From Bacillales bacterium (GTDB taxonomy: Bacteria > Bacillota_I > Bacilli_A > RF39 > UBA660): DNA of 57,882 bases. Location of the stretch: NCBI GenBank assembly GCA_016288305.1, contig JAEEYW010000001.1, positions 1-57,882 of the forward strand. The letters are read 5' to 3'. Under the pieces are notes generated by a model. That model saw nothing but the letters and a program-made list of their open reading frames with translations, did no database searches and was not told the DNA's origin. The translations under genes were made by a program, and so were the position numbers. How positions within the stretch are numbered: position 1 is the first letter of the stretch; every line of letters begins with the position of its first letter. This document shows, in pieces, positions 1 to 57,882 of this stretch.

Positions 1-49
1 ATAAGTATACATTATTAATATTAGTTCATAATACTATTGGGTGATTAAA

Positions 50-169
50 ATGAAAAAGAAAAATAACCTAAAAAATAATGCGAATAAATCTTGTAAGAAT
101 TCATGTCGTGATATGAATTGTAATACTACAAGTAATGTTAAAGATAATTCTTTAAATGACGCTAAATAA
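50..169 (+). CDS. Hypothetical 39-aa Asn/Lys/Cys-rich small protein (not in the supplied ORF track)
   Basis: ATG at 50 with GGGTGA 6 nt upstream. Reads MKKKNNLKNNANKSCKNSCRDMNCNTTSNVKDNSLNDAK, with TAA at 167-169, then a hairpin and T-run at 183-206. No recognisable family. Confidence 0.3.
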   Translation: MKKKNNLKNNANKSCKNSCRDMNCNTTSNVKDNSLNDAK

Positions 170-182
170 GGTTTAACCCAAG

Positions 183-206
183 AAAAAGACATTTAGTCTT
201 TTTTCT
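183..206. terminator. Bidirectional rho-independent terminator between the small ORF (+) and the ZIP transporter gene (-)
   Basis: Stem AAAAGAC/GTCTTTT (184-190/196-202) flanked by an A-run and a T-run. Confidence 0.5.
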
Positions 207-207
207 T

Positions 208-933
208 TTATAATATACTGCTTAAAATCATCACAATACATCCTGCAATAAACCATTTCAAAGTTGTTTTAATATTACGATATTTACAAGCTTCAGGAAG
301 CAATTCATAAAATGCAATTTGTATCATTATACCTACTATTATTGATAGTAAAAAACCCATAGTTTTAGATGTTATGAATGAATCTAAAAACAAGTATGCA
401 ATAATAGCTCCTAATGGTTCTGAAATACTCGATACAAATGTATATAATAACGCTTTGCCCCTACTCTTTGTGGCATAATATATTGGTATAGATATACTTA
501 TTCCCTCAGGTATATTATGTAATGCGATAGCTATACATAATTTAATACCTAAATCTATATTTTTATTACTAGCAATAAAGGTTGCCATACCTTCTGGTAT
601 ATTGTGTAATATAATGGCAATTAAGGATACAATACCTATTTTATACAATGTTAAAGAAAATGGTATATATTTATCTATTATCATCGATATAATGACACCG
701 ATGGATATAAATATTAAAATATAAAGGATTGTTAAAAATAAATTATAATCGTATATCAAATTAAAAGCTTCAGGTAATAAATCAAATATTGATACACTGA
801 TCATAACACCTGATGCGAAACTTAATGCTTTATTGATGATTTTTTCATTAGGTTTAGTAAATACAAATATTGATCCTATCATTGTTGATAGACCAGCTAT
901 AATAGTTAAAATAAAACTATAAAACACATTCAT
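208..933 (-). CDS. zupT: ZIP-family divalent metal (zinc) transporter
   Basis: Polytopic membrane protein with the duplicated HNIPEG motif (LHNIPEGMA and LHNIPEGIS) typical of ZupT/ZIP transporters. Confidence 0.85.
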   Translation of the reverse strand: MNVFYSFILTIIAGLSTMIGSIFVFTKPNEKIINKALSFASGVMISVSIFDLLPEAFNLIYDYNLFLTILYILIFISIGVIISMIIDKYIPFSLTLYKIGIVSLIAIILHNIPEGMATFIASNKNIDLGIKLCIAIALHNIPEGISISIPIYYATKSRGKALLYTFVSSISEPLGAIIAYLFLDSFITSKTMGFLLSIIVGIMIQIAFYELLPEACKYRNIKTTLKWFIAGCIVMILSSIL

Positions 934-965
934 AAATTCACCAATTAATTATATGAAAAAAAGAA

Positions 966-1667
966 CTATCTTTTCATAGTTCTTAACTCATCTTTGTTTT
1001 TAATGCGATATGATTCGATAGCTTTTTGAATTGCTTTATTATATGTCCAATCATCGATATTTGTTCTTTTAAGATATTCTATAGTTTTATCATAGTATTT
1101 TATTAAACAAGTTGATAATAACCACGCTATTGCCATTTTAACATAGTATTCGTCTACTTTAATATTATCAATCAAATCATATATTTTATCTATATAATCA
1201 TCTTTAATATAATAATCTAATAATAGTACTATCCCTACTCTATTAATCCATGAATTTTTGCTATTCAAATACTTTTTAATATACTTTAAACCGGCATCTA
1301 AGTTTTTATTAAATGATTTATAATTAGCTATAACGCTATCACAACATGACCAATTATCAATATACTTAATATAATCATTAAATAAAGCAATAGATTCATT
1401 AAAAGGTATTTTTAAACTTGTAACAACTAAACCATGTAACATTATTTCTTCAAAGTATTCATGACTATTATTTTTAATAAAACTCATATAATCCATTTTA
1501 ACAATCATTTTAGACATTTTCTTTAATTCTGGTATCCTAATACCGATCATGTTTATTTTATCGTTATTAAGTAGTTTAAACGTAAAATTACGGTATTTTT
1601 CATCTCTTAAACTAAATAAATATGTAATAAAATCTTGATAATGATTTTCCCAATCAATTAATTCCAT
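966..1667 (-). CDS. DNA alkylation repair protein (AlkD-like HEAT-repeat family)
   Basis: About 230 aa, helical, with the IDNWSCCDS motif and overall pattern of the DNA_alkylation family. Assigned by eye only. Confidence 0.55.
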   Translation of the reverse strand: MELIDWENHYQDFITYLFSLRDEKYRNFTFKLLNNDKINMIGIRIPELKKMSKMIVKMDYMSFIKNNSHEYFEEIMLHGLVVTSLKIPFNESIALFNDYIKYIDNWSCCDSVIANYKSFNKNLDAGLKYIKKYLNSKNSWINRVGIVLLLDYYIKDDYIDKIYDLIDNIKVDEYYVKMAIAWLLSTCLIKYYDKTIEYLKRTNIDDWTYNKAIQKAIESYRIKNKDELRTMKR

Positions 1668-1675
1668 AATAACTC

Positions 1676-2557
1676 CTATCCATGAGGATGAAATTTTAAA
1701 TACTCATCTTTTATTTTTTGATTTGATATGTGCGTGTATATTTGTGTTGTCGATAATGAACTATGACCTAACATTTCCTGAATACTAACAATATCAGCTC
1801 CCCTATCAAGTAAATGTGTCGCGAAGGAATGGCGTAAAGTATGTGGTGAAATCTCTGTTTTAATTCCTTTTTTAATAGCTAAAGCTTCAATAATATTATA
1901 AAATGATTGACGTGATAACTTTTTACCTAAATTATTTAAGAAAAGATAATCCGTATTTGTCTTCAATAATTCATGTCGATAATCATTGATATATTTGATA
2001 ACATACGCTAAAGCATAGTCACCAATAGGTACAATTCTTTCTTTCGAACCTTTGCCCATGGTTTTAAGTAAGCATGAATCAAAATCAATATCATTAACTT
2101 TTAAATTAACTAATTCACTAACACGTAAACCTGTTGCATACATTAATTCAAGCATAGCTTTATTACGGTAGCTATATTTATCAACTAAATCAACATCTAA
2201 TAGGCTTTTAACTTCGTCATATGATAAAACTTTAGGTAAATATTTGTGCATCTTAGCAGTTTCAATATACTCCATAGGATCTGATGTTAAATTGTTATTA
2301 ATAACAATAAATTTATAAAAACTTTTAACAACGGATACATTATGATTAATACTTCTTACAGATAGTTTTTCTTTGTATAAAAAGTTAATATATTCAAGTA
2401 TATCATTTCTTGTTATATTTTCCATTTTAATATGCTTTTTACTAAAATAATCACTATACTTATGAATTTCATTAAGATAACTTTTAATTGTTTCTTTACT
2501 GTATTTTTTATCAATTAATAAGTATTTTTCAAATTCATCACACATATCCTTAAACAT
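1676..2557 (-). CDS. Tyrosine site-specific recombinase, XerC/XerD family
   Basis: LELMYATGLRVSELV, HTLRHSFATHLL, GADIVSIQEMLGHSSLSTTQIYTH (the R..HxxR..Y catalytic set). 293 aa is typical Xer size. Confidence 0.9.
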   Translation of the reverse strand: MFKDMCDEFEKYLLIDKKYSKETIKSYLNEIHKYSDYFSKKHIKMENITRNDILEYINFLYKEKLSVRSINHNVSVVKSFYKFIVINNNLTSDPMEYIETAKMHKYLPKVLSYDEVKSLLDVDLVDKYSYRNKAMLELMYATGLRVSELVNLKVNDIDFDSCLLKTMGKGSKERIVPIGDYALAYVIKYINDYRHELLKTNTDYLFLNNLGKKLSRQSFYNIIEALAIKKGIKTEISPHTLRHSFATHLLDRGADIVSIQEMLGHSSLSTTQIYTHISNQKIKDEYLKFHPHG

Positions 2558-2602
2558 GTTATCACCTATTTAAATTATAGCATGTTATCATATAAAATAA
2601 CA

Positions 2603-2630
2603 ATAAAAACTAGATTTCTCTAGTTTTTGT
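2603..2630 (-). terminator. Rho-independent terminator ending the three-gene unknown operon
   Basis: Stem AAAAACTAGA/TCTAGTTTTT (2605-2614/2619-2628) overlapping the stop of the 93-aa ORF. Confidence 0.5.
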
Positions 2631-2891
2631 TTTTTTATAACTATAACCCATTTTAGGAACAAAAGGAATGTTTTCATCATTTTCATCATATAGAAAAATA
2701 TCATCACCAATAGTCTTAATATTATACTTTCCTAGTAGAATATTGTGGTAATTCAATTGCGACATCTTTTTAGTAACATCATATGTTTCAAAGCCATCAG
2801 TTTCGCCTATTACCATATCATAAATAATCATATTTTGATCAGTTCTATACTCATCAATAACGTACCAACATTTTGGATCATAAATCTTCAC
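2610..2891 (-). CDS. Hypothetical cytoplasmic protein (93 aa)
   Basis: Intact ORF 12 nt downstream of the preceding ORF. No recognisable motif. Confidence 0.45.
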   Translation of the reverse strand: MKIYDPKCWYVIDEYRTDQNMIIYDMVIGETDGFETYDVTKKMSQLNYHNILLGKYNIKTIGDDIFLYDENDENIPFVPKMGYSYKKTKTREI

Positions 2892-2903
2892 TATAACTAC
2901 CTC

Positions 2904-3506
2904 CTAATTCTTCTTTAATACATTTGATGTTTTGAATATCTTATTAGTTTCAAAATTATATTCATATTTATTTTCATAAACAAGTTCAAGATAATCTTCA
3001 TAGTATCTAATTATTTCCTTAGGAATATTTTCACCATAGAATTTTTTAAAATCTTGTACAGCTAATTCCGCATAGAAAAATGGTTTATAGTTTTCATCAT
3101 CTGTTTCAACATGAAATCTAGATTTATATTCTTCAAATAATTCTTTTTGATGATATAATCCATAAACTCTATTATATTCAAATTCATAACTAACCATCAT
3201 ATTAATAAAAGCTATATCCTCTTCTTTACCATAAGAATATACATCAGTAATATCTCTATCAGCATTAGCAAATGAAATATATCCTATATCATCACGATAG
3301 TGCATTCTTTGTTTATGATATCTTCGGTATTTTTCACTTTCACCAAAACCATGCGCAATAGCAATAAAATTCATTAACCTTTGTTCAATGGACTTTGCTT
3401 TTCTTATTTCCGTATCGGTATATTCATAATTCTCATAACGATCACGTTTTTCATTATCAGAATAGCAATATTTGTCGATATATACGTGTCCTAATCGAAT
3501 GTTCAT
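2904..3506 (-). CDS. Hypothetical Tyr/Glu-rich cytoplasmic protein (200 aa)
   Basis: Intact ORF 9 nt downstream of the HAD-like ORF. No recognisable motif. Confidence 0.45.
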   Translation of the reverse strand: MNIRLGHVYIDKYCYSDNEKRDRYENYEYTDTEIRKAKSIEQRLMNFIAIAHGFGESEKYRRYHKQRMHYRDDIGYISFANADRDITDVYSYGKEEDIAFINMMVSYEFEYNRVYGLYHQKELFEEYKSRFHVETDDENYKPFFYAELAVQDFKKFYGENIPKEIIRYYEDYLELVYENKYEYNFETNKIFKTSNVLKKN

Positions 3507-3515
3507 AAATACCTC

Positions 3516-4049
3516 CTAAAGATGTAGTTTAATCCTTTGACTTCCTAAATTTAATATTTTAAGTGCTTCTTCTTTATGTTTAGGACATAATCCTTCTTCT
3601 TGATCATCAGATACATAATCCATTTTAATTAAATGATCTCTTACTTTATCCAAATCAGAAACGCCTCTATAATGACCGTCATCATCATCAAAAATACAGT
3701 ATTCTTCAATCTCAGAATGTCTCTTTAAATATAATAATATTTCATCCTCTTTCCACATATCAACATATGAACATGAACTAAGTTTTTTAGAAACACAAGG
3801 TGTTTTATCAATATGTTCAATGTTATATTTTTTAAATAAGTCTAAAATACTTTGGATAAAAGGACTTCTTGATTTTAATGTTTTTGTATTAATAATAGTT
3901 TTTGCCGCTGCTTCGATAACAACTTTATAATCACAATCACAACTATGACATATATCAGCTAAGACTGCAATATGTTTTTCAATATCTTCCATACTCTTAC
4001 CATGCGCTGTTATTAAAGTACCATAAAAATCTATAAATATAGCCTTCAT
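3516..4049 (-). CDS. HAD-like fold hypothetical protein with atypical motif I
   Basis: Likely start is the ATG at 4049 (AGGTGA upstream), giving MKAIFIDFYGTL. This resembles HAD motif I (DxDGT) but has Tyr in place of the second Asp. There is an IFDDDDG motif near the C-terminal third. Confidence 0.4.
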   Translation of the reverse strand: MKAIFIDFYGTLITAHGKSMEDIEKHIAVLADICHSCDCDYKVVIEAAAKTIINTKTLKSRSPFIQSILDLFKKYNIEHIDKTPCVSKKLSSCSYVDMWKEDEILLYLKRHSEIEEYCIFDDDDGHYRGVSDLDKVRDHLIKMDYVSDDQEEGLCPKHKEEALKILNLGSQRIKLHL

Positions 4050-4153
4050 TTCATCACCTGTTATCACATATTATATCATAAAGAATTAAATTTTATATAG
4101 GTTTTACTATGTTTTTTAATCATTTTTTGATACAATAATTATTGGTGATATAT

Positions 4154-5368
4154 ATGGAACCTTTAGCTATAAAATTAAGACCACAATCATTAAAAGATAT
4201 TATTGGTCAACAACATTTAATTGGTAAAGATAAAGTATTAACAAACTGGGTTAAAAACAAAAAGATTTTTTCCATGATACTATACGGTAAACCAGGTATT
4301 GGTAAAACAAGTATAGCTACAGCTATTGTTAACGAATTAGATCAAAAATATATATTTTTAAACGCTACAATCAATAATAAACAAGATTTTGACAACGCTA
4401 TATATGACGCCAAGGAAAACAATGGTTTAATTGTCATAATGGATGAAATACATAGATTAAATAAAGATAAACAAGATTTATTACTTCCTTATTTAGAAAA
4501 CGGCTTAATTACCTTAATAGGTTTAACGACATCTAATCCATATCATAAAATTAATCCAGCCATAAGAAGTAGATGTCAAATATTTGAATTAAAAGAATTA
4601 ACTGATGAAGATGTAACAAAGGCTATTAAACAAGCTATTAAGTCTGATTATCTAAAAGATATTCAAATTGATAAAGAAGCAATTGAAACGATAGTTCAAT
4701 TATCATCTGGTGATTTAAGAAGTGCTTATAATTTACTAGAAGTATCTTATTTTGCCACAACAAATAAAGTAGTAACAAAAGATATTATTAAAAAAATAAA
4801 TAGTAAACCGGTTTTCTTTCATGATAAAAATGATGATGGTCATTATGATGTTTTATCTGCATTTCAAAAATCAATTCGTGGAAGTGATGTTAATGCATCT
4901 CTACACTATTTAGCGCGATTGATTGAAGCTGAAGATTTAGAAAGTATCTATAGAAGAATGACTGTTATAGCATATGAGGATATTGGACTTGCTAATCCTT
5001 CTATGGGACCAAAAGTTGATGCATGCATTAATGCTTGTGAAAGATTAGGTTTGCCAGAAGCTAGAATACCTTTATCTGTCGTTGTAACAGAACTTGCCTT
5101 GTCTCCTAAATCAAATAGTGCACATGTAGCTTTGGATATGGCTCTAAATGATATAAGATCAGGTAACACAGGCAATGTACCTAACCATATCAAAACATCA
5201 TCACCTGATTATTTATATCCGCACAATTATGCTAATGCATATGTAAAACAACAATATTTACCAGATAATATTAAAAATAGAAAATACTATATTCCTAAAA
5301 CAACTAGTAAATATGAGCAAAGTTTAAAAACAGTATATGATAAAATAAATAAACTAAATGAGGATTAA
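4154..5368 (+). CDS. rarA: Replication-associated recombination protein A (AAA+ ATPase RarA/MgsA)
   Basis: Walker A YGKPGIGKTS and Walker B IVIMDEIHR. The C-terminal MgsA-type domain is present (HYDVLSAFQKSIRGSD, YLARL). The ATG at 4154 follows GGTGA; the track's TTG at 4142 lies inside that RBS. Confidence 0.9.
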   Translation: MEPLAIKLRPQSLKDIIGQQHLIGKDKVLTNWVKNKKIFSMILYGKPGIGKTSIATAIVNELDQKYIFLNATINNKQDFDNAIYDAKENNGLIVIMDEIHRLNKDKQDLLLPYLENGLITLIGLTTSNPYHKINPAIRSRCQIFELKELTDEDVTKAIKQAIKSDYLKDIQIDKEAIETIVQLSSGDLRSAYNLLEVSYFATTNKVVTKDIIKKINSKPVFFHDKNDDGHYDVLSAFQKSIRGSDVNASLHYLARLIEAEDLESIYRRMTVIAYEDIGLANPSMGPKVDACINACERLGLPEARIPLSVVVTELALSPKSNSAHVALDMALNDIRSGNTGNVPNHIKTSSPDYLYPHNYANAYVKQQYLPDNIKNRKYYIPKTTSKYEQSLKTVYDKINKLNED

Positions 5369-5382
5369 AATCCTCATTTTTT
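5360..5382 (+). terminator. Rho-independent terminator of rarA
   Basis: GAGGATT/AATCCTC stem spanning the stop codon, followed by TTTTTT. Confidence 0.6.
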
Positions 5383-5398
5383 ATTAAAAAAAAGATAA

Positions 5399-6175
5399 CT
5401 AATTAGTTATCTTTCTTGATTGAATTTCAGCAATTTTATTAAATACTTCAGCAGCATTTTCTTCATTAATAACTGTATAACCAAGTTCTTTTAATGCTTG
5501 AATTCTAACTGAGTTTAATTCCATTGTACGACTCATTTTTTCTTCAATTTTATGTTCAATTTGAGCTACGAATCTTTCATGAGCTGAAGCAATTTTTGTC
5601 TTTGATGCTCCACCACCATCATATAATGAGAAGGCTGAGAACAAAATACTTTCAAATAAGAATTGTTGTTCTTCATCAAAAACAAATTCCATTGGCTTAG
5701 TAAAACCTGTAGCTTTAGATACATATCCTAAAATATATTTTAATTCTTTAGAAGTATCCATTGATTGTAGAAAGTGATATAAGTATAACATTGAATTATA
5801 GCCTGTGTTATCACTGCCTTCATCTTCTTCAAGTTTTTCTTTAACAACTTCCAATATATCGTTTAATAGAGTTCTTTGTTTTTTATTTAATCCTTCAAAT
5901 AAAGAACTATCTGTTAAACTATCTTGTTTAACAACTGATTTTAAACGATCATCAACCTCATAGATATAATCTGTATTTACTTTGATATTATCTATTTCTT
6001 CTGCAGATTTAACTCCTAATAAATTTAATAATAAAACTTTTTTATCTTTAGGCCATTTATTTATTGAATCAAGCTCCAAATAATTGTAAATCATCTGCCT
6101 AGATACGCCTAAAAAACTAGCAAGTTTTACTTTTGAAATTCCTAATTCACGTAATATTTCATTTAACTTTTCCAT
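5399..6175 (-). CDS. XRE-type helix-turn-helix domain protein with unknown C-terminal domain
   Basis: The N-terminus (LRELGISKVKLASFLGVSRQMIYNYLE) is a classic HTH_XRE. The remaining ~190 aa are unassigned. Confidence 0.65.
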   Translation of the reverse strand: MEKLNEILRELGISKVKLASFLGVSRQMIYNYLELDSINKWPKDKKVLLLNLLGVKSAEEIDNIKVNTDYIYEVDDRLKSVVKQDSLTDSSLFEGLNKKQRTLLNDILEVVKEKLEEDEGSDNTGYNSMLYLYHFLQSMDTSKELKYILGYVSKATGFTKPMEFVFDEEQQFLFESILFSAFSLYDGGGASKTKIASAHERFVAQIEHKIEEKMSRTMELNSVRIQALKELGYTVINEENAAEVFNKIAEIQSRKITN

Positions 6176-6265
6176 TCCTTATACCCTCCTATTAACATTG
6201 TATCACAACCTTGTCAATTGTCAAGTGTAAAGTAAAAGTATATAGAAAAAAGTGATATAAATCAC

Positions 6266-7372
6266 TTATAGATACCATATTTTTTCGTTATTTTTATATA
6301 CTTCTTTAATGATTCCGCCGCCTAAACATTCTTCATCTTTATAGAAGACACATGCTTGTCCAGGTGTCACAGACTTTACTTTTTGTGGATACTTAACTAG
6401 TACATGTGTATCATCAATAATTTCTAATTCAACATCGTTATCTGGCTGACGATATCTAAATTTAGCTGTACATTTTGTATATTTATTATCACTAATCCAG
6501 TTTACATCTTCAACTAAACATGCATCACTCATCAAATATTCGTTATCATCACCTAAAGCAACATATAAAATATTTTTATTTAAGTCTTTACCTACAACAA
6601 ACATTCTATTTTCATATCCACCAATATTCAAACCACGTCTTTGGCCAATTGTATAATACATTAAGCCAATATGTGTACCTAGTTTTTTATTATCTTCAAT
6701 ATTTATAATATCACCAGGTGTATTTGGTAAATAGTTTTCTAAAAACTTTGATATATTTCTTTCACCAATAAAACAAATGCCTGTTGAATCTTTCTTTTTA
6801 GCTGTTATCAAATTATATTCAGAAGCTATCTTTCTAACTTCTTTTTTATTTAAACTGCCAACAGGAAATAATACATTTTTTAATTGTTCCTTAGATACTT
6901 GTGATAAAAAGTAAGTTTGATCCTTGTTGTCATCAATACCCCTTAAAAACTTGCCATCTTTAATTTGCGCATAATGACCTGTAGCAATATAATCAGCGCC
7001 TAATTTAAGAGCTTCTTTAGCAAACATATCAAATTTAATATATTTATTACACATAATATCTGGATTAGGTGTACGTCCTTTTTTTAATTCGTCTAAGAAA
7101 TAAGTAAAAACATAATCCCAATATTCCTTGACAAAATCAACTCTATGTAATGGTATACCTAATTGTTCACATACCTTTAAAGCATCATTATAATCTTGTT
7201 CTTGTGGACATATCGATTCATTCAAAGTTGGGTTACCTAATACATCATTGTTGACTAAAGCATCCCAATTACGCATGAATAAACCAATTACCTCATAACC
7301 TTGTTCTTTTAAAAGTATAGCAGCTACGCTACTATCAACGCCGCCACTCATACCTACGACAACTTTTTTCAT
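6266..7372 (-). CDS. mnmA: tRNA 2-thiouridine(34) synthase MnmA
   Basis: PP-loop [26 protein letters not shown] and GICFIGE motifs, about 370 aa. Confidence 0.95.
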
Positions 7373-7427
7373 ACTCTTTCACCAACAAACATTATACTAG
7401 ATTGTTGTATTAAAATCAATCTATAGC

Positions 7428-8027
7428 TTAAATAACTAACTTTACTAAATATGGCATAACAAATGTATCAAACAATACGCCTAAAAGACTAATAATTATA
7501 CATAAAACTAATATTTTAAAATATTTTTTGACTAAATATTTAAAATCAAATACTCTTTTATGTAATAAAGAATATAGTATCTTTAATGAAACATTGATAC
7601 CAAACATACTTAAAAATAATATCGATATAATACTTATTATACTTCCTGGAATATAAAATAAGGCTAAAAGTAAACCTTTTACCTTATAAGCATATATAAT
7701 ACTTCCAACGCTAAAACCAGCTATAAATGTTTTAGAAAAATATATAAATACAATAACAGGTAACCCCACAATTGAAATACCTGCTATCCATATTAAAACT
7801 AAATATGTAAAATTTGTTAATAAATTATTTTTTAATACTAAAACATAATCTAATTTATTTTCTTTAACATTCGTAATAAAACTATTTAAATATTCGAGTA
7901 ATATTTTTTTATCATCAATACTTAATATGTTTACTAATATTGCCCCTGCTACGATTCCCGCTATACCTATTATTGCCATAAACAATAAAAGTTTTTTATT
8001 TATCTTTAACTTGTCCTTTATACCCAT
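7428..8027 (-). CDS. spoIIM: Stage II sporulation protein M-like membrane protein
   Basis: 199 aa with about 5 TM segments. The spacing and N-terminal pattern resemble the SpoIIM/DUF95 family. Assigned by eye. Confidence 0.55.
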   Translation of the reverse strand: MGIKDKLKINKKLLLFMAIIGIAGIVAGAILVNILSIDDKKILLEYLNSFITNVKENKLDYVLVLKNNLLTNFTYLVLIWIAGISIVGLPVIVFIYFSKTFIAGFSVGSIIYAYKVKGLLLALFYIPGSIISIISILFLSMFGINVSLKILYSLLHKRVFDFKYLVKKYFKILVLCIIISLLGVLFDTFVMPYLVKLVI

Positions 8028-8115
8028 AATATCACCCTAATTAATAATATTAAATAGTATAAAAATTATTCCCAAATTGCATAAAATATATTATAATTAT
8101 ATAGAGGTGTTTAAC

Positions 8116-8202
8116 ATGAATGAAAAAGTAGCAAAAATCATAGCTATATTTATGCTATTAATTATGGTATTATCTACTGTAGCAGGTTTAATATTAATAT
8201 AA
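8116..8202 (+). CDS. Hypothetical 28-aa single-TM peptide (not in the supplied ORF track)
   Basis: AGAGGTG RBS 6-7 nt upstream of the ATG at 8116. Reads MNEKVAKIIAIFMLLIMVLSTVAGLILI, with TAA at 8200-8202. Lies 48 nt upstream of alr. Confidence 0.3.
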   Translation: MNEKVAKIIAIFMLLIMVLSTVAGLILI

Positions 8203-8250
8203 TTATTAATAATGATTTTTTAAAATCATTTTTATATTGGAGTGATTTAA

Positions 8251-9303
8251 ATGTATAGACAAACATATATGGAAGTATATCTAGATAACATTAAAAATAA
8301 TGTTGCCAAAATTATTAAAAAATATAATAATTATACATACTATTTTGGTGTCGTAAAAGCAGATTGCTATGGTCATGGTATGGAAAGTGTAAAAGCTATT
8401 GTTGATGGTGGATGCAACTACTTAGCTGTTGCTATGTTGGAAGAAGCTATTAAAATAAGAGAATTAGGCATTACTACCCCTATTCTATGCCTTGGAAGTA
8501 TCGATCCTAAATTTATCCCTGTGTGTGTTGAAAATAACGTAACTGTTACAATCAACTCCTTAGAATATGCTTCAAAATTGCTAGATTACAATTCTTCTTT
8601 AAAAGCGCATATAAAAATAAATACTGGTATGAATAGACTTGGTATAGATAATATAGATGATGTAAATAAAGTTATTGCTTTATTGAAAGATAGAATTACA
8701 ATTGAAGGTATATATACACATATATATGAGGCTAGTAATGAAATAAATACAAATAAGCAATTAGAAACATTTAAAAATATTGTTACAAAGGTTAACTATG
8801 ATTTTAAAATTGTTCACGCTCAAGCCAGCGATGCTTTAACAAATTATGATAAACCATCTTTTATCAATGGATGCCGTTTAGGAATTATTATGTATGGTTT
8901 TAATGATAAAATAAACTTGCATTCAACGTTTAAATTAAAAAGTCAAATTATTCAAATACATGATATAAAAGATAATCAAACAGTTGGTTATAATGGCTTA
9001 TATAAAGCTAATAAAGGCGATAAAATAGCCGTTGTGGCAATCGGTTATGATGACGGTATCATAAGAAAAAATACCGGAAGAAATGTTTACATTCACAACA
9101 AACCATACCCTATTGTTGGTAATATTTGTATGGATATGCTATTTGTTAAAGTTGATGAAAGTATCAAACTATATGATGAAGTTGAAATAATTAAAGATAT
9201 TGAACATACTAATGAAATAGCTAATTACTTAGAAACAATACCATATGAAATAATGTGTAGTATCGGTAAAAGAATACCAAGAGTATACAAAAAAGAGAAT
9301 TAA
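8251..9303 (+). CDS. alr: Alanine racemase
   Basis: PLP-lysine motif GVVKADCYGHG, plus the GYNG and GNICMD motifs, 350 aa. Confidence 0.9.
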   Translation: MYRQTYMEVYLDNIKNNVAKIIKKYNNYTYYFGVVKADCYGHGMESVKAIVDGGCNYLAVAMLEEAIKIRELGITTPILCLGSIDPKFIPVCVENNVTVTINSLEYASKLLDYNSSLKAHIKINTGMNRLGIDNIDDVNKVIALLKDRITIEGIYTHIYEASNEINTNKQLETFKNIVTKVNYDFKIVHAQASDALTNYDKPSFINGCRLGIIMYGFNDKINLHSTFKLKSQIIQIHDIKDNQTVGYNGLYKANKGDKIAVVAIGYDDGIIRKNTGRNVYIHNKPYPIVGNICMDMLFVKVDESIKLYDEVEIIKDIEHTNEIANYLETIPYEIMCSIGKRIPRVYKKEN

Positions 9304-9318
9304 TAATTCTCTTTTTAT
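9293..9318. terminator. Bidirectional terminator between convergent alr and smc
   Basis: AAGAGAATT/AATTCTCTT inverted repeat flanked by an A-run and a T-run. Confidence 0.5.
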
Positions 9319-12257
9319 TTTATGTCCTCTAATTTAACACTTACAAGTTTACTAACACCAGATTCTTGCATTGTAATACCATATAAAGTATCAACATATT
9401 CCATTGTTTTCTTCTTGTGTGTAATGATAATGAATTGTGTCTTATCTTTTAAGCCTTGAACATATTTACCAAATGAATCAACGTTAACATCATCTAAAGC
9501 TGCTTCTACCTCATCCAAAACACAGAAAGGAACTGGTTTAGATTTAAGTATAGCAAACAATAAACTAATAGCTGTAAAAGTCTTTTCCCCACCAGATAAT
9601 AATGATATAGTGGTTAATTTTTTACCAGGAGGACATGCTACAATTTCAATGCCTGTCTCTAATATATTATCAGGATCAGTAAGTTTTAAATCGGCAGATC
9701 CACCTTTAAATAATTCTTTAAATGTTGTAACAAAGTTTTCTTTAATAACTTTAAATGTTTTATTAAAATCATTAATCATAACTTTATCCATTTCATCAAT
9801 AATATCTAATAAAGTTGTTTCAGCTTTAGTTAAATCCTCTTTTTGTGTTGTTAAAAATTGATATCTTGTATTCACTTTATCAAACTCTTCGATAGCATCC
9901 AAGTTAACATTACCAATTTCTTTAATTTGTCTTTTCAAATTATTAACCTTATTACGCGCTACATTTTCATCTAATTCTAATTTATATTTGTTAATAGCGT
10001 CTTCATAAGTTAAACTATAGTTTTCGGACAATGTATTAAGTAAATTATCTAACTTAACATCTTTTCTATTAACATCTATTTCTAATTGCCTTAATTCATT
10101 ATTCTTTTCATTAAATAATGTATTATCCTTTTTAATTGATAATTCATAATCAGATAAACTGCTATTTAAGTCATCTCTTTCTTTAAATAAAGCATTAATA
10201 CTGTTTTCTAATAAATTCTTATTATTAACTTCATCATAGTACTTACTTAACACTTCTTGTTCCTCATCATTTAAAGTGTTGTTGATGACATTATTAGTAC
10301 TAGTAATATCAATACTATTTAATTTAATAGTCTCCTCTATTTCAGCTAAAGATTTACGATAATTTTCATATAATACTTCTTGATCTAATTTTTCTTTATT
10401 GATTAAATATAATTTATCCTCTTTAGCTCGATAATCATTATCAATTTGATTTATTTTTTCCTCAATTAATTTAATTTCTTCAACAACTTTATTAGCTGTT
10501 TTAATTAAATTTTCAAGTTCATATTTTTCTAAAATAATGTTACGTGATTTAATAACATTACCACCTGTTAAAGATCCTCCAACATTCACTAAAGAACCAT
10601 CTAATGTAACAATACGATATTTATGATCAATTATTTTAGCTATTTTATTAGCGTCATCCAAATTATCAGCTACTATAGCATTACCTAATTGATTTAATAT
10701 AATATCACTATATATTTTGTTGTATTGAATTAAATCACTAGCCACGCCTATATAACCAGGAACATTTATTTTATCGATTGTTGAACTATCAATATATCTA
10801 GCTTTAATAACATTTAAAGGAAAGAATGTGGCTCTACCAATATTGTTATTTTTTAAATAATTGATAGCTTCTTTAGCATCTTTTTCCGTATCAACGACGA
10901 TATTGGAACTTGATACCGATAAAACCGTTGATATGGCTAAAGCATATTTTTCTGGTACTTCAAATAAATTACCAATGATATCATGAATTCCTGTTAATTT
11001 AGGATTTTCTAAAACCATTTTGACAGCATATGGTAAACTACTATTATTATCAATACTGTATTTTAAAGATTCAACTTTTAAATTTAAATTATTTTCCTCT
11101 TTTAATTTATTGCTTAATTCCATTGATAAATTATTTTTATTAGTTTTAATTTCATTTAATTCACCAGTTGCTATAGTAACTTTCTCTTTTAATTTATTAA
11201 TCTGTAAAGATAACTCATCAATATTATTCTTTAATAAACTGTGCTCATTATTTAATTTTAATTCTTTTTCTTTTAAAACAATTAAATTATCATGTAGTTT
11301 GCTATCTTCAACTTTATATTTTTGACGTTCTAAAATAATTGTTTTTCGTGAATTTAATTGTTCAACATTTTTAGTTAAATCAAGTAATTCTTCTTGTTTC
11401 TTTTTAATTTCTAAATCAATATTACTTATTTTATTTTTAAATTCTAAAACTTTACTTTCCCCAATACTGTTATTGGTACTTAATTTTGAAATTTCATCTT
11501 CAAGTTCTGTAATACGATTCTTATTTTGTTGATATTCAAAATTAATATTTGTTATATCATGCGCTATTAAAGAAACTTCAATACTTTCTAGTTCCCCACT
11601 AACTTGTTTGTAAGCTAAAGCTTTATCTCTTTGTTCAGATAAACTATCAACTTGTGTTTCCAATTCAGCTATAATATCGTTAACACGATTCATATTATCA
11701 TGTGTTTTATCTAGTTTTCTTAAAGCTTCTTCTTTTCTTCTTTTGTATTTTAAAACACCTGCAGCCTCTTCAAAAATAATTCTTCTATCTTCAGGTTTAT
11801 TAGATAATATTTCTTCTATTTTACCTTGTGAGATAATATTAAAACTTTCTTTAGCAATACCTGAATCTAATAATATATTGACAACATCTTTTAAACGAAC
11901 TTTTTCCTCGTTAATAAAATATTCATTAGTACCATCTTTATATACTCTTCTTTTTAATGCAACCTCATTGTAATCAAGAGGTAGATAGTGATCAGCATTA
12001 TCTAGTACTAAAGTTACAGAGGCAATTGAAGCAGCATTTCGTGAATTACTTCCTGAAAATATAACATCTGTCATATTTCCTTCGCCACGTAAAGACTTAA
12101 CAGATTGTTCACCTAAAACCCATCTAATGGCATCGACAACATTACTTTTACCACTACCATTAGGGCCAACAATACCTGTTATATTATTACCTAATTCAAT
12201 TAAAGTTTTATCTGCAAAAGATTTGAAACCTTGCGCCCTAATCTCTTTTAAATACAT
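9315..12257 (-). CDS. smc: Chromosome segregation protein SMC (short 980-aa form)
   Basis: N-terminal Walker A GPNGSGKSN, long coiled coils, a central hinge, C-terminal signature LSGGEK and Walker B CVLDEVEAALD. Confidence 0.95.
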   Translation of the reverse strand: MYLKEIRAQGFKSFADKTLIELGNNITGIVGPNGSGKSNVVDAIRWVLGEQSVKSLRGEGNMTDVIFSGSNSRNAASIASVTLVLDNADHYLPLDYNEVALKRRVYKDGTNEYFINEEKVRLKDVVNILLDSGIAKESFNIISQGKIEEILSNKPEDRRIIFEEAAGVLKYKRRKEEALRKLDKTHDNMNRVNDIIAELETQVDSLSEQRDKALAYKQVSGELESIEVSLIAHDITNINFEYQQNKNRITELEDEISKLSTNNSIGESKVLEFKNKISNIDLEIKKKQEELLDLTKNVEQLNSRKTIILERQKYKVEDSKLHDNLIVLKEKELKLNNEHSLLKNNIDELSLQINKLKEKVTIATGELNEIKTNKNNLSMELSNKLKEENNLNLKVESLKYSIDNNSSLPYAVKMVLENPKLTGIHDIIGNLFEVPEKYALAISTVLSVSSSNIVVDTEKDAKEAINYLKNNNIGRATFFPLNVIKARYIDSSTIDKINVPGYIGVASDLIQYNKIYSDIILNQLGNAIVADNLDDANKIAKIIDHKYRIVTLDGSLVNVGGSLTGGNVIKSRNIILEKYELENLIKTANKVVEEIKLIEEKINQIDNDYRAKEDKLYLINKEKLDQEVLYENYRKSLAEIEETIKLNSIDITSTNNVINNTLNDEEQEVLSKYYDEVNNKNLLENSINALFKERDDLNSSLSDYELSIKKDNTLFNEKNNELRQLEIDVNRKDVKLDNLLNTLSENYSLTYEDAINKYKLELDENVARNKVNNLKRQIKEIGNVNLDAIEEFDKVNTRYQFLTTQKEDLTKAETTLLDIIDEMDKVMINDFNKTFKVIKENFVTTFKELFKGGSADLKLTDPDNILETGIEIVACPPGKKLTTISLLSGGEKTFTAISLLFAILKSKPVPFCVLDEVEAALDDVNVDSFGKYVQGLKDKTQFIIITHKKKTMEYVDTLYGITMQESGVSKLVSVKLEDIK

Positions 12258-12268
12258 CTTTTCACCGC

Positions 12269-13066
12269 CTAATTTACAACAACTTTTCTATGCTTTATAA
12301 CAATATTACCAGAAGCATCTTCGGCTGTATATTCAACTGAATGTGTTCCTTTAACAGCTGGGAAAGTCTTTTTATATGTAATTGTAGGAGCTACACCACT
12401 ATTATCTGTTGCTGTAACACCAGTTAAATAATTATAAGTATTAACTTGTGATAAGGAAATAGTTAAATCAGAAAATGATAAAACAGGAGCTGTCGTATCA
12501 ACTACCACTACATTTTTAATACCTTTATTACAATAACCATTTTTAGTAGCTGTATATGTTATATAATTAGTACCTAATTGATTAGTATTAACACTTCCTG
12601 AACTTGTAACACTAACATCTGATACAGCTTTAACATCTGTATAAGTTGTCTTTATTTCAACAAAAACAACATCATCAAAAGTTAATTTAGGTATTTGACT
12701 ATAATCACCTGTACAACTACCAGTGCTGTCAATTTCATAACTTAAAACACCATCTGTACTTTTTACTTTCAATACTATATCATTAGCTAAATTAACTTTC
12801 GTATTAGGATTTTTAATATCACTGTCTACTAAGCCTTCATTTTTCAATTGTGACAAAGTGATATGATATTCCATACCTTCTAAAGGATTATGTGAAGAAG
12901 CCCACAAAGATAAAGAATTTTTAAGCATATCATTTTGTTTTAAAATAGCCTTTTCTTTAGCATTCTTTAAACTCTGTGTTATTAAAACGCCTGTAATTAA
13001 AAAAATAACTGATAGTAAAGCTATAACACCCAACAATTCAACTAAAGTATATCCCTTTTTCATCAT
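12269..13066 (-). CDS. Modular pseudopilin: prepilin-type N-terminus plus C-terminal Ig-like (DUF5011/HYR-like) module
   Basis: MMKKG|YTLVELLGVIALLSVIFLI (Gly at -1, Glu at +5, hydrophobic helix). The C-terminus TAPVLSF...VTATDNSG...GTHSVEYTAEDASGN...KVVV matches the Ig-like module repeated in the giant pilin. The GGGGTGA RBS lies inside the end of the upstream ORF. The start could be 13066 or 13063. Confidence 0.8.
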   Translation of the reverse strand: MMKKGYTLVELLGVIALLSVIFLITGVLITQSLKNAKEKAILKQNDMLKNSLSLWASSHNPLEGMEYHITLSQLKNEGLVDSDIKNPNTKVNLANDIVLKVKSTDGVLSYEIDSTGSCTGDYSQIPKLTFDDVVFVEIKTTYTDVKAVSDVSVTSSGSVNTNQLGTNYITYTATKNGYCNKGIKNVVVVDTTAPVLSFSDLTISLSQVNTYNYLTGVTATDNSGVAPTITYKKTFPAVKGTHSVEYTAEDASGNIVIKHRKVVVN

Positions 13067-13068
13067 AT

Positions 13069-13596
13069 TCACCCCATTAATACATCGCCAATAAGTTCAA
13101 TAACATTACTTATAGCATCAACAACTCGATATAATTTATCTTTTATAAAATGATTTTTAGCGTTCTTTATATTTATTCTTACTATTTTAGAATCTTTATA
13201 TTTTTTTATTTCAATTTCTGTATCATAACGTTGATATTTTTTAGTAATCAAATCACAATCTACATCACCGTAAAAATATATTTCGTTATTGCCTAAATAA
13301 ATAGAATCACTAACAAACGTATTTAGATATTTAGATATATGCTCATAATTACATAAAATATAATCTATACTTTTTTTGTTATATATTTTTTTTAATTTTT
13401 TGATTTTTATCTGTTTTAATCTTTTTCTAGGACCAGTTGCATCTATTTTAATATTCATTGAACTTAAATTGTCGCACTGAACAATTTTGCTATTCTTTTC
13501 TATTTTTAAAGCTAATTTTTCATCTATACCAATTGATAGTAAATTACCAGACATTTCACTAATAATTTCATATAAACTTTTATACATTTTCAACAC
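13069..13596 (-). CDS. Hypothetical cytoplasmic protein (175 aa)
   Basis: Intact ORF overlapping tcdA by 17 nt and ending 2-5 nt before the pilin start. No motif recognised. Confidence 0.45.
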   Translation of the reverse strand: MLKMYKSLYEIISEMSGNLLSIGIDEKLALKIEKNSKIVQCDNLSSMNIKIDATGPRKRLKQIKIKKLKKIYNKKSIDYILCNYEHISKYLNTFVSDSIYLGNNEIYFYGDVDCDLITKKYQRYDTEIEIKKYKDSKIVRINIKNAKNHFIKDKLYRVVDAISNVIELIGDVLMG

Positions 13597-14269
13597 CTTC
13601 TAATATATCGTTAATAACATAATTTGTACATAATATACCAGCTTGCGCTGTTACATAAGATATAGAACCAAGCTTATCGATTTTTTTAGGTGGTTCAGTA
13701 CTTGTTACAACTCTAATCTTACCTTTAACATTTTCTTTTTTTAATATTGTACGTAGCTTTTTAGCTAAAGGGTCATAAGATGTTTTATCCAATGTAGTTA
13801 TGGCTATTTTTGTAGCATCTAATCGCTTAGCCATACCCATTGATGATATAAACTTAATCTTGTTTTTTAAACAATACTTTATGATTCCAACCTTAGTTTC
13901 AACTGTATCACAACAATCAATAACATAATCAGGATGATATTGGAATAATAAATTTAAATTATCCTTTGTTATAAATTCTGTTATTTTAACAACATCACAA
14001 TCAGGATTAATACTTTTAATTCTTTTTTCAAAAGCATCTGTTTTATACTCTCCTACATTATTAATATTTGTCATCAATTGCCTATTTAGATTAGATATAT
14101 CAATTTTATCGCCATCAACGATAATTAGTTTCTTGAAATATGTGCGCGCTAAAGTCTCTAAGCAATAACTACCAACGCCACCTAAACCGATGATTAAAAT
14201 AACTTTATTTTGTAAATAATCCAAATTTTTATCGAGTAAACAATATAACCTATCCTGCATAGTATCCAC
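13580..14269 (-). CDS. tcdA: tRNA threonylcarbamoyladenosine dehydratase (ThiF/MoeB-family, TcdA-like)
   Basis: Rossmann motif VILIIGLGGVGSY, DGDKIDISNLNRQ, about 230 aa. Confidence 0.75.
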   Translation of the reverse strand: MDTMQDRLYCLLDKNLDYLQNKVILIIGLGGVGSYCLETLARTYFKKLIIVDGDKIDISNLNRQLMTNINNVGEYKTDAFEKRIKSINPDCDVVKITEFITKDNLNLLFQYHPDYVIDCCDTVETKVGIIKYCLKNKIKFISSMGMAKRLDATKIAITTLDKTSYDPLAKKLRTILKKENVKGKIRVVTSTEPPKKIDKLGSISYVTAQAGILCTNYVINDILEGVENV

Positions 14270-14330
14270 CTTTTAAATTATACCTAAAAAAACCTTAAAA
14301 GTCAAAGAATATTATATGTTTTTATGCATA

Positions 14331-14357
14331 TAAAAAAATGAAGAATTTATCTTCATT
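14331..14357 (-). terminator. Rho-independent terminator of ylbL
   Basis: AATGAAGA/TCTTCATT stem overlapping the stop codon, followed by a T-run on the minus strand. Confidence 0.55.
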
Positions 14358-15354
14358 TCGTATAGTTCTTTAAATAATCAATAGCTTCATCGATATGTTC
14401 AATCTTGATAACATTTATTTTCAACTTACTATCCTTAACAACTTTCATAGCTTCATCATAATTGTCAACTGGTACAAAAAAGATATCGGCCTTTTCTTTA
14501 GCAGCTCCCTTTATCTTATATTTTATGCCTCCAATAGCTCCGACATTACCTTCTTCATCAATAGTACCTGTGCCAACTATCTTCATACCTTTAGTTATAT
14601 CTTCTTCTGTTAAATAATTATATAGCGATAATGCCATCATAAACCCACCTGAAGGTCCTGATTCGGTATCCTTAAATTTAAATTTAACATCTAATGATGT
14701 ATCAACATCCTTAGCTTCAGATAGTATAATTCCTACTAGTTTCTCACCATTAATATCAACTTTATAAGCATAACGTTCATGTTCACCATTATTTAATACT
14801 TTGAATTCAATTTTACCATCAATGTTTTTTATTAAATCTAATAATTGATTTTTATCCGTAATTTGTATACCATTAACCTCTTTAATTTCATCGCCAATTT
14901 GTAAGTCAGTATTACTATTCTCATCAATATAAATAACAATCAATTTACGATTGGTAACCATAACATAATTATTTGTTTTATTAAAAGCCACTATTGTAGC
15001 ATTCGCATTAGCTTCATCTAATAAAATATGATTACGGTAATCAACCTCTTCTTTGGTATTGTGATCTAAAATATCTTCTTTTTTATATATATCCCAATCT
15101 TTATTAAAACTAGCATATATATAAGTTGGTAATGAAGCTTTAAAAGATGTAACATACGCCAAATTAAAACTGCCTGAAACATCATATGATTTTTCAACTT
15201 CAACCTTATCATTTACATTTAAAACTCCACCTGGACATTCTATGTAAAATGGTAATTTAACAGTAAATAAAGCTACAATAACAACTAAAAAAATAATAAA
15301 CTTATAATTTTCTTTTATTAATGTTTTAATTGCATCATATAATTTATTAAACAT
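14353..15354 (-). CDS. ylbL: PDZ domain plus Lon-like S16 protease-domain membrane protein (YlbL/SepM family)
   Basis: N-terminal TM segment, a PDZ-like segment (GDEIKEVNG) and a Lon C-terminal-like segment (GPSGGFMMALSLY, GTGTIDEEGNVGAIGGI..K). Confidence 0.75.
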   Translation of the reverse strand: MFNKLYDAIKTLIKENYKFIIFLVVIVALFTVKLPFYIECPGGVLNVNDKVEVEKSYDVSGSFNLAYVTSFKASLPTYIYASFNKDWDIYKKEDILDHNTKEEVDYRNHILLDEANANATIVAFNKTNNYVMVTNRKLIVIYIDENSNTDLQIGDEIKEVNGIQITDKNQLLDLIKNIDGKIEFKVLNNGEHERYAYKVDINGEKLVGIILSEAKDVDTSLDVKFKFKDTESGPSGGFMMALSLYNYLTEEDITKGMKIVGTGTIDEEGNVGAIGGIKYKIKGAAKEKADIFFVPVDNYDEAMKVVKDSKLKINVIKIEHIDEAIDYLKNYTK

Positions 15355-15385
15355 ATTGACCTCCTATTAATTGTAAGAAAATGAG

Positions 15386-16312
15386 ATGAAATTTATGAAA
15401 AAAATATTTAATTTATTTATTATATTTGTATTAATATTCTTTGCAATTGCCATAATTGGTAATGCTGAAAGCGTGATAAGCACTGTAAAATATTCCTTTC
15501 AAATATGGATTAATAATTTATTTCCCGCTCTATTTCCTTTTTTTATCATATCAGAATTATTAGTTAATTATGGTTTTGTCGAAATATTAAGTAACTTATT
15601 TAAACCACTATTTAATAAAATATTTAAAATTAATAGTGCCACAGCATTTATTTTTTTTATGAGTTTACTATCCGGTCTACCAAGTAATAGTAAATATGCA
15701 AGGCAATTATACTTAGAAAACAAAATCGATGAACACGAGGCATCTAAAATACTAATGTTTTCACATTTTGCTAACCCCTTATTCATTCTAGGTACGATTG
15801 GTATTACATTTTTAAATGATAAACACTTAGGTTACATAGTTATGATATCACATTATCTAGGTAACATTATCATAGGTCTAATTTTTAGAAATTTTCATAA
15901 ATCAAATGCCAATTGTAATATAGAACATATTAATCATAAACCACTAGGTTTAATTATGTCTGAAAGCATTACACACGCAATTGATACTTTGTTACTAGTA
16001 TTAGGTGTAACCACAACGTTTCTAGTCATAACAGCCATTATTTTCAACAACATTGATATGCCTATATATTTAAAAACATTTATAAGCGGTATCCTTGAGA
16101 TGACTCAAGGATTAAAATATGTTAGCGACTTAAACATTTTAAACAAATATAAAGCCGTTATAATAACGGCTATAATATCCTTTGGTGGTTTATCAGTCCA
16201 TCTACAAACTTTAAGTATTATAAGTGACACTAAAATCAAATATCTTCCTTTTTTAATATCACGTATCATACATAGCATTATTTCATCAATTATTTGTTAC
16301 ATATTAGTTTAA
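15386..16312 (+). CDS. ylbJ: Sporulation integral membrane protein YlbJ-like (nucleoside-recognition/Gate domain)
   Basis: Polytopic membrane protein of 308 aa, divergent from ylbL as in Bacillus. Family assigned by eye. Confidence 0.6.
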   Translation: MKFMKKIFNLFIIFVLIFFAIAIIGNAESVISTVKYSFQIWINNLFPALFPFFIISELLVNYGFVEILSNLFKPLFNKIFKINSATAFIFFMSLLSGLPSNSKYARQLYLENKIDEHEASKILMFSHFANPLFILGTIGITFLNDKHLGYIVMISHYLGNIIIGLIFRNFHKSNANCNIEHINHKPLGLIMSESITHAIDTLLLVLGVTTTFLVITAIIFNNIDMPIYLKTFISGILEMTQGLKYVSDLNILNKYKAVIITAIISFGGLSVHLQTLSIISDTKIKYLPFLISRIIHSIISSIICYILV

Positions 16313-16818
16313 AAAGGAAAACTAGTAAGATTAATTACCCTTGTATCAAATTGATAATATATAACAGCATCAAAATTATCTTTTTTTAATGTAGTATTAA
16401 CAATTGGTATACTAATTTTTAATATAGCATTGTTACCATATTCTCTAATACTAGATTCATATACAACATCAAAATTGACTTTCTTGAATGATGTATTTTT
16501 TGGTAAATTAGTTTTAAAGGATCCAAATGTAAGTACATTATTGTTATAATCGATTTTAAACTCATCAGATGAACTATCTGTATAATTAAACTTTAAACAA
16601 TTTGTCCCACAGTTAGATAATGAGACTATTTCTTTTTCATTTAATTGTTTGTTAATATAGTTACTTATTAATGCTTGTTTATTCATAACTTCTGTTTTAA
16701 TTGCACTATTTTGATACATTTTATTTAAATTAATAATAATTTGCGTTAAAAAGATAGCAATAATAGCAACTAATGAAAGAGATGTAATTAATTCCACTAC
16801 CGTAAAACCTTTTTTCAT
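16309..16818 (-). CDS. Short pseudopilin / minor pilin (prepilin-type N-terminus)
   Basis: MKKG|FTVVELITSLSLVAIIAIFL with Glu at +5. AGGAGG RBS. Lies 11 nt downstream of the 599-aa pilin fusion. Confidence 0.8.
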   Translation of the reverse strand: MKKGFTVVELITSLSLVAIIAIFLTQIIINLNKMYQNSAIKTEVMNKQALISNYINKQLNEKEIVSLSNCGTNCLKFNYTDSSSDEFKIDYNNNVLTFGSFKTNLPKNTSFKKVNFDVVYESSIREYGNNAILKISIPIVNTTLKKDNFDAVIYYQFDTRVINLTSFPF

Positions 16819-16829
16819 AATTTACCTCC

Positions 16830-18629
16830 TTAATTTAATCTTATTAAACGAGACCCGACGTCGACAGCACTATAACTAGATGCATAATTCAAATACCAAC
16901 ACCACAAGCCGGCAACACTGTAATTAGCCCAATAACCATCGACAAGCGCTATTCTATTTCCTGAATTTCGATAATAATAATCTGTTACAACATTTGTTCC
17001 TACTTCCGTTGGAAAAGCAAATAAAGGATTATTACTATCATATCCCAGTGTTTTAGGACTACCATCAGTTTGCGCATTTGTATATCCTAAAGCATGATAT
17101 GTTCCATCAAACTTATCTACAGCATAATCATTTTTATCCGTTGATACATATGCTATATTATCTTTAACATTAATACCATCGACAAATTGGTATATATTTC
17201 CGAATATATCTTCCATACCACGATATATCATACTATGTTTGCCATCGTTATTTAATGTTCCTGACTTCATGCCCAAACTATTTGTTTGACCTGAAGCTGT
17301 AGCTGATGAAGCTAAAACACTATTGGTTGTTATATTAACTGCTGCTCCATCAAAATACACAGCTGTTCCTGTTACGCCATTTGCGCTATAACTTTCTTTT
17401 TTCGTTATAGTTCTATTAGCTGCTATACTATTACTCCATACAGAGCCATTTCCTATATTTATCGGTTGACCTACTATAAAGCCATTGGCTGATGTCGTAT
17501 TTATTATAATTCTATTTGCACTATTTTCGGCTACTAATGCTTTACCATCACTACTCATACGATATTGTGTTATACCATTGCCTAGTTTAGATTGAGAATT
17601 ATAATCAGCATATTCTACTAAATATAACATTTGGATTAAATTATAATGATAATCCATTTGGCCAAAATCAGAACCTAGTTTATTTGATTCATTTCTAAAC
17701 CATGTTATATTTTGTTGTACTTTAGGTAAAACACCACTTTTAGAGTGTAATTTGGTATCATAACTTGATGTATACCTTCCTACAGAAAATTGTTCAGATC
17801 TTGTATATCCTTCGATTGGATATTTAGATATTGATTGATATTCATATCCATTTTCTTGCCATCTTTTATAATAGAAAGTTGGTATTCTAGTTAACACATC
17901 ACCATTACTTCCATCAAATTTGAAACTTGGATCGCCATATTCGGCCATTTGTCTACCAGTAGTTGTATCGTAATTATAACTGATAATATCACTCCATGGA
18001 TAAATGTTATCAAAATCATTTGTTACTGTACTACCATTTTTAGTAGCATTAGCTACTTTACCAACAGCATCGTCATATCTTTCCCATGCTGATGATGTTG
18101 AAGTAAGTAGTCTTCTAACTGTATATTTTTTAGGTGTAAAAGAACCTAACTTTATTGTGGCATAAGTACCATCAAATTCAGCTATTAGGCGATATTTATC
18201 ATTTTTATTACTCGAAATAGTCTTAATGTATGTACGTAAACCTTGTGATATATCATTTTTATTTTTAATTTCATTATTAAGGTCATAAGTATCTTCATGA
18301 GTTAGAATAAGTTTTTTAATACCTGTTGTTTCAAGTAAAGCGCGACAATAATGATATTCGATAAAATAATTAGAAGGACAACCTGTTATATCAATATATG
18401 ATTCATTATCCAAAGCATCAGTCATCTTATAAAAATCATCATTCATTATCATTTTTTTAACATTGTTAAGTGCATATATGTCATTAACATTGTTATAAGT
18501 AACTGATCTTTCATAACTATTATTAAGTGAAATAAATTGAAGATATATTATTAATAAAGCTGCAATAACAACAGTCGAAACAACTATTGTTTCAGCCATA
18601 ATAAACCCTTTATCCCAACTTTTTTTCAT
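16830..18629 (-). CDS. Modular pilin: prepilin-type N-terminus fused to a lectin-like module (paralogue of 42180-43619)
   Basis: MKKSWDKG|FIMAETIVVSTVVIAALLIIY (Glu at +5). From about residue 169 it aligns with the 479-aa ORF (SAWERYDDAVGKVANATK, GDVLTRIPTFYYKRW, LGMKSGTLNNDGKHSMIYRGMEDIFGNIYQFVDGIN). Confidence 0.8.
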   Translation of the reverse strand: MKKSWDKGFIMAETIVVSTVVIAALLIIYLQFISLNNSYERSVTYNNVNDIYALNNVKKMIMNDDFYKMTDALDNESYIDITGCPSNYFIEYHYCRALLETTGIKKLILTHEDTYDLNNEIKNKNDISQGLRTYIKTISSNKNDKYRLIAEFDGTYATIKLGSFTPKKYTVRRLLTSTSSAWERYDDAVGKVANATKNGSTVTNDFDNIYPWSDIISYNYDTTTGRQMAEYGDPSFKFDGSNGDVLTRIPTFYYKRWQENGYEYQSISKYPIEGYTRSEQFSVGRYTSSYDTKLHSKSGVLPKVQQNITWFRNESNKLGSDFGQMDYHYNLIQMLYLVEYADYNSQSKLGNGITQYRMSSDGKALVAENSANRIIINTTSANGFIVGQPINIGNGSVWSNSIAANRTITKKESYSANGVTGTAVYFDGAAVNITTNSVLASSATASGQTNSLGMKSGTLNNDGKHSMIYRGMEDIFGNIYQFVDGINVKDNIAYVSTDKNDYAVDKFDGTYHALGYTNAQTDGSPKTLGYDSNNPLFAFPTEVGTNVVTDYYYRNSGNRIALVDGYWANYSVAGLWCWYLNYASSYSAVDVGSRLIRLN

Positions 18630-18647
18630 AAAATCGCCCCTTTAGTG

Positions 18648-18676
18648 TTGAAATTATCATAAATATATTATATAAT
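18648..18676 (+). promoter_or_regulatory. Sigma-A-type promoter of the pilus ATPase gene
   Basis: TTGAAA (18648-18653), a 17-nt spacer, then TATAAT (18671-18676). AAGGGG RBS before the ATG at 18726. Confidence 0.55.
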
Positions 18677-18725
18677 AATTTTGAAATAAAAACTAGTCCT
18701 AAAAGATACAAAAGGGGTTGAAATT

Positions 18726-20210
18726 ATGATTAGACAATTTGATTTCGAGAAAGTGCCTGTAGTAGAAGTAGTAAATGAAATACTAGTTGATGCAGCTAAA
18801 CGAGGAGCATCTGATATACATTTCGATCCTCTAAGCGATCATATGAAGATAAGAATACGTATTGATGGTTTACTTCAAGATTATTCTGAAGTACCTAATT
18901 CTATAAAGAAAAACTTAATTACACGTATTAAAATCATTTCTAGTATGAACATTACTGAATCAAGATTACCTCAAGATGGCGCTATTAAAACTAGATTACA
19001 AGACATTAACTTGGATTTGCGTGTTTCATGTATTCCAACTAATAATGGCGAAAAAATAGTTATCCGTATTCTTGACTACTCTATGAGTTTAGCTGGTATT
19101 GAAAATTTGGGATTCAGTGAGGAAAACTACCATAAAGTATTAAAAATGATAGAAAAACCAAACGGTATTATATTAGTAACCGGTGCTACAGGTTCCGGTA
19201 AATCAACAACGGTATATTCTATTTTACAACGTTTAAATACTGAACAAGCTAATGTTGTTACAGTTGAGGATCCAGTCGAAATGAGTATTGAAGGAATTAA
19301 CCAAATTCAAACAAATAGTGAAATTGGCTTAACATTCTCCTCTGCTCTACGCTCTATCTTACGTCAAGACCCTAACATCATAATGGTCGGAGAAATTCGT
19401 GATACTGAAACAGCTAAAATAGCCGTTAGAGCTTCAATTACTGGACACTTAGTATTATCTACTATCCATACAAATAACTCATTAAACACTATTGAACGTT
19501 TACTTGATATGGATGTTGAAAGATATTTACTTGCTTCTGCTTTAGAAGGAATTATTTCACAAGTTTTAGCTCGTAAATTATGTCCACATTGTAGAAAATT
19601 AAGAAAAACTAATCAATATGAAAAAGATTTATTTAAAAAAGTTTTAGATAAAGATGTTGATGAAATATATACTACTGAGGGATGCGAACATTGTGGTAAT
19701 GGATACTCTGGACGTATTGCTATCCATGAAGTATTGTTATTCAACCAAGATATTAGAGATGCTATTTCAGCAGGTGTTAGAAAAGATGAATTAAGAACAT
19801 TAGTATATCAATCTGGAGCTAAAACAATGCTTCAAGATGGTTTGGAAAAAGTATTATCAGGTCTTACTACTTTCGAAGAAATTATTAAGTTAATTGAACT
19901 TGAAGGAGATAATAAAGATTCTGGAGGTTTACAACTTGCTTTAAATGATGTTCAAATAGTAAAAAAATCTGAAGAAAATAATGAAGAATTAAATACCACT
20001 GTAGAAAAAAACAGTGAAGAATTAAATAATCCAGTTGAAGAAAATGGCGAAGAATTAAATACAGTTGAAGAAAATACAGAAACAAATGATACAACTGATG
20101 AAACATTTACAAATCCATTTGCTGATGAAGTAAGTAATGAGTTCAATAACCCATTTGCAACATCAACAGAAAGCTATACTAATAGTGAAGATTTATTTAA
20201 TAATTTTTAA
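18726..20210 (+). CDS. Type IV pilus / competence pseudopilus assembly ATPase (GspE/PilB/ComGA family) with acidic C-terminal extension
   Basis: Walker A GATGSGKST, Asp box VTVEDPVE, Walker B IIMVGEIRD, His box TGHLVLSTIHTN, tetracysteine CPHC...CEHC. It has no long N1 domain. About 100 extra acidic residues follow the core. Confidence 0.9.
   Translation: MIRQFDFEKVPVVEVVNEILVDAAKRGASDIHFDPLSDHMKIRIRIDGLLQDYSEVPNSIKKNLITRIKIISSMNITESRLPQDGAIKTRLQDINLDLRVSCIPTNNGEKIVIRILDYSMSLAGIENLGFSEENYHKVLKMIEKPNGIILVTGATGSGKSTTVYSILQRLNTEQANVVTVEDPVEMSIEGINQIQTNSEIGLTFSSALRSILRQDPNIIMVGEIRDTETAKIAVRASITGHLVLSTIHTNNSLNTIERLLDMDVERYLLASALEGIISQVLARKLCPHCRKLRKTNQYEKDLFKKVLDKDVDEIYTTEGCEHCGNGYSGRIAIHEVLLFNQDIRDAISAGVRKDELRTLVYQSGAKTMLQDGLEKVLSGLTTFEEIIKLIELEGDNKDSGGLQLALNDVQIVKKSEENNEELNTTVEKNSEELNNPVEENGEELNTVEENTETNDTTDETFTNPFADEVSNEFNNPFATSTESYTNSEDLFNNF
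19983..20081 (+). repeat. Three imperfect 33-nt tandem repeats inside the ATPase tail
   Basis: GAAGAATTAAATA recurs at 19983, 20016 and 20049, encoding EELNTTVEKNS / EELNNPVEENG / EELNTVEENTE. Confidence 0.8.
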
Positions 20211-20215
20211 AAAAG

Positions 20216-20243
20216 AAAACAGTTCAAATTGAACTGTTTTTTT
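20216..20243. terminator. Bidirectional terminator between the ATPase gene (+) and uppP (-)
   Basis: AAAACAGTTCAA/TTGAACTGTTTT inverted repeat followed by TTTTTTT. Confidence 0.7.
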
Positions 20244-21051
20244 ATATAAATAACATTAATAGAACTGTAATACCTAAAACAATACGGTAGAACATAAATA
20301 CTTTAAAGTCATGTTTCTTCAAATATTTTAATAAGAATGATATACAGAATAAACCAATAATGAATGATGTTAATATACCAACACCAAATATTAATAAGTT
20401 TTCACTTATAATCGTAATTGTATTATCTTTAATTAAACTAAATAAAGCAGCTCCAGCTACAACTGGTACTGATAAAAAGAATGAGAATTTAGCGCTATCC
20501 ACTTTATTAATACCTAAAGCACGAGAAGCAGAAATAGTTGTTCCACTTCTAGAAAAACCAGGTACTAAAGCTAAAACTTGACTAACGCCAATGATTAAAG
20601 CATTTAAAGCAGTCATATTTTCTAAAGATTTGCTTTCTTTACTCTTCTTATCTACCAAATAAATAACAATACCCATAACAATTAAAGCTAAAGCAATTAA
20701 CCAAATTTGTTTTCTAAAGAAATTATCAAATATATCTTCAAATAATACACCAACAATTCCAGCTGGAATAGTAGCTATGATAAGATACCAGAATAACTTA
20801 CCTTCTCCTTTAACACCTTTGGTAACACCACTAATTAACAGTTTCCATAAATCATTCCAAAAATATACAACAATAGCTAATAATGTACCAAAATGTAGTG
20901 CTAGATCAAATGTTAATTCAAGATTTGAAGCCATATCAGCGCCAATTTTAAATATATCACGAGCAATAATTAAATGAGCTGATGATGAAATTGGTAAAAA
21001 CTCTGCTATACCTTGTATAATACCTAAAATAATAATATTTATAATGTTCAT
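20242..21051 (-). CDS. uppP: Undecaprenyl-diphosphate phosphatase
   Basis: GIAEFLPISSSAHL and PGFSRSGTTI motifs, 8-TM profile, 269 aa. Confidence 0.9.
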   Translation of the reverse strand: MNIINIIILGIIQGIAEFLPISSSAHLIIARDIFKIGADMASNLELTFDLALHFGTLLAIVVYFWNDLWKLLISGVTKGVKGEGKLFWYLIIATIPAGIVGVLFEDIFDNFFRKQIWLIALALIVMGIVIYLVDKKSKESKSLENMTALNALIIGVSQVLALVPGFSRSGTTISASRALGINKVDSAKFSFFLSVPVVAGAALFSLIKDNTITIISENLLIFGVGILTSFIIGLFCISFLLKYLKKHDFKVFMFYRIVLGITVLLMLFI

Positions 21052-21124
21052 ATCTTCACCTTCCTATATTATGTATTATAACATATATTTAGGATATATA
21101 AAACTAAATATTTATTATTTACAT

Positions 21125-21724
21125 TTATATAACATCTCTTTTACTATATATGCATCCGCAAAAATTTTGACGATATAGATTATATTTACGAGATAATTCG
21201 ATACTTTTTTTATATCCATCTTTCTTTTTAAAATCGCTAATTAAAAATTTAATACCATATTCATCCTGTAGTTTTAAACCTATTTCATTAATCTTATTAC
21301 TATTTTTATAAGGACTAACTGTTAAAGTCGTTCCAAAATAATCAAAACCAGCGGCCAAAGAAGCTGTTTTTCTTAAACGTAGTTCATAACATTTAAAACA
21401 TCTTAGTCCGCCCTCTTTTAAGTTTTCATATCCTAAAACCATCTTTTTAAATTCTTCATTATCATAGTCACAATCCATTATTTTAACGCCTAGAATATCA
21501 CATAATCTTATTTGTTCTTCTTTTCTTTTTAAATATTCTTCATAAGGCTCAATATTAGGATTATAGTAAAGAATTGTTATATCAAAATAATCTTTCAAAT
21601 ATGTAATACAATAACTACTACATGGCGCACAACAACTATGCATTAATAATTTAGGTTTATAATCCAATGATGCAATTAATTTATCTAATTCTAATTGATA
21701 ATTCATAAAACTCACCTTTAACAT
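21125..21724 (-). CDS. queH: Epoxyqueuosine reductase QueH (DUF208)
   Basis: HSCCAPCS motif, CFKC, C-terminal FCGC, about 200 aa. Confidence 0.8.
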   Translation of the reverse strand: MLKVSFMNYQLELDKLIASLDYKPKLLMHSCCAPCSSYCITYLKDYFDITILYYNPNIEPYEEYLKRKEEQIRLCDILGVKIMDCDYDNEEFKKMVLGYENLKEGGLRCFKCYELRLRKTASLAAGFDYFGTTLTVSPYKNSNKINEIGLKLQDEYGIKFLISDFKKKDGYKKSIELSRKYNLYRQNFCGCIYSKRDVI

Positions 21725-21744
21725 TATAGCATAAAAAAAGATGT

Positions 21745-22947
21745 TTAGAAACTAAACATCAACCAACCTGGTTTGAAAACCATTAATAAACCTATTAAGA
21801 TCATAACGATACCACCAATTAAATGAGATAATTTATTATATTTAGTTGAGATACCAGTTACTTTTAATGTCTTCATAGCGATAGTAAAAACAACAATATC
21901 ATCAATTAAGAAGAATAATATATATAATCCCATATAGAAAGCATATTGCGCTGTTGTTAAATCATTAAGCGCTAAAACTTGCGTAAATATTAATGGTAGA
22001 CCAGATGAACAAGCCAATTCAATTAAGTTAACAGAAATAGCTAATCCTACAACACCAATCAAAGCTAAAGCAAAACTTAATTCACTTTTTAGAAAACTAC
22101 TTTCATCAGTTGTAGCTTTAGCCACAATATCTCTAATTTTAGATAAGATAGATTTACGTCTTTTATTATCAACAACATGACATCCATCATCTTGTTTACG
22201 TTCCTCATAATAATTAATTAAATTAATAGTACCAACAACCAAAGCTACTAATGCTAAAGCTAATCTTATCCATGATACTTGTGTTAAAGTAACAGCCACT
22301 TTTAACCAAGCTGCCATAATAGCTAAGTAAACAAGAGCTGAAGTTATTAAGAATGTTAAACCAATCGTCCACATTTTACGTCTATTCTTCATACCAATAA
22401 TCATTGTTATTAAGAATAGTAAAACCCACATAGCACATGGATTAAAACCATCAATAAAACCTATAAGAGCGGCTACTAATGGTATAGATATTTCGGTTAA
22501 ATCAATATAATAACCAAATATTTCAATAGAATCTATAGTACCCTCTACCATTTTAATATCGGATACATCCTCATCATTTAAAATTTTAGATATAACATCT
22601 ACACTTTTAACTTCAACTTCTTTATCAATTAAATGACTAATAGCTTTTTGTGTTCCAGAACTATAGCCTATAAAATATGTATTACCAATTATTGTAAAAG
22701 GAACTTGTCGATTTGTTATATTTAAAGCTTCTTTAACTTTAGTCATAAGTAAAGCATTCTCTTCTACTTCCATAACTTCATAGGCATGTAATTCAATATT
22801 ATCTAAACTATTTAAATACTCCATTTCGGCTTGACAATGTGTACAATACTTAGAATGAAATAGATATACATCAACCTTGTCTTCAGCATCTACATTAGGC
22901 ACAAAAGCAACTAAACATAATAATATAAAAATTATAATACGTTTCAT
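21745..22947 (-). CDS. Membrane thiol-disulfide oxidoreductase: exported glutaredoxin/thioredoxin-like domain fused to a DsbD/CcdA-like transmembrane domain
   Basis: Signal peptide MKRIIIFILLCLVAFVPNVDA, CTHC redox motif, then a polytopic domain with FNPCAMWVL and a second conserved Cys (ELACSSG). Its ATG overlaps the upstream stop (ATGA). Confidence 0.7.
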   Translation of the reverse strand: MKRIIIFILLCLVAFVPNVDAEDKVDVYLFHSKYCTHCQAEMEYLNSLDNIELHAYEVMEVEENALLMTKVKEALNITNRQVPFTIIGNTYFIGYSSGTQKAISHLIDKEVEVKSVDVISKILNDEDVSDIKMVEGTIDSIEIFGYYIDLTEISIPLVAALIGFIDGFNPCAMWVLLFLITMIIGMKNRRKMWTIGLTFLITSALVYLAIMAAWLKVAVTLTQVSWIRLALALVALVVGTINLINYYEERKQDDGCHVVDNKRRKSILSKIRDIVAKATTDESSFLKSELSFALALIGVVGLAISVNLIELACSSGLPLIFTQVLALNDLTTAQYAFYMGLYILFFLIDDIVVFTIAMKTLKVTGISTKYNKLSHLIGGIVMILIGLLMVFKPGWLMFSF

Positions 22948-23198
22948 TCTATACAACCTTTCAAGAACTCTTTAAGTTCATCTTCATTTTTTTCACCTAT
23001 TAATCTTCCAACTTCTTTTTCACCATCAAAAAGAATAAAAACAGGTAAAATATCTCCAACATTATATTTAGATACAACTTCTTCATCTAAATCATAATCA
23101 TATTCAACACTTTCAATATTTAAAGCTATTTTATCCAATCTTGAACGCATAATTAAACAAGCTGGACACCACATAGCACTTACTCTTACTAATTTCAT
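22944..23198 (-). CDS. Thioredoxin-family protein
   Basis: WCPAC active site, about 84 aa from the ATG at 23198, which overlaps the cysteine desulfurase stop (ATGA). Confidence 0.75.
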   Translation of the reverse strand: MKLVRVSAMWCPACLIMRSRLDKIALNIESVEYDYDLDEEVVSKYNVGDILPVFILFDGEKEVGRLIGEKNEDELKEFLKGCIE

Positions 23199-24310
23199 TT
23201 TAATCGCAAACTTTCTACACATTCTTTAAATGTATCAATAAAATATTTAACCTCTTCAAGAGTAGTTAAACTAGATAAACTAATTCTAATACTTGATTTA
23301 GCTCTTTCCATATCATGCGTTAACGCTAAAACAGATTTAGAAAAAGTACCAGTTGAACATGCTGTTTGTGTTGAGATATAAATATCATAACTTTCTAAAG
23401 CATGCAACATTGTTTCTGGTTTAACACCTACAATACTTAAATTCAAAACATTTGGTATACAATATTCATTACTATTTATTGTAACACCCATAGGTAAGTT
23501 TTCTTTGATCATATTATTTAAATTACTAATATAAGTATATTTTTCATCTAAGTCTTCCAAAGCCAAACGCATAGCCTTAGCAAAAGAAACAATCAATGCT
23601 GTAGCTGGAGTACCACTTCTAAAACTTGTTGTACTCTTACCACCATGAATAAGTGGTTCTAAAGAAATATTTTCTTTTTTATATAATAAACCAATTCCTT
23701 TAATACCATATATTTTATGAGCAGAAAAACTAGCTAAATCAACATTAGTTAAATCAATTTTAATCTTACCTAGCGCTTGTGTCATATCAACATGGAAATA
23801 ACATTTAGGATATTGTTTTAATAATTCACCTATTTCATCGATTGGTTGAACAATACCTATTTCACTGTTAACAGCACATATACTAACTAAAATAGTATCA
23901 TCAGTTAATAATTCTTTTAATGAATCAAGATCAACAACACCATATTCATTTGTTTTAACAAACTCTACTTCAAAACCTTGCTTTTGTAAATAAGTTAAAG
24001 GTCCATATATAGAAGAATGTTCAAATTCTGTTGTTATAATTTTTTTACCTCTATTACTATAAGAACTAGCTATACCTTTAAGTACTGTATTATTAGATTC
24101 AGAAGCACCAGAAGTATATATAATTTCACTTTCTTTAATATGTAATAAATCAGCTATTTGTTTTGTAGCAGCATTTATAATACTATTAGCTTCAACGCCT
24201 AATTTATGCAATGAGTTAGGATTACCTATAAAATTATTACTTACGTCAACAAATGATTTTAAAACATCAGGATTTGTTGGTGTCGTAGCAGAATAGTCTA
24301 AATATGTCAT
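23195..24310 (-). CDS. Cysteine desulfurase (class V aminotransferase, NifS/IscS-type)
   Basis: PLP-lysine motif SFSAHKIYGIKGIG and an active-site Cys loop (TQTACSTG), 371 aa. Confidence 0.9.
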   Translation of the reverse strand: MTYLDYSATTPTNPDVLKSFVDVSNNFIGNPNSLHKLGVEANSIINAATKQIADLLHIKESEIIYTSGASESNNTVLKGIASSYSNRGKKIITTEFEHSSIYGPLTYLQKQGFEVEFVKTNEYGVVDLDSLKELLTDDTILVSICAVNSEIGIVQPIDEIGELLKQYPKCYFHVDMTQALGKIKIDLTNVDLASFSAHKIYGIKGIGLLYKKENISLEPLIHGGKSTTSFRSGTPATALIVSFAKAMRLALEDLDEKYTYISNLNNMIKENLPMGVTINSNEYCIPNVLNLSIVGVKPETMLHALESYDIYISTQTACSTGTFSKSVLALTHDMERAKSSIRISLSSLTTLEEVKYFIDTFKECVESLRLK

Positions 24311-24359
24311 ATAATATCACCTTCTTTAATTTTATCAAAAAAAAATTAGAATGTAAATT

Positions 24360-25127
24360 CTAATTTTGAAATATTAAATTATAAGTTAAAGTGACAAAGT
24401 TATCAGGTGTTCTAACACTACATACAGAATTACTTACAGCGTTTTTATTATAATTTAAACGATAATTGTAATCGATGATACAAGGTCCTGTTACTTCATA
24501 TTCATTATATGAATAATCCAAATTATAAAGTAAGTCATCAATAGTTTGTAAAGAACTAGTATCAAAGACTAAACCGTCTTTATATATTCTTATTTTACCA
24601 TTATTTAAACTATTTACATCAGTTACATTTGTATTATTTAACACTAATCTTCCAAGATTAGGTAAATTAATAGCATTAACATCACTAATAGGAGCATTAG
24701 ATAAATCAACTGATTCTAATGTTACTAAAGAATTTATTAAAGTAATATCACTAATACTATCTAAAGCAATACTTTTGATATTTAAGGATGCTAAACTATC
24801 AAAAATACTTAAATTAGGAGCATTATATATCTTTAATTCAGTTAAATTTTTAAAATTCTCTAATCCAACCAAAGATGTGATATCATCCCTTATAGTAAAC
24901 ACTTTGTAACTATCAATACTATCTTGCGATAATTTAACTGTATTATTGCTACACTCACTATTTAAATCACTAGCTACTTTCTGACATACTAATGAATCTT
25001 CAAAACTAATAGATAATCTATCATCAACTTTAGTAGGCTTATGCACATTAGTCACCAAAATAACTAAACTCATAGCAATAATTAATGAAACGACAGATGT
25101 TATTTTTAATACTTTACTTCCATCCAT
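24360..25127 (-). CDS. Membrane-anchored leucine-rich-repeat (internalin-like) surface protein
   Basis: N-terminal TM anchor, then repeats of about 22 residues (LxxLxxLxLxxNxIxD-like: LENFKNLTELKIYN, LVTLESVDLSNAPISDVNAI, LPNLGRLVLNNTNVTDVNSL). Confidence 0.65.
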   Translation of the reverse strand: MDGSKVLKITSVVSLIIAMSLVILVTNVHKPTKVDDRLSISFEDSLVCQKVASDLNSECSNNTVKLSQDSIDSYKVFTIRDDITSLVGLENFKNLTELKIYNAPNLSIFDSLASLNIKSIALDSISDITLINSLVTLESVDLSNAPISDVNAINLPNLGRLVLNNTNVTDVNSLNNGKIRIYKDGLVFDTSSLQTIDDLLYNLDYSYNEYEVTGPCIIDYNYRLNYNKNAVSNSVCSVRTPDNFVTLTYNLIFQN

Positions 25128-25212
25128 AATATACCCTTCTTTCTTCTATATTAAAAATATATCAAAAAAAGAATAAAATAACAATATCATTTTATTCTTT
25201 TTGACATTTTGT

Positions 25213-26028
25213 TTATAATTTAAATTCACTTGGTATACTAGCTGTAAAAGTCATTGTTTTATTAGTTAAAGGATTAATAATCACTAGTTTATTAGCATGT
25301 AAAAATAATCTTTTAGAATTATCTTTAACACCATATTTTGTATCACCAACAATTGGATGACCAAGTTCTTTTAAATGTACTCTTATTTGATTTTTTCTTC
25401 CTGTATCAATATTAACATATAACCACGTATATGAATCATTTTCTTTGATTTTTTTATAATGTGTAATAGCTAATTTACCCGAAGAAGATGAATGAACAAA
25501 ATGATTTTTATCTTCATATAAATAACTTCTGATTGTACCACTATCTTTCATCTTACCAGATACCATAGCAACATATTGTCTTTCCTTGACTAAATCATTC
25601 CAATTATCTTGATATAGTTTTTTAATATTTTCACTCTTAGAAAACATTAATACTCCCGATGTATCTTTATCAAGACGATGAATAATAAATATTTTATTAT
25701 GAGGATTATTCTTTTTAACATAATCACTAACCAAATTATATACTGTTACACTTTTATTATTATCTGTATCAACAGATAACATGCCCTCTTTTTTATTTAT
25801 AACGATGATATTGTTATCCTCATATATAATATCAATATCCTTTGATTTGTTATACTTGTTAATACTAACTACTTGGCCTTTTTTTAATAAATGATTGTAC
25901 TTAGTTACAACTTTATCATCAACTAATACACTACCATGTGTAAGTAAGGATTTAATTTCTTTTTTAGAATATTTATAATTTTCAATTAAAAAAGTAAATA
26001 ATTCGCAAGATTCAACTACTCTATTCAT
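25213..26028 (-). CDS. RluA-family pseudouridine synthase with S4 domain
   Basis: HRLDKDTSGVLMF catalytic motif and a GRKNQIRVH motif. Confidence 0.85.
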   Translation of the reverse strand: MNRVVESCELFTFLIENYKYSKKEIKSLLTHGSVLVDDKVVTKYNHLLKKGQVVSINKYNKSKDIDIIYEDNNIIVINKKEGMLSVDTDNNKSVTVYNLVSDYVKKNNPHNKIFIIHRLDKDTSGVLMFSKSENIKKLYQDNWNDLVKERQYVAMVSGKMKDSGTIRSYLYEDKNHFVHSSSSGKLAITHYKKIKENDSYTWLYVNIDTGRKNQIRVHLKELGHPIVGDTKYGVKDNSKRLFLHANKLVIINPLTNKTMTFTASIPSEFKL

Positions 26029-27616
26029 CTAAACCAAACTTTTCTAAATATTCTTCATAAGATATTTGTTTATCTCTTACTTTACCATCATTTTTAAATT
26101 CAATTAAACGATTGCTTACTGTTTCAATTAATTCTTGATCAAATGTTGCATATACTAAAACACCATTAAATCTTTTTAAGCCTTCGTTTAAAGATGTAAT
26201 TGATTCAATATCCAAATGATTAGTTGGTTCATTGAATAATAAAACATTACCTTTTTCCAACATCATTTTACTAAACATACATCTTACTTTTTCGCCACCT
26301 GATAAAACATTTACTTTTTTTAATGTTTCTTCACCAGAAAATAACATTCTACCTAAAAAGCCACGTATAAAACTATCATCCTTATTATCTGAATATTGTT
26401 TTAACCAATCAACCATATTAGTATCTTTTTCAAAATATTTAGCATGGTTTTTAGCAAAATAAGATATTTTAACATTACTACCTATTTTAATACTACCTGA
26501 ATCAGGTTGTATTTCGCCTGATAAGATTTGTAAAAAAGCTGTCTTAGCTATCTCATTATTACCAATTAAAGCAATTTTATCAGAAGGAAAAATCGTCATA
26601 CTTAAATCTTTAATAATTTCTTTACCATCAATACTATAATTAATTTTTTCTAAACTTATAACTTCTTTACCAACATTTTTATCAAATTCAAAATTAATAT
26701 AAGGATATTTTCTACTAGATGGTTTAATATCATCTAAAACAATTTTTTCTAAGGATTTTTTTCTCGATGTAGCTTGCTTAGATTTAGATGCATTAGCAGA
26801 AAATCTTCTAATGAAATCTTCTAATTCCTTAATCTTTTCTTCTTTTTTCTTATTTGATTCTTTCATTTGCTTTTGAATTAATTCACTAGATTGATACCAA
26901 AAATCATAATTACCAGCAAATAAAGTTATTTTTTCATAATCGATATCTAACATATGTGTACATACTTTATTTAAGAAATGTCTATCATGTGATACAACTA
27001 AAACAGTATTTTTAAAATTAATTAAAAATTCTTCTAACCAAAAAATACTTTTAGCATCCAAACCATTGGTAGGTTCATCTAATAGTAATATATCAGGTTC
27101 ACCAAATAAAGCTGAGGCAAGCAATACTTTTACCTTATCGGTATCCTTTAATTCTGACATCATACAATTATGTAATTCATTTTTAATACCTAATCCTGAT
27201 AATAAAATAGCGGCATCACTTTCGGCTTGCCAACCACCTAATGATGCGAATTCCTCCTCTAAAGCAGCTGCTCTAATACCATCTTCATTAGTAAAATCAA
27301 CTTTCATATAAAGATTATCTTTTTCTTTCATAATGTCATATAATTTGCTGTTACCCATAATAACTGTATCAATAACAGTATAATTATCATATTCATTGTG
27401 GTTTTGTTTTAAAACAGATAATCTTTGATCTTTACCAAGTATAACCTCACCTGTTGTACTTTCAATTTCACCTGATAATATCTTCAAAAATGTAGACTTA
27501 CCAGCTCCGTTAGCGCCAATAATACCATAACAATTATCATCTTTAAATTCAATATTAACGTTTTCAAATAAAGTCCTCGTATTAAAACGCAACGATAAAT
27601 TATTTACTTTTAACAT
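26021..27616 (-). CDS. ABC-F family ATPase (translation-factor type, no TM domain)
   Basis: Two ABC cassettes (GANGAGKST and a second P-loop region, LSGGEKVR signature) joined by a charged linker, 531 aa. Confidence 0.9.
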   Translation of the reverse strand: MLKVNNLSLRFNTRTLFENVNIEFKDDNCYGIIGANGAGKSTFLKILSGEIESTTGEVILGKDQRLSVLKQNHNEYDNYTVIDTVIMGNSKLYDIMKEKDNLYMKVDFTNEDGIRAAALEEEFASLGGWQAESDAAILLSGLGIKNELHNCMMSELKDTDKVKVLLASALFGEPDILLLDEPTNGLDAKSIFWLEEFLINFKNTVLVVSHDRHFLNKVCTHMLDIDYEKITLFAGNYDFWYQSSELIQKQMKESNKKKEEKIKELEDFIRRFSANASKSKQATSRKKSLEKIVLDDIKPSSRKYPYINFEFDKNVGKEVISLEKINYSIDGKEIIKDLSMTIFPSDKIALIGNNEIAKTAFLQILSGEIQPDSGSIKIGSNVKISYFAKNHAKYFEKDTNMVDWLKQYSDNKDDSFIRGFLGRMLFSGEETLKKVNVLSGGEKVRCMFSKMMLEKGNVLLFNEPTNHLDIESITSLNEGLKRFNGVLVYATFDQELIETVSNRLIEFKNDGKVRDKQISYEEYLEKFGLDE

Positions 27617-27956
27617 ATTCTACCTCTATCCATCTTGTGATTACTTTTACAATGTAACCAATCTCTTCTTCTGTTAATTCTTTTTCATCATCAATATGAT
27701 GTATTTTATATAAACATCCACGACAACAAGTTCCTGTCGCATGTTGCGCTATAAAAGTGGGATGAACTTGCCTCATAGGCGTCTGTTTGCCATCATTAGG
27801 AAGTTTAACTTTTAAACGCTTATTAATTATATCATAAGTATCACTTTTTATTTTATCTAAACCTTTTTCATTGATATAACCAATCATTTTATTATTTAAA
27901 TGAAAAGATCCTCTAAACTTAGATTTAGATAATGAATTCAATAAATTATCTATCAT
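27600..27956 (-). CDS. DUF4186-like protein
   Basis: HPTFIAQHATGTCCRGCLYKIH motif characteristic of DUF4186. Assigned by eye. Confidence 0.55.
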   Translation of the reverse strand: MIDNLLNSLSKSKFRGSFHLNNKMIGYINEKGLDKIKSDTYDIINKRLKVKLPNDGKQTPMRQVHPTFIAQHATGTCCRGCLYKIHHIDDEKELTEEEIGYIVKVITRWIEVEYVKSK

Positions 27957-28617
27957 TACATCCTCTTTGATTCCATTTGAAAATAATTAGTGATATAACA
28001 TACATAAGAACTAATATAAACATAAAAACAAAAACAATTGTATTCAAACCACCTTGTGCGAAACCATAGAAATCATAATCATATGATATCACGCCATTTT
28101 CAACATGCATCAAAATATTAGAAACATAAAATATACCATATAACAAAACAGGAATTAAAGCTAAATAAATCGTTTTGTTATTCAATTTAACCTTCTCGTA
28201 TTTAGCAAATGATATGATAGCTAAAAGAGGCACAATTAGATGAAATAATAAATTACTATTAACATATAATAAATAAAATTTGTTACCATAAAACCTTGTT
28301 AACCAAAACAAAGTTATAAAGAAAGTTAAAGCCACAGCTGAAGCACCTATATATTTTAAAATATAAACAAAATTAGGTATTACAATTTTCTTTTTCAAAT
28401 TTAAGTATTCATAAATAGCTAATATAAGTGAAACAATACCAACTAAAATATTAGAATCAACTGTAAAATATCTAAAAGCCGAAAAACTACTACTAGATAA
28501 CACTTCTAATTTAACCATAAATTGAAATCCTGTCATCATAAAAATAGTTCCTAATAAAACTAATATAAAAATAATAGTATTATAAATTAAAGATTTTTTA
28601 ATATTCATCAAAACCAC
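27946..28617 (-). CDS. Hypothetical integral membrane protein (about 6 TM)
   Basis: Hydrophobic segment pattern only. Confidence 0.45.
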   Translation of the reverse strand: MVLMNIKKSLIYNTIIFILVLLGTIFMMTGFQFMVKLEVLSSSSFSAFRYFTVDSNILVGIVSLILAIYEYLNLKKKIVIPNFVYILKYIGASAVALTFFITLFWLTRFYGNKFYLLYVNSNLLFHLIVPLLAIISFAKYEKVKLNNKTIYLALIPVLLYGIFYVSNILMHVENGVISYDYDFYGFAQGGLNTIVFVFMFILVLMYVISLIIFKWNQRGCNDR

Positions 28618-28715
28618 CCAATAACATTATATAGTATTTACATGTAAAAAGCAAAAACTTTCATTGACAAATATATATCTGCCAACTATAATATACCCTA
28701 TCAAGGAGGCGTTAT

Positions 28716-29528
28716 ATGAAGGTATATCGTATCGTTAGAAATTATATTGATCCTAATTTTATTATGTATAATGATTTTCAATCAATATATTATGACTTAG
28801 GATACATGAGTTTCTCCCATATAATAAATCCGTGGTATGCCAACACAATGTGTGGCAAAATAAAAGAAATCGGTAATTTTTATTTCTTATTTATTGAGGA
28901 TGCTTTGAACTTTACAAACTTTAATATTGCATGTTCAAATACAGTAAAACTATTAGAATTTGATTTTCCTGAAGAGTTAGTATTTTCATTAATTGGTGTT
29001 GGTGAATATGGTGAAACACACAATTTTGGAAAATATGGTTACCCTTGCTCTGAGACATATATTTATAAATCTTCCATAAAAGGAAAAACTATAGATAATA
29101 CTGATATAAAAGATGAAGATATAAAAAAAATAGTCCTACAAGACTTAAAACAAACTATACAAATTCAAATAGATTGCCAATACTATGGTTCTATCTTAAG
29201 AAATATTAAAAAATATCCTGTAAAAAGTATGAATGACATTAAAACAAAAGAATTTAATAGAATATATGATGAGTGTTGCGCCGAAATATTAAAAGATAGA
29301 AGACAAATAATAAAAACGCCTTATATAACAAATAAATCCTGTATGTTAGCTGGAAATACATTGCATGATAATAATATAAACAATAGCTTATTGGAAAAAA
29401 ATGGTTTTCACATTGATAAATCATCAGAATGGCGAAAATTAAAACTTGAAATAGCGCGTAGTTTGGAAAATAATGACACTAAAACTGCTATAGAATGCGT
29501 CAAGAGCATTAAAAGAAACTATCATTGA
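28716..29528 (+). CDS. Hypothetical cytoplasmic protein (270 aa)
   Basis: AGGAGG RBS before the ATG at 28716. No recognisable motif. Confidence 0.5.
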   Translation: MKVYRIVRNYIDPNFIMYNDFQSIYYDLGYMSFSHIINPWYANTMCGKIKEIGNFYFLFIEDALNFTNFNIACSNTVKLLEFDFPEELVFSLIGVGEYGETHNFGKYGYPCSETYIYKSSIKGKTIDNTDIKDEDIKKIVLQDLKQTIQIQIDCQYYGSILRNIKKYPVKSMNDIKTKEFNRIYDECCAEILKDRRQIIKTPYITNKSCMLAGNTLHDNNINNSLLEKNGFHIDKSSEWRKLKLEIARSLENNDTKTAIECVKSIKRNYH

Positions 29529-29578
29529 CATTATTTATGCGTATGCTAAAATATAAATTAGAAAATGAGGATGATAAA

Positions 29579-30253
29579 ATGAAAAAAATACTAGCAAGTT
29601 TAGCCATAATATCTTTTATAATAACTGGATGTAATACAAAAGAAGATATACCAACACCTGATGAACAAAATACACCCAAAATAGAAGTTTTAGAAAAAAC
29701 TATATCTTTAAATAATCAAAAAATAACTGTAAAATTGGACTATGCTTTAGTTAATAGCGACGAAGAAATATATAATGTTATTTTAAATGTAGAAAATAAA
29801 GAATTAGAAAGAATCAAAGTATATGGTATTGATAGTGTAAAAATACTTATGGAAAAAGCAATTATAACAACTATTAAAGGCCAAGATAAAGAGTATTTAT
29901 TATTCAGTCCAAACACTTATTTCACTATTTGGGCTACTTCTGATTTATATATACTAAATACAAACGATATTATAGCTAAATTACATGATGAAGAAAATAT
30001 TTCTTTAGTATTAACTGGTAACGGTATCAATAAATATAAACAAGCAGAAAATGGAAAATATAATAGATTCTATACTATTACAAACGATACAATATACTAT
30101 TTAACTAGTCCTGATGCAAGTATTAAAAATATCACAGAATATGTCGTTACAATCAATAATGACACTATAACAACATCTAAAACAGGAAACAAATTTGTAG
30201 GATCAGAACCTGAAGGTGGAAGTTCTACTTTAGCAACTATTTCAGCATATTAA
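29579..30253 (+). CDS. Lipoprotein (hypothetical)
   Basis: The internal ATG at 29579 follows GAGGA. MKKILASLAIISFIITG|C carries a lipobox (ITGC). Confidence 0.65.
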   Translation: MKKILASLAIISFIITGCNTKEDIPTPDEQNTPKIEVLEKTISLNNQKITVKLDYALVNSDEEIYNVILNVENKELERIKVYGIDSVKILMEKAIITTIKGQDKEYLLFSPNTYFTIWATSDLYILNTNDIIAKLHDEENISLVLTGNGINKYKQAENGKYNRFYTITNDTIYYLTSPDASIKNITEYVVTINNDTITTSKTGNKFVGSEPEGGSSTLATISAY

Positions 30254-30281
30254 AACATCTTGAATTTCAAGATGTTTTTTT
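30253..30281 (+). terminator. Rho-independent terminator of the lipoprotein gene
   Basis: AAACATCTTGAA/TTCAAGATGTTT stem followed by TTTTTTT. Confidence 0.7.
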
Positions 30282-30287
30282 GTACTC

Positions 30288-30364
30288 TGGTGTCCACGGG
30301 CAGAATCGAACTGCCGACCTACAGCTTAGGAGGCTGTCGCTCTATCCTACTGAGCTACGAGGAC
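30288..30364 (-). tRNA. tRNA-Arg (anticodon CCT), CCA encoded
   Basis: The reverse complement folds as a cloverleaf: GTCCTCG-TA-GCTC/AGTAGGATA/GAGC-G-ACAGC/CTCCTAA/GCTGT-AGGTC-GGCAG/TTCGATT/CTGCC-CGTGGAC-A-CCA (77 nt). Confidence 0.9.
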
Positions 30365-30399
30365 GTGAAAGGTTTTAAAAACCTATTCATATTATATCA

Positions 30400-31716
30400 T
30401 TATTTCTTTAAAGCATCTATAATTTTATGCCATAAATTACCTGAAGAATAATTTAAAATACCTACTTTATATACTTTTAAGCCATATCTAATTAATAGAT
30501 ATATAGCAGCAATAGTTAATGATATAGATATAATCATATCAATAGCTGTAAACTCGCCCATTACAAGTAATGAAGGGCTTAAAATAGCTGATATAAATGG
30601 TATATAACCCAATATTCTAATGAATAAAGATCCTTTAAACATGCCAGCCATAATAGCTAAATAATAACCTAATAAATTAGCCATCATAATAGGTGTTTGT
30701 ATTTGTTGGAAATCTTCAGCATTAGTTGTCATACTAGCTAAAACACCAGCTAGTAATGAATACGCTATAAAATTTACTAACATTAATAATAGAATTAAAG
30801 GAATAATAAATTTCAAATTAGATAAGAAACTAAGTGGTAAAACACCATCTAATTGTCCAATTAAACCTGTAGTCATACTTCCTATAGTTGTATTAGTCAC
30901 CATTCCTCTAACAACAAAACCAGCAACTAAATAAATAATTAACAATAAACCTTGTGTGATGATGAAGATATTACCAGCAGCACATTTACTAAAGAAATGA
31001 GTTGCAGGTGAAACATTCGAAATAATTATCTCCATACCTCTTGTTGTCTTTTCGTCATTTACCTCGGCTCCTATCATTTGTACTAAGAAAATAACTAACA
31101 TAAAGAATGGCAATATAACGATAGGAAATACTGTACTCATAATAGCATTCATATTTTCCTCTAAAGAATCTTTAGATTCATCTAATATTGTCCTTTGTAT
31201 ATCAACATTACCTACTAAATCATTGTATTGTTCACTACTAATATTATACTTAACAACAGCTAATTGTGTTTTAACATTACTTAATGACATTGTAATTAAG
31301 GTAGTAGTAACCGTATCAACATAATCATTACTGATCATTTCAACATCAATAATATTATCACTTTTATCAATAACTAATATAATAGCATTTTTTAAATCAT
31401 CTGATAGTTTTTCAACCATTTCGTCTCTAGATAATGTAGCTTTTTCTACTTCATAACTATCCGCCATACCATATTGTTCTAAACCAGCAGTAATAGCTTG
31501 GTTAAACATATCATATGATGATGCATTATCAACTACATATATTTGGTGTTTGTCATCAAAGTCACCACCAAAATATTTAATAATTAAATCAATGTTACTA
31601 ACAGCTATAATAGCTAAAGCTAAAAGAATATTAGCTATAACAAACCATTTAGTTTTCATTTTTCGTTGTAAACTAATTTTTGTTAAATACTTAAATTTAT
31701 TTTTCATATGCTTCAC
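30400..31716 (-). CDS. ABC-2-type transporter permease (NatB-like)
   Basis: N-terminal TM segment, a large extracytoplasmic loop and a C-terminal 5-TM bundle. Overlaps the upstream ABC ATPase gene. Confidence 0.7.
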   Translation of the reverse strand: MKHMKNKFKYLTKISLQRKMKTKWFVIANILLALAIIAVSNIDLIIKYFGGDFDDKHQIYVVDNASSYDMFNQAITAGLEQYGMADSYEVEKATLSRDEMVEKLSDDLKNAIILVIDKSDNIIDVEMISNDYVDTVTTTLITMSLSNVKTQLAVVKYNISSEQYNDLVGNVDIQRTILDESKDSLEENMNAIMSTVFPIVILPFFMLVIFLVQMIGAEVNDEKTTRGMEIIISNVSPATHFFSKCAAGNIFIITQGLLLIIYLVAGFVVRGMVTNTTIGSMTTGLIGQLDGVLPLSFLSNLKFIIPLILLLMLVNFIAYSLLAGVLASMTTNAEDFQQIQTPIMMANLLGYYLAIMAGMFKGSLFIRILGYIPFISAILSPSLLVMGEFTAIDMIISISLTIAAIYLLIRYGLKVYKVGILNYSSGNLWHKIIDALKK

Positions 31717-32605
31717 CTACTTTAGCTATAAATATTTCATTTAAACTTGGTTCTTCAACAACAAATTCAGTTATGTTATTACATTTTTTAACATAGTTGA
31801 AAACATTTGACGTCATATCAATATTTTCTATTTGAACTTTGTATCCATCATTGAATGGGTATGCATCTACAACGCCTTCTATTTTTCTTATTTCATCTAA
31901 AACAATATCACCTTTTATTAAGATATTTTTCTTACGATATTTTTTCTTAATACTAGCTAAATCACCAGACAATACATCTTTACCATTTAGTAAAACCATA
32001 ATTTTTTTACAAAATAATTCAACATGCTCCATACGGTGAGATGAGAAAATAATCATACTACCAGATTTAGATAATTCAATTATCTCTTTTTTAAATAACT
32101 CTATATTTAATGGATCTAAGCCACTAAATGGTTCATCTAATATCAATAAACGTGGTCTATTAATAACAGCTGTAATGAATTGAACCTTTTGTTGATTACC
32201 TTTAGATAATTCTTTAATCTTTTTATTTTTATATTCAGGTATTTCAAATTTAACAAGTAATTCATCCATACGTGATAAAATATCTTCTTCCTTCATACCT
32301 TTTAAAGTTCCATAATATAAGCATTGTTCTTTAACTGTTAATTTAGTTAATAAACTTCTCTCTTCTGTTAAAAAACCAATTTGATCAGTTACGGAATAAT
32401 CAATTTTTTTATCATCCAATGTTATCTTACCTTCACTACATTCTAACAATCCCATAATCATTCTAAATGTAGTTGTTTTACCAGCTCCATTAACACCTAA
32501 TAAACCAAATATTTCTCCTTCTTTAACTTCAAAAGAAATATTATCTACAGCCTTAAAATCACCATAATATTTTGTTACATTCTCTACTTTTAACATCTGT
32601 TTCAC
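31697..32605 (-). CDS. ABC transporter ATP-binding protein (NatA-like)
   Basis: Walker A GVNGAGKTT, signature LSKGNQQK, Walker B LLILDEP. Confidence 0.9.
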   Translation of the reverse strand: MKQMLKVENVTKYYGDFKAVDNISFEVKEGEIFGLLGVNGAGKTTTFRMIMGLLECSEGKITLDDKKIDYSVTDQIGFLTEERSLLTKLTVKEQCLYYGTLKGMKEEDILSRMDELLVKFEIPEYKNKKIKELSKGNQQKVQFITAVINRPRLLILDEPFSGLDPLNIELFKKEIIELSKSGSMIIFSSHRMEHVELFCKKIMVLLNGKDVLSGDLASIKKKYRKKNILIKGDIVLDEIRKIEGVVDAYPFNDGYKVQIENIDMTSNVFNYVKKCNNITEFVVEEPSLNEIFIAKVGEAYEK

Positions 32606-33618
32606 CTCTTAATTATAAATCTAAATATATCATTATATGTAATAATGAACATGAGTATCATTAATAATATCAAACCGATTGAATGAATTAAATTTTCAAA
32701 TTTAACATCAACTTTACTACCTTTAATTTTTTCAATTATCAAAAATAATACTCTACCACCATCAAATGCTGGAAAAGGAAGTAAATTAATAAAACCTACA
32801 TTGATACATAAATAAGCTATTAAGTATATAATATTTAAAAATCCAGCTCTAGCGCTTTGACCAACAATATTATATATACCAACAGGGCCTGATAAAGAAG
32901 ATAAACTAATTTTACCTGTAAATAAATAACTTATTGTAACAACCATTTGCAACATCAAACTATTAAATTTTGTTATAGCATATTTAATAGCGGGAATAAA
33001 TCCTTTTTCAACATTATAACCCAATTCAAAGCCATAAATATAACCATCATCTACCACTTCTGGTTTTAAAACAACATCATATTTTTGACCATTTCTTTCA
33101 ACCACTAACTTTAAATCTTTTCCATAATTTACCTGGTATTCCAACATAAAACGATCATAATCTTTAACTTTAACCTTATCTACTTTTACTATTTTATCAT
33201 TGATGTTTAATACACTATCTTCTTTAACATTAGTCACAACTAATGTATGATATGTATTACCATTAATTAAACCAATGATAAATAAAATAACAATTGCGAA
33301 TAAGAAATTAAACATAACACCGGCAATAACGGTTAAGAAACGTTCTGTCCAAGTCTTTGATTGCATTTTAGCTATTTCTGGTATATCCTTATCCTGTTCC
33401 ATACCTTCGCCAGCCATAGAACAAAAACCACCGATAGGAAACAATCTTATACCATACTCTGTTTCATCATTTTTTCTTTTAAATTTAAATATTCTAGGTC
33501 CCATACCAATACAAAATTCATAAACATATATACCAGCTTTCTTGGCAAATATAAAATGACCTAATTCATGAACAAATATGGTTATACTAAGAACCAAGAC
33601 AAAATAAATAAATGTCAT
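32602..33618 (-). CDS. rseP: Site-2 (RIP) zinc metalloprotease RseP/RasP
   Basis: HELGHF zinc motif in TM1, a central PDZ-like region and a C-terminal NLLPFPAFDGG motif. Confidence 0.9.
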   Translation of the reverse strand: MTFIYFVLVLSITIFVHELGHFIFAKKAGIYVYEFCIGMGPRIFKFKRKNDETEYGIRLFPIGGFCSMAGEGMEQDKDIPEIAKMQSKTWTERFLTVIAGVMFNFLFAIVILFIIGLINGNTYHTLVVTNVKEDSVLNINDKIVKVDKVKVKDYDRFMLEYQVNYGKDLKLVVERNGQKYDVVLKPEVVDDGYIYGFELGYNVEKGFIPAIKYAITKFNSLMLQMVVTISYLFTGKISLSSLSGPVGIYNIVGQSARAGFLNIIYLIAYLCINVGFINLLPFPAFDGGRVLFLIIEKIKGSKVDVKFENLIHSIGLILLMILMFIITYNDIFRFIIKR

Positions 33619-33629
33619 ATTAATCTCCT

Positions 33630-34412
33630 TTATAAAATTGTAATAACAAATAAACTAGCTAACATAACAAAAATCATATTATCTAATCTATCTAAAACAC
33701 CGCCATGTCCAGGCATTAAATTAGAATAATCTTTAATACCATAATTTCTCTTGATTAATGAGAAGAATAAATCACCAAATTGACCAACTATTGATAATAA
33801 AATAGTTATCATAACCGTTTTTAATGGATTAATACCACTAATAAAAATATAAAAATATAAAGAACAAATTAAAGTACCAAATACTAATCCACCTAAAGCA
33901 CCTTCCCAAGATTTATTTGGTGAGATGCTGTTAATTTTATGTTCACCAAATTGTGTACCAATTAATTGTGCGAAACTATCATTTGTACAAGAAATTAAGA
34001 ATAAATATATAAAATAATATAAACTGATATTACGATTTATAATCATAGTAGAAAAACTTATCGCCATAAAAATAGTTATACCTAATAAAGAAAATCCTTT
34101 ATTTGTATTAAATTTAATATCTTTATAGTTATATAACATAATAAAAGCAGACATCAATAAAATAATAGCAAGTAATCTAAAGTCTATAAGATTAGTAAAA
34201 CTAATTTTATGCATATTAGATATAATAATGCCTAAATAAAGAATATAAGTAATAAATTTAATTAATTTGCTTTTTGTCATTAGATTAACAATTTCACGCA
34301 TGCCTAATAAAGATATAATGATAGCATAAACATAAAATGGTTTCCCACCCATAATTATCAAAGGTAAACTAATACATAAAGCTATTAATGCACTAATTAG
34401 TCTTTTTTTCAT
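33630..34412 (-). CDS. cdsA: Phosphatidate cytidylyltransferase
   Basis: C-terminal signature SLIKRNYGIKDYSNLMPGHGGVLDRLD. Confidence 0.9.
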   Translation of the reverse strand: MKKRLISALIALCISLPLIIMGGKPFYVYAIIISLLGMREIVNLMTKSKLIKFITYILYLGIIISNMHKISFTNLIDFRLLAIILLMSAFIMLYNYKDIKFNTNKGFSLLGITIFMAISFSTMIINRNISLYYFIYLFLISCTNDSFAQLIGTQFGEHKINSISPNKSWEGALGGLVFGTLICSLYFYIFISGINPLKTVMITILLSIVGQFGDLFFSLIKRNYGIKDYSNLMPGHGGVLDRLDNMIFVMLASLFVITIL

Positions 34413-35094
34413 AATCTATTCCTCCAAATCGACGATTTCTTCTATTAAACTCTTCTAAAGCTTTATCAAATTCTTTACTATCAAAATCTGGAAACAATAC
34501 ATCAGTAAAATACAATTCAGCATATGATAATTGCCACAACATAAAATTACTTAAACGTATTTCTCTACCAGTACGTATCAATAAATCAATACCTGGTAAA
34601 TCATTATATAAGTATTTTTCAAACAAATTTTCATCTAATATGTTAATATCGACATTATCATTAACTATTTTTTTGCATGCATCAACTATTTCTTTATGTG
34701 AACCATAATTTAAACAAAAATTAATAGTTCCATTTTTATTATCTTTTGTTTTAGATGTTACTTCTTCCATAACATTTATAACATCATCATTTAAATTATC
34801 CCTACTACCTGAGAAAACTATTTTGTAGCCTTTTTTATTATATTCTGTAAAGTTTTTCTTAAACATCTTTACAAATAAATCCATTAAATAATCTACTTCT
34901 TCTTTACTTCGTTTAAAATTTTCAGTTGAAAAGACATATAAGCTTAATACTTTGACACCTTTTGCAAATACATAATCTGTTAGCTTATCTAAGTTTTTAG
35001 CACCTTCTAAGTGTCCTTCACTACGTGATAAGCCTCTTTCCTTAGCCCATCTGCCATTACCATCTAAAATTATTCCTACATGATTTGGTACCAT
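34393..35094 (-). CDS. uppS: Undecaprenyl diphosphate synthase (isoprenyl transferase)
   Basis: HVGIILDGNGRWA, FSTENFKR, and IRTGRE.RLSNFMLWQ..YAE. Confidence 0.95.
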   Translation of the reverse strand: MVPNHVGIILDGNGRWAKERGLSRSEGHLEGAKNLDKLTDYVFAKGVKVLSLYVFSTENFKRSKEEVDYLMDLFVKMFKKNFTEYNKKGYKIVFSGSRDNLNDDVINVMEEVTSKTKDNKNGTINFCLNYGSHKEIVDACKKIVNDNVDINILDENLFEKYLYNDLPGIDLLIRTGREIRLSNFMLWQLSYAELYFTDVLFPDFDSKEFDKALEEFNRRNRRFGGIDYEKKTN

Positions 35095-35112
35095 CTTATC
35101 ACCCTAATTAAT

Positions 35113-35141
35113 ATTATAATATAAATGCTAATTTAATACAA
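35113..35141 (-). promoter_or_regulatory. Sigma-A-type promoter of the uppS-cdsA-rseP operon
   Basis: Minus strand: TTGTAT (35141-35136), a 17-nt spacer, then TATAAT (35118-35113). AGGGTGA RBS. Confidence 0.5.
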
Positions 35142-35142
35142 T

Positions 35143-35166
35143 AAAAAAAGGAGAATAATTCTCCCT
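35143..35166 (-). terminator. Rho-independent terminator of the giant pilin gene
   Basis: Minus strand GGGAGAAT..ATTCTCC followed by TTTTTTT. Confidence 0.6.
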
Positions 35167-35175
35167 TAATATGCT

Positions 35176-38100
35176 TTATGAAGCTGGAATATAACATCTT
35201 CTCTCGCCATTTACAGAATACTCTGAACCTTGTGCACAGGCTTTAATTGTTGGAACATAACATCTATATGAACCATTTGTATAATACGTTGAACCTTGTG
35301 AACATGACAAGTATTCATCAGTAGTCCAACCAGTGCACTCATAAGTCGTACAACTTATTAGCCATTCTGTCTGTTGTTTACCGGTATTAGCGCATGTACG
35401 ACCACATTCAACACCAGTATCACTACCAGGACAAACGTCTGAATATGCTCTACACTTGTCATCTATGCATGTAGAGTGCGTTGACCAACCACATGTACAC
35501 TGTGTATATTCATAACTTCCTGTTTGTCGCACAGAGGTACAATAAGTATCACCATATCTTGTATAAGCTTCACCAACATCACATATATACCCATATGATG
35601 AATTGTTTACGAAACTACCTGTTGAACATGTTGTAGTCGGCGTTGGCGCACCAATATCACATATATATCCTAATGATGAATTATACGTTAATGTTCCTGT
35701 TGTACATTTAAATGAAATGGTTGCTGCTTTATAACATCTCATGCCTGAATCATAACCAGAATAATAACTCCATCCCGATGGACACGAATACCTAGTTACA
35801 TATTCACCATTTTCAGAACAGCTTGTAGTCCAACTATATTCGTCACAAGTTCGATAATACCTAACATAACTTGTTGTATTGTAACAAGATGTCGTACTCC
35901 ACCTACAACCTCTTGAATTGTTATATGGAATACTTTCTGAGTCACAGCATTCATAAGTGCCGTCCCAATCCCATTCTCTAGATGAAACCGGATTGTTAGC
36001 TACGCATATATATCCTGTTGAGGTTTCTGTTAAAGTTCCTTCTGAACATGTAACACTTGCTCTCCATATTGCATATAGTTTAGTATTACTAGAAAAACTA
36101 TATGATGTACCAGGATTATGGGTTACTGCACTTGTGCTAGTACCATAGCCCATGAAGATATAACTTCCTTTTGTAAAATTAGTAACTCTTGGTGCTACTG
36201 AACAGCTTGTATCAGTATTATACATATTACATGTACTTGGCTCCATTGTTCCACTACCACCATTAGCGTCATAACTTACTGTTATTGTCTTATATGTTAT
36301 AGGGTACCATGTTATATTATTTGTATTTGCAGATATCATCAAACTTTTTGTTGATGTGTTATAAGCGGTATTATTACTTGTGTCATTAGCACTTACATTA
36401 TACCCTACAACAGTATAACCATCTCTTGTAATCGTAGGCGCTATTAAAGAACAATTCGTACTTTGAGCATGACCATTATATGATGCTACTATAGTACATG
36501 TTTGATCTTCTGCTGTAGATAACGTTGCACCATTAGCATTAAATTTAGCAGTATATGTTATAGAATCTTTTTTAGTTATCGCATAGTATGTCGCACTGTC
36601 ACTTACACTCTTCTCTGTATTTGCACTCCAACTACTTGTTGTTCCATTTTGTGAAGTATTAAATCCTACTACCGTTGGTGTATTACTTGATGCTGTGATT
36701 GTTGGTGATGTAATTGAACAACTTGTTGCTTCATTCCACATATCACATGACAATGTAATAGCTGTTGTTGAGGCAGAGCCGATACTAGTAGCTCCATTTG
36801 GATCAAATGTTATTGTTACTGTTTTTTTCCATATTGCATATAATGTTATGTTGCTATTTGCTGTATACGAAGCACCACTAGCATATGCTACAGTCGTTGT
36901 GTTTCTAGTTGTACCCCATCCTACAAATGTATAACCTGTTCTTGTTGGTATAGTTGAGGTTATATTAGTACTTAAATCTTGTTGTTTTGTAGTACTTGCT
37001 ATACTTCCTGTTCCACCATTTACATCATAACTAATTGTATAGCTATTTACTGCTATTGCAGTACTTGTTGCCGCATTACCAGCTCCTGTTGTTACTGTTA
37101 CTTTATATGTTCCTGCTTCTGCTGTTGTATAACTAATACCTGTTGCTCCTGTTATTGGTGTTGTTCCATTATACCATTGATAGCTATACCCTGATATCGT
37201 TGTTGATGGTGTTACTGTGGCTGTAAAGACATTCTTGTTACTTGATACAGTCTTAGCTACGCTTACTGTTGGTACAGTTTTATCTACCTTGATTGTATAT
37301 GTTCTTGTACTACTATTTCCAGCTTTATCTGTTGTTGTGACAGTGACATTAGTTCCAGAAGTATTACTTGTGATTGATGTAGCACTTATAGTTGTTGAAC
37401 CATGGCCTGATAATGTATCTGTTCCATTTACAGCTGCTAACGTTACATTAGATTTATACCAACTATTTGTTCCTAATGTACCTGTTATTGTTGCTGTACC
37501 TGCTGTTGGAGCAGTCTTATCTAGTTTATATGCATCACTACATATTACTTCACTTGTTTGATTATAATTATCAGTTGCCTGTACACAGATTCTATTATTA
37601 CTACTTTCTGTACTTATTAAACGTGTTGCCGTAGTATTTGTTACAACAGAACCATTTGTTGGATTACATGTATCTGTTGTGGCTGTACATACTTTGAATT
37701 CTTTTATACCATGTCCTGACTGGTCATATACCTCAATGTCAACAACAAAATCATTTCTTGCCCAGCCATTACTATTTATAGCATTTTCATAACCATAATG
37801 TAACTTAAATGTAACGATTGGCGCGCCGGATGATACTGTTACTTTTCTTGTAACTGTTTTAACGTTACCAGCATTATCTTTTGCTGTATATACAACATTA
37901 GTTACACCAGTCTTTGATGTATCTACTGTCTCTGGTGAATGCGTACATGTATCTACTCCACTTGTTGCATCACTACATGTTACACCTGCATCTAGGTTAA
38001 CTGTAGCTCCTACATTCACATTTATATCGGCTATACCATTAATTTCTGGTTTTGTTTTATCAATCTTAAGTGTAGAACTACATATTTTATCACTTACGTT

Positions 38101-41100
38101 ACCAACGTTATCGTATACGATGGTGCATACTTGTGTTGAAGCAACATCTGTTATAGTTATTGCAGTTGATGCAGTTTCTAATGTCGTAGGTGTACAGCCT
38201 GTTCCTTGACACCATTTGTATTCTTTAACGCCTGAGCCAACATCTGATGGTGTCATAGTAACTGCAACATCACTTGTATACCATCCATTACTTCCTGTAG
38301 TACCATCAATATTGAATGACATAGTAGGTTTTATTGCATCTCTCGTAATAGCATACCATGTTTTACCTGTATTACTTGATGATAATGTTATTGTTTTATT
38401 TGTTGCATTGTATGCACTATTTGAAGATGTACTTGCTGAATTTGTATCAAATCCTATAATTGTATAACCACTTCTTGTAATTGTTGGAGCTGTAATGACA
38501 CATGTTGTTGCTTGCGCTTCTCCATTATACGTAGCTACAATTGTACAACTTTGATCACTTGTTGATGATAATGTTGCTCCATTGGCATTAAATTTAGCTA
38601 TATATGTCAACGCACTTTTTGTTGTGATTGCATAATATGCTACATTTCCACTTATACTCTTAGCTGTATTATGATTCCATGATGATGTTGTTGCAGTAGC
38701 TGATGTTCCATATCCAACTACCGTTGGTGTATTACTTGGTGCTATGATTGTTGGTGATGTAATTGAGCAACTTGTTGCTTGCGCTGTTCCATTATATGAC
38801 TCAGCTATTGTACAACTTTGTGTAATACTTGCTTCTGTTGATGCACTTCCACCATTAGGTGTTTGACTTGCTGCACCATTCTTATAGAATGTTACAGTAT
38901 ATGTCACAGCACCTTTTTTAGTTGTTGCATCATATTCGCCATTATCGCTTACTTGTAATTCTGTTTCTGGCGTCCAAGTTTGGGGACCTGACCCTGATTT
39001 TTTAGTCCATCCAACTACGGTTGGTGTATTACTTGAAGCAGTAATCTTAGGTGATGTAATCTTACAATTTGTCGTTGCATTCCACATTTCACATGATAGT
39101 GAAATTGGTATTGTTGAAGAAGAACCGATACTAGATGCACCATTTGGATTAAATGTTATTGTTACTGTCTTCTTCCATATTGCATATAGTGTTGTTCCAC
39201 TATTAGCTGTATATGAAGCACCACTTGCATATGATACTGTTGTTGTTGTAGCACTAGTACCCCATCCCATAAATGTATATCCTGTTCTTGTTGGTACTGC
39301 TGTTGTTATATTAGTACTTAAATCTTGGATTTTTGTAGTTGTTCCTACTGTTCCAGATCCACCATTTACATTATATTCTATTGCGTAACTTCCTATTGTT
39401 ATCGCATTACTTGTTACTGATAGACCTGCTTGCGTTGATACTACTAATTTATATGTTCCTGCTTGTGTTGTCGCATAATTACTACTTGTTGCTCCTGATA
39501 TTTCTATATTATTTCTATACCATTGGTACTTATATCCTGATACAGTTGTTACAGGAGTTACTGTTGATGTTAATACATTTTGATTATTTGATACACTCTT
39601 TGCTATTGTTGCTGATGGTGCGTTTTTGTCTACGCCAATTGTATATAATCTTGTTGCCACATTTCCTGCATTATCTGTCGTTGTTACAGTAACGACCGTA
39701 CCTGATGTATTGTTTGTTATACTTGATGGGCTTACAGTTGTTGAAGCATGTCCTGATAAGCTATCAGATCCATTTATTGCATTTATTGTTACGTTAGAAG
39801 TATACCAATCATTTGTACCGCTAGTACCGGTAAACGTTGCTGTACCTGCTGTTGGGGCTGTCTTATCCAGTTTATATGCATCACTACATATAATAGGACT
39901 TGTCTGATTATAATTATCAGTTGCCTGTACACAAATTCTATTATTTCCGCTTTCTGTGCTTATTAAACGTGTTGTGGTAGTACTTGTCACAATAGAACCG
40001 TTTGTTGGATTACATGTATCTGTTGTCGCTGTACATACTTTGAATTCTTTTATACCATGTCCTGAATTATCTGTTACATTTATTGTTACATAGAAATCAT
40101 TTCTAGCCCATCCATTACTATTTATTGCCCCGGCTGCTGCTGTATAACTTACTGATGGTGCATCTGTTTCTATCGTCACTTTTCTTGTAACTGTTTTAAC
40201 GTTACCAGCATTATCTGTCGCTGTATATACAATATCATGCACTCCTGCTTTTGATGTATCAACTGTTTTAGGATTATAATCTAATTCATATATACCACTA
40301 AGTCCATCTTGAGCAGATGCTTCTAAATTAACTGTGCCATTTTTAGCCACAACTAAATCTCCTATACCTGTAATGATAGGTTTAACTGTATCTACTTTAA
40401 TTGTGCTACTACATAGCTTTTCACTATTATTTCCTGCTTTATCATATGCTACAGAACATACTTGTGTTCCTAAACCATCTGTAATAGAGACTGTCTTTTT
40501 GCCTGTCTCTTTATTTGTAGGATCGCAATTATATCCCGTGCACCATAGATAATAATCTACTCCTGACTCTAAATCAGTAGTTTCAATTTCGACATATACG
40601 TTACTTGTATACCAATTATTATTTCCTTTTGTTCCTGTAATATTATAATTCAAATTTGGTTGTGTTTTATCTACTTTAATTGTATATTCTCTTGTTGATG
40701 TGTTTCCAGCTTTATCTGTTGATGTTACTGTTACTGTAGTACCATTAGTATTATTCGTAATAGAAGCTGTATCAACTATTGTTGTGCTATGTCCTGATAA
40801 AGCATCTGATCCATTGATAGTAGCTATATTGACATTCGATAAATACCAATCACCTATGCCTTTTGTGCCAGTTATTCTGATTGTACCTGCTGTTGGAGCA
40901 GTTTTATCTAATTTATATGCATCACTACATATTACTTCACTTTTTTGCCCATAATTATCTTCTGCTTGGACACAAACTCTATTGTTATTACTTTCTGTAC
41001 TTATTAAACGTGTTGCCGTAGTATTTGTTATTACTGATCCATTTGTTGGATTACATGTATCAGTTGTTGCTGTACACAATCTAAATTCTTTAATACCATG

Positions 41101-42105
41101 TCCTGAATTATCTTTGACATTGACATTTACATAAAAGTTTTCATTAGCCCAACCATTACTATTGATTATGTTATCTGCTATAACAAAATTAACTGTTGGA
41201 GCTTCAGCTGAAACATTAACTTTTCTAGTCAAACTCTTAGTATTTCCAGCTTTATCTACAGCTGTATAAGTAACTGTATGAACACCTGCTTTAGATGTAT
41301 CAATACTTGTTGGTGTATGTGTGAAAGAAGATATTCCACTCGTAACATCTTGAGCACTAGCATTTAGATTTACGCTTCCACCTTTATTTACAACAATATC
41401 ACCAATTCCTGTAATTTCTGGTTTTACAGTATCTATCTTGATTGTATCTGTACATATTTTATTACTATTGTTAACAGCCATATCATATGCTATAACACAT
41501 ACTTGTGTTCCTACATTATCTGTAAGTGATATTGTCTTGTTTCCTGTTTCTCTATTAACCGGTTCACAATCCATACCCGTACACCATGTATAAAAATTTA
41601 ACCCCGATTCATTATCAACTACACTTATTTCAACATATGCAGATGTGGTATACCAATTATTGTTACCTAAAACACCTGTTACATTATAAGTTACAATAGG
41701 AGCATTATTATCAACACCTAAATAACCTAATGTGCAGTCATCTGTTTTTTCTAGATCACCATAAAAATTTTTAACATAGCATGAACCATCTAATCTAATA
41801 GATAATGCTGTTAAACCTTTACTATTTGCATATAATTCACCATCAGCTTGAGGTTTATTATCAATACTAACATTGTCATAAATGTTATTTAATTGTTTAA
41901 CATCCTCTTTTTTATATGGATCAATCATACTTTCAGCATAATAATTTTCTGCTGCCCTTATCAAATTAGTAGCCGTCAGCATATTAGCCCTATCTCTTAA
42001 TGTTGCAATAACATTAATAGTTATAGGTGTAGCTATTAAAGCCACTACTGCTAGTATAATAACTACTGTTATTAATTCAATTAATGTAAGTCCCTTTTTT
42101 TTCAT
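35176..42105 (-). CDS. Giant modular type IV pilin-like surface protein (prepilin-type N-terminus plus about 2,150-aa adhesin-like passenger)
   Basis: The probable start is the ATG at 42105 (GGTGA RBS; the track ORF extends to 42141). MKKKG|LTLIELITVVIILAVVALIATPI has Glu at +5. A small pilin head is closed by a Cys pair. Then come three supermodules of about 350 aa of beta-sandwich/Ig-like domains (NNWYTSNVYVEI..D.ESG, DUF5011/HYR-like GIGD..V..G..VNL.A.AQD..SGI....VDTSKAGVH.V.YTA.D.AGN), Listeria-Bacteroides (Flg_new-like) repeats (Y.I.Y.VNGG.G...PTRTGYTF.GWGT...LYAIWKK) and a 28-Cys tail. There is no LPXTG motif and no C-terminal TM segment. Confidence 0.85.
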   Translation of the reverse strand: MKKKGLTLIELITVVIILAVVALIATPITINVIATLRDRANMLTATNLIRAAENYYAESMIDPYKKEDVKQLNNIYDNVSIDNKPQADGELYANSKGLTALSIRLDGSCYVKNFYGDLEKTDDCTLGYLGVDNNAPIVTYNVTGVLGNNNWYTTSAYVEISVVDNESGLNFYTWCTGMDCEPVNRETGNKTISLTDNVGTQVCVIAYDMAVNNSNKICTDTIKIDTVKPEITGIGDIVVNKGGSVNLNASAQDVTSGISSFTHTPTSIDTSKAGVHTVTYTAVDKAGNTKSLTRKVNVSAEAPTVNFVIADNIINSNGWANENFYVNVNVKDNSGHGIKEFRLCTATTDTCNPTNGSVITNTTATRLISTESNNNRVCVQAEDNYGQKSEVICSDAYKLDKTAPTAGTIRITGTKGIGDWYLSNVNIATINGSDALSGHSTTIVDTASITNNTNGTTVTVTSTDKAGNTSTREYTIKVDKTQPNLNYNITGTKGNNNWYTSNVYVEIETTDLESGVDYYLWCTGYNCDPTNKETGKKTVSITDGLGTQVCSVAYDKAGNNSEKLCSSTIKVDTVKPIITGIGDLVVAKNGTVNLEASAQDGLSGIYELDYNPKTVDTSKAGVHDIVYTATDNAGNVKTVTRKVTIETDAPSVSYTAAAGAINSNGWARNDFYVTINVTDNSGHGIKEFKVCTATTDTCNPTNGSIVTSTTTTRLISTESGNNRICVQATDNYNQTSPIICSDAYKLDKTAPTAGTATFTGTSGTNDWYTSNVTINAINGSDSLSGHASTTVSPSSITNNTSGTVVTVTTTDNAGNVATRLYTIGVDKNAPSATIAKSVSNNQNVLTSTVTPVTTVSGYKYQWYRNNIEISGATSSNYATTQAGTYKLVVSTQAGLSVTSNAITIGSYAIEYNVNGGSGTVGTTTKIQDLSTNITTAVPTRTGYTFMGWGTSATTTTVSYASGASYTANSGTTLYAIWKKTVTITFNPNGASSIGSSSTIPISLSCEMWNATTNCKITSPKITASSNTPTVVGWTKKSGSGPQTWTPETELQVSDNGEYDATTKKGAVTYTVTFYKNGAASQTPNGGSASTEASITQSCTIAESYNGTAQATSCSITSPTIIAPSNTPTVVGYGTSATATTSSWNHNTAKSISGNVAYYAITTKSALTYIAKFNANGATLSSTSDQSCTIVATYNGEAQATTCVITAPTITRSGYTIIGFDTNSASTSSNSAYNATNKTITLSSSNTGKTWYAITRDAIKPTMSFNIDGTTGSNGWYTSDVAVTMTPSDVGSGVKEYKWCQGTGCTPTTLETASTAITITDVASTQVCTIVYDNVGNVSDKICSSTLKIDKTKPEINGIADINVNVGATVNLDAGVTCSDATSGVDTCTHSPETVDTSKTGVTNVVYTAKDNAGNVKTVTRKVTVSSGAPIVTFKLHYGYENAINSNGWARNDFVVDIEVYDQSGHGIKEFKVCTATTDTCNPTNGSVVTNTTATRLISTESSNNRICVQATDNYNQTSEVICSDAYKLDKTAPTAGTATITGTLGTNSWYKSNVTLAAVNGTDTLSGHGSTTISATSITSNTSGTNVTVTTTDKAGNSSTRTYTIKVDKTVPTVSVAKTVSSNKNVFTATVTPSTTISGYSYQWYNGTTPITGATGISYTTAEAGTYKVTVTTGAGNAATSTAIAVNSYTISYDVNGGTGSIASTTKQQDLSTNITSTIPTRTGYTFVGWGTTRNTTTVAYASGASYTANSNITLYAIWKKTVTITFDPNGATSIGSASTTAITLSCDMWNEATSCSITSPTITASSNTPTVVGFNTSQNGTTSSWSANTEKSVSDSATYYAITKKDSITYTAKFNANGATLSTAEDQTCTIVASYNGHAQSTNCSLIAPTITRDGYTVVGYNVSANDTSNNTAYNTSTKSLMISANTNNITWYPITYKTITVSYDANGGSGTMEPSTCNMYNTDTSCSVAPRVTNFTKGSYIFMGYGTSTSAVTHNPGTSYSFSSNTKLYAIWRASVTCSEGTLTETSTGYICVANNPVSSREWDWDGTYECCDSESIPYNNSRGCRWSTTSCYNTTSYVRYYRTCDEYSWTTSCSENGEYVTRYSCPSGWSYYSGYDSGMRCYKAATISFKCTTGTLTYNSSLGYICDIGAPTPTTTCSTGSFVNNSSYGYICDVGEAYTRYGDTYCTSVRQTGSYEYTQCTCGWSTHSTCIDDKCRAYSDVCPGSDTGVECGRTCANTGKQQTEWLISCTTYECTGWTTDEYLSCSQGSTYYTNGSYRCYVPTIKACAQGSEYSVNGERRCYIPAS
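36060..37269 (-). repeat. Intragenic block B3 (Ig-like SGYSYQWY domain, Flg_new and Cys-pair modules)
   Basis: Collinear with B2 (for example 36945-37045 against 39290-39390). Confidence 0.75.
37270..38335 (-). repeat. Intragenic supermodule repeat A3
   Basis: Runs from AIKPTMSFNIDG to KVDKTVP. Its landmark lies about 2,345 nt from the A2 copy. Confidence 0.8.
38336..39615 (-). repeat. Intragenic block B2 (Ig-like SGYKYQWY domain, Flg_new repeat, three Cys-pair Flg_new-like modules)
   Basis: Collinear with B3. Together A2+B2 and A3+B3 form a tandem duplication of about 2.35 kb. Confidence 0.75.
39616..40656 (-). repeat. Intragenic supermodule repeat A2
   Basis: Runs from NLNYNITG to GVDKNAP. 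Its KLDKTAPTAGT landmark lies about 1,045 nt from the A1 copy. Confidence 0.8.
40657..41715 (-). repeat. Intragenic supermodule repeat A1 (about 1.05 kb)
   Basis: Runs from VDNNAPIVTYNVTG to KVDKTQP. Shares long stretches of roughly 85-90 percent nucleotide identity (by eye) with A2 and A3, for example around 40940-41120. Confidence 0.8.
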
Positions 42106-42131
42106 ATTATCACCGTACCCTATATAATAGT

Positions 42132-42160
42132 AGTATACCATTTTTTTTAATTAATTTCAA
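42132..42160 (-). promoter_or_regulatory. Strong sigma-A-type promoter of the giant pilin gene
   Basis: Minus strand: TTGAAA (42160-42155), a 17-nt spacer, then TATACT (42137-42132) preceded by TGG (extended -10-like). GGTGATAATATG follows. Confidence 0.6.
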
Positions 42161-42182
42161 TAAAAAAGGGATGTACTCCCTA
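42161..42182 (-). terminator. Short terminator hairpin after the 479-aa pilin gene
   Basis: Minus strand AGGGA-GTACA-TCCCT followed by TTTTTT. The stem is only 5 bp and overlaps the stop codon. Confidence 0.45.
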
Positions 42183-43619
42183 TTTTGTTCTAAGTATACG
42201 TGATCCTATAGAATTAAGTCCAACTGAACCAGTGTCCAAAGCATAATAGTATAGACCATTAGAATTACCATAATCCCATCTACCACCAACTAGAGTAATA
42301 TAACTTCCACCTGCTTGACGATAGCCATCATTAATAACACTACCAGTTTCGGTTGGAAAACTAAATAATGGATATCTATCATCGTAACCTAATGTCTTGA
42401 TAGTTCCATTTGCTTTAGCGTTAATATAACTTAACATCTTGTAACATCCAGTGTATGTATCAACGTTGTATTCCTCTGGTTCAGTACATACATAAGCCAC
42501 ATTATTTTTAAGATTAATACCATCAATAAATTGCCATATATTTCCAAAAATATCTTCCATACCTCTATATATCATACTATGTTTTCCATCATTATTTAAT
42601 GTTCCTGATTTCATTCCTAAACTATCACATCCGCCAGATGGAAGAATAGTTGAAGATGAAGAAACACCTAAACCTAATTTGGCCTGTGAATTATAATCAG
42701 CATATTCAACTAAATATAATATTTGAATTAAGAAATAATGATAATCTAATTGACCAAAACCTTTATCAATAGCTTCTGACTTAGTTCTAAACCATGTCAT
42801 CGTTTGATTAGCCGCTGGCGCAACACCACTCATTGAACGAATTTTATTATCTGCATAGCTTGATGTATATCTTCCTACGGAAAAAGCGTCTGATTTAGTA
42901 TATCCACTAATTGGAAACTCAGATATAGATATATATTCGTAACCATTAGATTGCCATCTTTTATAATAGAATATTGGTATACGCGTTAAAACATCACCTG
43001 TACTACCATCAGCATGATATTTAGCTTCAGAAATATCCGCTACATCTTGATTTAAATCTCTATCATATACATAACTTTTAATAGCACTCCATGGATAAAT
43101 ATTATCAAAATCATTTACAACACTACTTCCATCTTTAGTAGCATTAGCTACTTTACCTACGGCATTGTCATATCTTTCCCAAGCAGAAGAAGTAGAAGTT
43201 AAACTACGTCTAATAGTATATTTAACATTGATATCTGCAGAACTTTTAATACTATAATCAGTGCCATCATAATATACTAAACGATCGTTATTTTTAATAA
43301 GTAAACGCACTACTTTATTACTTTTATAATCAACATCTAATACTTCAGTATTACCTAAATGTACCATTGAAGCAACATTATCTTTAGTCATATTTTCGCA
43401 ATCAATAGTCGTATCAGAATTCATTTTATCTTTCATATTAAAATTTAATAATTTACAATAGTCATCAATATCCCTAACTAAATTTTTAGCTTCATCTAAA
43501 GCTACTGAATCCTTTGAATCATCTATAATATCAATAACTATTGGTGTAGCTACTAAAGCTATAACACCAAGTATAACAATAACAGCTAATAATTCTACTA
43601 AAGTAAACGCCCTTTTCAT
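42180..43619 (-). CDS. Modular pilin: prepilin-type N-terminus fused to a lectin-like module (paralogue of 16830-18629)
   Basis: MKRA|FTLVELLAVIVILGVIALVATPI (Ala at -1, Glu at +5). C55/C74 pair in the head. C-terminal module with YRGMEDIFGNIWQFIDGIN and GGRW...GL...IGSRIL motifs. Confidence 0.8.
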   Translation of the reverse strand: MKRAFTLVELLAVIVILGVIALVATPIVIDIIDDSKDSVALDEAKNLVRDIDDYCKLLNFNMKDKMNSDTTIDCENMTKDNVASMVHLGNTEVLDVDYKSNKVVRLLIKNNDRLVYYDGTDYSIKSSADINVKYTIRRSLTSTSSAWERYDNAVGKVANATKDGSSVVNDFDNIYPWSAIKSYVYDRDLNQDVADISEAKYHADGSTGDVLTRIPIFYYKRWQSNGYEYISISEFPISGYTKSDAFSVGRYTSSYADNKIRSMSGVAPAANQTMTWFRTKSEAIDKGFGQLDYHYFLIQILYLVEYADYNSQAKLGLGVSSSSTILPSGGCDSLGMKSGTLNNDGKHSMIYRGMEDIFGNIWQFIDGINLKNNVAYVCTEPEEYNVDTYTGCYKMLSYINAKANGTIKTLGYDDRYPLFSFPTETGSVINDGYRQAGGSYITLVGGRWDYGNSNGLYYYALDTGSVGLNSIGSRILRTK

Positions 43620-43634
43620 ATTATCACCATATTA

Positions 43635-43664
43635 AGTATACATTTTTTTAACATATTTTGTCAA
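43635..43664 (-). promoter_or_regulatory. Sigma-A-type promoter of the 479-aa pilin gene
   Basis: Minus strand: TTGACA (43664-43659), an 18-nt spacer, then TATACT (43640-43635). GGTGATAATATG follows. Confidence 0.55.
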
Positions 43665-43690
43665 CAAAAAAACCTGTTATATACAGGTTT
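43665..43690 (-). terminator. Rho-independent terminator of rpsP-khpA
   Basis: AAACCTGT/ACAGGTTT stem followed by TTTTTTT on the minus strand. Confidence 0.65.
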
Positions 43691-43934
43691 AAAATGAATC
43701 AATATTGATTTTTACTTTTTTCATTCCATTAGCATAAGCTGAAGCTTGAACTAAAGTTCTAATTGCATTAATGATAGCACCTTTTTTACCAATGACACTA
43801 CCCATAACACTTTCATCAACCAAAACTTCAATAGTTACATATTCATCATCTTCGGCTATTTGCTTTATAGATACCATATCAGGGTCATTAACAATATTTC
43901 TAATTAGAAAACCAGTTAATTCTACTAAATTCAT
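43689..43934 (-). CDS. khpA: KH-domain RNA-binding protein (YlqC/KhpA)
   Basis: 81 aa with a VIGKKGAIINAIRTLV KH motif, immediately downstream of rpsP as in Bacillus. Confidence 0.85.
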   Translation of the reverse strand: MNLVELTGFLIRNIVNDPDMVSIKQIAEDDEYVTIEVLVDESVMGSVIGKKGAIINAIRTLVQASAYANGMKKVKINIDSF

Positions 43935-44203
43935 TATTTAGTTTTTGATTCATGAAATTTCTTCATGATTCCTTCTTGTTTAAATAGACCTCTTACAGTA
44001 TCAGTAGGAATAGCTCCATTAGCTAACCATTTCATAGCTAAAGCCTCATCAATTTTAACCTCAGCTGGTTCAACAATTGGATTATAGTAACCAATTTCTT
44101 CAATAACAGCACCATTTCTAGCATTTCTAGAATCAGTAGCTACTACACGATAAAATGGTCTTTTTTTAGCTCCCATTCTTTTAAGTCTTAATTTAACTGC
44201 CAT
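43934..44203 (-). CDS. rpsP: 30S ribosomal protein S16
   Basis: [31 protein letters not shown]. The GGAGG RBS is spaced for the ATG at 44203, not for the track start at 44209. Confidence 0.95.
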
Positions 44204-44240
44204 GTTCATTCCTCCATTTCTTAATACATTCTATCACATT

Positions 44241-44274
44241 AAAAAAGAAGTGTCAACCTTTTTTAGTTGACACT
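44241..44274 (-). terminator. Rho-independent terminator of cotE
   Basis: AGTGTCAAC/GTTGACACT stem followed by a T-rich run on the minus strand. Confidence 0.55.
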
Positions 44275-44794
44275 ATATATAATTCTCATCAACTTTGTCG
44301 ATTTCTTCTAAAGTTTCATCATTTATATCAGTTATATCGTCCCAAGGTTCCTCATCTTCTTCAATAGCAATCTTCATTTTACTTTCCCCCACTACCTCAA
44401 CACCTAACTCTTTATTTATTTCAAAATTAATACTTCCATCTTCAATCTTAACATCAGTACAATTAGGTTGATTTAATGAACGAACAATTATCTCAGTATC
44501 ACTATCGATAGCATCCTCTTTTATCTTAACATTAAATAAATCATTGTAAGTTATATTTTCACTTACAACATTTGTTTTGGAATTATTATCATATGAATAC
44601 CATACATTAACATCAAATGATCCATCAACGCCTATCTTATTGCCATTTTTATATCCTTTAAACTTATGATTTATAACCCAACATCCTAAAACAGTTGTAG
44701 GAGTTTGTTCAGGTTTAATTGTATACTTATCTTTAAATGACTTTTTTCCTTTACCAACTATAGCTTTCGTAACTATCTCTTTATATAATGCCAT
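44273..44794 (-). CDS. cotE: Outer spore coat morphogenetic protein CotE
   Basis: From the ATG at 44794 (GAGGTGA RBS): MALYKEIVTKAIVGKGKK...LGCWVINHKF...DVNVWYSYDNNSKTNVV...NQPNC...VEVVGESK, plus an acidic tail. This matches my recollection of B. subtilis CotE. It sits next to miaB as in Bacillus. Confidence 0.8.
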   Translation of the reverse strand: MALYKEIVTKAIVGKGKKSFKDKYTIKPEQTPTTVLGCWVINHKFKGYKNGNKIGVDGSFDVNVWYSYDNNSKTNVVSENITYNDLFNVKIKEDAIDSDTEIIVRSLNQPNCTDVKIEDGSINFEINKELGVEVVGESKMKIAIEEDEEPWDDITDINDETLEEIDKVDENYI

Positions 44795-44812
44795 TATATC
44801 ACCTCTCAATTT

Positions 44813-44891
44813 AATGTATGCTATTGCATTAAAAAAGTGCACAAAAAAAAGGACTTAAGTCATTAATTACAAAATCCTATTTCATTGTATG
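44813..44891 (-). promoter_or_regulatory. Candidate sporulation-sigma (sigma-E/sigma-K type) -10 elements upstream of cotE
   Basis: Minus-strand CATACATT (44820-44813) and CATACAAT (44891-44884) fit the mother-cell -10 consensus CATACAnT. The -35 elements are unclear. Confidence 0.3.
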
Positions 44892-45041
44892 GAATAATAG
44901 CATTATATGGTATTTCTGCATATGGATTTACACCATTGCTAAATTCAATACCATCATCATTATAAATTGATATAAAAAAGTATCAATAAATATTAACACT
45001 ATTTAACTATATATTGACATTAGTTCTACTATTTAAATAAT

Positions 45042-45078
45042 AAAAACATCTGATTTCAACTTTAGTTGATTTCAGATG
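45042..45078 (-). terminator. Probable terminator of miaB
   Basis: Imperfect hairpin CATCTGA..TCAAC/GTTGA..TCAGATG followed by TTTTT on the minus strand. Confidence 0.45.
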
Positions 45079-45179
45079 CAACCCATTAAGGGAATGCATT
45101 TGATCTGCTAGAATCAAATGTATCCTTTTTTATTATATGAAGTTTCCTTCACTGCATACATAATAACACAATTATAATA

Positions 45180-46598
45180 TTATTGCAACTCTACTATTTC
45201 GCCATCCATACTCCATGTTTTAACAGATGTTATTTTAACATTTACAATTTTACCTAAGTAACTACTGTCAGCTTTAACATTAACTAATTTCATCGTATCA
45301 GTATAACCTTTTAAACTACTATTTTTAGAACTATAATCTTCTAATAGTACAGGTACTATTTTATTTAAATATTTATCGTTGTTTTCTTTAGAATATTTAT
45401 TAATTAATTCGTTTAATTCATATAATCTATTCTCTTTTTCTTCTAAAGATATATTATCTTCCATTTTAGCAGCAGGTGTTCCCTCACGTGGTGAGAAAAT
45501 AAAGGTAAAAGCTGAATCATACTTACAAACATTAACAACTTCTAAAGTCTCTTCGAAATCTTCTTGTGTTTCACCTGGGAAACCAACAATAATATCGGTA
45601 GTTAGTGAACAATTAGGTATTTTTGTTTTTAAGTTATTAACTAATTCTAAATATTGCTCTTTAGTATATCTTCTACCCATTAGTTTTAGAATTTTACTTG
45701 ATCCAGATTGTAAAGGTAAATGAATGTAAGGCATTATATTATCATATTTAGCTATAATATCAATCATCTCATCATTAAAATCCCATGGATGACTAGTAAC
45801 AAACCTAACTCTTTCAATACCTGTTTTAGCTACATCTTCAAGTAAATTAGCCATTGTATAATCTATATTTAAATCTTTACCATAAGCATTTACGTTTTGA
45901 CCTAATAAAGTAACTTCTTTATATCCATCTTTAACAAGGCTTTCAACCTCACAGACAATATCCTTAGGTAATCTACTTCTTTGTTTGCCTCTTGTATAAG
46001 GTACGATACAATATGTACAGAACTTATCGCAACCATACATAATATTAACCCAAGCTTTATATTTATTATCACGTTTTACAGGAATGTTTTCTTGAATTTC
46101 ACCCTCACATGATAATACTTCAATTTGTTGTGTATTTGTTTTAGTAGCCTTTTCTAGTATACTTGGTAAAGATTGAATATTGTGTGTTCCGAAAACGAAA
46201 TCAATCCATTTATATTTATGCATAATAGCATCAACAACAACTTCTTCTTGAGCCATACATCCACAAAAACCTACCATAACATTTTTAGATTGTCGAGCAT
46301 GTTTAATTCTACCTAATAAGCCAAAAACTTTGTTATGTGCATTTTCTCTTATAGCACATGTATTTAAAATAACTAAGTCAGCATCTTCAATATCAGTACT
46401 TGGTTTATATCCCATTTGCTCTAAAATAGCCCTTATATTTTCAGAATCATGTTCATTCATCTGACATCCATATGTTTTAACAAAATATGTTTTACCTACA
46501 CCTAAAACTTTTTCTTCTTCAGTTAAGACATAATCATTTTTTACTAAAACTTCTGTTTTTGTTCTATGTCTAGCCTCTTTCATATCAGGTAATTGCAT
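45180..46598 (-). CDS. miaB: tRNA-i6A37 methylthiotransferase MiaB (radical SAM)
   Basis: N-terminal YFVKTYGCQMNEHDSE, radical-SAM CDKFCTYC and a C-terminal TRAM-like segment. The GGAGTGA RBS favours the ATG at 46598. Confidence 0.9.
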   Translation of the reverse strand: MQLPDMKEARHRTKTEVLVKNDYVLTEEEKVLGVGKTYFVKTYGCQMNEHDSENIRAILEQMGYKPSTDIEDADLVILNTCAIRENAHNKVFGLLGRIKHARQSKNVMVGFCGCMAQEEVVVDAIMHKYKWIDFVFGTHNIQSLPSILEKATKTNTQQIEVLSCEGEIQENIPVKRDNKYKAWVNIMYGCDKFCTYCIVPYTRGKQRSRLPKDIVCEVESLVKDGYKEVTLLGQNVNAYGKDLNIDYTMANLLEDVAKTGIERVRFVTSHPWDFNDEMIDIIAKYDNIMPYIHLPLQSGSSKILKLMGRRYTKEQYLELVNNLKTKIPNCSLTTDIIVGFPGETQEDFEETLEVVNVCKYDSAFTFIFSPREGTPAAKMEDNISLEEKENRLYELNELINKYSKENNDKYLNKIVPVLLEDYSSKNSSLKGYTDTMKLVNVKADSSYLGKIVNVKITSVKTWSMDGEIVELQ

Positions 46599-46659
46599 AT
46601 TATCACTCCAAATCAAAACAATTATATCATGTATATAAAGAAATTTATATATTTTTATT

Positions 46660-46685
46660 AAAAAAGATTGAATAATTCAATCTTT
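46660..46685 (-). terminator. Rho-independent terminator after the rhomboid gene
   Basis: AAAGATTGAAT/ATTCAATCTTT inverted repeat followed by a T-run on the minus strand. Confidence 0.6.
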
Positions 46686-47832
46686 AAATGTTGTTTATCA
46701 AAAATAAAATAAAAGCTATAAAAATAGATAACAATACTACACCATTAATTCTATTTACTTTATTTTCTTTTGTTTTAATACCACATATCATTGATAAAAA
46801 TAAGCCACTAACTAAACCACCAATATGAGCAGCATTATCAATACCTGGAAGCAAGAATCCTAAACTTAAGTTTAAAATAATAACAGGAACTATTTGACTT
46901 CTTAAAACATTACCCAAATATAAACGATAATGATATCCAAAATATAAAATAGCTGATAATAAACCAAAGATAGCGCCACTAGCTCCGGCTGATACAGCAT
47001 CAGAGAAACAAATTGATAAAGCACTACCACATAAACCACTTAATAAATAAATGATTAAAAATTTCATCTTACCATAAAAAGTTTCAACTTGACTACCTAT
47101 TACGTATATAGCATAACTATTACATAATAAATGTACAATACCTATATGAATAAACATAGCCGTAAATAAACGATAATATTCGTGGTAATCCAAAACAAGA
47201 TTTCTTTGAACAGCGCCAAATTTAACTAACGTTAAAACATCTTCACTACCATTACCTAAAAAAGTCATAGCTAAAAAGAATAAAAGATTAATTATTAAAA
47301 TAGCATATGTAACAACAGGTTTTTTAGGCATAAAAACACTTTCAGCTTCTTGAGCATCATTTTCTGTTTTTTCGTTTATTTCTGTTGTTAATTTAATAAA
47401 TAATTCCATACCCTCTTCTTTATATTTTAATGCCTTACCAATATCTGGAAAAGCTTCTAAAACAGTATTATTCTTAACCAAATCATCCATTTTATTAACC
47501 TTTAAACATTTAATAAATCCATCATCTTCAATATGAACATTATCACCTAAATTTAAGAAAATACTTAATGTTGGAACACTGAAAGTAAAAGTTTTTCTCT
47601 TGATAGATTTCATTATTTGTTTAGTTCTAAATAAATCATAATCTAATTGCTCATTATTATGAATATAATTGGATACAATACGAATAATTTTGTAATCATT
47701 ATCCATATTTTCTAACCATATTTCATCTTTAGCCCCATGTAAAACAACAGGGTTATAATTTTTCGTAGTTATAAAATAATGAAGTAATTTCATTACGATT
47801 TCATCATGATTAGATGAAACTGTATAATTCAT
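46684..47832 (-). CDS. Rhomboid-family intramembrane serine protease with N-terminal cytoplasmic domain
   Basis: GASGAIFG catalytic Ser motif and AHIGGL catalytic His motif in a 6-TM core. Confidence 0.85.
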   Translation of the reverse strand: MNYTVSSNHDEIVMKLLHYFITTKNYNPVVLHGAKDEIWLENMDNDYKIIRIVSNYIHNNEQLDYDLFRTKQIMKSIKRKTFTFSVPTLSIFLNLGDNVHIEDDGFIKCLKVNKMDDLVKNNTVLEAFPDIGKALKYKEEGMELFIKLTTEINEKTENDAQEAESVFMPKKPVVTYAILIINLLFFLAMTFLGNGSEDVLTLVKFGAVQRNLVLDYHEYYRLFTAMFIHIGIVHLLCNSYAIYVIGSQVETFYGKMKFLIIYLLSGLCGSALSICFSDAVSAGASGAIFGLLSAILYFGYHYRLYLGNVLRSQIVPVIILNLSLGFLLPGIDNAAHIGGLVSGLFLSMICGIKTKENKVNRINGVVLLSIFIAFILFLINNI

Positions 47833-47834
47833 AA

Positions 47835-48725
47835 TTATTCCTCCTTAAATTTATTTAAAATATTTATAAAACATTCAGGTAATTCACTTGTAAATTCTAA
47901 ATATTCACCGCTTGTAGGATGAATAAATCCCAACTCTTTGGCATGTAAGCATTGTCCAGACTCATCAATTAACGCCCTTTTACCATAAACAGGATCATTA
48001 ACAACAGGATGACCTATATAATTCATGTGCACTCTTATTTGATGTGTTCTACCTGTTTCCAATATAACTTCAACCAAAGTCGCATTTTTATATCTTTCCA
48101 ATACTCTTAAATGCGTTATAGCATCTTTACCATCAGCTACAACAGCCATCTTTTTTCGATCATTAGTATCTCGTCCTATAGGTGCATCAATAGTAGCTGT
48201 ATCTTCTTTAATAACACCCCATACTAAAGCTATATATTTACGATGGGCTTTTTGTAAACTTAATTGTTCTGATAAAAACTCATGAGCTTTATCATTTTTA
48301 GCCACCATCAATAAGCCCGTTGTGTAAGCATCAATACGATGTACAATACCTGGTCTAAACTCACCATTAACATTACTTAAAGTTTTAGAATGAAATAATA
48401 AACCATTAACTAATGTATGTTTTGTATTACCAATAGCTGGGTGTACAACAACACCATTAGCTTTGTTAACTACAAGTACATCATCATCCTCATAAACAAT
48501 ATCCAAATCCATATCTTCAGGTTCTAAAGACATTTCATCTTCCATATATTCCGAAATAGTAATAATATCATCCATTTTAACTTTATAGCTATTTTTTACT
48601 TTGTTACCATTAACTAAAATACAACTATCTAACATTTTACAAATCTTACTTCTACTAACATCAAGTTTTTTAGATAAATATGTATCTATTCTTTCATCAT
48701 TTTCTTCGACTATTACCTCTTGCAT
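47835..48725 (-). CDS. rluD: 23S rRNA pseudouridine synthase RluD (RluA family, S4 domain)
   Basis: HRIDAYTTGLLMVAK and GRTHQIRVH motifs, downstream of lspA as in Bacillus. Confidence 0.9.
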   Translation of the reverse strand: MQEVIVEENDERIDTYLSKKLDVSRSKICKMLDSCILVNGNKVKNSYKVKMDDIITISEYMEDEMSLEPEDMDLDIVYEDDDVLVVNKANGVVVHPAIGNTKHTLVNGLLFHSKTLSNVNGEFRPGIVHRIDAYTTGLLMVAKNDKAHEFLSEQLSLQKAHRKYIALVWGVIKEDTATIDAPIGRDTNDRKKMAVVADGKDAITHLRVLERYKNATLVEVILETGRTHQIRVHMNYIGHPVVNDPVYGKRALIDESGQCLHAKELGFIHPTSGEYLEFTSELPECFINILNKFKEE

Positions 48726-49155
48726 AGAACACCTCCTGAACTATTAAAATAATAACAGATATAACAATAAAGCTATCTGCTATATTAAAAATAGCAAATC
48801 CTTTAACATCAATAAAATCTAATACATAACCATATAAAACTCTATCAACTAAATTACCTATGATACCACCTAATAACATACCATATGTTACACTTTGTAA
48901 GTTATTAAGTTTTTTATCTTTAATCAAATAAAAATAAATCAAATTTAAAGCTATAATTGTTATTATAATAAAAATTATTCTCGCATTCTCAAACATTGAA
49001 AATGCAGCTCCATAATTATGTACATATGTTATATTTAAAAAATCACCTATAACTTTAATAGAATTATTTAAATGCATAAAAGTATTAATAATACCTTTAG
49101 ATACTTGATCAATAAAAATAAATAATACTGTAAATAAACATAGTTTTTTATACAT
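48697..49155 (-). CDS. lspA: Lipoprotein signal peptidase II
   Basis: NYGAAFS and FNIADSFI motifs, 4 TM segments, 152 aa. Confidence 0.9.
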   Translation of the reverse strand: MYKKLCLFTVLFIFIDQVSKGIINTFMHLNNSIKVIGDFLNITYVHNYGAAFSMFENARIIFIIITIIALNLIYFYLIKDKKLNNLQSVTYGMLLGGIIGNLVDRVLYGYVLDFIDVKGFAIFNIADSFIVISVIILIVQEVFYARGNSRRK

Positions 49156-49193
49156 AACTTGTCACCTTTAAGTATTATATCATATATTTTAAT

Positions 49194-49215
49194 AAAAAAA
49201 CAGCCGAAGCTGTTT
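49194..49215 (-). terminator. Rho-independent terminator of the camS-to-yihY operon
   Basis: AAACAGC-TTCG-GCTGTTT followed by TTTTTTT on the minus strand. Confidence 0.65.
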
Positions 49216-49281
49216 ATTACCTTTTATGTAGTCTATGATGTACACATCGGTAATTAATATGTACATATATAGTATTACCCA

Positions 49282-50109
49282 TTATATCGTATCTATGACA
49301 TCTTTATAAAAATTATAATTTATAGCTATACCAAGAACTAAAATATATGACACATAATATATTAATAACATTAGGATAATAATATTAGCTAAAGAACCAT
49401 ACAATATATCATAACGCGCAATATTTGTAACATAAAATGAATATACACTAGTTCCAAACATAATAGCTATCGTTGAAAATAACGTTCCAGCATTAACATA
49501 AGCACTTTTAATTTTAATATCTGGCGCTAAAGTATAAATGATTTTAATAACCATAAAAATAACAATAAAAGCAAAAACCAATTTAATAACAGTAATCAAT
49601 GGATAGTTATTATTAATAAATGTACCCAAAGGTCCAAAAGCCAATATTTTAGTTAATATAAAACTACCAAAAGCCATAATTACTAAAACCACTAAAAATA
49701 AAAATAGCAACCAGAAATTCATAAAAATAGATTTAACTTTTCTTGATATATAACCTGTACCTTTTATTTTATATAATATATCAGATATGTATATCAAACA
49801 TCCCATACCATTACTAGCAATATATAAACCTAAAATAACAAATAAAACATTATTAGTGGTAAAACTACTAGATAAAAACGGTGATAACAAATCATTCACA
49901 CCAGCTGGTAACGCTACGCCAAAAAAGTTAGCTAAGCGATCTGTTGAAAGTGAAAATAACGAAGCTAAAAGACCAAACAACATAATTAAAGGAGCAATAG
50001 AAATAACTAAAAAAAAGGCTAGATTACCAGGAAGTACAAATAACTCCTGTAATCTTATAGCACGCCTTAAACTGCTTATAAGCCTTTTTAATTTAACCAT
50101 AGAGATCAC
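49282..50109 (-). CDS. YihY/BrkB-family membrane protein
   Basis: Six-TM profile with N-terminal LAFFLVISIAPL and C-terminal GSLANIIILMLLIYY patterns typical of the family. Confidence 0.7.
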   Translation of the reverse strand: MISMVKLKRLISSLRRAIRLQELFVLPGNLAFFLVISIAPLIMLFGLLASLFSLSTDRLANFFGVALPAGVNDLLSPFLSSSFTTNNVLFVILGLYIASNGMGCLIYISDILYKIKGTGYISRKVKSIFMNFWLLFLFLVVLVIMAFGSFILTKILAFGPLGTFINNNYPLITVIKLVFAFIVIFMVIKIIYTLAPDIKIKSAYVNAGTLFSTIAIMFGTSVYSFYVTNIARYDILYGSLANIIILMLLIYYVSYILVLGIAINYNFYKDVIDTI

Positions 50110-52112
50110 TCCCTAATTTCTTTGTTATTACGCATATCGATTGTAGCTTCATTAATAGCATCATCAATAGTCTTAATATCATCACTAATCATACTATATC
50201 CTAAAGCAGCACCAAAACCATGTTTAATTTCTTTTAATTCTTTAGCTAGTTTTCGCATATATGTTATAACTTGTTTTTCATCGTAACCAACTAAATAAAT
50301 TAAGAATTCATTACCATTAGTTCTAATAATTTCACTATGCTCAACTTGATTAACAATCAAAACATTAGCCGCTTGATTAATAACCAAATCACCTTCAGCA
50401 TGACCATAATTATCATTGATGTAAGCAACATTGTTTAAATCAACAATAACGATAGCTTGCGGATAAGTTTCATTCTTATCCCATTTTTCAATAGCATCAT
50501 TTAAATATGTTCTATTCTTTAAAGATGTTAAAGTATCAATATAGCGTAATTTATCTTCTTTAGATAAATTATTTCTTTTTGGTTTTATTTTTAAAATACC
50601 CAATACAAATAATAATATACCTACAACTACACCTAAAACAATAGCTATATTTTTTAATATGATAGGTGTTTTGTTAACTAAGATAAGATTATTCAATCCT
50701 ACATTAACATAATGATCTGTATCAGTAAAAGTAATATAGAAATCAAACATATCTCTAAACAATTTATTATCAGCTATATCACGAATAACAAAAGCATAAT
50801 CTTCAACATCAAATTGATAAGCTATAACATAATTTTGAAGAAGGTTTTTATAATAATTAAAACTTAAATTATCAATAGCTACAACATCGTCACTATCGAT
50901 TCTAGCTAAGATATCATCAATAGTAGCATATGCTTTAACATTAACACCACTACCGCTAAATACATTAGCTAAAGTACTATTATCGATAACATAAACCTCA
51001 TCTAATGATCTAATAGAATCAATAATTTTATTATTTGATGAATGTTTTAATAAGTAAACACTATTAGCATATAACTTATTAGTATTGTAAACATCCATAG
51101 CATATTCTTTAGAAGCATTTATGCCATAAAAGATATCAATCTTATTAGCATTAAAAGCTTCTTGTAAATCACTAATATTATGGTATTCTTTATAACTTAT
51201 TTCCGCATTTGTTAATTTAGAAAAGGAAGCTAACAATTCATAATTAATACCTGTTAGTTTACCATCTACTAAATAATCATATGGTGCATTAGAAATAAAA
51301 CCATAATTATATCTTTTACTTCTAAATTTAACAGCATCCGAATCATTTATACCATTGAAACTAAAATAGTTTTTAGATAAAAATTTATTATATGATTTAT
51401 CATAGTTTTTACTTTGCCATTTATTATAATATTTGGTTAAAATAGAATTTAATTTTTCTTCTTTACCTAAAGTTAAAACAAAGTATTTTTTGTAATCATT
51501 AATATGATAAGCTATCTTATATTTACCATCAATAATACTCTTTAAATTAACCGTTTTTAAAACTACAACAGCATCTAATTTAGTATCTTCAGCACTGAAA
51601 GAATTAAATAAATACGCTATATCATCATATGTTTTATATGTTACATCAGCTTTATATAAATATGTATTAACGGCATCTAAATCACTACTTAAAACACCTA
51701 TTACTAAATCATCTAATTCATCGATAGATAAATAAGTTTGGTCTTTACTTAAAATAACATAATTATCTGTATATAGTAATATATCATCACTACCTACTTC
51801 ATCAACCATTTTAAAAGCATATTCACTTTTAACTTCATCACCTATTTTATATGATATTTTATTAAATGATAAATTGGTATCTGTTTTTAAAGCATTTAAA
51901 AAATCCAATATTAAACCTTCACCATTATAACTTAAAATTGGTATGTCATTAATAATTGACATATCAATCAATTTATTTTTATTACTTTCAATCCATTGTT
52001 TTTCAAATAAATTCAAGGTAGAAACTTTATCTTCTCTAGTTAAAAAGATATATCCAGATATACCAACTAAAAAAAGAACAATAGCTGCAATAATAAAGCC
52101 TTTATTCTTCAC
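50106..52112 (-). CDS. Membrane receptor-like protein: extracytoplasmic solute-binding-like domains plus a degenerate GGDEF domain
   Basis: N-terminal TM segment, an external region of about 470 aa, a second TM segment, then a GGDEF-fold segment (DTLTSLKNRTYL, VDLNNVAYINDNYGHAEGD). The signature reads NGNEF (50304-50318) instead of GG(D/E)EF. Confidence 0.75.
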   Translation of the reverse strand: MKNKGFIIAAIVLFLVGISGYIFLTREDKVSTLNLFEKQWIESNKNKLIDMSIINDIPILSYNGEGLILDFLNALKTDTNLSFNKISYKIGDEVKSEYAFKMVDEVGSDDILLYTDNYVILSKDQTYLSIDELDDLVIGVLSSDLDAVNTYLYKADVTYKTYDDIAYLFNSFSAEDTKLDAVVVLKTVNLKSIIDGKYKIAYHINDYKKYFVLTLGKEEKLNSILTKYYNKWQSKNYDKSYNKFLSKNYFSFNGINDSDAVKFRSKRYNYGFISNAPYDYLVDGKLTGINYELLASFSKLTNAEISYKEYHNISDLQEAFNANKIDIFYGINASKEYAMDVYNTNKLYANSVYLLKHSSNNKIIDSIRSLDEVYVIDNSTLANVFSGSGVNVKAYATIDDILARIDSDDVVAIDNLSFNYYKNLLQNYVIAYQFDVEDYAFVIRDIADNKLFRDMFDFYITFTDTDHYVNVGLNNLILVNKTPIILKNIAIVLGVVVGILLFVLGILKIKPKRNNLSKEDKLRYIDTLTSLKNRTYLNDAIEKWDKNETYPQAIVIVDLNNVAYINDNYGHAEGDLVINQAANVLIVNQVEHSEIIRTNGNEFLIYLVGYDEKQVITYMRKLAKELKEIKHGFGAALGYSMISDDIKTIDDAINEATIDMRNNKEIRE

Positions 52113-52593
52113 TATCGCTCACCTCTTTATTTAATGTCCACATAAAGTTTTTAGAACCTTTAGAACTATATCCGATAGCAGGATAATCAACACTATCGCC
52201 ATCTTTTTGCGTTAAATAAAGGGAAATATCATAAAAATCAATAATGTCACTCGTTAAATTATTAATAATTTCTTCAGACAATTTTTGAGCTTTGTCTATT
52301 TTTGTACCACTTGCAACATCAATATTAAATACCATTGTTTTTACACTTGTACGATACTTAAATGATTCAACAAAATCATAATCTTCAATTTCCTCTTTAA
52401 TTTTATTAATAATATCTTCAGTTATAGTTGGAGCACCATTTAATCTATCACCATATACACTTTTATCATTACTTGGATAAAACATGCGATATACCGCAAA
52501 AGCAGCTAAAACCATAAGTAATAAGCATACAACTAATAATATCAAAATCGTTCTATATTTTTTAATAAACTTCATAAAGTTCACTCCTATCAT
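52102..52593 (-). CDS. Hypothetical membrane-anchored protein (163 aa)
   Basis: A single N-terminal TM segment. Overlaps the downstream gene start. Confidence 0.45.
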   Translation of the reverse strand: MIGVNFMKFIKKYRTILILLVVCLLLMVLAAFAVYRMFYPSNDKSVYGDRLNGAPTITEDIINKIKEEIEDYDFVESFKYRTSVKTMVFNIDVASGTKIDKAQKLSEEIINNLTSDIIDFYDISLYLTQKDGDSVDYPAIGYSSKGSKNFMWTLNKEVSDSEE

Positions 52594-52619
52594 TAAGTAA
52601 TTATACTATAAATTATGAT

Positions 52620-54026
52620 TTAAAGCAATGATTTAAGATAATCATTAAGCATCGTATTAGCTAAAGCTGGGTTTACTTTACCTTTTGTTTCTTTCATAAC
52701 TTGACCCATTAAGAATTTTACAGCACGATCCTTACCATCTTTAAAATCAACAACTGATTCTGGATTTTCACTTACAATTTTAACAATAACTTCTTTAATG
52801 TAATTATCATCAGAAATTTGTTCAAAATTATTTTCTTTGACAATATCTAAAACATCTTTATCAGTTTCTAATATTGTTGTTATAATTTCTTTAGCTTGTT
52901 TACTTGAAATAGTATTTTTATCTAATAAATCAACTAATTTAATAAAGTTTTCCTTATTTAATTTTGTGTCATTTATCTTAACAATATTTTTATTTAGATA
53001 AGATAAGATATCACCTGTAAGCAAATTACTAGCTATAACAGGATTACATTTATCGATAACACTCTCTAAGAAATTACATATATCTTTATTAGCTATAATT
53101 GTCTTAATATTGTTATTATTAATACCTAAATTAATATATTTTTCTTTCAATTCATCAGTTAAAATAGGCATATTATCTTTAACTTCTTGTAACCATTCAT
53201 CTGAGATATAAACATAAGGTAGATCAGGTTCTGGGAAGTATCTATAATCATTGCCTGTCTCTTTATAACGCATTAAAACAGTTGTATTAGTTTTGTCATC
53301 GAATCTTCTTGTTTGCTCTTTAATAACATTACCGCTATTTAATTCTTCGGTTTGTCTTTTTATTTCATAATCGATAGCTAAACCAACATTAGAAATTGAA
53401 CCAATGTTTTTAACTTCACATTTAGTTCCTAATTTATCACTATCAGAAACAGATACGTTAACATCACAACGCATACTACCTTCTTCAATTTTAACATCAC
53501 TAACACCTAAATATAATAATGTTTCTCTTAACTTTTCCAAGTATTTTACAGCTTCACTACTTGAATGCATACATGGTTTAGTAACGATTTCGATTAAAGG
53601 AACACCTGCTCTATTATAGTTTAATAAAGTCTCAGTTGTATGCATACTTTTACAAGTATCTTCCTCAATATGAATTCTTTCTAAATATATTTTTTTCTTT
53701 TCACCATCCATAATTTCGACATAACCATCATAACCAATTGGTGTATCTTGTTGTGTTATCTGATAACCTTTAGGTAAATCAGGATAGAAATAATTTTTTC
53801 TATCAAAATGCATTGTTTGATTAATTTTACAATTAAAGGCTAAAGCAGCTTTTAAAGCCATATCAATAATGCCTTTATTAAGTCTAGGTAATGTACCAGG
53901 GTAACCCATATCAATAACGTTTATGTTAGTATTAGCTTCATCATTAAAATTGTTTTTACTCATAGAAAACACTTTAGCCATACTTTTTAACTCAACGTGT
54001 ACTTCAATTCCGATTGTAGGTTTCAT
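52620..54026 (-). CDS. gatB: Asp/Glu-tRNA(Asn/Gln) amidotransferase subunit B
   Basis: IGIEVHVEL, DMGYPGTLP, NRAGVPLIEIV, and a C-terminal YqeY-like domain. Confidence 0.95.
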   Translation of the reverse strand: MKPTIGIEVHVELKSMAKVFSMSKNNFNDEANTNINVIDMGYPGTLPRLNKGIIDMALKAALAFNCKINQTMHFDRKNYFYPDLPKGYQITQQDTPIGYDGYVEIMDGEKKKIYLERIHIEEDTCKSMHTTETLLNYNRAGVPLIEIVTKPCMHSSSEAVKYLEKLRETLLYLGVSDVKIEEGSMRCDVNVSVSDSDKLGTKCEVKNIGSISNVGLAIDYEIKRQTEELNSGNVIKEQTRRFDDKTNTTVLMRYKETGNDYRYFPEPDLPYVYISDEWLQEVKDNMPILTDELKEKYINLGINNNNIKTIIANKDICNFLESVIDKCNPVIASNLLTGDILSYLNKNIVKINDTKLNKENFIKLVDLLDKNTISSKQAKEIITTILETDKDVLDIVKENNFEQISDDNYIKEVIVKIVSENPESVVDFKDGKDRAVKFLMGQVMKETKGKVNPALANTMLNDYLKSLL

Positions 54027-55465
54027 TATTTTACCCCCTTTGGTGTCATATCTAAATTCAAATTCTTTTCAATAAAACTTGCTAACCAATAGATTTTATC
54101 TTCTTTAAAATAATTTCCTATGATATGCATACCAATAGGTAAATTATCTTTATTAAAACCAATTGGTAAACTCATAGCTGGAAGTCCTGCCATATTAACT
54201 GGTATAGTTAATAAATCATCATAAAAACTCTTTAAAGCATCATCTTGTTTTGTGCCTAAATCATAAGCTACAGATGTATTTGTAGGTCCTATAATTAAAT
54301 CATATTTATCGAAAACCTCTTTAAAACTATCTGTCATAGCTTTTCTTACTTTTAAAGCTTTATAATAATACTCTTGAGCATTCTTACCACTTAAAATATA
54401 TGAACCAATCATTATTCTTCTTTTAACTTCATTACCAAAGCCTTCAGTTCTTGTTTTACGATATAATTCATCAATATTTTTAGCATCACAAGATAAACCA
54501 TATTTAACGCCGTCATAACGCGCTAAATTACTACTTGCCTCACCTAAAGCAATAACTTGATATAAAGGTATAGCATATTTTAAATAATTAATATCAATAT
54601 AATCAACAATAGCCCCTTTATTTTTTAACATTTCAACTACTTCTTTAACTTTATCTTTTACTTCATTATCGATAGCATCACTCATGTAATAATTTGGAAT
54701 AGCTATTTTAATACCGTTAATATCCTTACCGATTAAAGACATATAATCGACATTTATATCCTTAGATGTTAAATCGTTTTTATCACAACCAGCTATAGCT
54801 GATAATAATAAAGCATTTTCATAAACATTTTTTGTCATTGGACCAACTTGATCTAATGATGAAGCAAAAGCAATAATACCATATCTTGATACAGTACCAT
54901 ATGTTGGTTTTAAACCAACGATACCACAGAAACTAGATGGTTGTCTAATAGATCCACCTGTATCTGTTCCTAAAGCAAATGGCGTTATTAAAAAAGAAAC
55001 ACATGCTGCAGATCCAGAAGAAGAACCACCAGGTATTTTAATATTATTATGTGGGTTTAAAGTATTACCAAAATAACTTGTCTCACCTGTTGAACCCATA
55101 GCAAACTCATCCATATTAGTTTTACCTATTATTATCATATGTTTGTCTTTTATTTTACTAACTACAGTAGCATCATAAATAGGTATAAAATCATCCAAAA
55201 TATGACTAGCAGCTGTTGTTCTTAAATTTTTAGTTAAAATATTATCTTTGACAGCTATAGGAAGACCAAATAATAAGTTATCAACTTCAACATTTTCTAA
55301 TTCCTTAGCTTGTTTAATAGCTTCCTCTTTATTTAAAGTGATAAAACAATTTAAATTACTTTTTTCAATTTTTTCAAAAGCTTCATTAACTAAATCAATA
55401 GGTTTAATTTTTTTCTCTTTTAAAAGATTATTTATTTCTTTTATATCTAAATCTAAATATGTCAC
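54026..55465 (-). CDS. gatA: Glu-tRNA(Gln) amidotransferase subunit A
   Basis: Amidase signature GGSSSGSAA...GTDTGGSIRQP. Confidence 0.95.
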   Translation of the reverse strand: MTYLDLDIKEINNLLKEKKIKPIDLVNEAFEKIEKSNLNCFITLNKEEAIKQAKELENVEVDNLLFGLPIAVKDNILTKNLRTTAASHILDDFIPIYDATVVSKIKDKHMIIIGKTNMDEFAMGSTGETSYFGNTLNPHNNIKIPGGSSSGSAACVSFLITPFALGTDTGGSIRQPSSFCGIVGLKPTYGTVSRYGIIAFASSLDQVGPMTKNVYENALLLSAIAGCDKNDLTSKDINVDYMSLIGKDINGIKIAIPNYYMSDAIDNEVKDKVKEVVEMLKNKGAIVDYIDINYLKYAIPLYQVIALGEASSNLARYDGVKYGLSCDAKNIDELYRKTRTEGFGNEVKRRIMIGSYILSGKNAQEYYYKALKVRKAMTDSFKEVFDKYDLIIGPTNTSVAYDLGTKQDDALKSFYDDLLTIPVNMAGLPAMSLPIGFNKDNLPIGMHIIGNYFKEDKIYWLASFIEKNLNLDMTPKGVK

Positions 55466-55758
55466 TCTTCTTCACCTTCTAATACTCTTGGTACAGTAAT
55501 ATAATCACTTCTTGTATGTTTAGCATTTAATAAAGCATCAGACTTACTAATATGTGTTTCAATAATATCATCACTATACATATTTTCGTTATCTGATGGA
55601 CTAATCATAATATTTTCTTCTGGTATTTCAACTTCAACTATTTTATCAATTTCTGTTAAAATATCGGTTAATTGTTTTTGATATTTTTCCATCTCATCAT
55701 CTGATATAGATAATTTAGCTAAATCAGCTATATGTTTTACTTGTTCTTTTTCAATCAT
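55462..55758 (-). CDS. gatC: Glu-tRNA(Gln) amidotransferase subunit C
   Basis: 98 aa, VKHIADLAKLSISDDE pattern, located upstream of gatA and gatB. Confidence 0.9.
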   Translation of the reverse strand: MIEKEQVKHIADLAKLSISDDEMEKYQKQLTDILTEIDKIVEVEIPEENIMISPSDNENMYSDDIIETHISKSDALLNAKHTRSDYITVPRVLEGEEE

Positions 55759-55759
55759 T

Positions 55760-56731
55760 TTAATCCTCCAATATAAATGTTTCTATTTTACTTTGTTTTT
55801 TTACAACGTATCCTTTTAAAGTATTATTACTTTTAAAATATACATTAACTTCAACATCACCAAATGAATCCAAATTATTACCTATCATACTAGATAAAGT
55901 AAGTATTTCACCTGCTGTTAAATAACTTTTATTAATATTTAAATCAACTTTAACTAAAGTATTACCTTTATATAGACCGATAGGATTTAAATATAAAGTA
56001 TTGTAATCATTCAAACTTTGTTTAATAGCTAGAACAGTATTATATGCATTCATATCATGACTCATAATATAACTACTATCCAAAGCTTGATAATTATAGT
56101 TAACATAATTTAAATTATCAACTTCACCAATGTATTTAAAACTACCTTTTAAATAATCATTACTTTGTAAATAAATGCCAATTACAATGCGTATATTTTT
56201 TAATTGTTCCTTGTTTTTTAAATAATTTACTAAATCTTTAGCCTTTTCTTTAGCGTAATCTAAAACAATATTTTCATCAACTATTTTATATGATATGTCG
56301 TTATAATATTGTTTATTATCAACAACAATAGCCAAAGATATACCTTTTAAATGACCGTTATACAATAAATAATCCTGTTCATATATTGATGTAATATAAC
56401 TAGGATTAATAGTAGCATTATCAATCTTTATAGGATCTATTTTATTATATTCAGTAATTAATTCTTTTAATTCTTCACTAGTTAAATATTGACCTTCTTG
56501 GTAGAAGGAATTATTAGTTTTAAAATAATTAGTTGATAAATTCATAAGCATAGTTTCAACTTCTTGTTTATCATAACTTCTGATACTATAACTACCAACA
56601 GCCTTCTTGTATGGCTTATAAACTTGATAATATGTGGTATCATAAACAATATCAACTTGTTTTTTATTATTACATCCTGTTAACATAATTAACAACATTA
56701 ATAAAGGTATTATTTTTTTCATACGCATCAC
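55760..56731 (-). CDS. camS: CamS-family lipoprotein (sex-pheromone precursor family)
   Basis: Lipobox LMLLIMLTG|C, about 320 aa, immediately upstream of gatCAB as yerH/camS is in Bacilli. Confidence 0.65.
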   Translation of the reverse strand: MMRMKKIIPLLMLLIMLTGCNNKKQVDIVYDTTYYQVYKPYKKAVGSYSIRSYDKQEVETMLMNLSTNYFKTNNSFYQEGQYLTSEELKELITEYNKIDPIKIDNATINPSYITSIYEQDYLLYNGHLKGISLAIVVDNKQYYNDISYKIVDENIVLDYAKEKAKDLVNYLKNKEQLKNIRIVIGIYLQSNDYLKGSFKYIGEVDNLNYVNYNYQALDSSYIMSHDMNAYNTVLAIKQSLNDYNTLYLNPIGLYKGNTLVKVDLNINKSYLTAGEILTLSSMIGNNLDSFGDVEVNVYFKSNNTLKGYVVKKQSKIETFILED

Positions 56732-56789
56732 TCTATAATTATATCATAAAATATAGTTTAAAACTATCAAAATATAAATAAATGTATTT

Positions 56790-56812
56790 AAAAAAGCCAT
56801 TTTAATATGGCC
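56790..56812 (-). terminator. Terminator-like hairpin downstream of the 56814-57014 ORF
   Basis: Minus strand GCCAT-ATTAAA-ATGGC followed by TTTTTT. Confidence 0.45.
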
Positions 56813-57082
56813 TTTACTCTTTATCCGGTTTCGAAGTTTTGTCTTCTAATCTATATATTGTCTTTTCTTTATTCTTATTAAATAATTCTTTTTCTCTGTT
56901 CGTCTCTTCATTTAACATTATTAGTCGTTCTTTTTGGCTAATACCTATTGCATCAAACTCATTAATCCATCTTGTGGGTGACATTGTAAATGAATTTTTA
57001 CCAGTTTCTGACAATAGGGGTTCGAAATCGACCCCCTAAATTCAGGAATATCATTACGTATTTGCAACAATATAATGCAATC

Positions 57083-57105
57083 AAAAAGACTATTTTTTTA
57101 TAGTC
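57083..57105 (-). terminator. Rho-independent terminator of fic
   Basis: GACTAT/ATAGTC stem followed by TTTTT on the minus strand. Confidence 0.55.
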
Positions 57106-57107
57106 CT

Positions 57108-57716
57108 TTATTTATCCAATTCATCAATTTTATAAGTATTATATCCTTCATATTTATAGCTTGTATCAATACCTTTCATATATACCATTCTATCATCTAT
57201 TTTATCAGTCAGTGCATCTTTTAATAATATCATTATTTCAGTATCTTTAATTGGACTTCTTTCCATAGCAAGTAAATAATCTTCTTTATCTATTTTACAC
57301 CAATCAACAACTTTAACAATTTTGTCTTTAAGTATCATATCAAGCCATATACGAGTACTTCTACCATTACCTTCTCTAAAAGGATGAGCTATATTCATTT
57401 CAATATATTTTTTTATTATATCTTCAAATGTATTTTCAGGCATAGAATCGATTTTATTTAATGCATCTTTTAGATATATTGATGCAGCAAATCTGAAATT
57501 TCCTTTAGCTAAGTCTACTTTTCTTATTTCACCAGCAAAAGTATATATATCACTAAGCAAAAATCTATGAATATCACATAATCTTTTGGTTGTCCCGACT
57601 TCATATTCATTCATTTTACTTGTATCAAAAAGTTCTAAAGCTTTTAGTTTTGATATTTTTTCTTCCTCTTTTGCAAGTTCAATTTCATTGGTTATTCCTA
57701 ATTTATTTTCAAGCAT
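57108..57716 (-). CDS. fic: Fic-family protein (class III, C-terminal autoinhibitory motif)
   Basis: Canonical Fic motif HPFREGNGRSTR (57351-57386). C-terminal SYKYEG (57144-57161) fits the inhibitory (S/T)xxxE(G/N) motif. AGAGGAG RBS, with TGATATAAT (extended -10) about 35 nt upstream. Confidence 0.9.
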   Translation of the reverse strand: MLENKLGITNEIELAKEEEKISKLKALELFDTSKMNEYEVGTTKRLCDIHRFLLSDIYTFAGEIRKVDLAKGNFRFAASIYLKDALNKIDSMPENTFEDIIKKYIEMNIAHPFREGNGRSTRIWLDMILKDKIVKVVDWCKIDKEDYLLAMERSPIKDTEIMILLKDALTDKIDDRMVYMKGIDTSYKYEGYNTYKIDELDK

Positions 57717-57818
57717 TTACATCTCCTCTATGACTATGTATATTATATCACGTATAATACTGATTAGTAAATGAAACGGATTTGAAAATTTTGAATTATT
57801 CATCATTTACTATATAAT

Positions 57819-57854
57819 ATTTTCTATTCATTTTTATAAAAATGAATAGAAAAT
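57819..57854. repeat. Perfect 36-nt palindrome (18-nt arms)
   Basis: ATTTTCTATTCATTTTTA|TAAAAATGAATAGAAAAT, about 100 nt upstream of fic. Confidence 0.8.
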
Positions 57855-57882
57855 TCGCGATTGAGTTTAGGCAGATTATATC

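Follow-up and report, generated by a model that had tools for sequence, protein, structure and literature searches.

One proposed reason why simple type IV filaments have come to serve many functions is the existence of modular pilins. To our knowledge, those studied experimentally are all single-module examples of about 50 kDa. Similar by description only are the large type IVb minor pilins CofB of ETEC and TcpB of Vibrio cholerae, in which a pilin module is followed by beta-repeat or beta-sandwich domains; at about 500 aa they are much smaller than the protein described here, and they also differ from it in having diderm hosts, in forming trimeric tip complexes, and in being encoded in the pilus operon. 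The type IVa tip adhesins PilY1/PilC resemble the arrangement that we propose below, a large modular adhesin held at the pilus tip by a carrier part; PilY1, however, is not a pilin and docks by a beta-propeller on minor pilins, a domain that our protein lacks. The minor pilins PilB and PilC of Streptococcus sanguinis are modular and carry a vWA and a lectin module, respectively (Raynaud et al. 2021, PMC8179133; PMC9934059). In the 2021 survey, the "most extreme case" among modular pilins had 860 residues, and Dataset S1 lists the combinations IPR012902-IPR013378 (Listeria-Bacteroides repeat, 1 to 5 copies) and IPR012902-IPR032179 (DUF5011, 1 or 2 copies) (Raynaud et al. 2021, PMC8179133). Two further groups of surface proteins are relevant. 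Fibrillar adhesins of Firmicutes (Monzon et al., PMC8286594, PMC9210967) are very long, Thr/Ser-rich proteins with a tandem beta-sandwich stalk, which may include Flg_new, termed a stalk domain in the survey (PMC9210967), and with a distal non-stalk region; the text of that survey is silent on both the N_methyl motif and anchoring by type IV pilins. Finally, the archaeal sugar-binding proteins of Sulfolobus (the bindosome; PMC3047682) are surface proteins that bear class III signals and are not filament subunits.

The window analyzed here, a stretch of 57,882 nucleotides of contig JAEEYW010000001.1 from a Bacillales bacterium, encodes a protein of 2,309 residues, here called the giant pilin, in an intact open reading frame on the reverse strand (35176..42105; 2,309 codons plus the stop codon at 35176-35178). 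Like S. sanguinis PilB and PilC, it belongs to a monoderm host, has a class III signal with Glu at position 5, and links a pilin to a functional part by a short loop. It differs in that (i) the S. sanguinis proteins have one module and about 50 kDa, whereas the giant pilin has some 22 stalk domains plus a tail and a mature mass of 244 kDa; (ii) a complete pil locus houses their genes but not that of the giant pilin; and (iii) filament incorporation and binding have been demonstrated for them, and the role of a pilus-presented adhesin has been shown for PilB, whereas for the giant pilin all of these are proposals. An earlier note on this DNA had estimated it at ten times the size of known modular pilins; it is indeed far larger than the characterized ones (244 versus about 50 kDa), but the factor was overstated, since it has about 5 times the mass of S. 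sanguinis PilB. Its length is about 2.7-fold that of the 860-residue extreme of the 2021 survey. The cataloged proteins, like the giant pilin, join Flg_new or DUF5011 domains to an N_methyl signal, but they have few domains, whereas the giant pilin combines both types in 22 domains and has relatives of up to 2,840 aa. Both pairings were thus already cataloged in 2021, and the giant pilin is an extreme new variant of them. It shares with fibrillar adhesins their size, Thr/Ser richness (17.6% Thr), tandem-domain stalk, and distal non-stalk region; in place of their C-terminal LPXTG or wall-binding anchor, which it lacks, it has an N-terminal pilin module. The polarity is therefore reversed, and its distal end would be the C terminus. 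It resembles the Sulfolobus proteins in bearing a prepilin-type signal on a large protein; these differ in being archaeal, in lacking a conserved globular pilin head, and in relying on the dedicated Bas system.

We place the start codon of the giant pilin at the ATG at 42105, with GGTGAT just 5' of it. A longer frame called mechanically from 42141 (MVYYYY...) was rejected because it lacks a Shine-Dalgarno-like sequence and because homologues start at MKKKG. Exact look-ups with either start returned no record, although the public protein collection contains an identical entry (P0001). The earlier note had credited the gene with its own consensus promoter and bracketing terminators, and candidate sites do exist on the reverse strand, namely, a promoter-like TTGAAA-17-TATACT with TG (42160-42132), a weak terminator-like hairpin 5' of the gene (42181-42167), and a terminator-like hairpin 3' of it with a 9-bp stem and a T run (35147..35167); all three are consensus matches only, and promoter-like sites are not enriched over shuffled sequence. 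No riboswitch or other Rfam element was found upstream of the pilin genes. The gene has a GC content of 0.34 against about 0.27, but the excess lies wholly at codon position 2 and is explained by the Thr/Ser/Gly/Ala-rich composition of the protein; its GC3 of 0.14 is like that of the neighboring genes. An origin by horizontal transfer is thus unsupported, as is the idea that the gene was inserted into blocks otherwise made up of housekeeping genes. Nor does the gene directly adjoin khpA, as had been supposed, since a 479-aa prepilin-type gene (42180-43619) stands between the two.

The earlier note had also raised the concern that the frame might be an assembly chimera of repeats. Such a chimera, or an unexpressed pseudogene, is extremely improbable. 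The independent assembly GCA_016295295.1 matches 46233-39282 at 99.99% and 37847-30397 at 99.84% identity, so that both gene ends and both junctions are confirmed. This second short-read assembly does break within the gene, its pieces ending at 39282 and 37847, so that 37848-39281 (1,434 bp) is the only segment that lacks support, and a paralogue with 84% identity at the DNA level is present in the same sample. However, the internal DNA repeats share only 70 to 74% identity, and no stretch of 45 nt or longer recurs exactly; the reading frame runs uninterrupted over 6.9 kb of an AT-rich genome; the GC3 equals that of the neighbors; and full-length homologues of up to 2,840 aa occur in other samples.

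The N terminus, MKKKG/LTLIELITVV, has the features of a textbook prepilin signal, as the earlier note had recognized (aa 1 to 27, comprising the leader MKKKG and the hydrophobic alpha1-N; 42025..42105, reverse strand): Gly at -1, Glu (E10) at +5, and predicted cleavage before L6. TIGR02532 matches with 21.2 bits (cutoff, 16.3), and Pfam N_methyl (PF07963) falls just below its gathering cutoff (20.5 versus 21.2). At +1, Leu is rarer than Phe, the residue found in the closest homologue (P0002). Residues 6 to 27 form the sole hydrophobic segment (Kyte-Doolittle maximum at residues 6 to 24); a search of the protein for LPXTG, a C-terminal hydrophobic segment, and anchor domains found none of them, in agreement with what had been noted before. 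The pilin module, which includes this signal, spans aa 1 to 125 (41731..42105, reverse strand) and consists, according to an AlphaFold2 model (27-sequence alignment; pLDDT, 88.8), of the alpha1 helix (8-59), a short helix (63-70), and a four-stranded sheet (89-93, 99-105, 108-112, and 119-121), with a low-confidence linker of about 10 residues (approximately 126 to 136) that joins it to the passenger. Cys109 and Cys124, which correspond to C121/C136 in the numbering from the longer start, form a conserved pair that may close the head of roughly 130 aa, as previously described; C109 never varies, and C124 is retained in all of the six closest heads and in most of the 27 aligned sequences. Further invariant or nearly invariant head residues are Y55, P86, G97, and K112. 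Against PDB sequences, the head profile retrieved type IV pilins only, with matches confined to alpha1 (best, Geopilin at 6e-10 and S. sanguinis PilE1 at 1e-9; also MshA and PilA). Foldseek retrieved nothing from the PDB for the head model at an E value of ≤0.001, small helix-dominated models being hard for this method. Judged by its sequence and predicted fold, the protein genuinely belongs to the type IV pilin family and has the modular design defined by Raynaud et al. (2021): a pilin module (1-125), a linker, and non-pilin domains.

The passenger of about 2,180 aa contains 12 Ig/OmpL47-type domains, 2 Ig-like spacers, and 8 Flg_new repeats, which make up the 22 tandem beta-sandwich or Flg_new domains, followed by a tail of 290 aa; HMM matches were to Bact_surface_Ig-like, HYR, OmpL47-type, and Flg_new. 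Self-comparison and iterated profiles, which put the supermodules at aa 136 to 483, 483 to 830, and 1260 to 1612, agree with the three four-domain supermodules, Listeria-Bacteroides repeats, and Cys-rich tail of the earlier description. All parts are encoded on the reverse strand. Supermodule 1 (taken as aa 131 to 477; 40675..41715) has the order OmpL47-type barrel, DUF5011 Ig-like, OmpL47-type, and Ig-like, and supermodule 2 (taken as aa 478 to 830; 39616..40674) is 56 to 72% identical to it. There follow an Ig-like spacer with four Flg_new (Listeria-Bacteroides) repeats (aa 831 to 1259; 38329..39615), supermodule 3 (aa 1260 to 1612; 37270..38328), and a second spacer with four Flg_new repeats (aa 1613 to 2019; 36049..37269). 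The eight Flg_new-like repeats lie within aa 907 to 1252 and 1689 to 2012, and one large duplication comprises aa 478 to 1258 and 1260 to 2040. The tail (aa 2020 to 2309; 35179..36048), the presumed distal end, holds 28 of the 68 Cys residues, a CPSGWSYYSG motif, and several short Cys-bracketed hairpin motifs, four of which fit C-x2-G-x8-12-aromatic-x-C. It matched nothing in Pfam, NCBIfam, or PHROGs, and no recognized adhesive domain was found in it; its AlphaFold2 model (3-sequence alignment; pLDDT, 45.9) was uninformative.

The head is not restricted to the giant pilin. An exhaustive profile search found it in proteins that number in the hundreds and range from 130 to 2,840 aa (72 representatives at an E value of ≤1e-30 and 4,294 at ≤1e-10), in which it occurs either alone, in pilins of about 131 to 139 aa, or fused to passengers of widely varying length. 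The motif G-[FL]-T-L-[IV]-E is present in all of the 149 best head homologues, and the same signal is found on at least 45 clusters of 1,272 to 2,840 aa, so that the giant gene is not unique. An additional metagenome scan with the head alignment picked up generic GFTLIEL patterns, mostly of unrelated pilins, and was useful only for L088, L090, and L093 and as a demonstration of how pilin genes are dispersed. Over these low-GC contigs, prepilin-type genes are spread out and adjoin housekeeping genes as single genes or tandem groups: giant homologues lie between der and rnfC, beside lepA, and beside parA, five prepilin-type genes stand in tandem in L090, and others follow valS, rplQ, and dnaJ.

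The window itself contains five prepilin-type genes, including that of the giant pilin; a small major pilin was not found among them. Directly upstream of the giant gene, on the same strand (42180..43619), is the gene of a 479-aa protein (MKRA/FTLVELL), a modular pilin that the earlier note had missed. Its C-terminal domain of about 350 aa is homologous to phage tail proteins (phrog_5302, "tail protein", E value of 4e-47 against PHROGs), and among its homologues are proteins annotated as tail collar fiber protein and proteins with Mtd_N. A 599-aa paralogue of this protein is encoded together with a 169-aa minor-pilin-like protein (16309..18629, reverse strand), and a 267-aa modular pilin with C-terminal Ig-like domains of the DUF5011/HYR type is found at 12269..13072 (reverse strand). 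The 479-aa and 599-aa proteins were considered as possible DGR targets, an idea that finds no support within the window, where neither a template repeat nor a reverse-transcriptase motif was found.

The pair of the 599-aa and 169-aa genes is divergent from a gene for an intact PilB/GspE-type assembly ATPase of 494 aa (18726..20210, forward strand; PF00437, E value of 8e-127), which lacks adjacent pilC and pilD genes. In the close relative L140, which shares the synteny BacA-QueH...ATPase|pilins|ylbJ-ylbL and has an 82% identical ATPase, orthologues of the pair (163 and 173 aa) precede the gene of a 1,509-aa giant pilin that is 41% identical to the supermodules studied here; this giant is thus the third gene of an ATPase-divergent minor-pilin operon. 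Prepilin peptidase (A24), a platform protein (PilC/T2SSF), and PilMNO were looked for and found neither on the 57.9-kb contig nor in the loci of the closest relatives (L006, L007, and L140), in all of which the ATPase is thus an orphan. The sister lineages Acholeplasmataceae (L019) and Izimoplasma (L024), by contrast, have complete operons in which pilB is followed by pilC, pilin, and a PilD-like gene, together with further genes that are putatively pilMNO by gene order and sequence features, not by HMM. Since the contig encodes neither prepilin peptidase nor platform protein, we can only infer processing and polymerization of the giant pilin.

The type of machinery bears on one further explanation, namely, that the head docks on a short pseudopilus of the type II secretion-like or Com type and that the protein is secreted or shed to act in the wall or medium; it may then help to form a matrix, for example, or bind polymers or DNA. 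The ATPase matches GspE and PilB equally well (489 and 483 bits, both under the equivalog cutoffs) and lacks the N-terminal domain, and the small pilin-like neighbors give weak ComGC/GE/GF-type matches. Nevertheless, ComGA scores only 268 bits (cutoff, 300), a comG-type operon is missing, and the passenger is built of stalk-type domains typical of adhesins, with no enzyme or DNA-binding domain found in it, all of which makes this explanation very unlikely.

We lean, by a modest degree, towards the giant pilin being a pilus-presented, probably tip-located, fibrillar adhesin, in which a carrier of about 125 aa bears a passenger of about 2,180 aa. The class III signal would insert the protein into the membrane, where prepilin peptidase would cut after Gly5 and methylate Leu6, and the alpha1-N helix would hold the mature 244-kDa protein. 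PilB-type ATPase machinery would then build it into the filament as a scarce (minor) subunit, with the tip as the most likely place because the bulky passenger could not pack inside the filament body. The thin 22-domain string, with a length of tens of nanometers by a rough estimate from the domain count, would thread the wall, so that the Cys-rich C terminus could meet a ligand. Cleavage, methylation, polymerization, location at the tip, adhesive function, and the existence of a ligand are thus features that we infer. Speaking against this reading, no pilin of about 2,309 aa is known to be incorporated into a filament.

The earlier note had weighed display on a pilus against a prepilin N terminus that serves purely as a signal-anchor; the link to an ATPase and minor-pilin operon modestly favors the former. 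If the head provided only export and an N-terminal membrane anchor, the protein would be a non-polymerized fibrillar adhesin whose stalk spans the wall alone, and the prepilin N terminus would be a general surface-display tag of the lineage, whether or not it is cleaved by the peptidase. The many modular prepilin-type proteins encoded by housekeeping genes and far from the machinery, with pilC/pilD near none of them, also fit such a polymerization-free route; the 22-domain stalk could probably traverse a Gram-positive wall with no help from a pilus, a recognized anchor is missing in about half of the predicted fibrillar adhesins (PMC9210967), and the Sulfolobus proteins (PMC3047682) are an archaeal precedent. 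We nonetheless regard this as rather unlikely. It is the whole globular head, common to stand-alone small pilins, that is conserved, and not the helix alone, which a mere signal-anchor would not need; Gly-1 and Glu+5 are strictly conserved in the best 149 head homologues; a giant homologue sits within the ATPase-linked minor-pilin operon of L140; and an intact assembly ATPase has been kept across the lineage at 70 to 82% identity.

Pilus presentation of the giant pilin could be one instance of a more general arrangement, which we put forward tentatively and consider somewhat short of probable: the type IV pilus may be a general display scaffold in this uncultured low-GC Bacilli lineage, with a conserved, shared head of about 125 aa and interchangeable passengers, and with subunits of 2,300 to 2,840 aa polymerized into or onto the filament and pushed through the Gram-positive wall. 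Passengers would then range from none, via lectin domains like those of phage receptor-binding proteins, to fibrillar stalks of 244 to 300 kDa.

If the 244-kDa, 22-domain passenger is truly presented on a pilus, it would set a new upper bound on the capacity of the assembly machinery and of a Gram-positive wall. In that case, pilus-tip adhesins and fibrillar adhesins, hitherto separate classes, would merge, and the N-terminal pilin module would join the known types of adhesin anchor. As a general display scaffold, the pilus would take up subunits about 3 times the size of the 2021 extreme among modular pilins. Should the head instead be an anchor only, the family would be a bacterial counterpart of the archaeal class III signals on non-filament proteins. 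The combination of a shared head with swappable passengers, some of which resemble phage tail proteins, offers a natural system in which to study the shuffling of domains between phages and host surfaces.

The giant gene (35176-42105, minus strand) is an ORF of 6,930 nt that encodes a 2,309-aa protein. The longest mechanical ORF reaches 42141; we placed the start at the ATG at 42105 because (i) this ATG is preceded by GGTGAT, (ii) the upstream ATG lies in an A run without a ribosome-binding site, and (iii) the homologues all start at the MKK(K)G motif. The N terminus reads MKKKG/LTLIELITVVIILAVVALIATP, and the class III signal proposed in the earlier note was recognized by the NCBIfam prepilin model TIGR02532 (21.2 bits; cutoff, 16.3), with the Pfam N_methyl score falling slightly below its cutoff (20.5; cutoff, 21.2). 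As that note had also stated, neither an LPXTG motif nor a C-terminal hydrophobic segment was found in the protein, whose sole hydrophobic stretch comprises residues 6 to 27. The predicted mature protein has a mass of 244 kDa and a pI of 5.2.

The public collection holds the identical protein on a 57,882-bp contig, and the window is therefore the entire contig. The same organism is present in a second, independent metagenome assembly, GCA_016295295.1. One of its contigs matches window positions 46233-39282 at 99.99% and carries, in this order, miaB-cotE-rpsP-khpA, the gene for a 479-aa protein, and codons 1 to 941 of the giant gene; another matches 37847-30397 at 99.84% and contains the final 889 codons followed by uppS-cdsA-rseP. 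Only positions 37848-39281 of the giant gene (1,434 nt) are left uncovered. The two contig ends, at 39282 and 37847, both fall within the large internal duplication of the gene. A repeat-driven assembly chimera appears unlikely from the sequence, since the intragenic DNA repeats are 70 to 74% identical and exact repeats of at least 45 nt are absent from the gene. Its GC content is 0.34 compared with about 0.27, and this excess, which lies wholly at codon position 2, reflects the Thr-, Ser-, Gly-, and Ala-rich composition of the protein. The GC3 of 0.14 equals that of the neighboring genes, and the comparison of GC and GC3 with these neighbors gave no sign of recent transfer. We conclude that the giant gene is real and intact; that it is an artefact or a pseudogene is highly improbable.

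The domain layout was established by self-comparison, iterated internal profiles, Pfam, and NCBIfam, which confirmed the three four-domain supermodules, the Listeria-Bacteroides repeats, and the Cys-rich tail that had been proposed from sequence alone. The pilin head (residues 1-125) and a short linker (residues ~126-135) are followed by supermodules at residues 136-483, 483-830, and 1260-1612, each composed of an OmpL47-type barrel and a DUF5011/HYR-type Ig domain, with this pair repeated. Two Ig-like spacers of ~80 aa each (residues 831-906 and 1613-1688) precede two Flg_new (Listeria-Bacteroides) blocks of four repeats each (residues 907-1252 and 1689-2012), and the Cys-rich tail occupies residues 2020-2309. 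One large duplication relates residues 478-1258 to residues 1260-2040. The tail holds 28 of the 68 Cys residues of the protein and features several short Cys-bracketed hairpin motifs as well as the motif CPSGWSYYSG, which also terminates two shorter head-family proteins. It had no match in Pfam, NCBIfam, or PHROGs, and AlphaFold2 returned an unusable model (pLDDT, 45.9).

The AlphaFold2 model of the head, based on a 27-sequence alignment (mean pLDDT, 88.8), is a classical pilin "lollipop" whose 52-residue helix (8-59) precedes a short one (63-70) and four strands (89-121). The Cys pair noticed earlier is present in the head, its numbering changing from C121/C136 to C109/C124 when counted from the ATG at 42105. 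Searched against all PDB sequences, the 27-sequence head profile retrieved nothing but type IV pilins and pseudopilins (Geobacter pilin, 6e-10; Streptococcus sanguinis PilE1, 1e-9; MshA; PilA; GspG), with matches that span alpha1 alone; Foldseek gave no significant structural match with the head model. When 1.84 billion representatives were searched exhaustively with a profile, the matching proteins numbered 72 at E≤1e-30 and 4,294 at E≤1e-10. The signal G-[FL]-T-L-[IV]-E was present in all of the best 149 matches; their alignments span the entire head, including the sheet, and most have the Cys pair. Match lengths ranged from 131 to 139 aa (complete small pilins) up to 1,496 aa (median, 511 aa), and the giant protein is the longest within the best-match list. 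Since the globular head is conserved beyond the hydrophobic helix, the sequence data argue for a working pilin module and not merely a borrowed signal. This conservation, and the fact that the head is common to small pilins, speak against the main rival explanation, according to which the pilin module solely exports and membrane-anchors the giant protein, leaving the stalk to span the wall by itself. A role in a pseudopilus or in secretion is less likely than either presentation on a pilus or such anchoring, and we consider it improbable.

The rpsP-khpA and uppS-cdsA-rseP blocks flank the giant gene as the earlier note had placed them, but that note overlooked an intervening gene directly upstream (42180-43619, minus strand), encoding the 479-aa prepilin-type protein (MKRA/FTLVELL). 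This gene has its own promoter-like site at the 5' side and a weak terminator-like hairpin at the 3' side. The C-terminal domain of its product (~350 aa) is 50 to 59% identical to proteins that are named "tail collar fiber protein [Caudoviricetes]" or contain Mtd_N or phage tail-collar domains and matches phrog_5302 ("tail protein"; E, 4e-47). The window contains three further prepilin-type genes, namely, those for a 599-aa paralogue of the 479-aa protein (16830-18629, minus strand; shared C-terminal domain up to 65% identical), a 169-aa protein (16309-16818), and a 267-aa protein with DUF5011/HYR-type Ig-like domains (12269-13072, minus strand), the last immediately downstream of smc (minus strand) and with a 4-nt overlap with the end of a 175-aa ORF that is unannotated (13069-13596). 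The C termini of the 479-aa and 599-aa proteins (…GGRWDYGNSNGLYYYALDTGSVGLNSIGSRILR and …DGYWANYSVAGLWCWYLNYASSYSAVDVGSRLIR, respectively) resemble the variable region of a diversity-generating retroelement target; neither a template repeat nor a reverse-transcriptase motif was found on the window contig.

Divergent from the 599-aa and 169-aa genes is an intact gene for a PilB/GspE-type ATPase (18726-20210, plus strand; PF00437, 8e-127; GspE, 489 bits; PilB, 483 bits; ComGA, 268 bits, below cutoff). The ATPase lacks the usual N-terminal domain and has a C-terminal acidic low-complexity tail of ~95 aa with NPF motifs. Its closest relatives in species-representative genomes are from "Mollicutes bacterium" MAGs (74%) and "uncultured Bacilli bacterium" (70%), followed at ~50% by Bacillaceae PilB, an Acholeplasmataceae MAG, and Izimoplasma. 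In the Acholeplasmataceae MAG and Izimoplasma, the operons are complete, in the order pilB, pilC, a pilin, a PilD-like gene, and putative pilMNO, and are accompanied by divergent minor pilins; the PilD-like and putative pilMNO genes were named from gene order and sequence features. In the window and at the loci of the nearest relatives (L006, L007, and L140), the ATPase is an orphan, with no PilC, PilD, or PilM homologues found on the window contig or at these loci. The L140 ATPase is 82% identical to that of the window, and both share the synteny iscS-trx-...-queH-uppP-ATPase, pilins, ylbJ-ylbL. The divergent L140 operon (region 7269-14530) encodes orthologues of the N terminus of the 599-aa protein (163 aa) and of the 169-aa protein (173 aa) and ends with a third gene for a 1,509-aa giant pilin, P0013, which is 41% identical to the supermodules of the window giant. 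A close relative therefore encodes such a giant within a type IV filament minor-pilin operon, a further point against export and anchoring alone. In the matching window operon, the first gene has an added phage-like domain (599 aa) in place of the terminal giant of L140; the modular slot at the ATPase locus is thus variable.

Window positions 21745-23222 (minus strand) carry the gene for a 403-aa membrane protein, whose N-terminal domain is glutaredoxin/thioredoxin-like (CxxC), and, after it, a small thioredoxin gene. This pair is also kept beside the L140 ATPase locus and may constitute an extracytoplasmic thiol-disulfide system, which would be of relevance to a 68-Cys surface protein. At 50106-52112 (minus strand) lies the gene for a GGDEF diguanylate cyclase that is membrane-bound and has a domain of the periplasmic-binding type. 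Type IV pili of some Firmicutes are under c-di-GMP control; no c-di-GMP riboswitch was found within the window.

A full-length search returned at least 45 clusters of 1,272 to 2,840 aa that share the class III signal. The nearest relative, P0002 (2,748 aa; 79% amino acid identity; 84% DNA identity over 5.6 kb), is devoid of the Cys-rich tail and is encoded at 2617-10863 of GCA_016295295.1 contig JAEEGK010012219.1, between der/engA and rnfCDGEA. Despite its origin in the same metagenome, P0002 is flanked by der and rnfC, which makes this a second locus; the protein is either a same-genome paralogue or a sister-strain version. Further giant homologues adjoin lepA, parAB, or polC, each single amid housekeeping genes. 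SpoIIID, GerQ, and SSPI genes near the homologues, together with CotE and SpoIIM homologues in the window (44273-44842 and 7428-8027, minus strand), indicate that the hosts are walled spore-formers. The window organism is thus a spore-former, yet the genome record with the closest ATPase is labelled "Mollicutes bacterium."

Prepilin-type modular genes are also scattered over low-GC metagenome contigs: five stand in tandem at 5044-18767 of L090 (540 to 1,117 aa), and lone genes directly follow valS, rplQ, and dnaJ on contigs among L090, L093, L124, L108, L130, and L094. This distribution suggests a great expansion of proteins with predicted class III signals in these lineages. No pilus machinery was found near these genes; their scatter, the lack of adjoining machinery genes, and an archaeal precedent all favor the idea that the pilin module of the giant protein serves for export and anchoring only, which we nevertheless regard as rather unlikely.

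Modular pilins were defined from S. sanguinis PilB by Raynaud et al. 2021 (PMC8179133), who reported 1,219 of them in 264 architectures, the "most extreme" being an 860-residue Falkowbacteria protein. Their Dataset S1 contains N_methyl combined with 1 to 5 Listeria-Bacteroides repeats and with 1 or 2 DUF5011 domains; proteins of this kind had thus already been catalogued, yet they are uncharacterized. Because of its sequence-level and modeled fold-level features, we file the giant protein as a modular type IV pilin with predicted processing and polymerization. It differs from the modular pilins of Raynaud et al. in (i) its scale, with 22 domains in 2,309 aa (and as many as 2,840 aa in relatives), (ii) its fibrillar-adhesin build upon a pilin carrier, and (iii) the combination of a common head with swappable passengers. 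A fibrillar-adhesin survey (PMC9210967) mentions in its text neither a type IV pilin anchor nor an N_methyl motif, and roughly half of its positive training set consists of proteins that have no recognized anchor.

We lean toward a mechanism in which the giant protein would be cleaved and methylated like any prepilin, polymerized, and presented by type IV machinery; it would be a low-abundance subunit, located probably at the filament tip. The string of beta-sandwiches would then form a thin stalk able to thread the wall, with the Cys-rich tail facing the ligand at the distal end of a putative adhesin. Pilus display of a 244-kDa subunit, if true, would raise the significance of this protein.

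Follow-up and report, generated by a model that had tools for sequence, protein, structure and literature searches.

In a giant modular type IV pilin, the C-terminal 294 residues probably form the distal, ligand-contacting end of the molecule, which would be made up of two disulfide-rich modules. The gene lies on the reverse strand of the window, by which we mean the whole 57,882-nucleotide stretch of DNA that was analysed, and its final segment (35179-36060, –) encodes residues 2028-2321. Residue numbers are those of the 2321-codon open reading frame; translation probably starts at M13 (42105), for a protein of 2309 aa, which is equal to the length of the database record P0002.

A prepilin-anchored protein with a very long stalk

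The features that define the gene and its borders are as follows.

35176..42141 (–): giant modular type IV pilin gene, an ORF of 2321 codons with stop TAA
42031..42105 (–): class III (prepilin) signal peptide and hydrophobic alpha1-N, MKKKG followed by LTLIELITVVIILAVVALIATP (PF07963, TIGR02532)
36061..42030 (–): pilin head and ~1,990-residue stalk of Ig-like and Flg_new modules, described from Cys positions and nucleotide identity
35143..35166 (–): intrinsic terminator-like hairpin and T-run, GGGAGAATTATTCTCC TTTTTTT after the TAA stop, read from sequence

The N-terminus (MKKKG/LTLIE) has Gly at –1 and Glu at +5 of the prepilin signal, and it scores above the curated cut-offs of both PF07963 (22.5 bits against 21.2) and TIGR02532 (21.2 bits against 16.3), which places the protein among the type IV pilins. 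Across the whole ORF Pfam matches were N_methyl, Bact_surface_Ig-like, HYR and Flg_new, and NCBIfam matches were IV_pilin_GFxxxE, OmpL47-type barrel and List_Bact_rpt. The same genome encodes a prepilin peptidase and assembly machinery, with an A24 peptidase (Peptidase_A24, 53.3 bits) and PilC (T2SSF, 113 bits) both on another contig, C53. A putative PilB-type ATPase is also present in the window (18726-20210). As the N-terminus carries the anchor, the C-terminal tip is the part of the molecule furthest from it, in agreement with the first-pass annotation, which had placed it most distally.

Past the terminator the pilin gene is followed by uppS, cdsA and rseP. The gene upstream of uppS varies and is pilin-like in only 2 of 80 related loci, so the position of the pilin gene is lineage-specific. 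An opposite-strand gene in the tip region was considered and rejected, there being no ORF of ≥80 aa, as was an alternative genetic code, since TGA is used as stop in 62 of 490 long ORFs.

All 40 Cys of the stalk fall into 20 local pairs with a spacing of 4-15 residues. The Cys pair that had been claimed for each upstream Flg_new module is real (1017/1026, 1110/1125, 1199/1214, 1799/1808, 1882/1897 and 1971/1980), but the paired residues are separated by 8 or 14 residues and not by the 10-13 given. At the DNA level at least 8 other contigs of the genome share 70-82% identity with the stalk. This identity stops at about 35980-36060, the domain border; nucleotide comparison found no match to the tip elsewhere in the genome. 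The pilin is one of several paralogs that have a common stalk and differing tips. Two genomes of the same genus match the pilin head and the Ig part, and the last Flg_new segment has no match in either.

The tip consists of two hairpin-framed, Cys-rich modules

The composition that the first-pass annotation had reported for the tip was borne out by recounting: 28 Cys in the last 294 residues, together with abundant Tyr (10.9%), Ser (13.6%), Thr (15.0%), Gly (8.8%) and Trp (2.7%). Cys thus makes up 9.5% of the tip, compared with 2.0% of the rest of the protein and 1.2% of long ORFs genome-wide. The five copies of a short Cys-Gly motif listed by that annotation are all letter-exact (starting at residues 2032, 2146, 2172, 2280 and 2302), and the last two are indeed followed by YVP and YIP, respectively. 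When the 294 residues were shuffled 20,000 times, at most 2 copies arose and five were never reached, nor were they when the Cys positions were held fixed. A sixth hairpin, YSCPSGWSYYSGYDSGMRCYKA at 2120-2136, had been overlooked and is the one best conserved in relatives; the pattern C-x2-G-[STW]...C is found in all six copies. Rather than the single knot-like domain originally described, the tip comprises two modules, each with one or more hairpins, a Cys-rich core and one or more further hairpins. The whole protein contains 68 Cys, every one of which can be paired.

Module 1 (residues 2032-2136) is laid out as follows.

36004..36048 (–): hairpin 1, N-terminal frame, residues 2032-2046, CSEGTLTETSTGYIC
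35785..36003 (–): variable core, residues 2047-2119, 6 Cys
35734..35784 (–): hairpin 2, C-terminal frame, residues 2120-2136, CPSGWSYYSGYDSGMRC, then YKAAT

We define a hairpin-core-hairpin module by an N-terminal C-x2-G-x-L...[YW]-I-C hairpin, a core with an even number of Cys and a C-terminal C-[PD]-x-G-W-x2-Y-S-G...C-Y hairpin. Module 1 fits this definition, as its framing residues are invariant in the alignment: C, G, L, I and C of hairpin 1 across 9-10 aligned homologues, and the full hairpin 2 pattern in the homologues. It belongs to a very rare C-terminal module, which matched only two other clusters (P0003 and P0004) among 1.84 billion representatives. Two paralogs occur in the same genome (on contigs C18 and C37) and relatives occur at a few metagenome loci (L018, L020 and L022), and no relative was confirmed when genome contigs were scanned for the pattern of the module alignment. 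In most relatives the module sits at the very C-terminus. In the C37 paralog it is followed by a further domain of ~200 residues, and at L018 and L022 it forms the C-terminus of ordinary Sec-signal proteins without a visible anchor.

Identity between paralogs is 60-87% in the Flg_new modules, 37-86% in the hairpins and 18-29% in the cores (over their full length). In module 1, conservation of Cys positions in homologues is limited to the four in the frame; the core Cys shift in position, although their number stays even. The first-pass annotation had named non-conserved Cys positions as evidence against its own reading; as only the framing Cys are fixed, such non-conservation was found for the core and not for the frame.

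Module 2 (residues 2146-2316) follows the same hairpin-core-hairpin plan with its hairpins doubled.

35659..35706 (–): hairpin 3, start of module 2, residues 2146-2161, CTTGTLTYNSSLGYIC, with beta-strands placed here by the structure model
35581..35628 (–): hairpin 4, residues 2172-2187, CSTGSFVNNSSYGYIC
35305..35580 (–): variable core, residues 2188-2279, 10 Cys
35260..35304 (–): hairpin 5, residues 2280-2294, CSQGSTYYTNGSYRC, then YVP
35194..35238 (–): hairpin 6, residues 2302-2316, CAQGSEYSVNGERRC, then YIPAS and the stop codon

Its core gave no match past query residue 119 among the 1.84 billion representatives and no nucleotide or protein match elsewhere in its own genome, and by these comparisons module 2 appears unique to this protein.

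Cys pattern of the tip argues for disulfides over metal sites

With a Cys density of 9.5%, the tip could in principle be a cysteine cluster domain that binds Zn or Fe-S, and a zinc site is known in a clostridial minor pilin. Such a domain should show CxxC or CxxH knuckles that come in pairs and keep their positions. In the 294 residues of the tip no two Cys have the CxxC spacing and His occurs once, the core Cys positions are not conserved, and the core counts (6, 10, 10, 6, 8, 6, 10 and 10) are mostly not multiples of four. As the location is also extracytoplasmic and no metal-binding family of Pfam or NCBIfam was matched, we consider a metal-binding tip highly improbable and rejected it. Cys counts are even in all eight modules examined (10, 18, 14, 10, 12, 10, 14 and 14) and in all six paralog tips examined (10, 14, 18, 28, 10 and 20). 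Together with the missing CxxC and the single His, these even counts argue for disulfides rather than metal sites, so that the disulfide-dense tip proposed at first pass is the best reading, and from the Cys pattern we infer that disulfide bonds form in both tip and stalk. Among crudely predicted exported proteins genome-wide there is no even bias (40 even versus 39 odd), a comparison that says little. That the host is an uncultured gut anaerobe was counted against the disulfide reading.

Candidates for thiol chemistry outside the cytoplasm are, in the genome, a double thioredoxin-fold protein that is anchored in the membrane and carries a CGYC and a CGHC motif (G000:C45:5460-6290), and, in the window (21745-22956), a multi-TM protein with a signal peptide and a CTHC motif that is CcdA/DsbD-like in appearance. 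Neither DsbB nor VKOR was found in the genome (94.9% complete), and the only match of DsbA type (Thioredoxin_4) lies below its cut-off.

The hairpins resemble EGF-type units of sister genomes

In line with the first-pass annotation, which had assigned the tip to no known family, sequence searches with the 299-residue C-terminus (Pfam at E≤10) found no match in Pfam, NCBIfam, PHROGs or PDB sequences, and cEGF, EGF and Sushi were likewise absent at E≤10. AlphaFold models the hairpins with pLDDT values of 77-92, hairpin 1 as a beta-meander, and places strands on each side of a low-confidence core (pLDDT 30-45 in module 1 and 20-45 in module 2). Foldseek comparison of both models with the PDB gave nothing at E≤0.001, a result that says little because the models are of low confidence outside the hairpins.

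The tip is nevertheless not as unfamiliar as had been claimed. While it belongs to no described family, its hairpin unit recurs in tandem arrays of sister genomes that pass the cEGF and Sushi thresholds: the module profile matches tandem-hairpin proteins there, one of which (L011) scores 39 bits with Pfam cEGF, whose cut-off is 26.6, and passes Sushi as well. Alignment of hairpin 2 with tandem CPxGY hairpins by hhalign gave a probability of 98%, a value inflated because the rows of both alignments were selected by pattern. With an HMM built from 36 tandem CPxGY hairpins the tip did not score above 2,000 shuffles; this model gives no separation because it is very short, loop lengths differ and the bias correction interferes.

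A proposed variable binding surface held by conserved hairpins

A mechanism that would account for these observations begins with export of the protein via its prepilin-type signal, which the A24 peptidase of the genome would cut. The N-terminal hydrophobic helix would then hold the protein either in the membrane or in a type IV filament, where the filament tip is the most likely position. Ig-like and Flg_new modules that span ~2,000 residues and are stapled by Cys pairs would keep the C-terminal tip far from the cell. At the ends of each module the EGF-like beta-hairpins (C-x2-G-[STW]...C) would pack as a small conserved sheet, a 'clasp', and between them an insert of 70-90 residues, closed by 3 to 5 further disulfides, would be free to vary in sequence, length and Cys positions. 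This insert would be the binding surface, and paralogs with one stalk and different tips would provide a repertoire of specificities. The filament-tip location, the packing of the two frames and the binding of a ligand by the tip are each inferred. No ligand or binding-site feature was recognised and the cores are modelled at pLDDT 20-45, both of which count against the ligand reading.

If the tip were instead a structural end-cap, a protease- and shear-resistant terminator that shields the C-terminus of a long fibril in the gut and has no specific ligand, core variability would reflect lack of constraint. This would agree with conservation in the framing hairpins and not in the cores, with cores that are Ser/Thr/Tyr/Gly-rich, of low complexity and without a confident model, and with the extreme C-terminal position of the module in most relatives. 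A cap would however not need 70-100 residues with 6-10 paired Cys, and six paralogs retain long, differing tips with even Cys counts. Nor is the module always terminal, given the ~200-residue domain that follows it in C37 and the second module here, and we regard a pure end-cap as unlikely. It is very unlikely that the tip serves in surface attachment or self-association, either bundling stalks or binding to the wall or surface layer of the cell that makes it. The C-terminus is the usual place of non-covalent wall-binding modules in monoderm bacteria, and the Sec-signal proteins of L018 and L022 have no other visible anchor and bear the module at their extreme C-terminus, which is also compatible with an attachment role for the module. 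Yet the pilin-headed and TM-anchored carriers are already anchored N-terminally, known wall-binding modules are conserved whereas the cores here are hypervariable, and module 2 is confined to one protein.

The abrupt change from a conserved stalk to unrelated paralog tips is also what would be expected of a polymorphic C-terminal toxin delivered by the stalk, as in contact-dependent inhibition or Rhs systems. Downstream of the gene, however, the terminator gives way to uppS, cdsA and rseP with no immunity-like gene, the tip has no match of toxin-family or PADLOC/PHROG type, and disulfide-dense tips are not expected of toxins acting in a target cytoplasm; we find this explanation hardly credible and rejected it.

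Returning to the ligand-contacting tip, a wider and more tentative possibility is that gut Bacilli with small genomes possess many genes for very long, pilin-anchored fibrils, a repertoire in which exchangeable 'display' tips, each a hypervariable disulfide-knotted insert clasped by two conserved disulfide hairpins, are mounted on a shared, recombination-prone stalk. If so, the module would be a new class of variable receptor-binding scaffold, similar in its logic to variable surface antigens or to the receptor-binding tips of phages, and these metabolically dependent bacteria would owe their choice of host surface or microbial partner to the tips. Pilin-headed and stalk-family ORFs make up about 4% of the 1.02-Mb genome, so attachment is probably central to the life of these uncultured, auxotrophy-prone gut bacteria, and the tips are natural candidates for partner finding and as cultivation baits.

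Comparison with known systems

Short disulfide-closed beta-hairpins, as predicted here, with the pattern Y-x-C-x2-G-[YW]...C are typical of EGF-type units (cEGF, PF12662; Sushi, PF00084) and TNFR-like repeats. These are used in tandem in extracellular proteins, as are the tandem copies of the sister genomes, and the best Foldseek rows, albeit non-significant, are EGF repeats of Delta-like, Jagged and Serrate and TNFR-family receptors. In contrast to EGF-type hairpins, those of the tip have longer loops (8-15 residues), show neither the six-Cys EGF pattern nor the calcium-binding consensus, and enclose a large variable insert instead of forming a regular array.

The stalk is similar to the giant Flg_new (Listeria-Bacteroides repeat) surface proteins of Bacillota in that its modules match PF09479/TIGR02543 and Bact_surface_Ig-like. 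It differs from them by a Cys pair in each stalk module and by its anchor, which is a prepilin helix and not an LPXTG or wall-binding module, so that the molecule has the opposite polarity, with a free C-terminus.

Aerobic Firmicutes largely exclude cysteine from the proteins that they export (Daniels et al. 2010, PMC2823432), and an exported protein with 68 Cys and a tip of 9.5% Cys is a clear exception. This implies that numerous disulfides are formed and maintained outside the cytoplasm in this uncultured lineage, although it lacks DsbB and VKOR.

It is established that pilins can bear adhesive modules grafted onto them (Raynaud et al. 2021, PMC8179133), the surveyed examples including PilB (vWA module) and PilC (lectin module) of Streptococcus sanguinis and CofB of ETEC (PMC8179133). 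The protein described here has the same N-terminal class III signal and pilin module with functional modules grafted C-terminally, the same pilus machinery in its genome, and the same expected filament-tip position and adhesive role. It differs from the surveyed pilins in its length (2,309 aa, whereas the most extreme multi-domain pilin that the survey names has 860 aa, PMC8179133), in its ~2,000-residue Ig-like/Flg_new stalk and in having several paralogs with a common stalk and different tips. Its own tip is an undescribed disulfide-rich module, not a vWA, lectin or beta-sandwich module, with a putative adhesive function. It thereby extends the modular pilins to a protein ~2.7 times longer than the survey's extreme, with a tip module that is missing from domain databases.

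A modular type IV pilin gene of unusual length

The gene lies immediately upstream of a hairpin/T-run terminator, beyond which come uppS, cdsA and a gene for an M50 protease, and its product ends in a cysteine-rich tip:

35176-42141, minus strand: giant pilin ORF, 2321 codons, stop TAA
N-terminus from M13: prepilin-type signal, MKKKG followed by LTLIELITVVIILAVVALIATP, which passes the curated cut-offs for PF07963 and TIGR02532
36060-35179, minus strand: cysteine-rich tip, residues 2028-2321, 28 Cys
Residues 2032-2136: module 1, hairpin CSEGTLTETSTGYIC, a 73-residue core with 6 Cys, hairpin CPSGWSYYSGYDSGMRC and then YKAAT
Residues 2146-2316: module 2, the module 1 plan with frames doubled

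The source organism is uncultured (1.02-Mb assembly, 73 contigs, 94.9% complete, about 26% GC). By uppS it is closest to uncultured gut MAGs sampled from rabbit, mouse, goat and human (Hadza), whose titles read Bacilli, Tenericutes or Mollicutes bacterium. TGA serves as a stop in this genome, so translation table 11 applies, and a cotE gene is present in the window. The prepilin signal is followed by Ig-like (Bact_surface_Ig-like, HYR, OmpL47-type) and Flg_new modules, and another contig (C53) encodes both a prepilin peptidase of the A24 family and the platform protein PilC. This makes the product a modular type IV pilin as Raynaud et al. 2021 (PMC8179133) use the term.

By blastn, long repeats within the gene (36400-41700) share ~70-74% identity along 0.9-1.6 kb (73.7% for 36526-38156 versus 38872-40487). 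Its GC content is 35-36% (36001-40000) versus about 24-29% across most of the surrounding window, its last Flg_new segment is unmatched in two same-genus genomes, and in related genomes uppS is usually preceded by a ~175-aa ORF. These three observations are compatible with a lineage-specific insertion.

The tip consists of two hairpin-framed modules

The count of 28 cysteines in the last ~290 residues made in the first-pass annotation is borne out for residues 2028-2321, where Cys reaches 9.5% versus 2.0% in the remainder of the protein and 1.2% in the long ORFs of the genome. All five C-x2-G-[ST] motif copies it quoted are found exactly as written; when the 294 residues were shuffled 20,000 times, the maximum was two copies, also with Cys positions fixed. 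It had overlooked a sixth hairpin with a slightly longer loop (YSCPSGWSYYSGYDSGMRCYKA, residues 2120-2136), the most conserved among the six, and what it took for a single domain is two modules. Module 2 comprises, in order, two CxTG..GYIC hairpins, a 92-residue core with 10 Cys and two CxQGS..NG..RCY(V/I)P hairpins.

AlphaFold was run on the entire tip region with 7 sequences and on module 1 with 10 sequences. In both models the hairpins are confident beta-meanders (pLDDT 77-92) and the cores are unmodelled (pLDDT 20-45). Because strands immediately precede and follow the core, the models suggest that the two frames pair and that the core is an insert. A Foldseek search of the PDB gave no significant match for the tip models, with their cores at low pLDDT; for the first model the leading rows, none of them significant, were EGF repeats of Delta-like, Jagged and Serrate and receptors of the TNFR family.

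The module profile also matched four N-terminally TM-anchored proteins of sister genomes that are composed of tandem YxCPxGY..GSG..KCYK hairpins, have a pilin-like head region and share the C-terminal motif Y-x-Y-x-W-S..L-[ED]-G-W-x-x-T-G-x-T-R:

L007:934-2778, aligned to profile positions 5-130, nearly the entire profile
L008:1066-2601, minus strand
L009:373-2493, minus strand
L011:505-2328, minus strand, above Pfam thresholds for cEGF (39 bits) and Sushi (27.6 bits)

No family exceeds its cut-off in L007, L008 or L009. Comparing profiles of the module's C-terminal hairpin and the tandem hairpins returned a 98% probability, which is inflated because both sets were selected by pattern. The hairpin appears to behave as an EGF-type disulfide hairpin, yet the tip itself cannot be filed in the EGF family, as it falls short of every Pfam EGF-type model and a short tandem-hairpin HMM did not separate it from shuffles. 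Relatives of the tandem-hairpin proteins also occur in the own genome, at C10:24003-25332 (with an RsgI_M-like N-terminal part) and C73:7667-9644.

Frames are conserved and cores vary

Besides the query itself, a full HMMER pass over 1.84 billion representative proteins retrieved two clusters and no more: P0003 (557 aa) and P0004 (750 aa). Each is pilin-headed and matches only query residues 1-119, i.e. module 1, at its extreme C-terminus. Among large proteins, a word-indexed search of 5.8 billion proteins matched the query alone. The own genome holds two further module 1 copies, on C18 (contig edge) and C37; a metagenome scan added two Sec-signal proteins of about 440 aa (L018, L022) and L020, all with the module at the end. 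The L022 copy has three more related clusters only, and 8 of 399 same-family genomes gave matches, mostly weak. Module 2 has no relative in the own genome (protein and nucleotide) or among the 1.84 billion representative proteins. Behind its module the C37 paralog continues into a ~200-residue Cys-poor, Tyr/Asn/Gly-rich domain (C37:25178-25790, minus strand) without a Pfam match.

When 10 module copies are aligned, the four framing Cys and the motifs G-x-L, [YW]-I-C and C-[PD]-x-G-W-x2-Y-S-G...C-Y stay the same or almost the same. The cores vary in sequence, in where their Cys fall and in length (about 55-100 residues). The conservation of cysteines that the first-pass annotation had asked for thus holds for the frame and not for the core. 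Paralog identity is 60-87% in the preceding Flg_new module, 37-86% in the hairpins and 18-29% in the cores.

At least eight other contigs of the own genome carry DNA that is 70-82% identical to the stalk (36060-42141); this identity ends at the border of the domain, and the DNA of the tip has no match elsewhere in that genome. Paralog tips, taken as everything past the last Flg_new module, all differ, those on C22 and C64 being alike at start and end. ORFs with the prepilin head, the shared Ig/Flg_new stalk or both lie at:

Window 35176-42141
C7, C9, C10, C16, C18, C22, C29, C37, C41, C43, C53, C64 and C67

They number at least 15 and together make up some 13,900 codons, roughly 4% of the assembly, the gene count being uncertain because several are broken at contig ends. 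Relatives of the pilin head and Ig part occur in 91 of 400 family genomes, many of which have several, and reach lengths of about 2,200 residues. A genome of another genus encodes a 685-aa pilin-headed protein (L110, G510:C2:342137-346339), one of four paralogs, ending in a hairpin-type tail with 18 Cys in its last 250 residues. Taken with the own-genome family, these relatives indicate that large modular pilins are a habit of the lineage; the particular tip of the giant pilin is rare.

Disulfide pairing or metal binding

Cys counts are even in 8 of 8 modules (10, 18, 14, 10, 12, 10, 14, 14) and in 6 of 6 paralog tips (10, 14, 18, 28, 10, 20), though the number itself varies freely. A crude genome-wide parity test on crudely predicted exported proteins showed no even bias (40 even, 39 odd). 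The 40 Cys of the stalk can all be grouped in 20 pairs with spacings of 4-15 residues; the pairs that the first-pass annotation described in the upstream Flg_new modules do exist, at a spacing of 8 or 14 rather than 10-13 residues. If the tip were instead a metal-binding domain, it would have to bind metal with even Cys counts, no two-residue (CxxC-type) Cys spacing, one His and core counts of which most are not multiples of four; these features fit the prediction of disulfide pairing and not that of a metal site. A metal-binding domain is poorly supported.

DsbB and VKOR were not found in the 94.9% complete assembly, and its sole DsbA-type match falls under the cut-off. Two other redox proteins are encoded:

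G000:C45:5460-6290, minus strand: L103, 270 aa, membrane-anchored, two thioredoxin-like parts with CGYC and CGHC
21745-22956, minus strand: CTHC redox membrane protein, 403 aa, signal peptide, extracytoplasmic glutaredoxin/thioredoxin-like domain, polytopic part

L103 matches Pfam Thioredoxin_2 and Thioredoxin above cut-off, mainly on its second part, and its CGYC and CGHC are active-site motifs of the DsbC type and the PDI type. The 403-aa protein gives a weak Pfam glutaredoxin match only; with conserved Cys in GFNPCAMW and ELACSSG of its polytopic part it looks, by motif, like a CcdA/DsbD-type electron conduit fused to a redox domain, and may be part of the machinery handling the many extracytoplasmic disulfides.

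Function of the tip

The best-supported reading is that the tip is the disulfide-stabilised distal end of a very long pilin-anchored fibril, in which a conserved hairpin clasp would present a variable, disulfide-knotted insert. The module lies at the free end, modular pilins offer a precedent, and paralogs combine a conserved stalk with variable tips; on these grounds adhesion or receptor binding is the likeliest function. A purely structural cap is a rival explanation, as is a module for wall attachment or self-association, which is suggested by the anchor-less Sec-signal carriers L018 and L022; a polymorphic toxin is poorly supported. The most extreme multi-domain modular pilin named by Raynaud et al. 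2021 (PMC8179133) has 860 residues, and the giant pilin is ~2.7 times that length.

Follow-up and report, generated by a model that had tools for sequence, protein, structure and literature searches.

Type IV pilins of modular build, with lectin or vWA modules, form an established class comprising 264 architectures (PMC8179133), of which PilB (vWA) and PilC (a concanavalin-A-like lectin) of S. sanguinis are modular minor pilins mediating adhesion (PMC8179133, PMC9934059). The large minor pilins CofB and TcpB of the type IVb systems of ETEC and V. cholerae bind at the tip through extra C-terminal β-rich domains (PMC8179133). C-type-lectin (CLec) heads related to phage receptor-binding proteins are found on the type V tip pilins of gut Bacteroides, which occur in many copies per genome and whose diversification has been demonstrated (10.1101/2024.11.15.621889). 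The variable proteins of diversity-generating retroelements (DGRs), among them TaqVP (5VF4), Mtd of Bordetella phage BPP-1 (1YU0-1YU4) and TvpA (2Y3C), carry their variable segment at the extreme C-terminus on the scaffold ..GG.W....GLW.W....SS....G.R.L. Here we describe a gene in a 57,882-nt contig stretch of a Bacillales bacterium (GCA_016288305.1; hereafter the window) in which features of these systems come together (Table 1). Our main reading, to which we assign a probability of roughly 0.6, is that it encodes a type IV pilin of two modules carrying a phage-derived binding head, a proposed tip adhesin present in two fixed specificities.

Table 1. Positions in the window of the pilin gene, its parts, its paralogue and the surrounding features (slash, predicted cleavage site).
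Feature	Position	Strand	Remarks
Further prepilin-type ORF	12269..13072	-	267 aa; MMKKG/YTLVE; weak Ig-like/HYR matches
Minor-pilin-like gene	16309..16818	-	169 aa; MKKG/FTVVE; directly downstream of paralogue
Paralogue	16830..18629	-	599 aa; prepilin-like N-terminus (unconfirmed) and same module
Insertion in paralogue module	17295..17567	-	about 85-90 aa, residues ~355-445; gap between BLASTP blocks
GspE/PilB-type filament assembly ATPase	18726..20210	+	divergent from paralogue; Pfam T2SSE E 8e-127
Giant pilin-like gene	35176..42141	-	2321 aa as listed; directly downstream of 479-aa gene
Terminator-like hairpin and T-run	42167..42181	-	overlaps stop codon of pilin gene
Bimodular pilin gene	42180..43619	-	479 aa; CLec-fold module behind class III signal peptide and pilin head
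C-terminal module	42183..43229	-	residues 131-479; C-type-lectin/FGE-like fold (PHROG 5302, Foldseek)
VR-equivalent segment	42192..42299	-	residues ~441-476; ITLVGGRWDYGNSNGLYYYALDTGSVGLNSIGSRIL; aligned with VRs of L058 and L040
Pilin part	43230..43619	-	residues 1-130; leader MKRA, cleavage after Ala-1, Phe+1, Glu+5
Promoter-like site of pilin gene	43635..43664	-	TTGACA-18-TATACT; consensus scan only
Terminator-like hairpin of khpA gene	43670-43690		precedes promoter-like site of pilin gene

A class III signal peptide combines a short basic leader, Gly (rarely Ala or Ser) at position -1, a hydrophobic residue at +1 and Glu at +5, followed by about 20 hydrophobic residues. The 479-aa protein starts with MKRAFTLVELLAVIVILGVIALVATP and shows these features (MKRA/FTLVELLAVIVILGVIALVATP). 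Its N-terminus scores above the cut-offs of Pfam N_methyl (PF07963, 23.4 bits vs 21.2) and TIGR02532 (26.1 bits vs 16.3), confirming the prepilin N-terminus read in the initial annotation, and phmmer paired it with the N-terminal ends of S. sanguinis PilE1, geopilin and MshA. The Ala noted at -1 is real as well; homologues nearly all have Gly there, and Ala is a sub-optimal residue for cleavage by prepilin peptidase. When the protein was modelled with AlphaFold (AF2; pLDDT 89.5, pTM 0.85), the long α1 helix on an antiparallel sheet that marks the pilin fold was predicted, with a 55-residue helix (residues 7-61) and strands 91-99, 102-110, 113-117 and 122-125 (head pLDDT 53-90). The C-terminal module starts at about residue 133 of this model, which fits the earlier division into a head of about 130 aa and a module of about 345 aa.

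For the C-terminal module, Pfam at E<=1 returned no covering family, and searches with Pfam, NCBIfam and phmmer/hmmsearch against PDB sequences matched the pilin N-terminus only and never FGE-sulfatase, so that the fold of the module was visible by structure prediction only. Foldseek with the model returned the DGR variable protein TaqVP as best PDB match (5vf4, E 7.7e-9, prob 1.0, TMt 0.47-0.49), further matches being PvdO, which has an FGE-like fold (6e-4), and Mtd (0.017), with TvpA and EgtB in the top 10; the model of the paralogue likewise matched TaqVP (E 2e-7). Against BFVD, many phage tail-collar fibres were matched (E down to 2e-29, TMq 0.6-0.69), and homology of the module to the receptor-binding tips of phage tail fibres is evident from PHROG 5302 ("tail protein", E 4e-47) and from annotated fibres of named phages, to whose proteins it is 23-32% identical (Bacteroides phage LoVEphage tail collar fiber, Yersinia phage fEV-1 g27 and others). 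A fold of the FGE/C-type-lectin type, used by phage receptor-binding proteins, had been proposed from short motifs in the initial annotation, and it was borne out by these comparisons. The predicted structures of both window modules support a C-type-lectin/FGE-like fold, even though by sequence the module lies outside Pfam FGE-sulfatase. At E<=1e-3 the module was matched by 3385 representative clusters.

Family members diverge most in the segment that aligns with the variable repeat (VR) of DGR-targeted phage homologues. Among 14 pilin-fused paralogues of one MAG, conservation is 0.53-0.56 in this VR-equivalent (the last 40 residues), whereas the remainder of the module reaches 0.70-0.91 and α1 0.90-0.95; judged from these alignments, the conserved positions of the module form a structural scaffold around a hypervariable patch. 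In the pilin gene the VR-equivalent has a GC fraction of 0.38 and an A fraction of 0.24, compared with 0.30 and 0.35 elsewhere in the gene, a composition that is only weak evidence for past adenine mutagenesis.

The window encodes a second copy of the module in a paralogue 23.5 kb away. BLASTP of the 479-aa against the 599-aa protein gave two blocks (132/204 identical, 65%, E 7e-88, and 85/158, 54%, E 9e-49) that contain all three near-identical peptide stretches quoted in the initial annotation, which had placed the paralogue at about 24 kb. The high nucleotide identity it saw by eye between 42555-42625 and 17215-17285 amounts to 87% over 138 nt (42488-42625 vs 17144-17281, shifted by some 4 nt relative to the pairing read by eye); over 560 nt it is 74%. 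The insertion that separates the two blocks was modelled by AF2 as a β-rich subdomain (strands 358-441), and the same insertion site, at residue ~321-328, is used in many family members, whose two-stretch matches split at query residues ~192/199. A motif scan found a prepilin-like N-terminus in the paralogue (MKKSWDKG/FIMAETIVV), which the HMMs of Pfam and NCBIfam do not support. The AF2 model is confident for residues ~165-599 only, and with the N-terminal 160 residues at pLDDT <50 it is the motif that speaks for the paralogue being a pilin.

Nearly all ORFs of at least 80 aa in the window could be annotated. The neighbours of the pilin gene and its paralogue are conserved housekeeping genes (rpsP, khpA, cotE, uppS, cdsA and rseP), and together with the promoter-like and terminator-like sites of the pilin gene itself they point to a cellular rather than a phage context. 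A prophage context was considered and rejected, the annotated ORFs being housekeeping genes. The bacterium has a GC content of 27% and sporulation genes (CotE, SpoIIM). The sole integrase-family protein of the window, a 293-aa ORF at 1676-2557, matches Phage_integrase as well as two N-terminal domains of the SAM-like type and is possibly a recombinase of the Xer type.

The motif scan detected five prepilin-type ORFs in the window. The 169-aa product next to the paralogue reaches 18.5 bits with TIGR02532 (cut-off 16.3) and has weak ComGE/ComGF matches. The giant gene, which probably begins at the ATG at 42105 (N-terminus then MKKKG/LTLIE), contains Ig-like, OmpL47-type and Listeria-Bacteroides repeats and has its own promoter-like site at 42132-42160. 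Filament formation by type IV pilins involves a prepilin peptidase as well as PilB, PilC and PilM-O. The assembly ATPase also matches TIGR02533 and TIGR02538 (both E ~1e-145, under their equivalog cut-offs) and is the sole type IV machinery gene found; neither a prepilin peptidase (pilD), a platform protein (PilC) nor an obvious major pilin was detected in the 57.9-kb window.

Homologues of the pilin-module fusion occur in uncultured gut Bacilli, with about 50 pilin fusions among the 120 best database matches and up to 14 per genome, labelled in the database only as 'prepilin-type N-terminal cleavage/methylation domain-containing protein'. We compared 78 homologue loci from species-representative genomes, a set to which the genome of the window does not belong. 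The initial annotation had asked whether homologues of the module sit in prophages or pilus loci: the closest non-paralogous ones sit in prophages, and the pilin-fused ones are scattered single genes, none with a type IV ATPase within 10 kb. In related MAGs the same module stands behind other anchors, in at least 12 copies behind a TM anchor in SRR15604593_bin.36 and in at least nine copies behind a signal peptide in SRP287540_co2_425, so that the anchor looks interchangeable.

These observations bear on the reading that survives best beside our own, namely that the protein is displayed on the surface without a pilus, its class III signal peptide acting as export signal and membrane anchor or its pilin part entering a short pseudopilus. 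The archaeal 'bindosome' sugar-binding proteins use their class III signal peptide in just this way, as export signal and membrane anchor. Judged by the distribution of anchors across genomes, the pilin part may represent just one choice among exchangeable anchors at the surface and not a filament subunit, an idea also favored by the distance of the scattered pilin-fused genes from machinery genes and by the presence in the window of five prepilin-type ORFs, one of which, at 2321 aa, is too bulky for a filament body. Against it, the predicted head appears to be a complete pilin fold, which is more than a signal peptide, a PilB-type assembly ATPase adjoins the paralogue, and the bulky modular pilins PilB, PilC and CofB do enter filaments (PMC8179133). 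On balance we regard display without a pilus as possible, at well under even odds.

The closest non-paralogous relatives of the module are prophage tail fibres with an adjoining reverse transcriptase: four phage proteins of 606-611 aa (P0006-P0008 and P0014) share 59-60% identity with it, and are thus as close to it as the in-genome paralogue is at 61%. The P0006 gene is flanked by tail genes and by an RVT_1 gene, Phage_tail_APC and an endolysin, and at the phage loci L058 and L081 the homologue lies between baseplate/tail genes and lysis genes. A reverse transcriptase is encoded directly downstream at 11 phage-type loci, and a twelfth (L078) gave a weaker, fragmentary match in tblastn. The prophage DGRs at L052 and L058 have more than one template repeat (TR). 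TR and VR differ at TR adenines in 12/12 mismatches at L040 and 8/10 at L058, so that these phage relatives are real DGR targets and the suggested use of the fold by such targets is substantiated within the family itself.

The DGR-linked homologues share a conserved IMH, GGNGCNCGACTTCTTAAAAC, and a GC hairpin 3' of the VR, and both elements are absent 3' of the two window genes. At the IMH position the window genes read GGATCACGTATACTT and GGGTCTCGTTTAATA, against GGNGCNCGACTTCTT in DGR-targeted homologues. The endings of the two window genes are GGATCACGTATACTTAGAACAAAATAG and GGGTCTCGTTTAATAAGATTAAATTAA, neither with a GC hairpin, and the pilin gene has its terminator-like hairpin where DGR-targeted homologues have IMH and GC hairpin; the DGR-linked homologues, and also the pilin-fused L003 and L010, read GGNGCTCGACTTCTTAAAACC, followed by the hairpin. 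When the 3' 200 nt of the gene were compared with the window by blastn as a search for a TR, only the paralogue was found and no second copy; no YxDD motif occurs in window ORFs of at least 150 aa, and tblastn with the family reverse transcriptase gave no match in the window or at any pilin-fused locus. The window pilin genes look like fixed variants that are not actively diversified.

It is nevertheless conceivable that the C-terminal segment is an active DGR target, hypermutated in trans by a retroelement elsewhere, for example in a prophage. Apart from the phage members of the family being targets, the pilin-fused L003 and L010 keep an IMH-like GGTGCTCGACTTCTTAAAACC and a GC hairpin past the stop codon, and L010, found in Lapin-014__bin1, has a VR with 90% identity to the TR of a DGR in a prophage from a sister rabbit MAG, 7/11 of the mismatches falling at TR adenines although A makes up only 24% of that TR. 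The VR-equivalent of the window genes is A-poor. In the window itself, however, reverse transcriptase and TR are lacking by the searches above, as are the IMH consensus and hairpin at both genes, and an identical 479-aa protein is encoded on a contig of a second assembly, GCA_016295295.1. Active diversification of the window gene is accordingly unlikely. In the literature, one survey counts a pilin domain of the GspG type as a rare target of DGRs (PMC11661182), and our search found no paper joining 'type IV pilin' with DGRs.

Slightly less probable still is that the module is enzymatic, a member of the FGE superfamily (formylglycine-generating, EgtB- or PvdO-like) that leaves the cell via the pilin pathway. 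PvdO and EgtB are indeed among the Foldseek matches and FGE-like motifs had been pointed out in the initial annotation, but Pfam FGE-sulfatase (PF03781) matched 0/52 members of the family with E relaxed to 10, the strongest structural hits went to phage fibres and to variable proteins that are not enzymes, and the conserved positions are those of the scaffold around the hypervariable patch. Least probable of all is a prophage tail-fibre remnant, a phage structural gene in place of a cellular surface protein, since for all its PHROG 5302, BFVD and 60%-identity matches to phage proteins the protein begins as a pilin and not with a phage tail-attachment domain, its gene has its own promoter-like and terminator-like sites, and neither copy has phage structural, lysis or integration genes beside it.

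On our preferred reading, a bimodular pilin with a phage-derived head, prepilin peptidase would cleave the precursor after Ala-1, the α1 helix would then anchor the protein in the membrane, and PilB-type machinery would build small amounts of it, most likely as a tip component, into a type IV filament. The variable face at the C-terminus (~441-476), equivalent to the phage VR, would bind a ligand on a surface, either bacterial or in the gut of the host, this ligand probably being a glycan or some other surface structure; we propose it as the binding site because variability among the 14 paralogues of one MAG concentrates there. The module would have been captured from phage, or exchanged with phage, and the 479-aa and 599-aa paralogues would give the genome its two fixed specificities. 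A phage tail-fibre tip has been joined to a type IV pilin, probably so that the pilus or the cell surface displays it as an adhesin, pilus display and ligand binding by the 479-aa protein being inferred.

Compared with S. sanguinis PilB and PilC, the window protein shares a monoderm host, a class III signal peptide and an architecture in which a small pilin module precedes a bulky, putatively ligand-binding C-terminal one; its size is similar (479 aa, PilB having a predicted 50.5 kDa), and tip exposure has been proposed for both. It differs in that its module is CLec/FGE-like, of tail-fibre origin and without a Pfam or InterPro signature, and genes of its type are scattered singletons outside a pil operon and can be multi-copy, as in relatives. 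CofB and TcpB have unrelated folds (β-repeat and β-sandwich), belong to diderm hosts and are encoded inside the pilus operon.

TaqVP, Mtd and TvpA are the best structural matches and have the same C-terminal arrangement of the variable segment, but identity is only 11-16%, the window genes lack TR, RT, IMH and hairpin, and the partner is a type IV pilin and not a phage fibre shaft or lipoprotein signal. Phage tail-collar and tail fibres (LoVEphage, crAss-like phages, Yersinia phage fEV-1 g27) carry the same module behind Mtd_N, Phage_tail_fib or collagen-like N-terminal domains and are encoded in tail modules, whereas the window protein has a pilin N-terminus and housekeeping flanks. With the type V tip pilins of Bacteroides it has in common the gut habitat, a CLec head related to phage receptor-binding proteins, many copies per genome, a family with both prophage and cellular copies, and tip display, which here is putative. 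The type V pilins, however, are lipoprotein precursors assembled by strand exchange in diderms, with another carrier domain and CLec subfamily, and the diversification demonstrated for them is suggested here for two homologues only and not for the window genes.

The initial annotation had spoken of a new kind of modular pilin. As far as we found, the CLec/FGE-like module is indeed new for type IV pilins; the strategy of building a pilin in this way is known, the modular class being established and the window protein being one of many pilin-fused family members. An InterPro-based census of architectures could not see a module without a Pfam or InterPro signature, and for want of such a signature a family of roughly 50 or more pilin fusions went unnoticed. 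Modular type IV pilins are thought to explain many functions of simple filaments, and their catalogue depends on signature-bearing domains.

The family links monoderm type IV pili, phage receptor-binding proteins and DGR hypermutation, with a binding head that tail fibres of phages and surface appendages of their hosts, poorly known gut Bacilli, have recently exchanged, at about 60% identity. Given this identity to the fibres of what are probably phages of the same lineage, the heads may recognize the lineage's own surface receptors, and may serve kin adhesion or mask or decoy receptors against phage. If they bind the targets of the phage fibres, they offer a route to the receptors of uncultured phage-host pairs. 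More tentatively, type IV pilins of uncultured low-GC gut Bacilli could carry a repertoire of receptor-binding heads from their own phages and, in some genomes, have them re-diversified in trans by prophage DGRs. Should DGRs target some of the pilin copies, these would be a first case of retroelement-diversified type IV pili, and by analogy such a pilin repertoire would be the type IV counterpart of the DGR-diversified type V tips of Bacteroides.

The 479-aa protein exceeds the curated cut-offs of both the Pfam N-terminal methylation motif and TIGR02532, and a phmmer search of PDB sequences matched type IV pilin N-termini only (S. sanguinis PilE1, geopilin and MshA). AlphaFold2 modelling from a 52-sequence alignment gave a confident structure (mean pLDDT 89.5, pTM 0.85), in which an alpha1 helix of 55 residues (7-61) is followed by a sheet of four strands (91-125) and, from about residue 133, a large mixed domain. 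This C-terminal module (residues ~131-479) recurs in the 599-aa paralogue as one block of 204 aa (65% identical, E 7e-88) and one of 158 aa (54% identical, E 9e-49), parted by an insertion of ~85-90 aa in the paralogue, and the DNA of the two genes is 87% identical over 138 nt (42488-42625 versus 17144-17281) and 74% over 560 nt. The window holds two diverged module copies, and what the initial annotation had observed, a prepilin joined to a module common to the paralogue with likeness at the DNA level, is real in all its elements and far beyond chance. The paralogue begins with a prepilin-like motif, MKKSWDKG/FIMAETIVV, that has no HMM support and lies within a first 160 residues that are poorly modelled. 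An insertion hot-spot of the module lies at 17295-17567 (minus strand) in the paralogue, which carries there a predicted beta-rich subdomain of ~90 aa; the equivalent place is near residues 321-328 of the 479-aa protein, and the matches of many module-family representatives to the query break in two here as well.

Table. Coordinates of the module-bearing and pilus-related genes
Feature	Position	Strand	Remarks
479-aa protein	42180-43619	minus	ORF; N-terminus MKRAFTLVELLAVIVILGVIALVATP
Paralogue, 599 aa	16830-18629	minus	C-terminal part common with the 479-aa protein in two blocks
PilB/GspE-type ATPase	18726-20210	plus	Divergent from the paralogue; only one in the window
Giant pilin-like gene	35176-42141	minus	2321 aa as listed; likely start ATG 42105, giving MKKKG/LTLIE
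Prepilin-type ORF, 267 aa	12269-13072	minus	MMKKG/YTLVE; weak Ig-like/HYR matches

Both window proteins match PHROG 5302 ('tail protein') at E ~1e-47; the models of Pfam and NCBIfam leave residues ~130-479 uncovered. Foldseek comparison of the 479-aa model with the PDB retrieved TaqVP (E 7.7e-9, probability 1.0), the Thermus aquaticus variable protein of a diversity-generating retroelement (DGR), PvdO of FGE-like fold (6e-4), and Mtd, the major tropism determinant of Bordetella phage BPP-1 (0.017); TvpA and EgtB were further hits among the top ten. The paralogue model matched TaqVP at 2e-7. Among predicted viral structures the best matches were 'tail collar fiber proteins' and crAss-like phage tail proteins (E down to 2e-29), with query-normalised TM scores of 0.6-0.69; the module makes up 72% of this query. 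Distant module copies are held by annotated tail fibres of named phages (LoVEphage, crAss-like phages and Yersinia phage fEV-1). The 479-aa protein is, as modelled, a pilin-type N-terminus and predicted pilin fold joined to a module of predicted C-type-lectin (CLec) fold.

At least 1441 homologues came from a word-indexed search; with only the module as query, exhaustive HMMER searching gave 3385 representative clusters at E<=1e-3 (224 at E<=1e-30). The module is C-terminal in nearly all matches listed, and the N-termini differ: most are phage-type (Mtd_N, Phage_tail_fib, collagen-like), about 50 of the 120 closest matches are pilin fusions of 480-570 aa, and others carry a signal peptide or a TM anchor. 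Phage proteins P0006-P0008 and P0014 (606-611 aa) are as close to the window module (59-60% identity) as its own paralogue is (61%), and the P0006 gene has tail genes on one side and, on the other, genes for an RVT_1 reverse transcriptase (RT), Phage_tail_APC and endolysin. Among species-representative genomes, most relatives belong to MAGs of uncultured gut 'Bacilli', 'Tenericutes' or 'Mycoplasma' with 25-34% GC (GC is 27% in the window organism, which carries the sporulation genes CotE and SpoIIM). Copy number per genome is high in this family: Lapin-014__bin1 has 14 copies fused to a pilin, SRR15604593_bin.36 at least 12 with a TM anchor (loci L054-L070; TM helix MRERIKRNIKFIMGVVVGICCCS...) and SRP287540_co2_425 at least nine with a signal-peptide-like N-terminus (loci L009-L038; MKRKxILVLAILLMAIGFAAVSTTLFxNG). 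Because the same CLec module is multi-copy behind TM or signal-peptide-like N-termini, its surface anchor appears to be interchangeable across lineages.

We propose that prepilin peptidase would cleave the 479-aa precursor and that the product would enter a type IV filament at low abundance or at the tip, by analogy with PilB and PilC of S. sanguinis, which are modular minor pilins (PMC8179133, PMC9934059). The face formed by the last ~40 residues (~441-476), equivalent to the variable repeat (VR) of DGR targets, would then bind ligand. The main alternative, surface display of the protein with no filament, draws support from the way anchors interchange in sister genomes and from the absence of machinery genes nearby: pilC and pilD are missing from the window, pilin-fused homologues elsewhere stand singly at scattered sites (one of them between hpf and secA), and no type IV ATPase lies within 10 kb of them. 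The window's ATPase gene stands alone, with pilC, pilD and pilM-O absent beside it; its product lacks the N-terminal domains of full-length PilB/GspE, aligning from position 106/486 of the GspE model and 177/564 of PilB, and ends in an acidic, repetitive tail of ~100 aa. Prepilin-type ORFs number five in the window and are scattered, not clustered, in this chromosome region, the 267-aa one lying between an unannotated 175-aa ORF and smc. Beyond the terminator-like hairpin of khpA, the 479-aa gene has a promoter-like site of its own (TTGACA-18-TATACT), and another such hairpin lies at its stop codon. The giant pilin-like gene has its own promoter-like site and a ribosome-binding context, GGTGATAATATG, in common with the 479-aa gene; its product contains repeated Ig-like (PF16403), OmpL47-type and Listeria-Bacteroides repeats and a Cys-rich C-terminal region.

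The module is a homologue of DGR-diversified phage receptor-binding tips. An RT lies directly 3' of the homologue in 11 phage-type loci (a twelfth, L078, is a weaker, fragmentary match), and between template repeat (TR) and VR all 12 of 12 differing positions in locus L040, and 8 of 10 in L058, are template adenines; since these differences are adenine-specific, the phage members are real DGR targets. In alignments with the window proteins, the phage VR falls on the final ~40 residues, where the scaffold is LVGG.W....GLW.W....SS....G.R.L. Mean conservation among the 14 pilin-fused paralogues of one MAG is 0.90-0.95 in alpha1, 0.70-0.91 in the module scaffold and 0.53-0.56 in the VR-equivalent, the low value being as expected if this were a ligand-binding patch. 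The window genes themselves are not visibly DGR targets, and active targeting is unlikely, as the 57.9-kb window contains neither an RT nor a TR-like copy and both genes lack the DGR 3' element (IMH, GGNGCNCGACTTCTTAAAAC) and GC hairpin that lie 3' of the stop codon in DGR-linked homologues.

Two pilin-fused loci of other genomes, L003 (3818-4012) and L010 (11297-11491), keep an IMH-like GGTGCTCGACTTCTTAAAACC and GC-hairpin-matching sequence past the stop codon; the L010 hairpin has a perfect 8-bp stem and a 5-nt loop, and the L003 stem is mismatched, with no perfect fold. Between the L010 VR and the TR of the L040 prophage DGR, from a sister rabbit MAG, identity is 90%, with TR adenines at 7 of 11 mismatches where A makes up 24% of the TR (~0.006 by a rough binomial estimate made by hand). 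No RT was found within 10 kb of L003 or L010. On this likeness, some pilin copies may undergo diversification in trans, or may have done so until recently, L003 and L010 being the candidate type IV pilins.

Prophage DGRs with a tail-fibre homologue as target were seen in L058 (11209-12272) and in L018, L021, L027, L030, L032, L040, L042, L052, L060 and L074. Between target gene and RT, the family's prophage DGRs hold 2-8 tandem TR-like cassettes of ~155 nt (counted as IMH-like motifs, the VR left out), every one with GGNGCNCGAC as its 3' end. Nearly all encode in frame an alternative VR-like peptide, LVGG.W....GLW.W....SS....GAR; two (L018, L042) have decayed or lie out of frame. One cassette matches the VR, and its place in the array varies by locus. 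Because L052 and L058, whose RTs are 98% identical, have the same array and VRs from different cassettes, their comparison suggests that prophage DGRs may switch or choose among alternative templates. A content tends to be low (0.11-0.17) in the cassettes closest to the target gene and high (0.20-0.24) in TR-like cassettes farther away, a tendency that fails in some loci (L030, L040). No description of such tandem arrays was found in the literature searched.

That the window copies are a prophage remnant is unlikely, given the absence of phage structural genes from the window and the cellular context of both, which are surrounded by conserved housekeeping genes: the 479-aa gene has cotE, rpsP and khpA on its upstream side and the giant pilin-like gene, then uppS, cdsA and rseP, on its downstream side, and smc, a thiF-like gene, uppP and queH lie near the paralogue. 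An identical 479-aa protein with the same upstream cotE-rpsP-khpA occurs in L079, a 6.9-kb contig (JAEEGK010054693.1) of GCA_016295295.1, whose contig numbering exceeds 54,000 and which may be a metagenome or host-genome assembly with the window bacterium in it. The FGE/C-type-lectin-like fold proposed in the initial annotation stands by structure (model and Foldseek) and falls by sequence as regards Pfam FGE-sulfatase membership, with 0 of 52 family members matching even at E<=10, so that an FGE-type enzyme is also unlikely.

A binding module grafted onto a pilin is an established design, with 264 architectures catalogued from InterPro (PMC8179133), and one survey names a pilin domain of GspG type as one of the rare domains that DGRs target (PMC11661182); no paper joining type IV pilins and DGRs was found in the literature searched. 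The type V pili of Bacteroides, with their DGR-diversified CLec heads (bioRxiv 10.1101/2024.11.15.621889), are alike in placing a CLec head on a pilus, but the carrier here is a type IV pilin of monoderms. New here are this carrier of a CLec module, the module itself as a CLec domain of phage tail fibres that lacks a database signature, its scattered multi-copy gene organisation and its close phage-host relationship.
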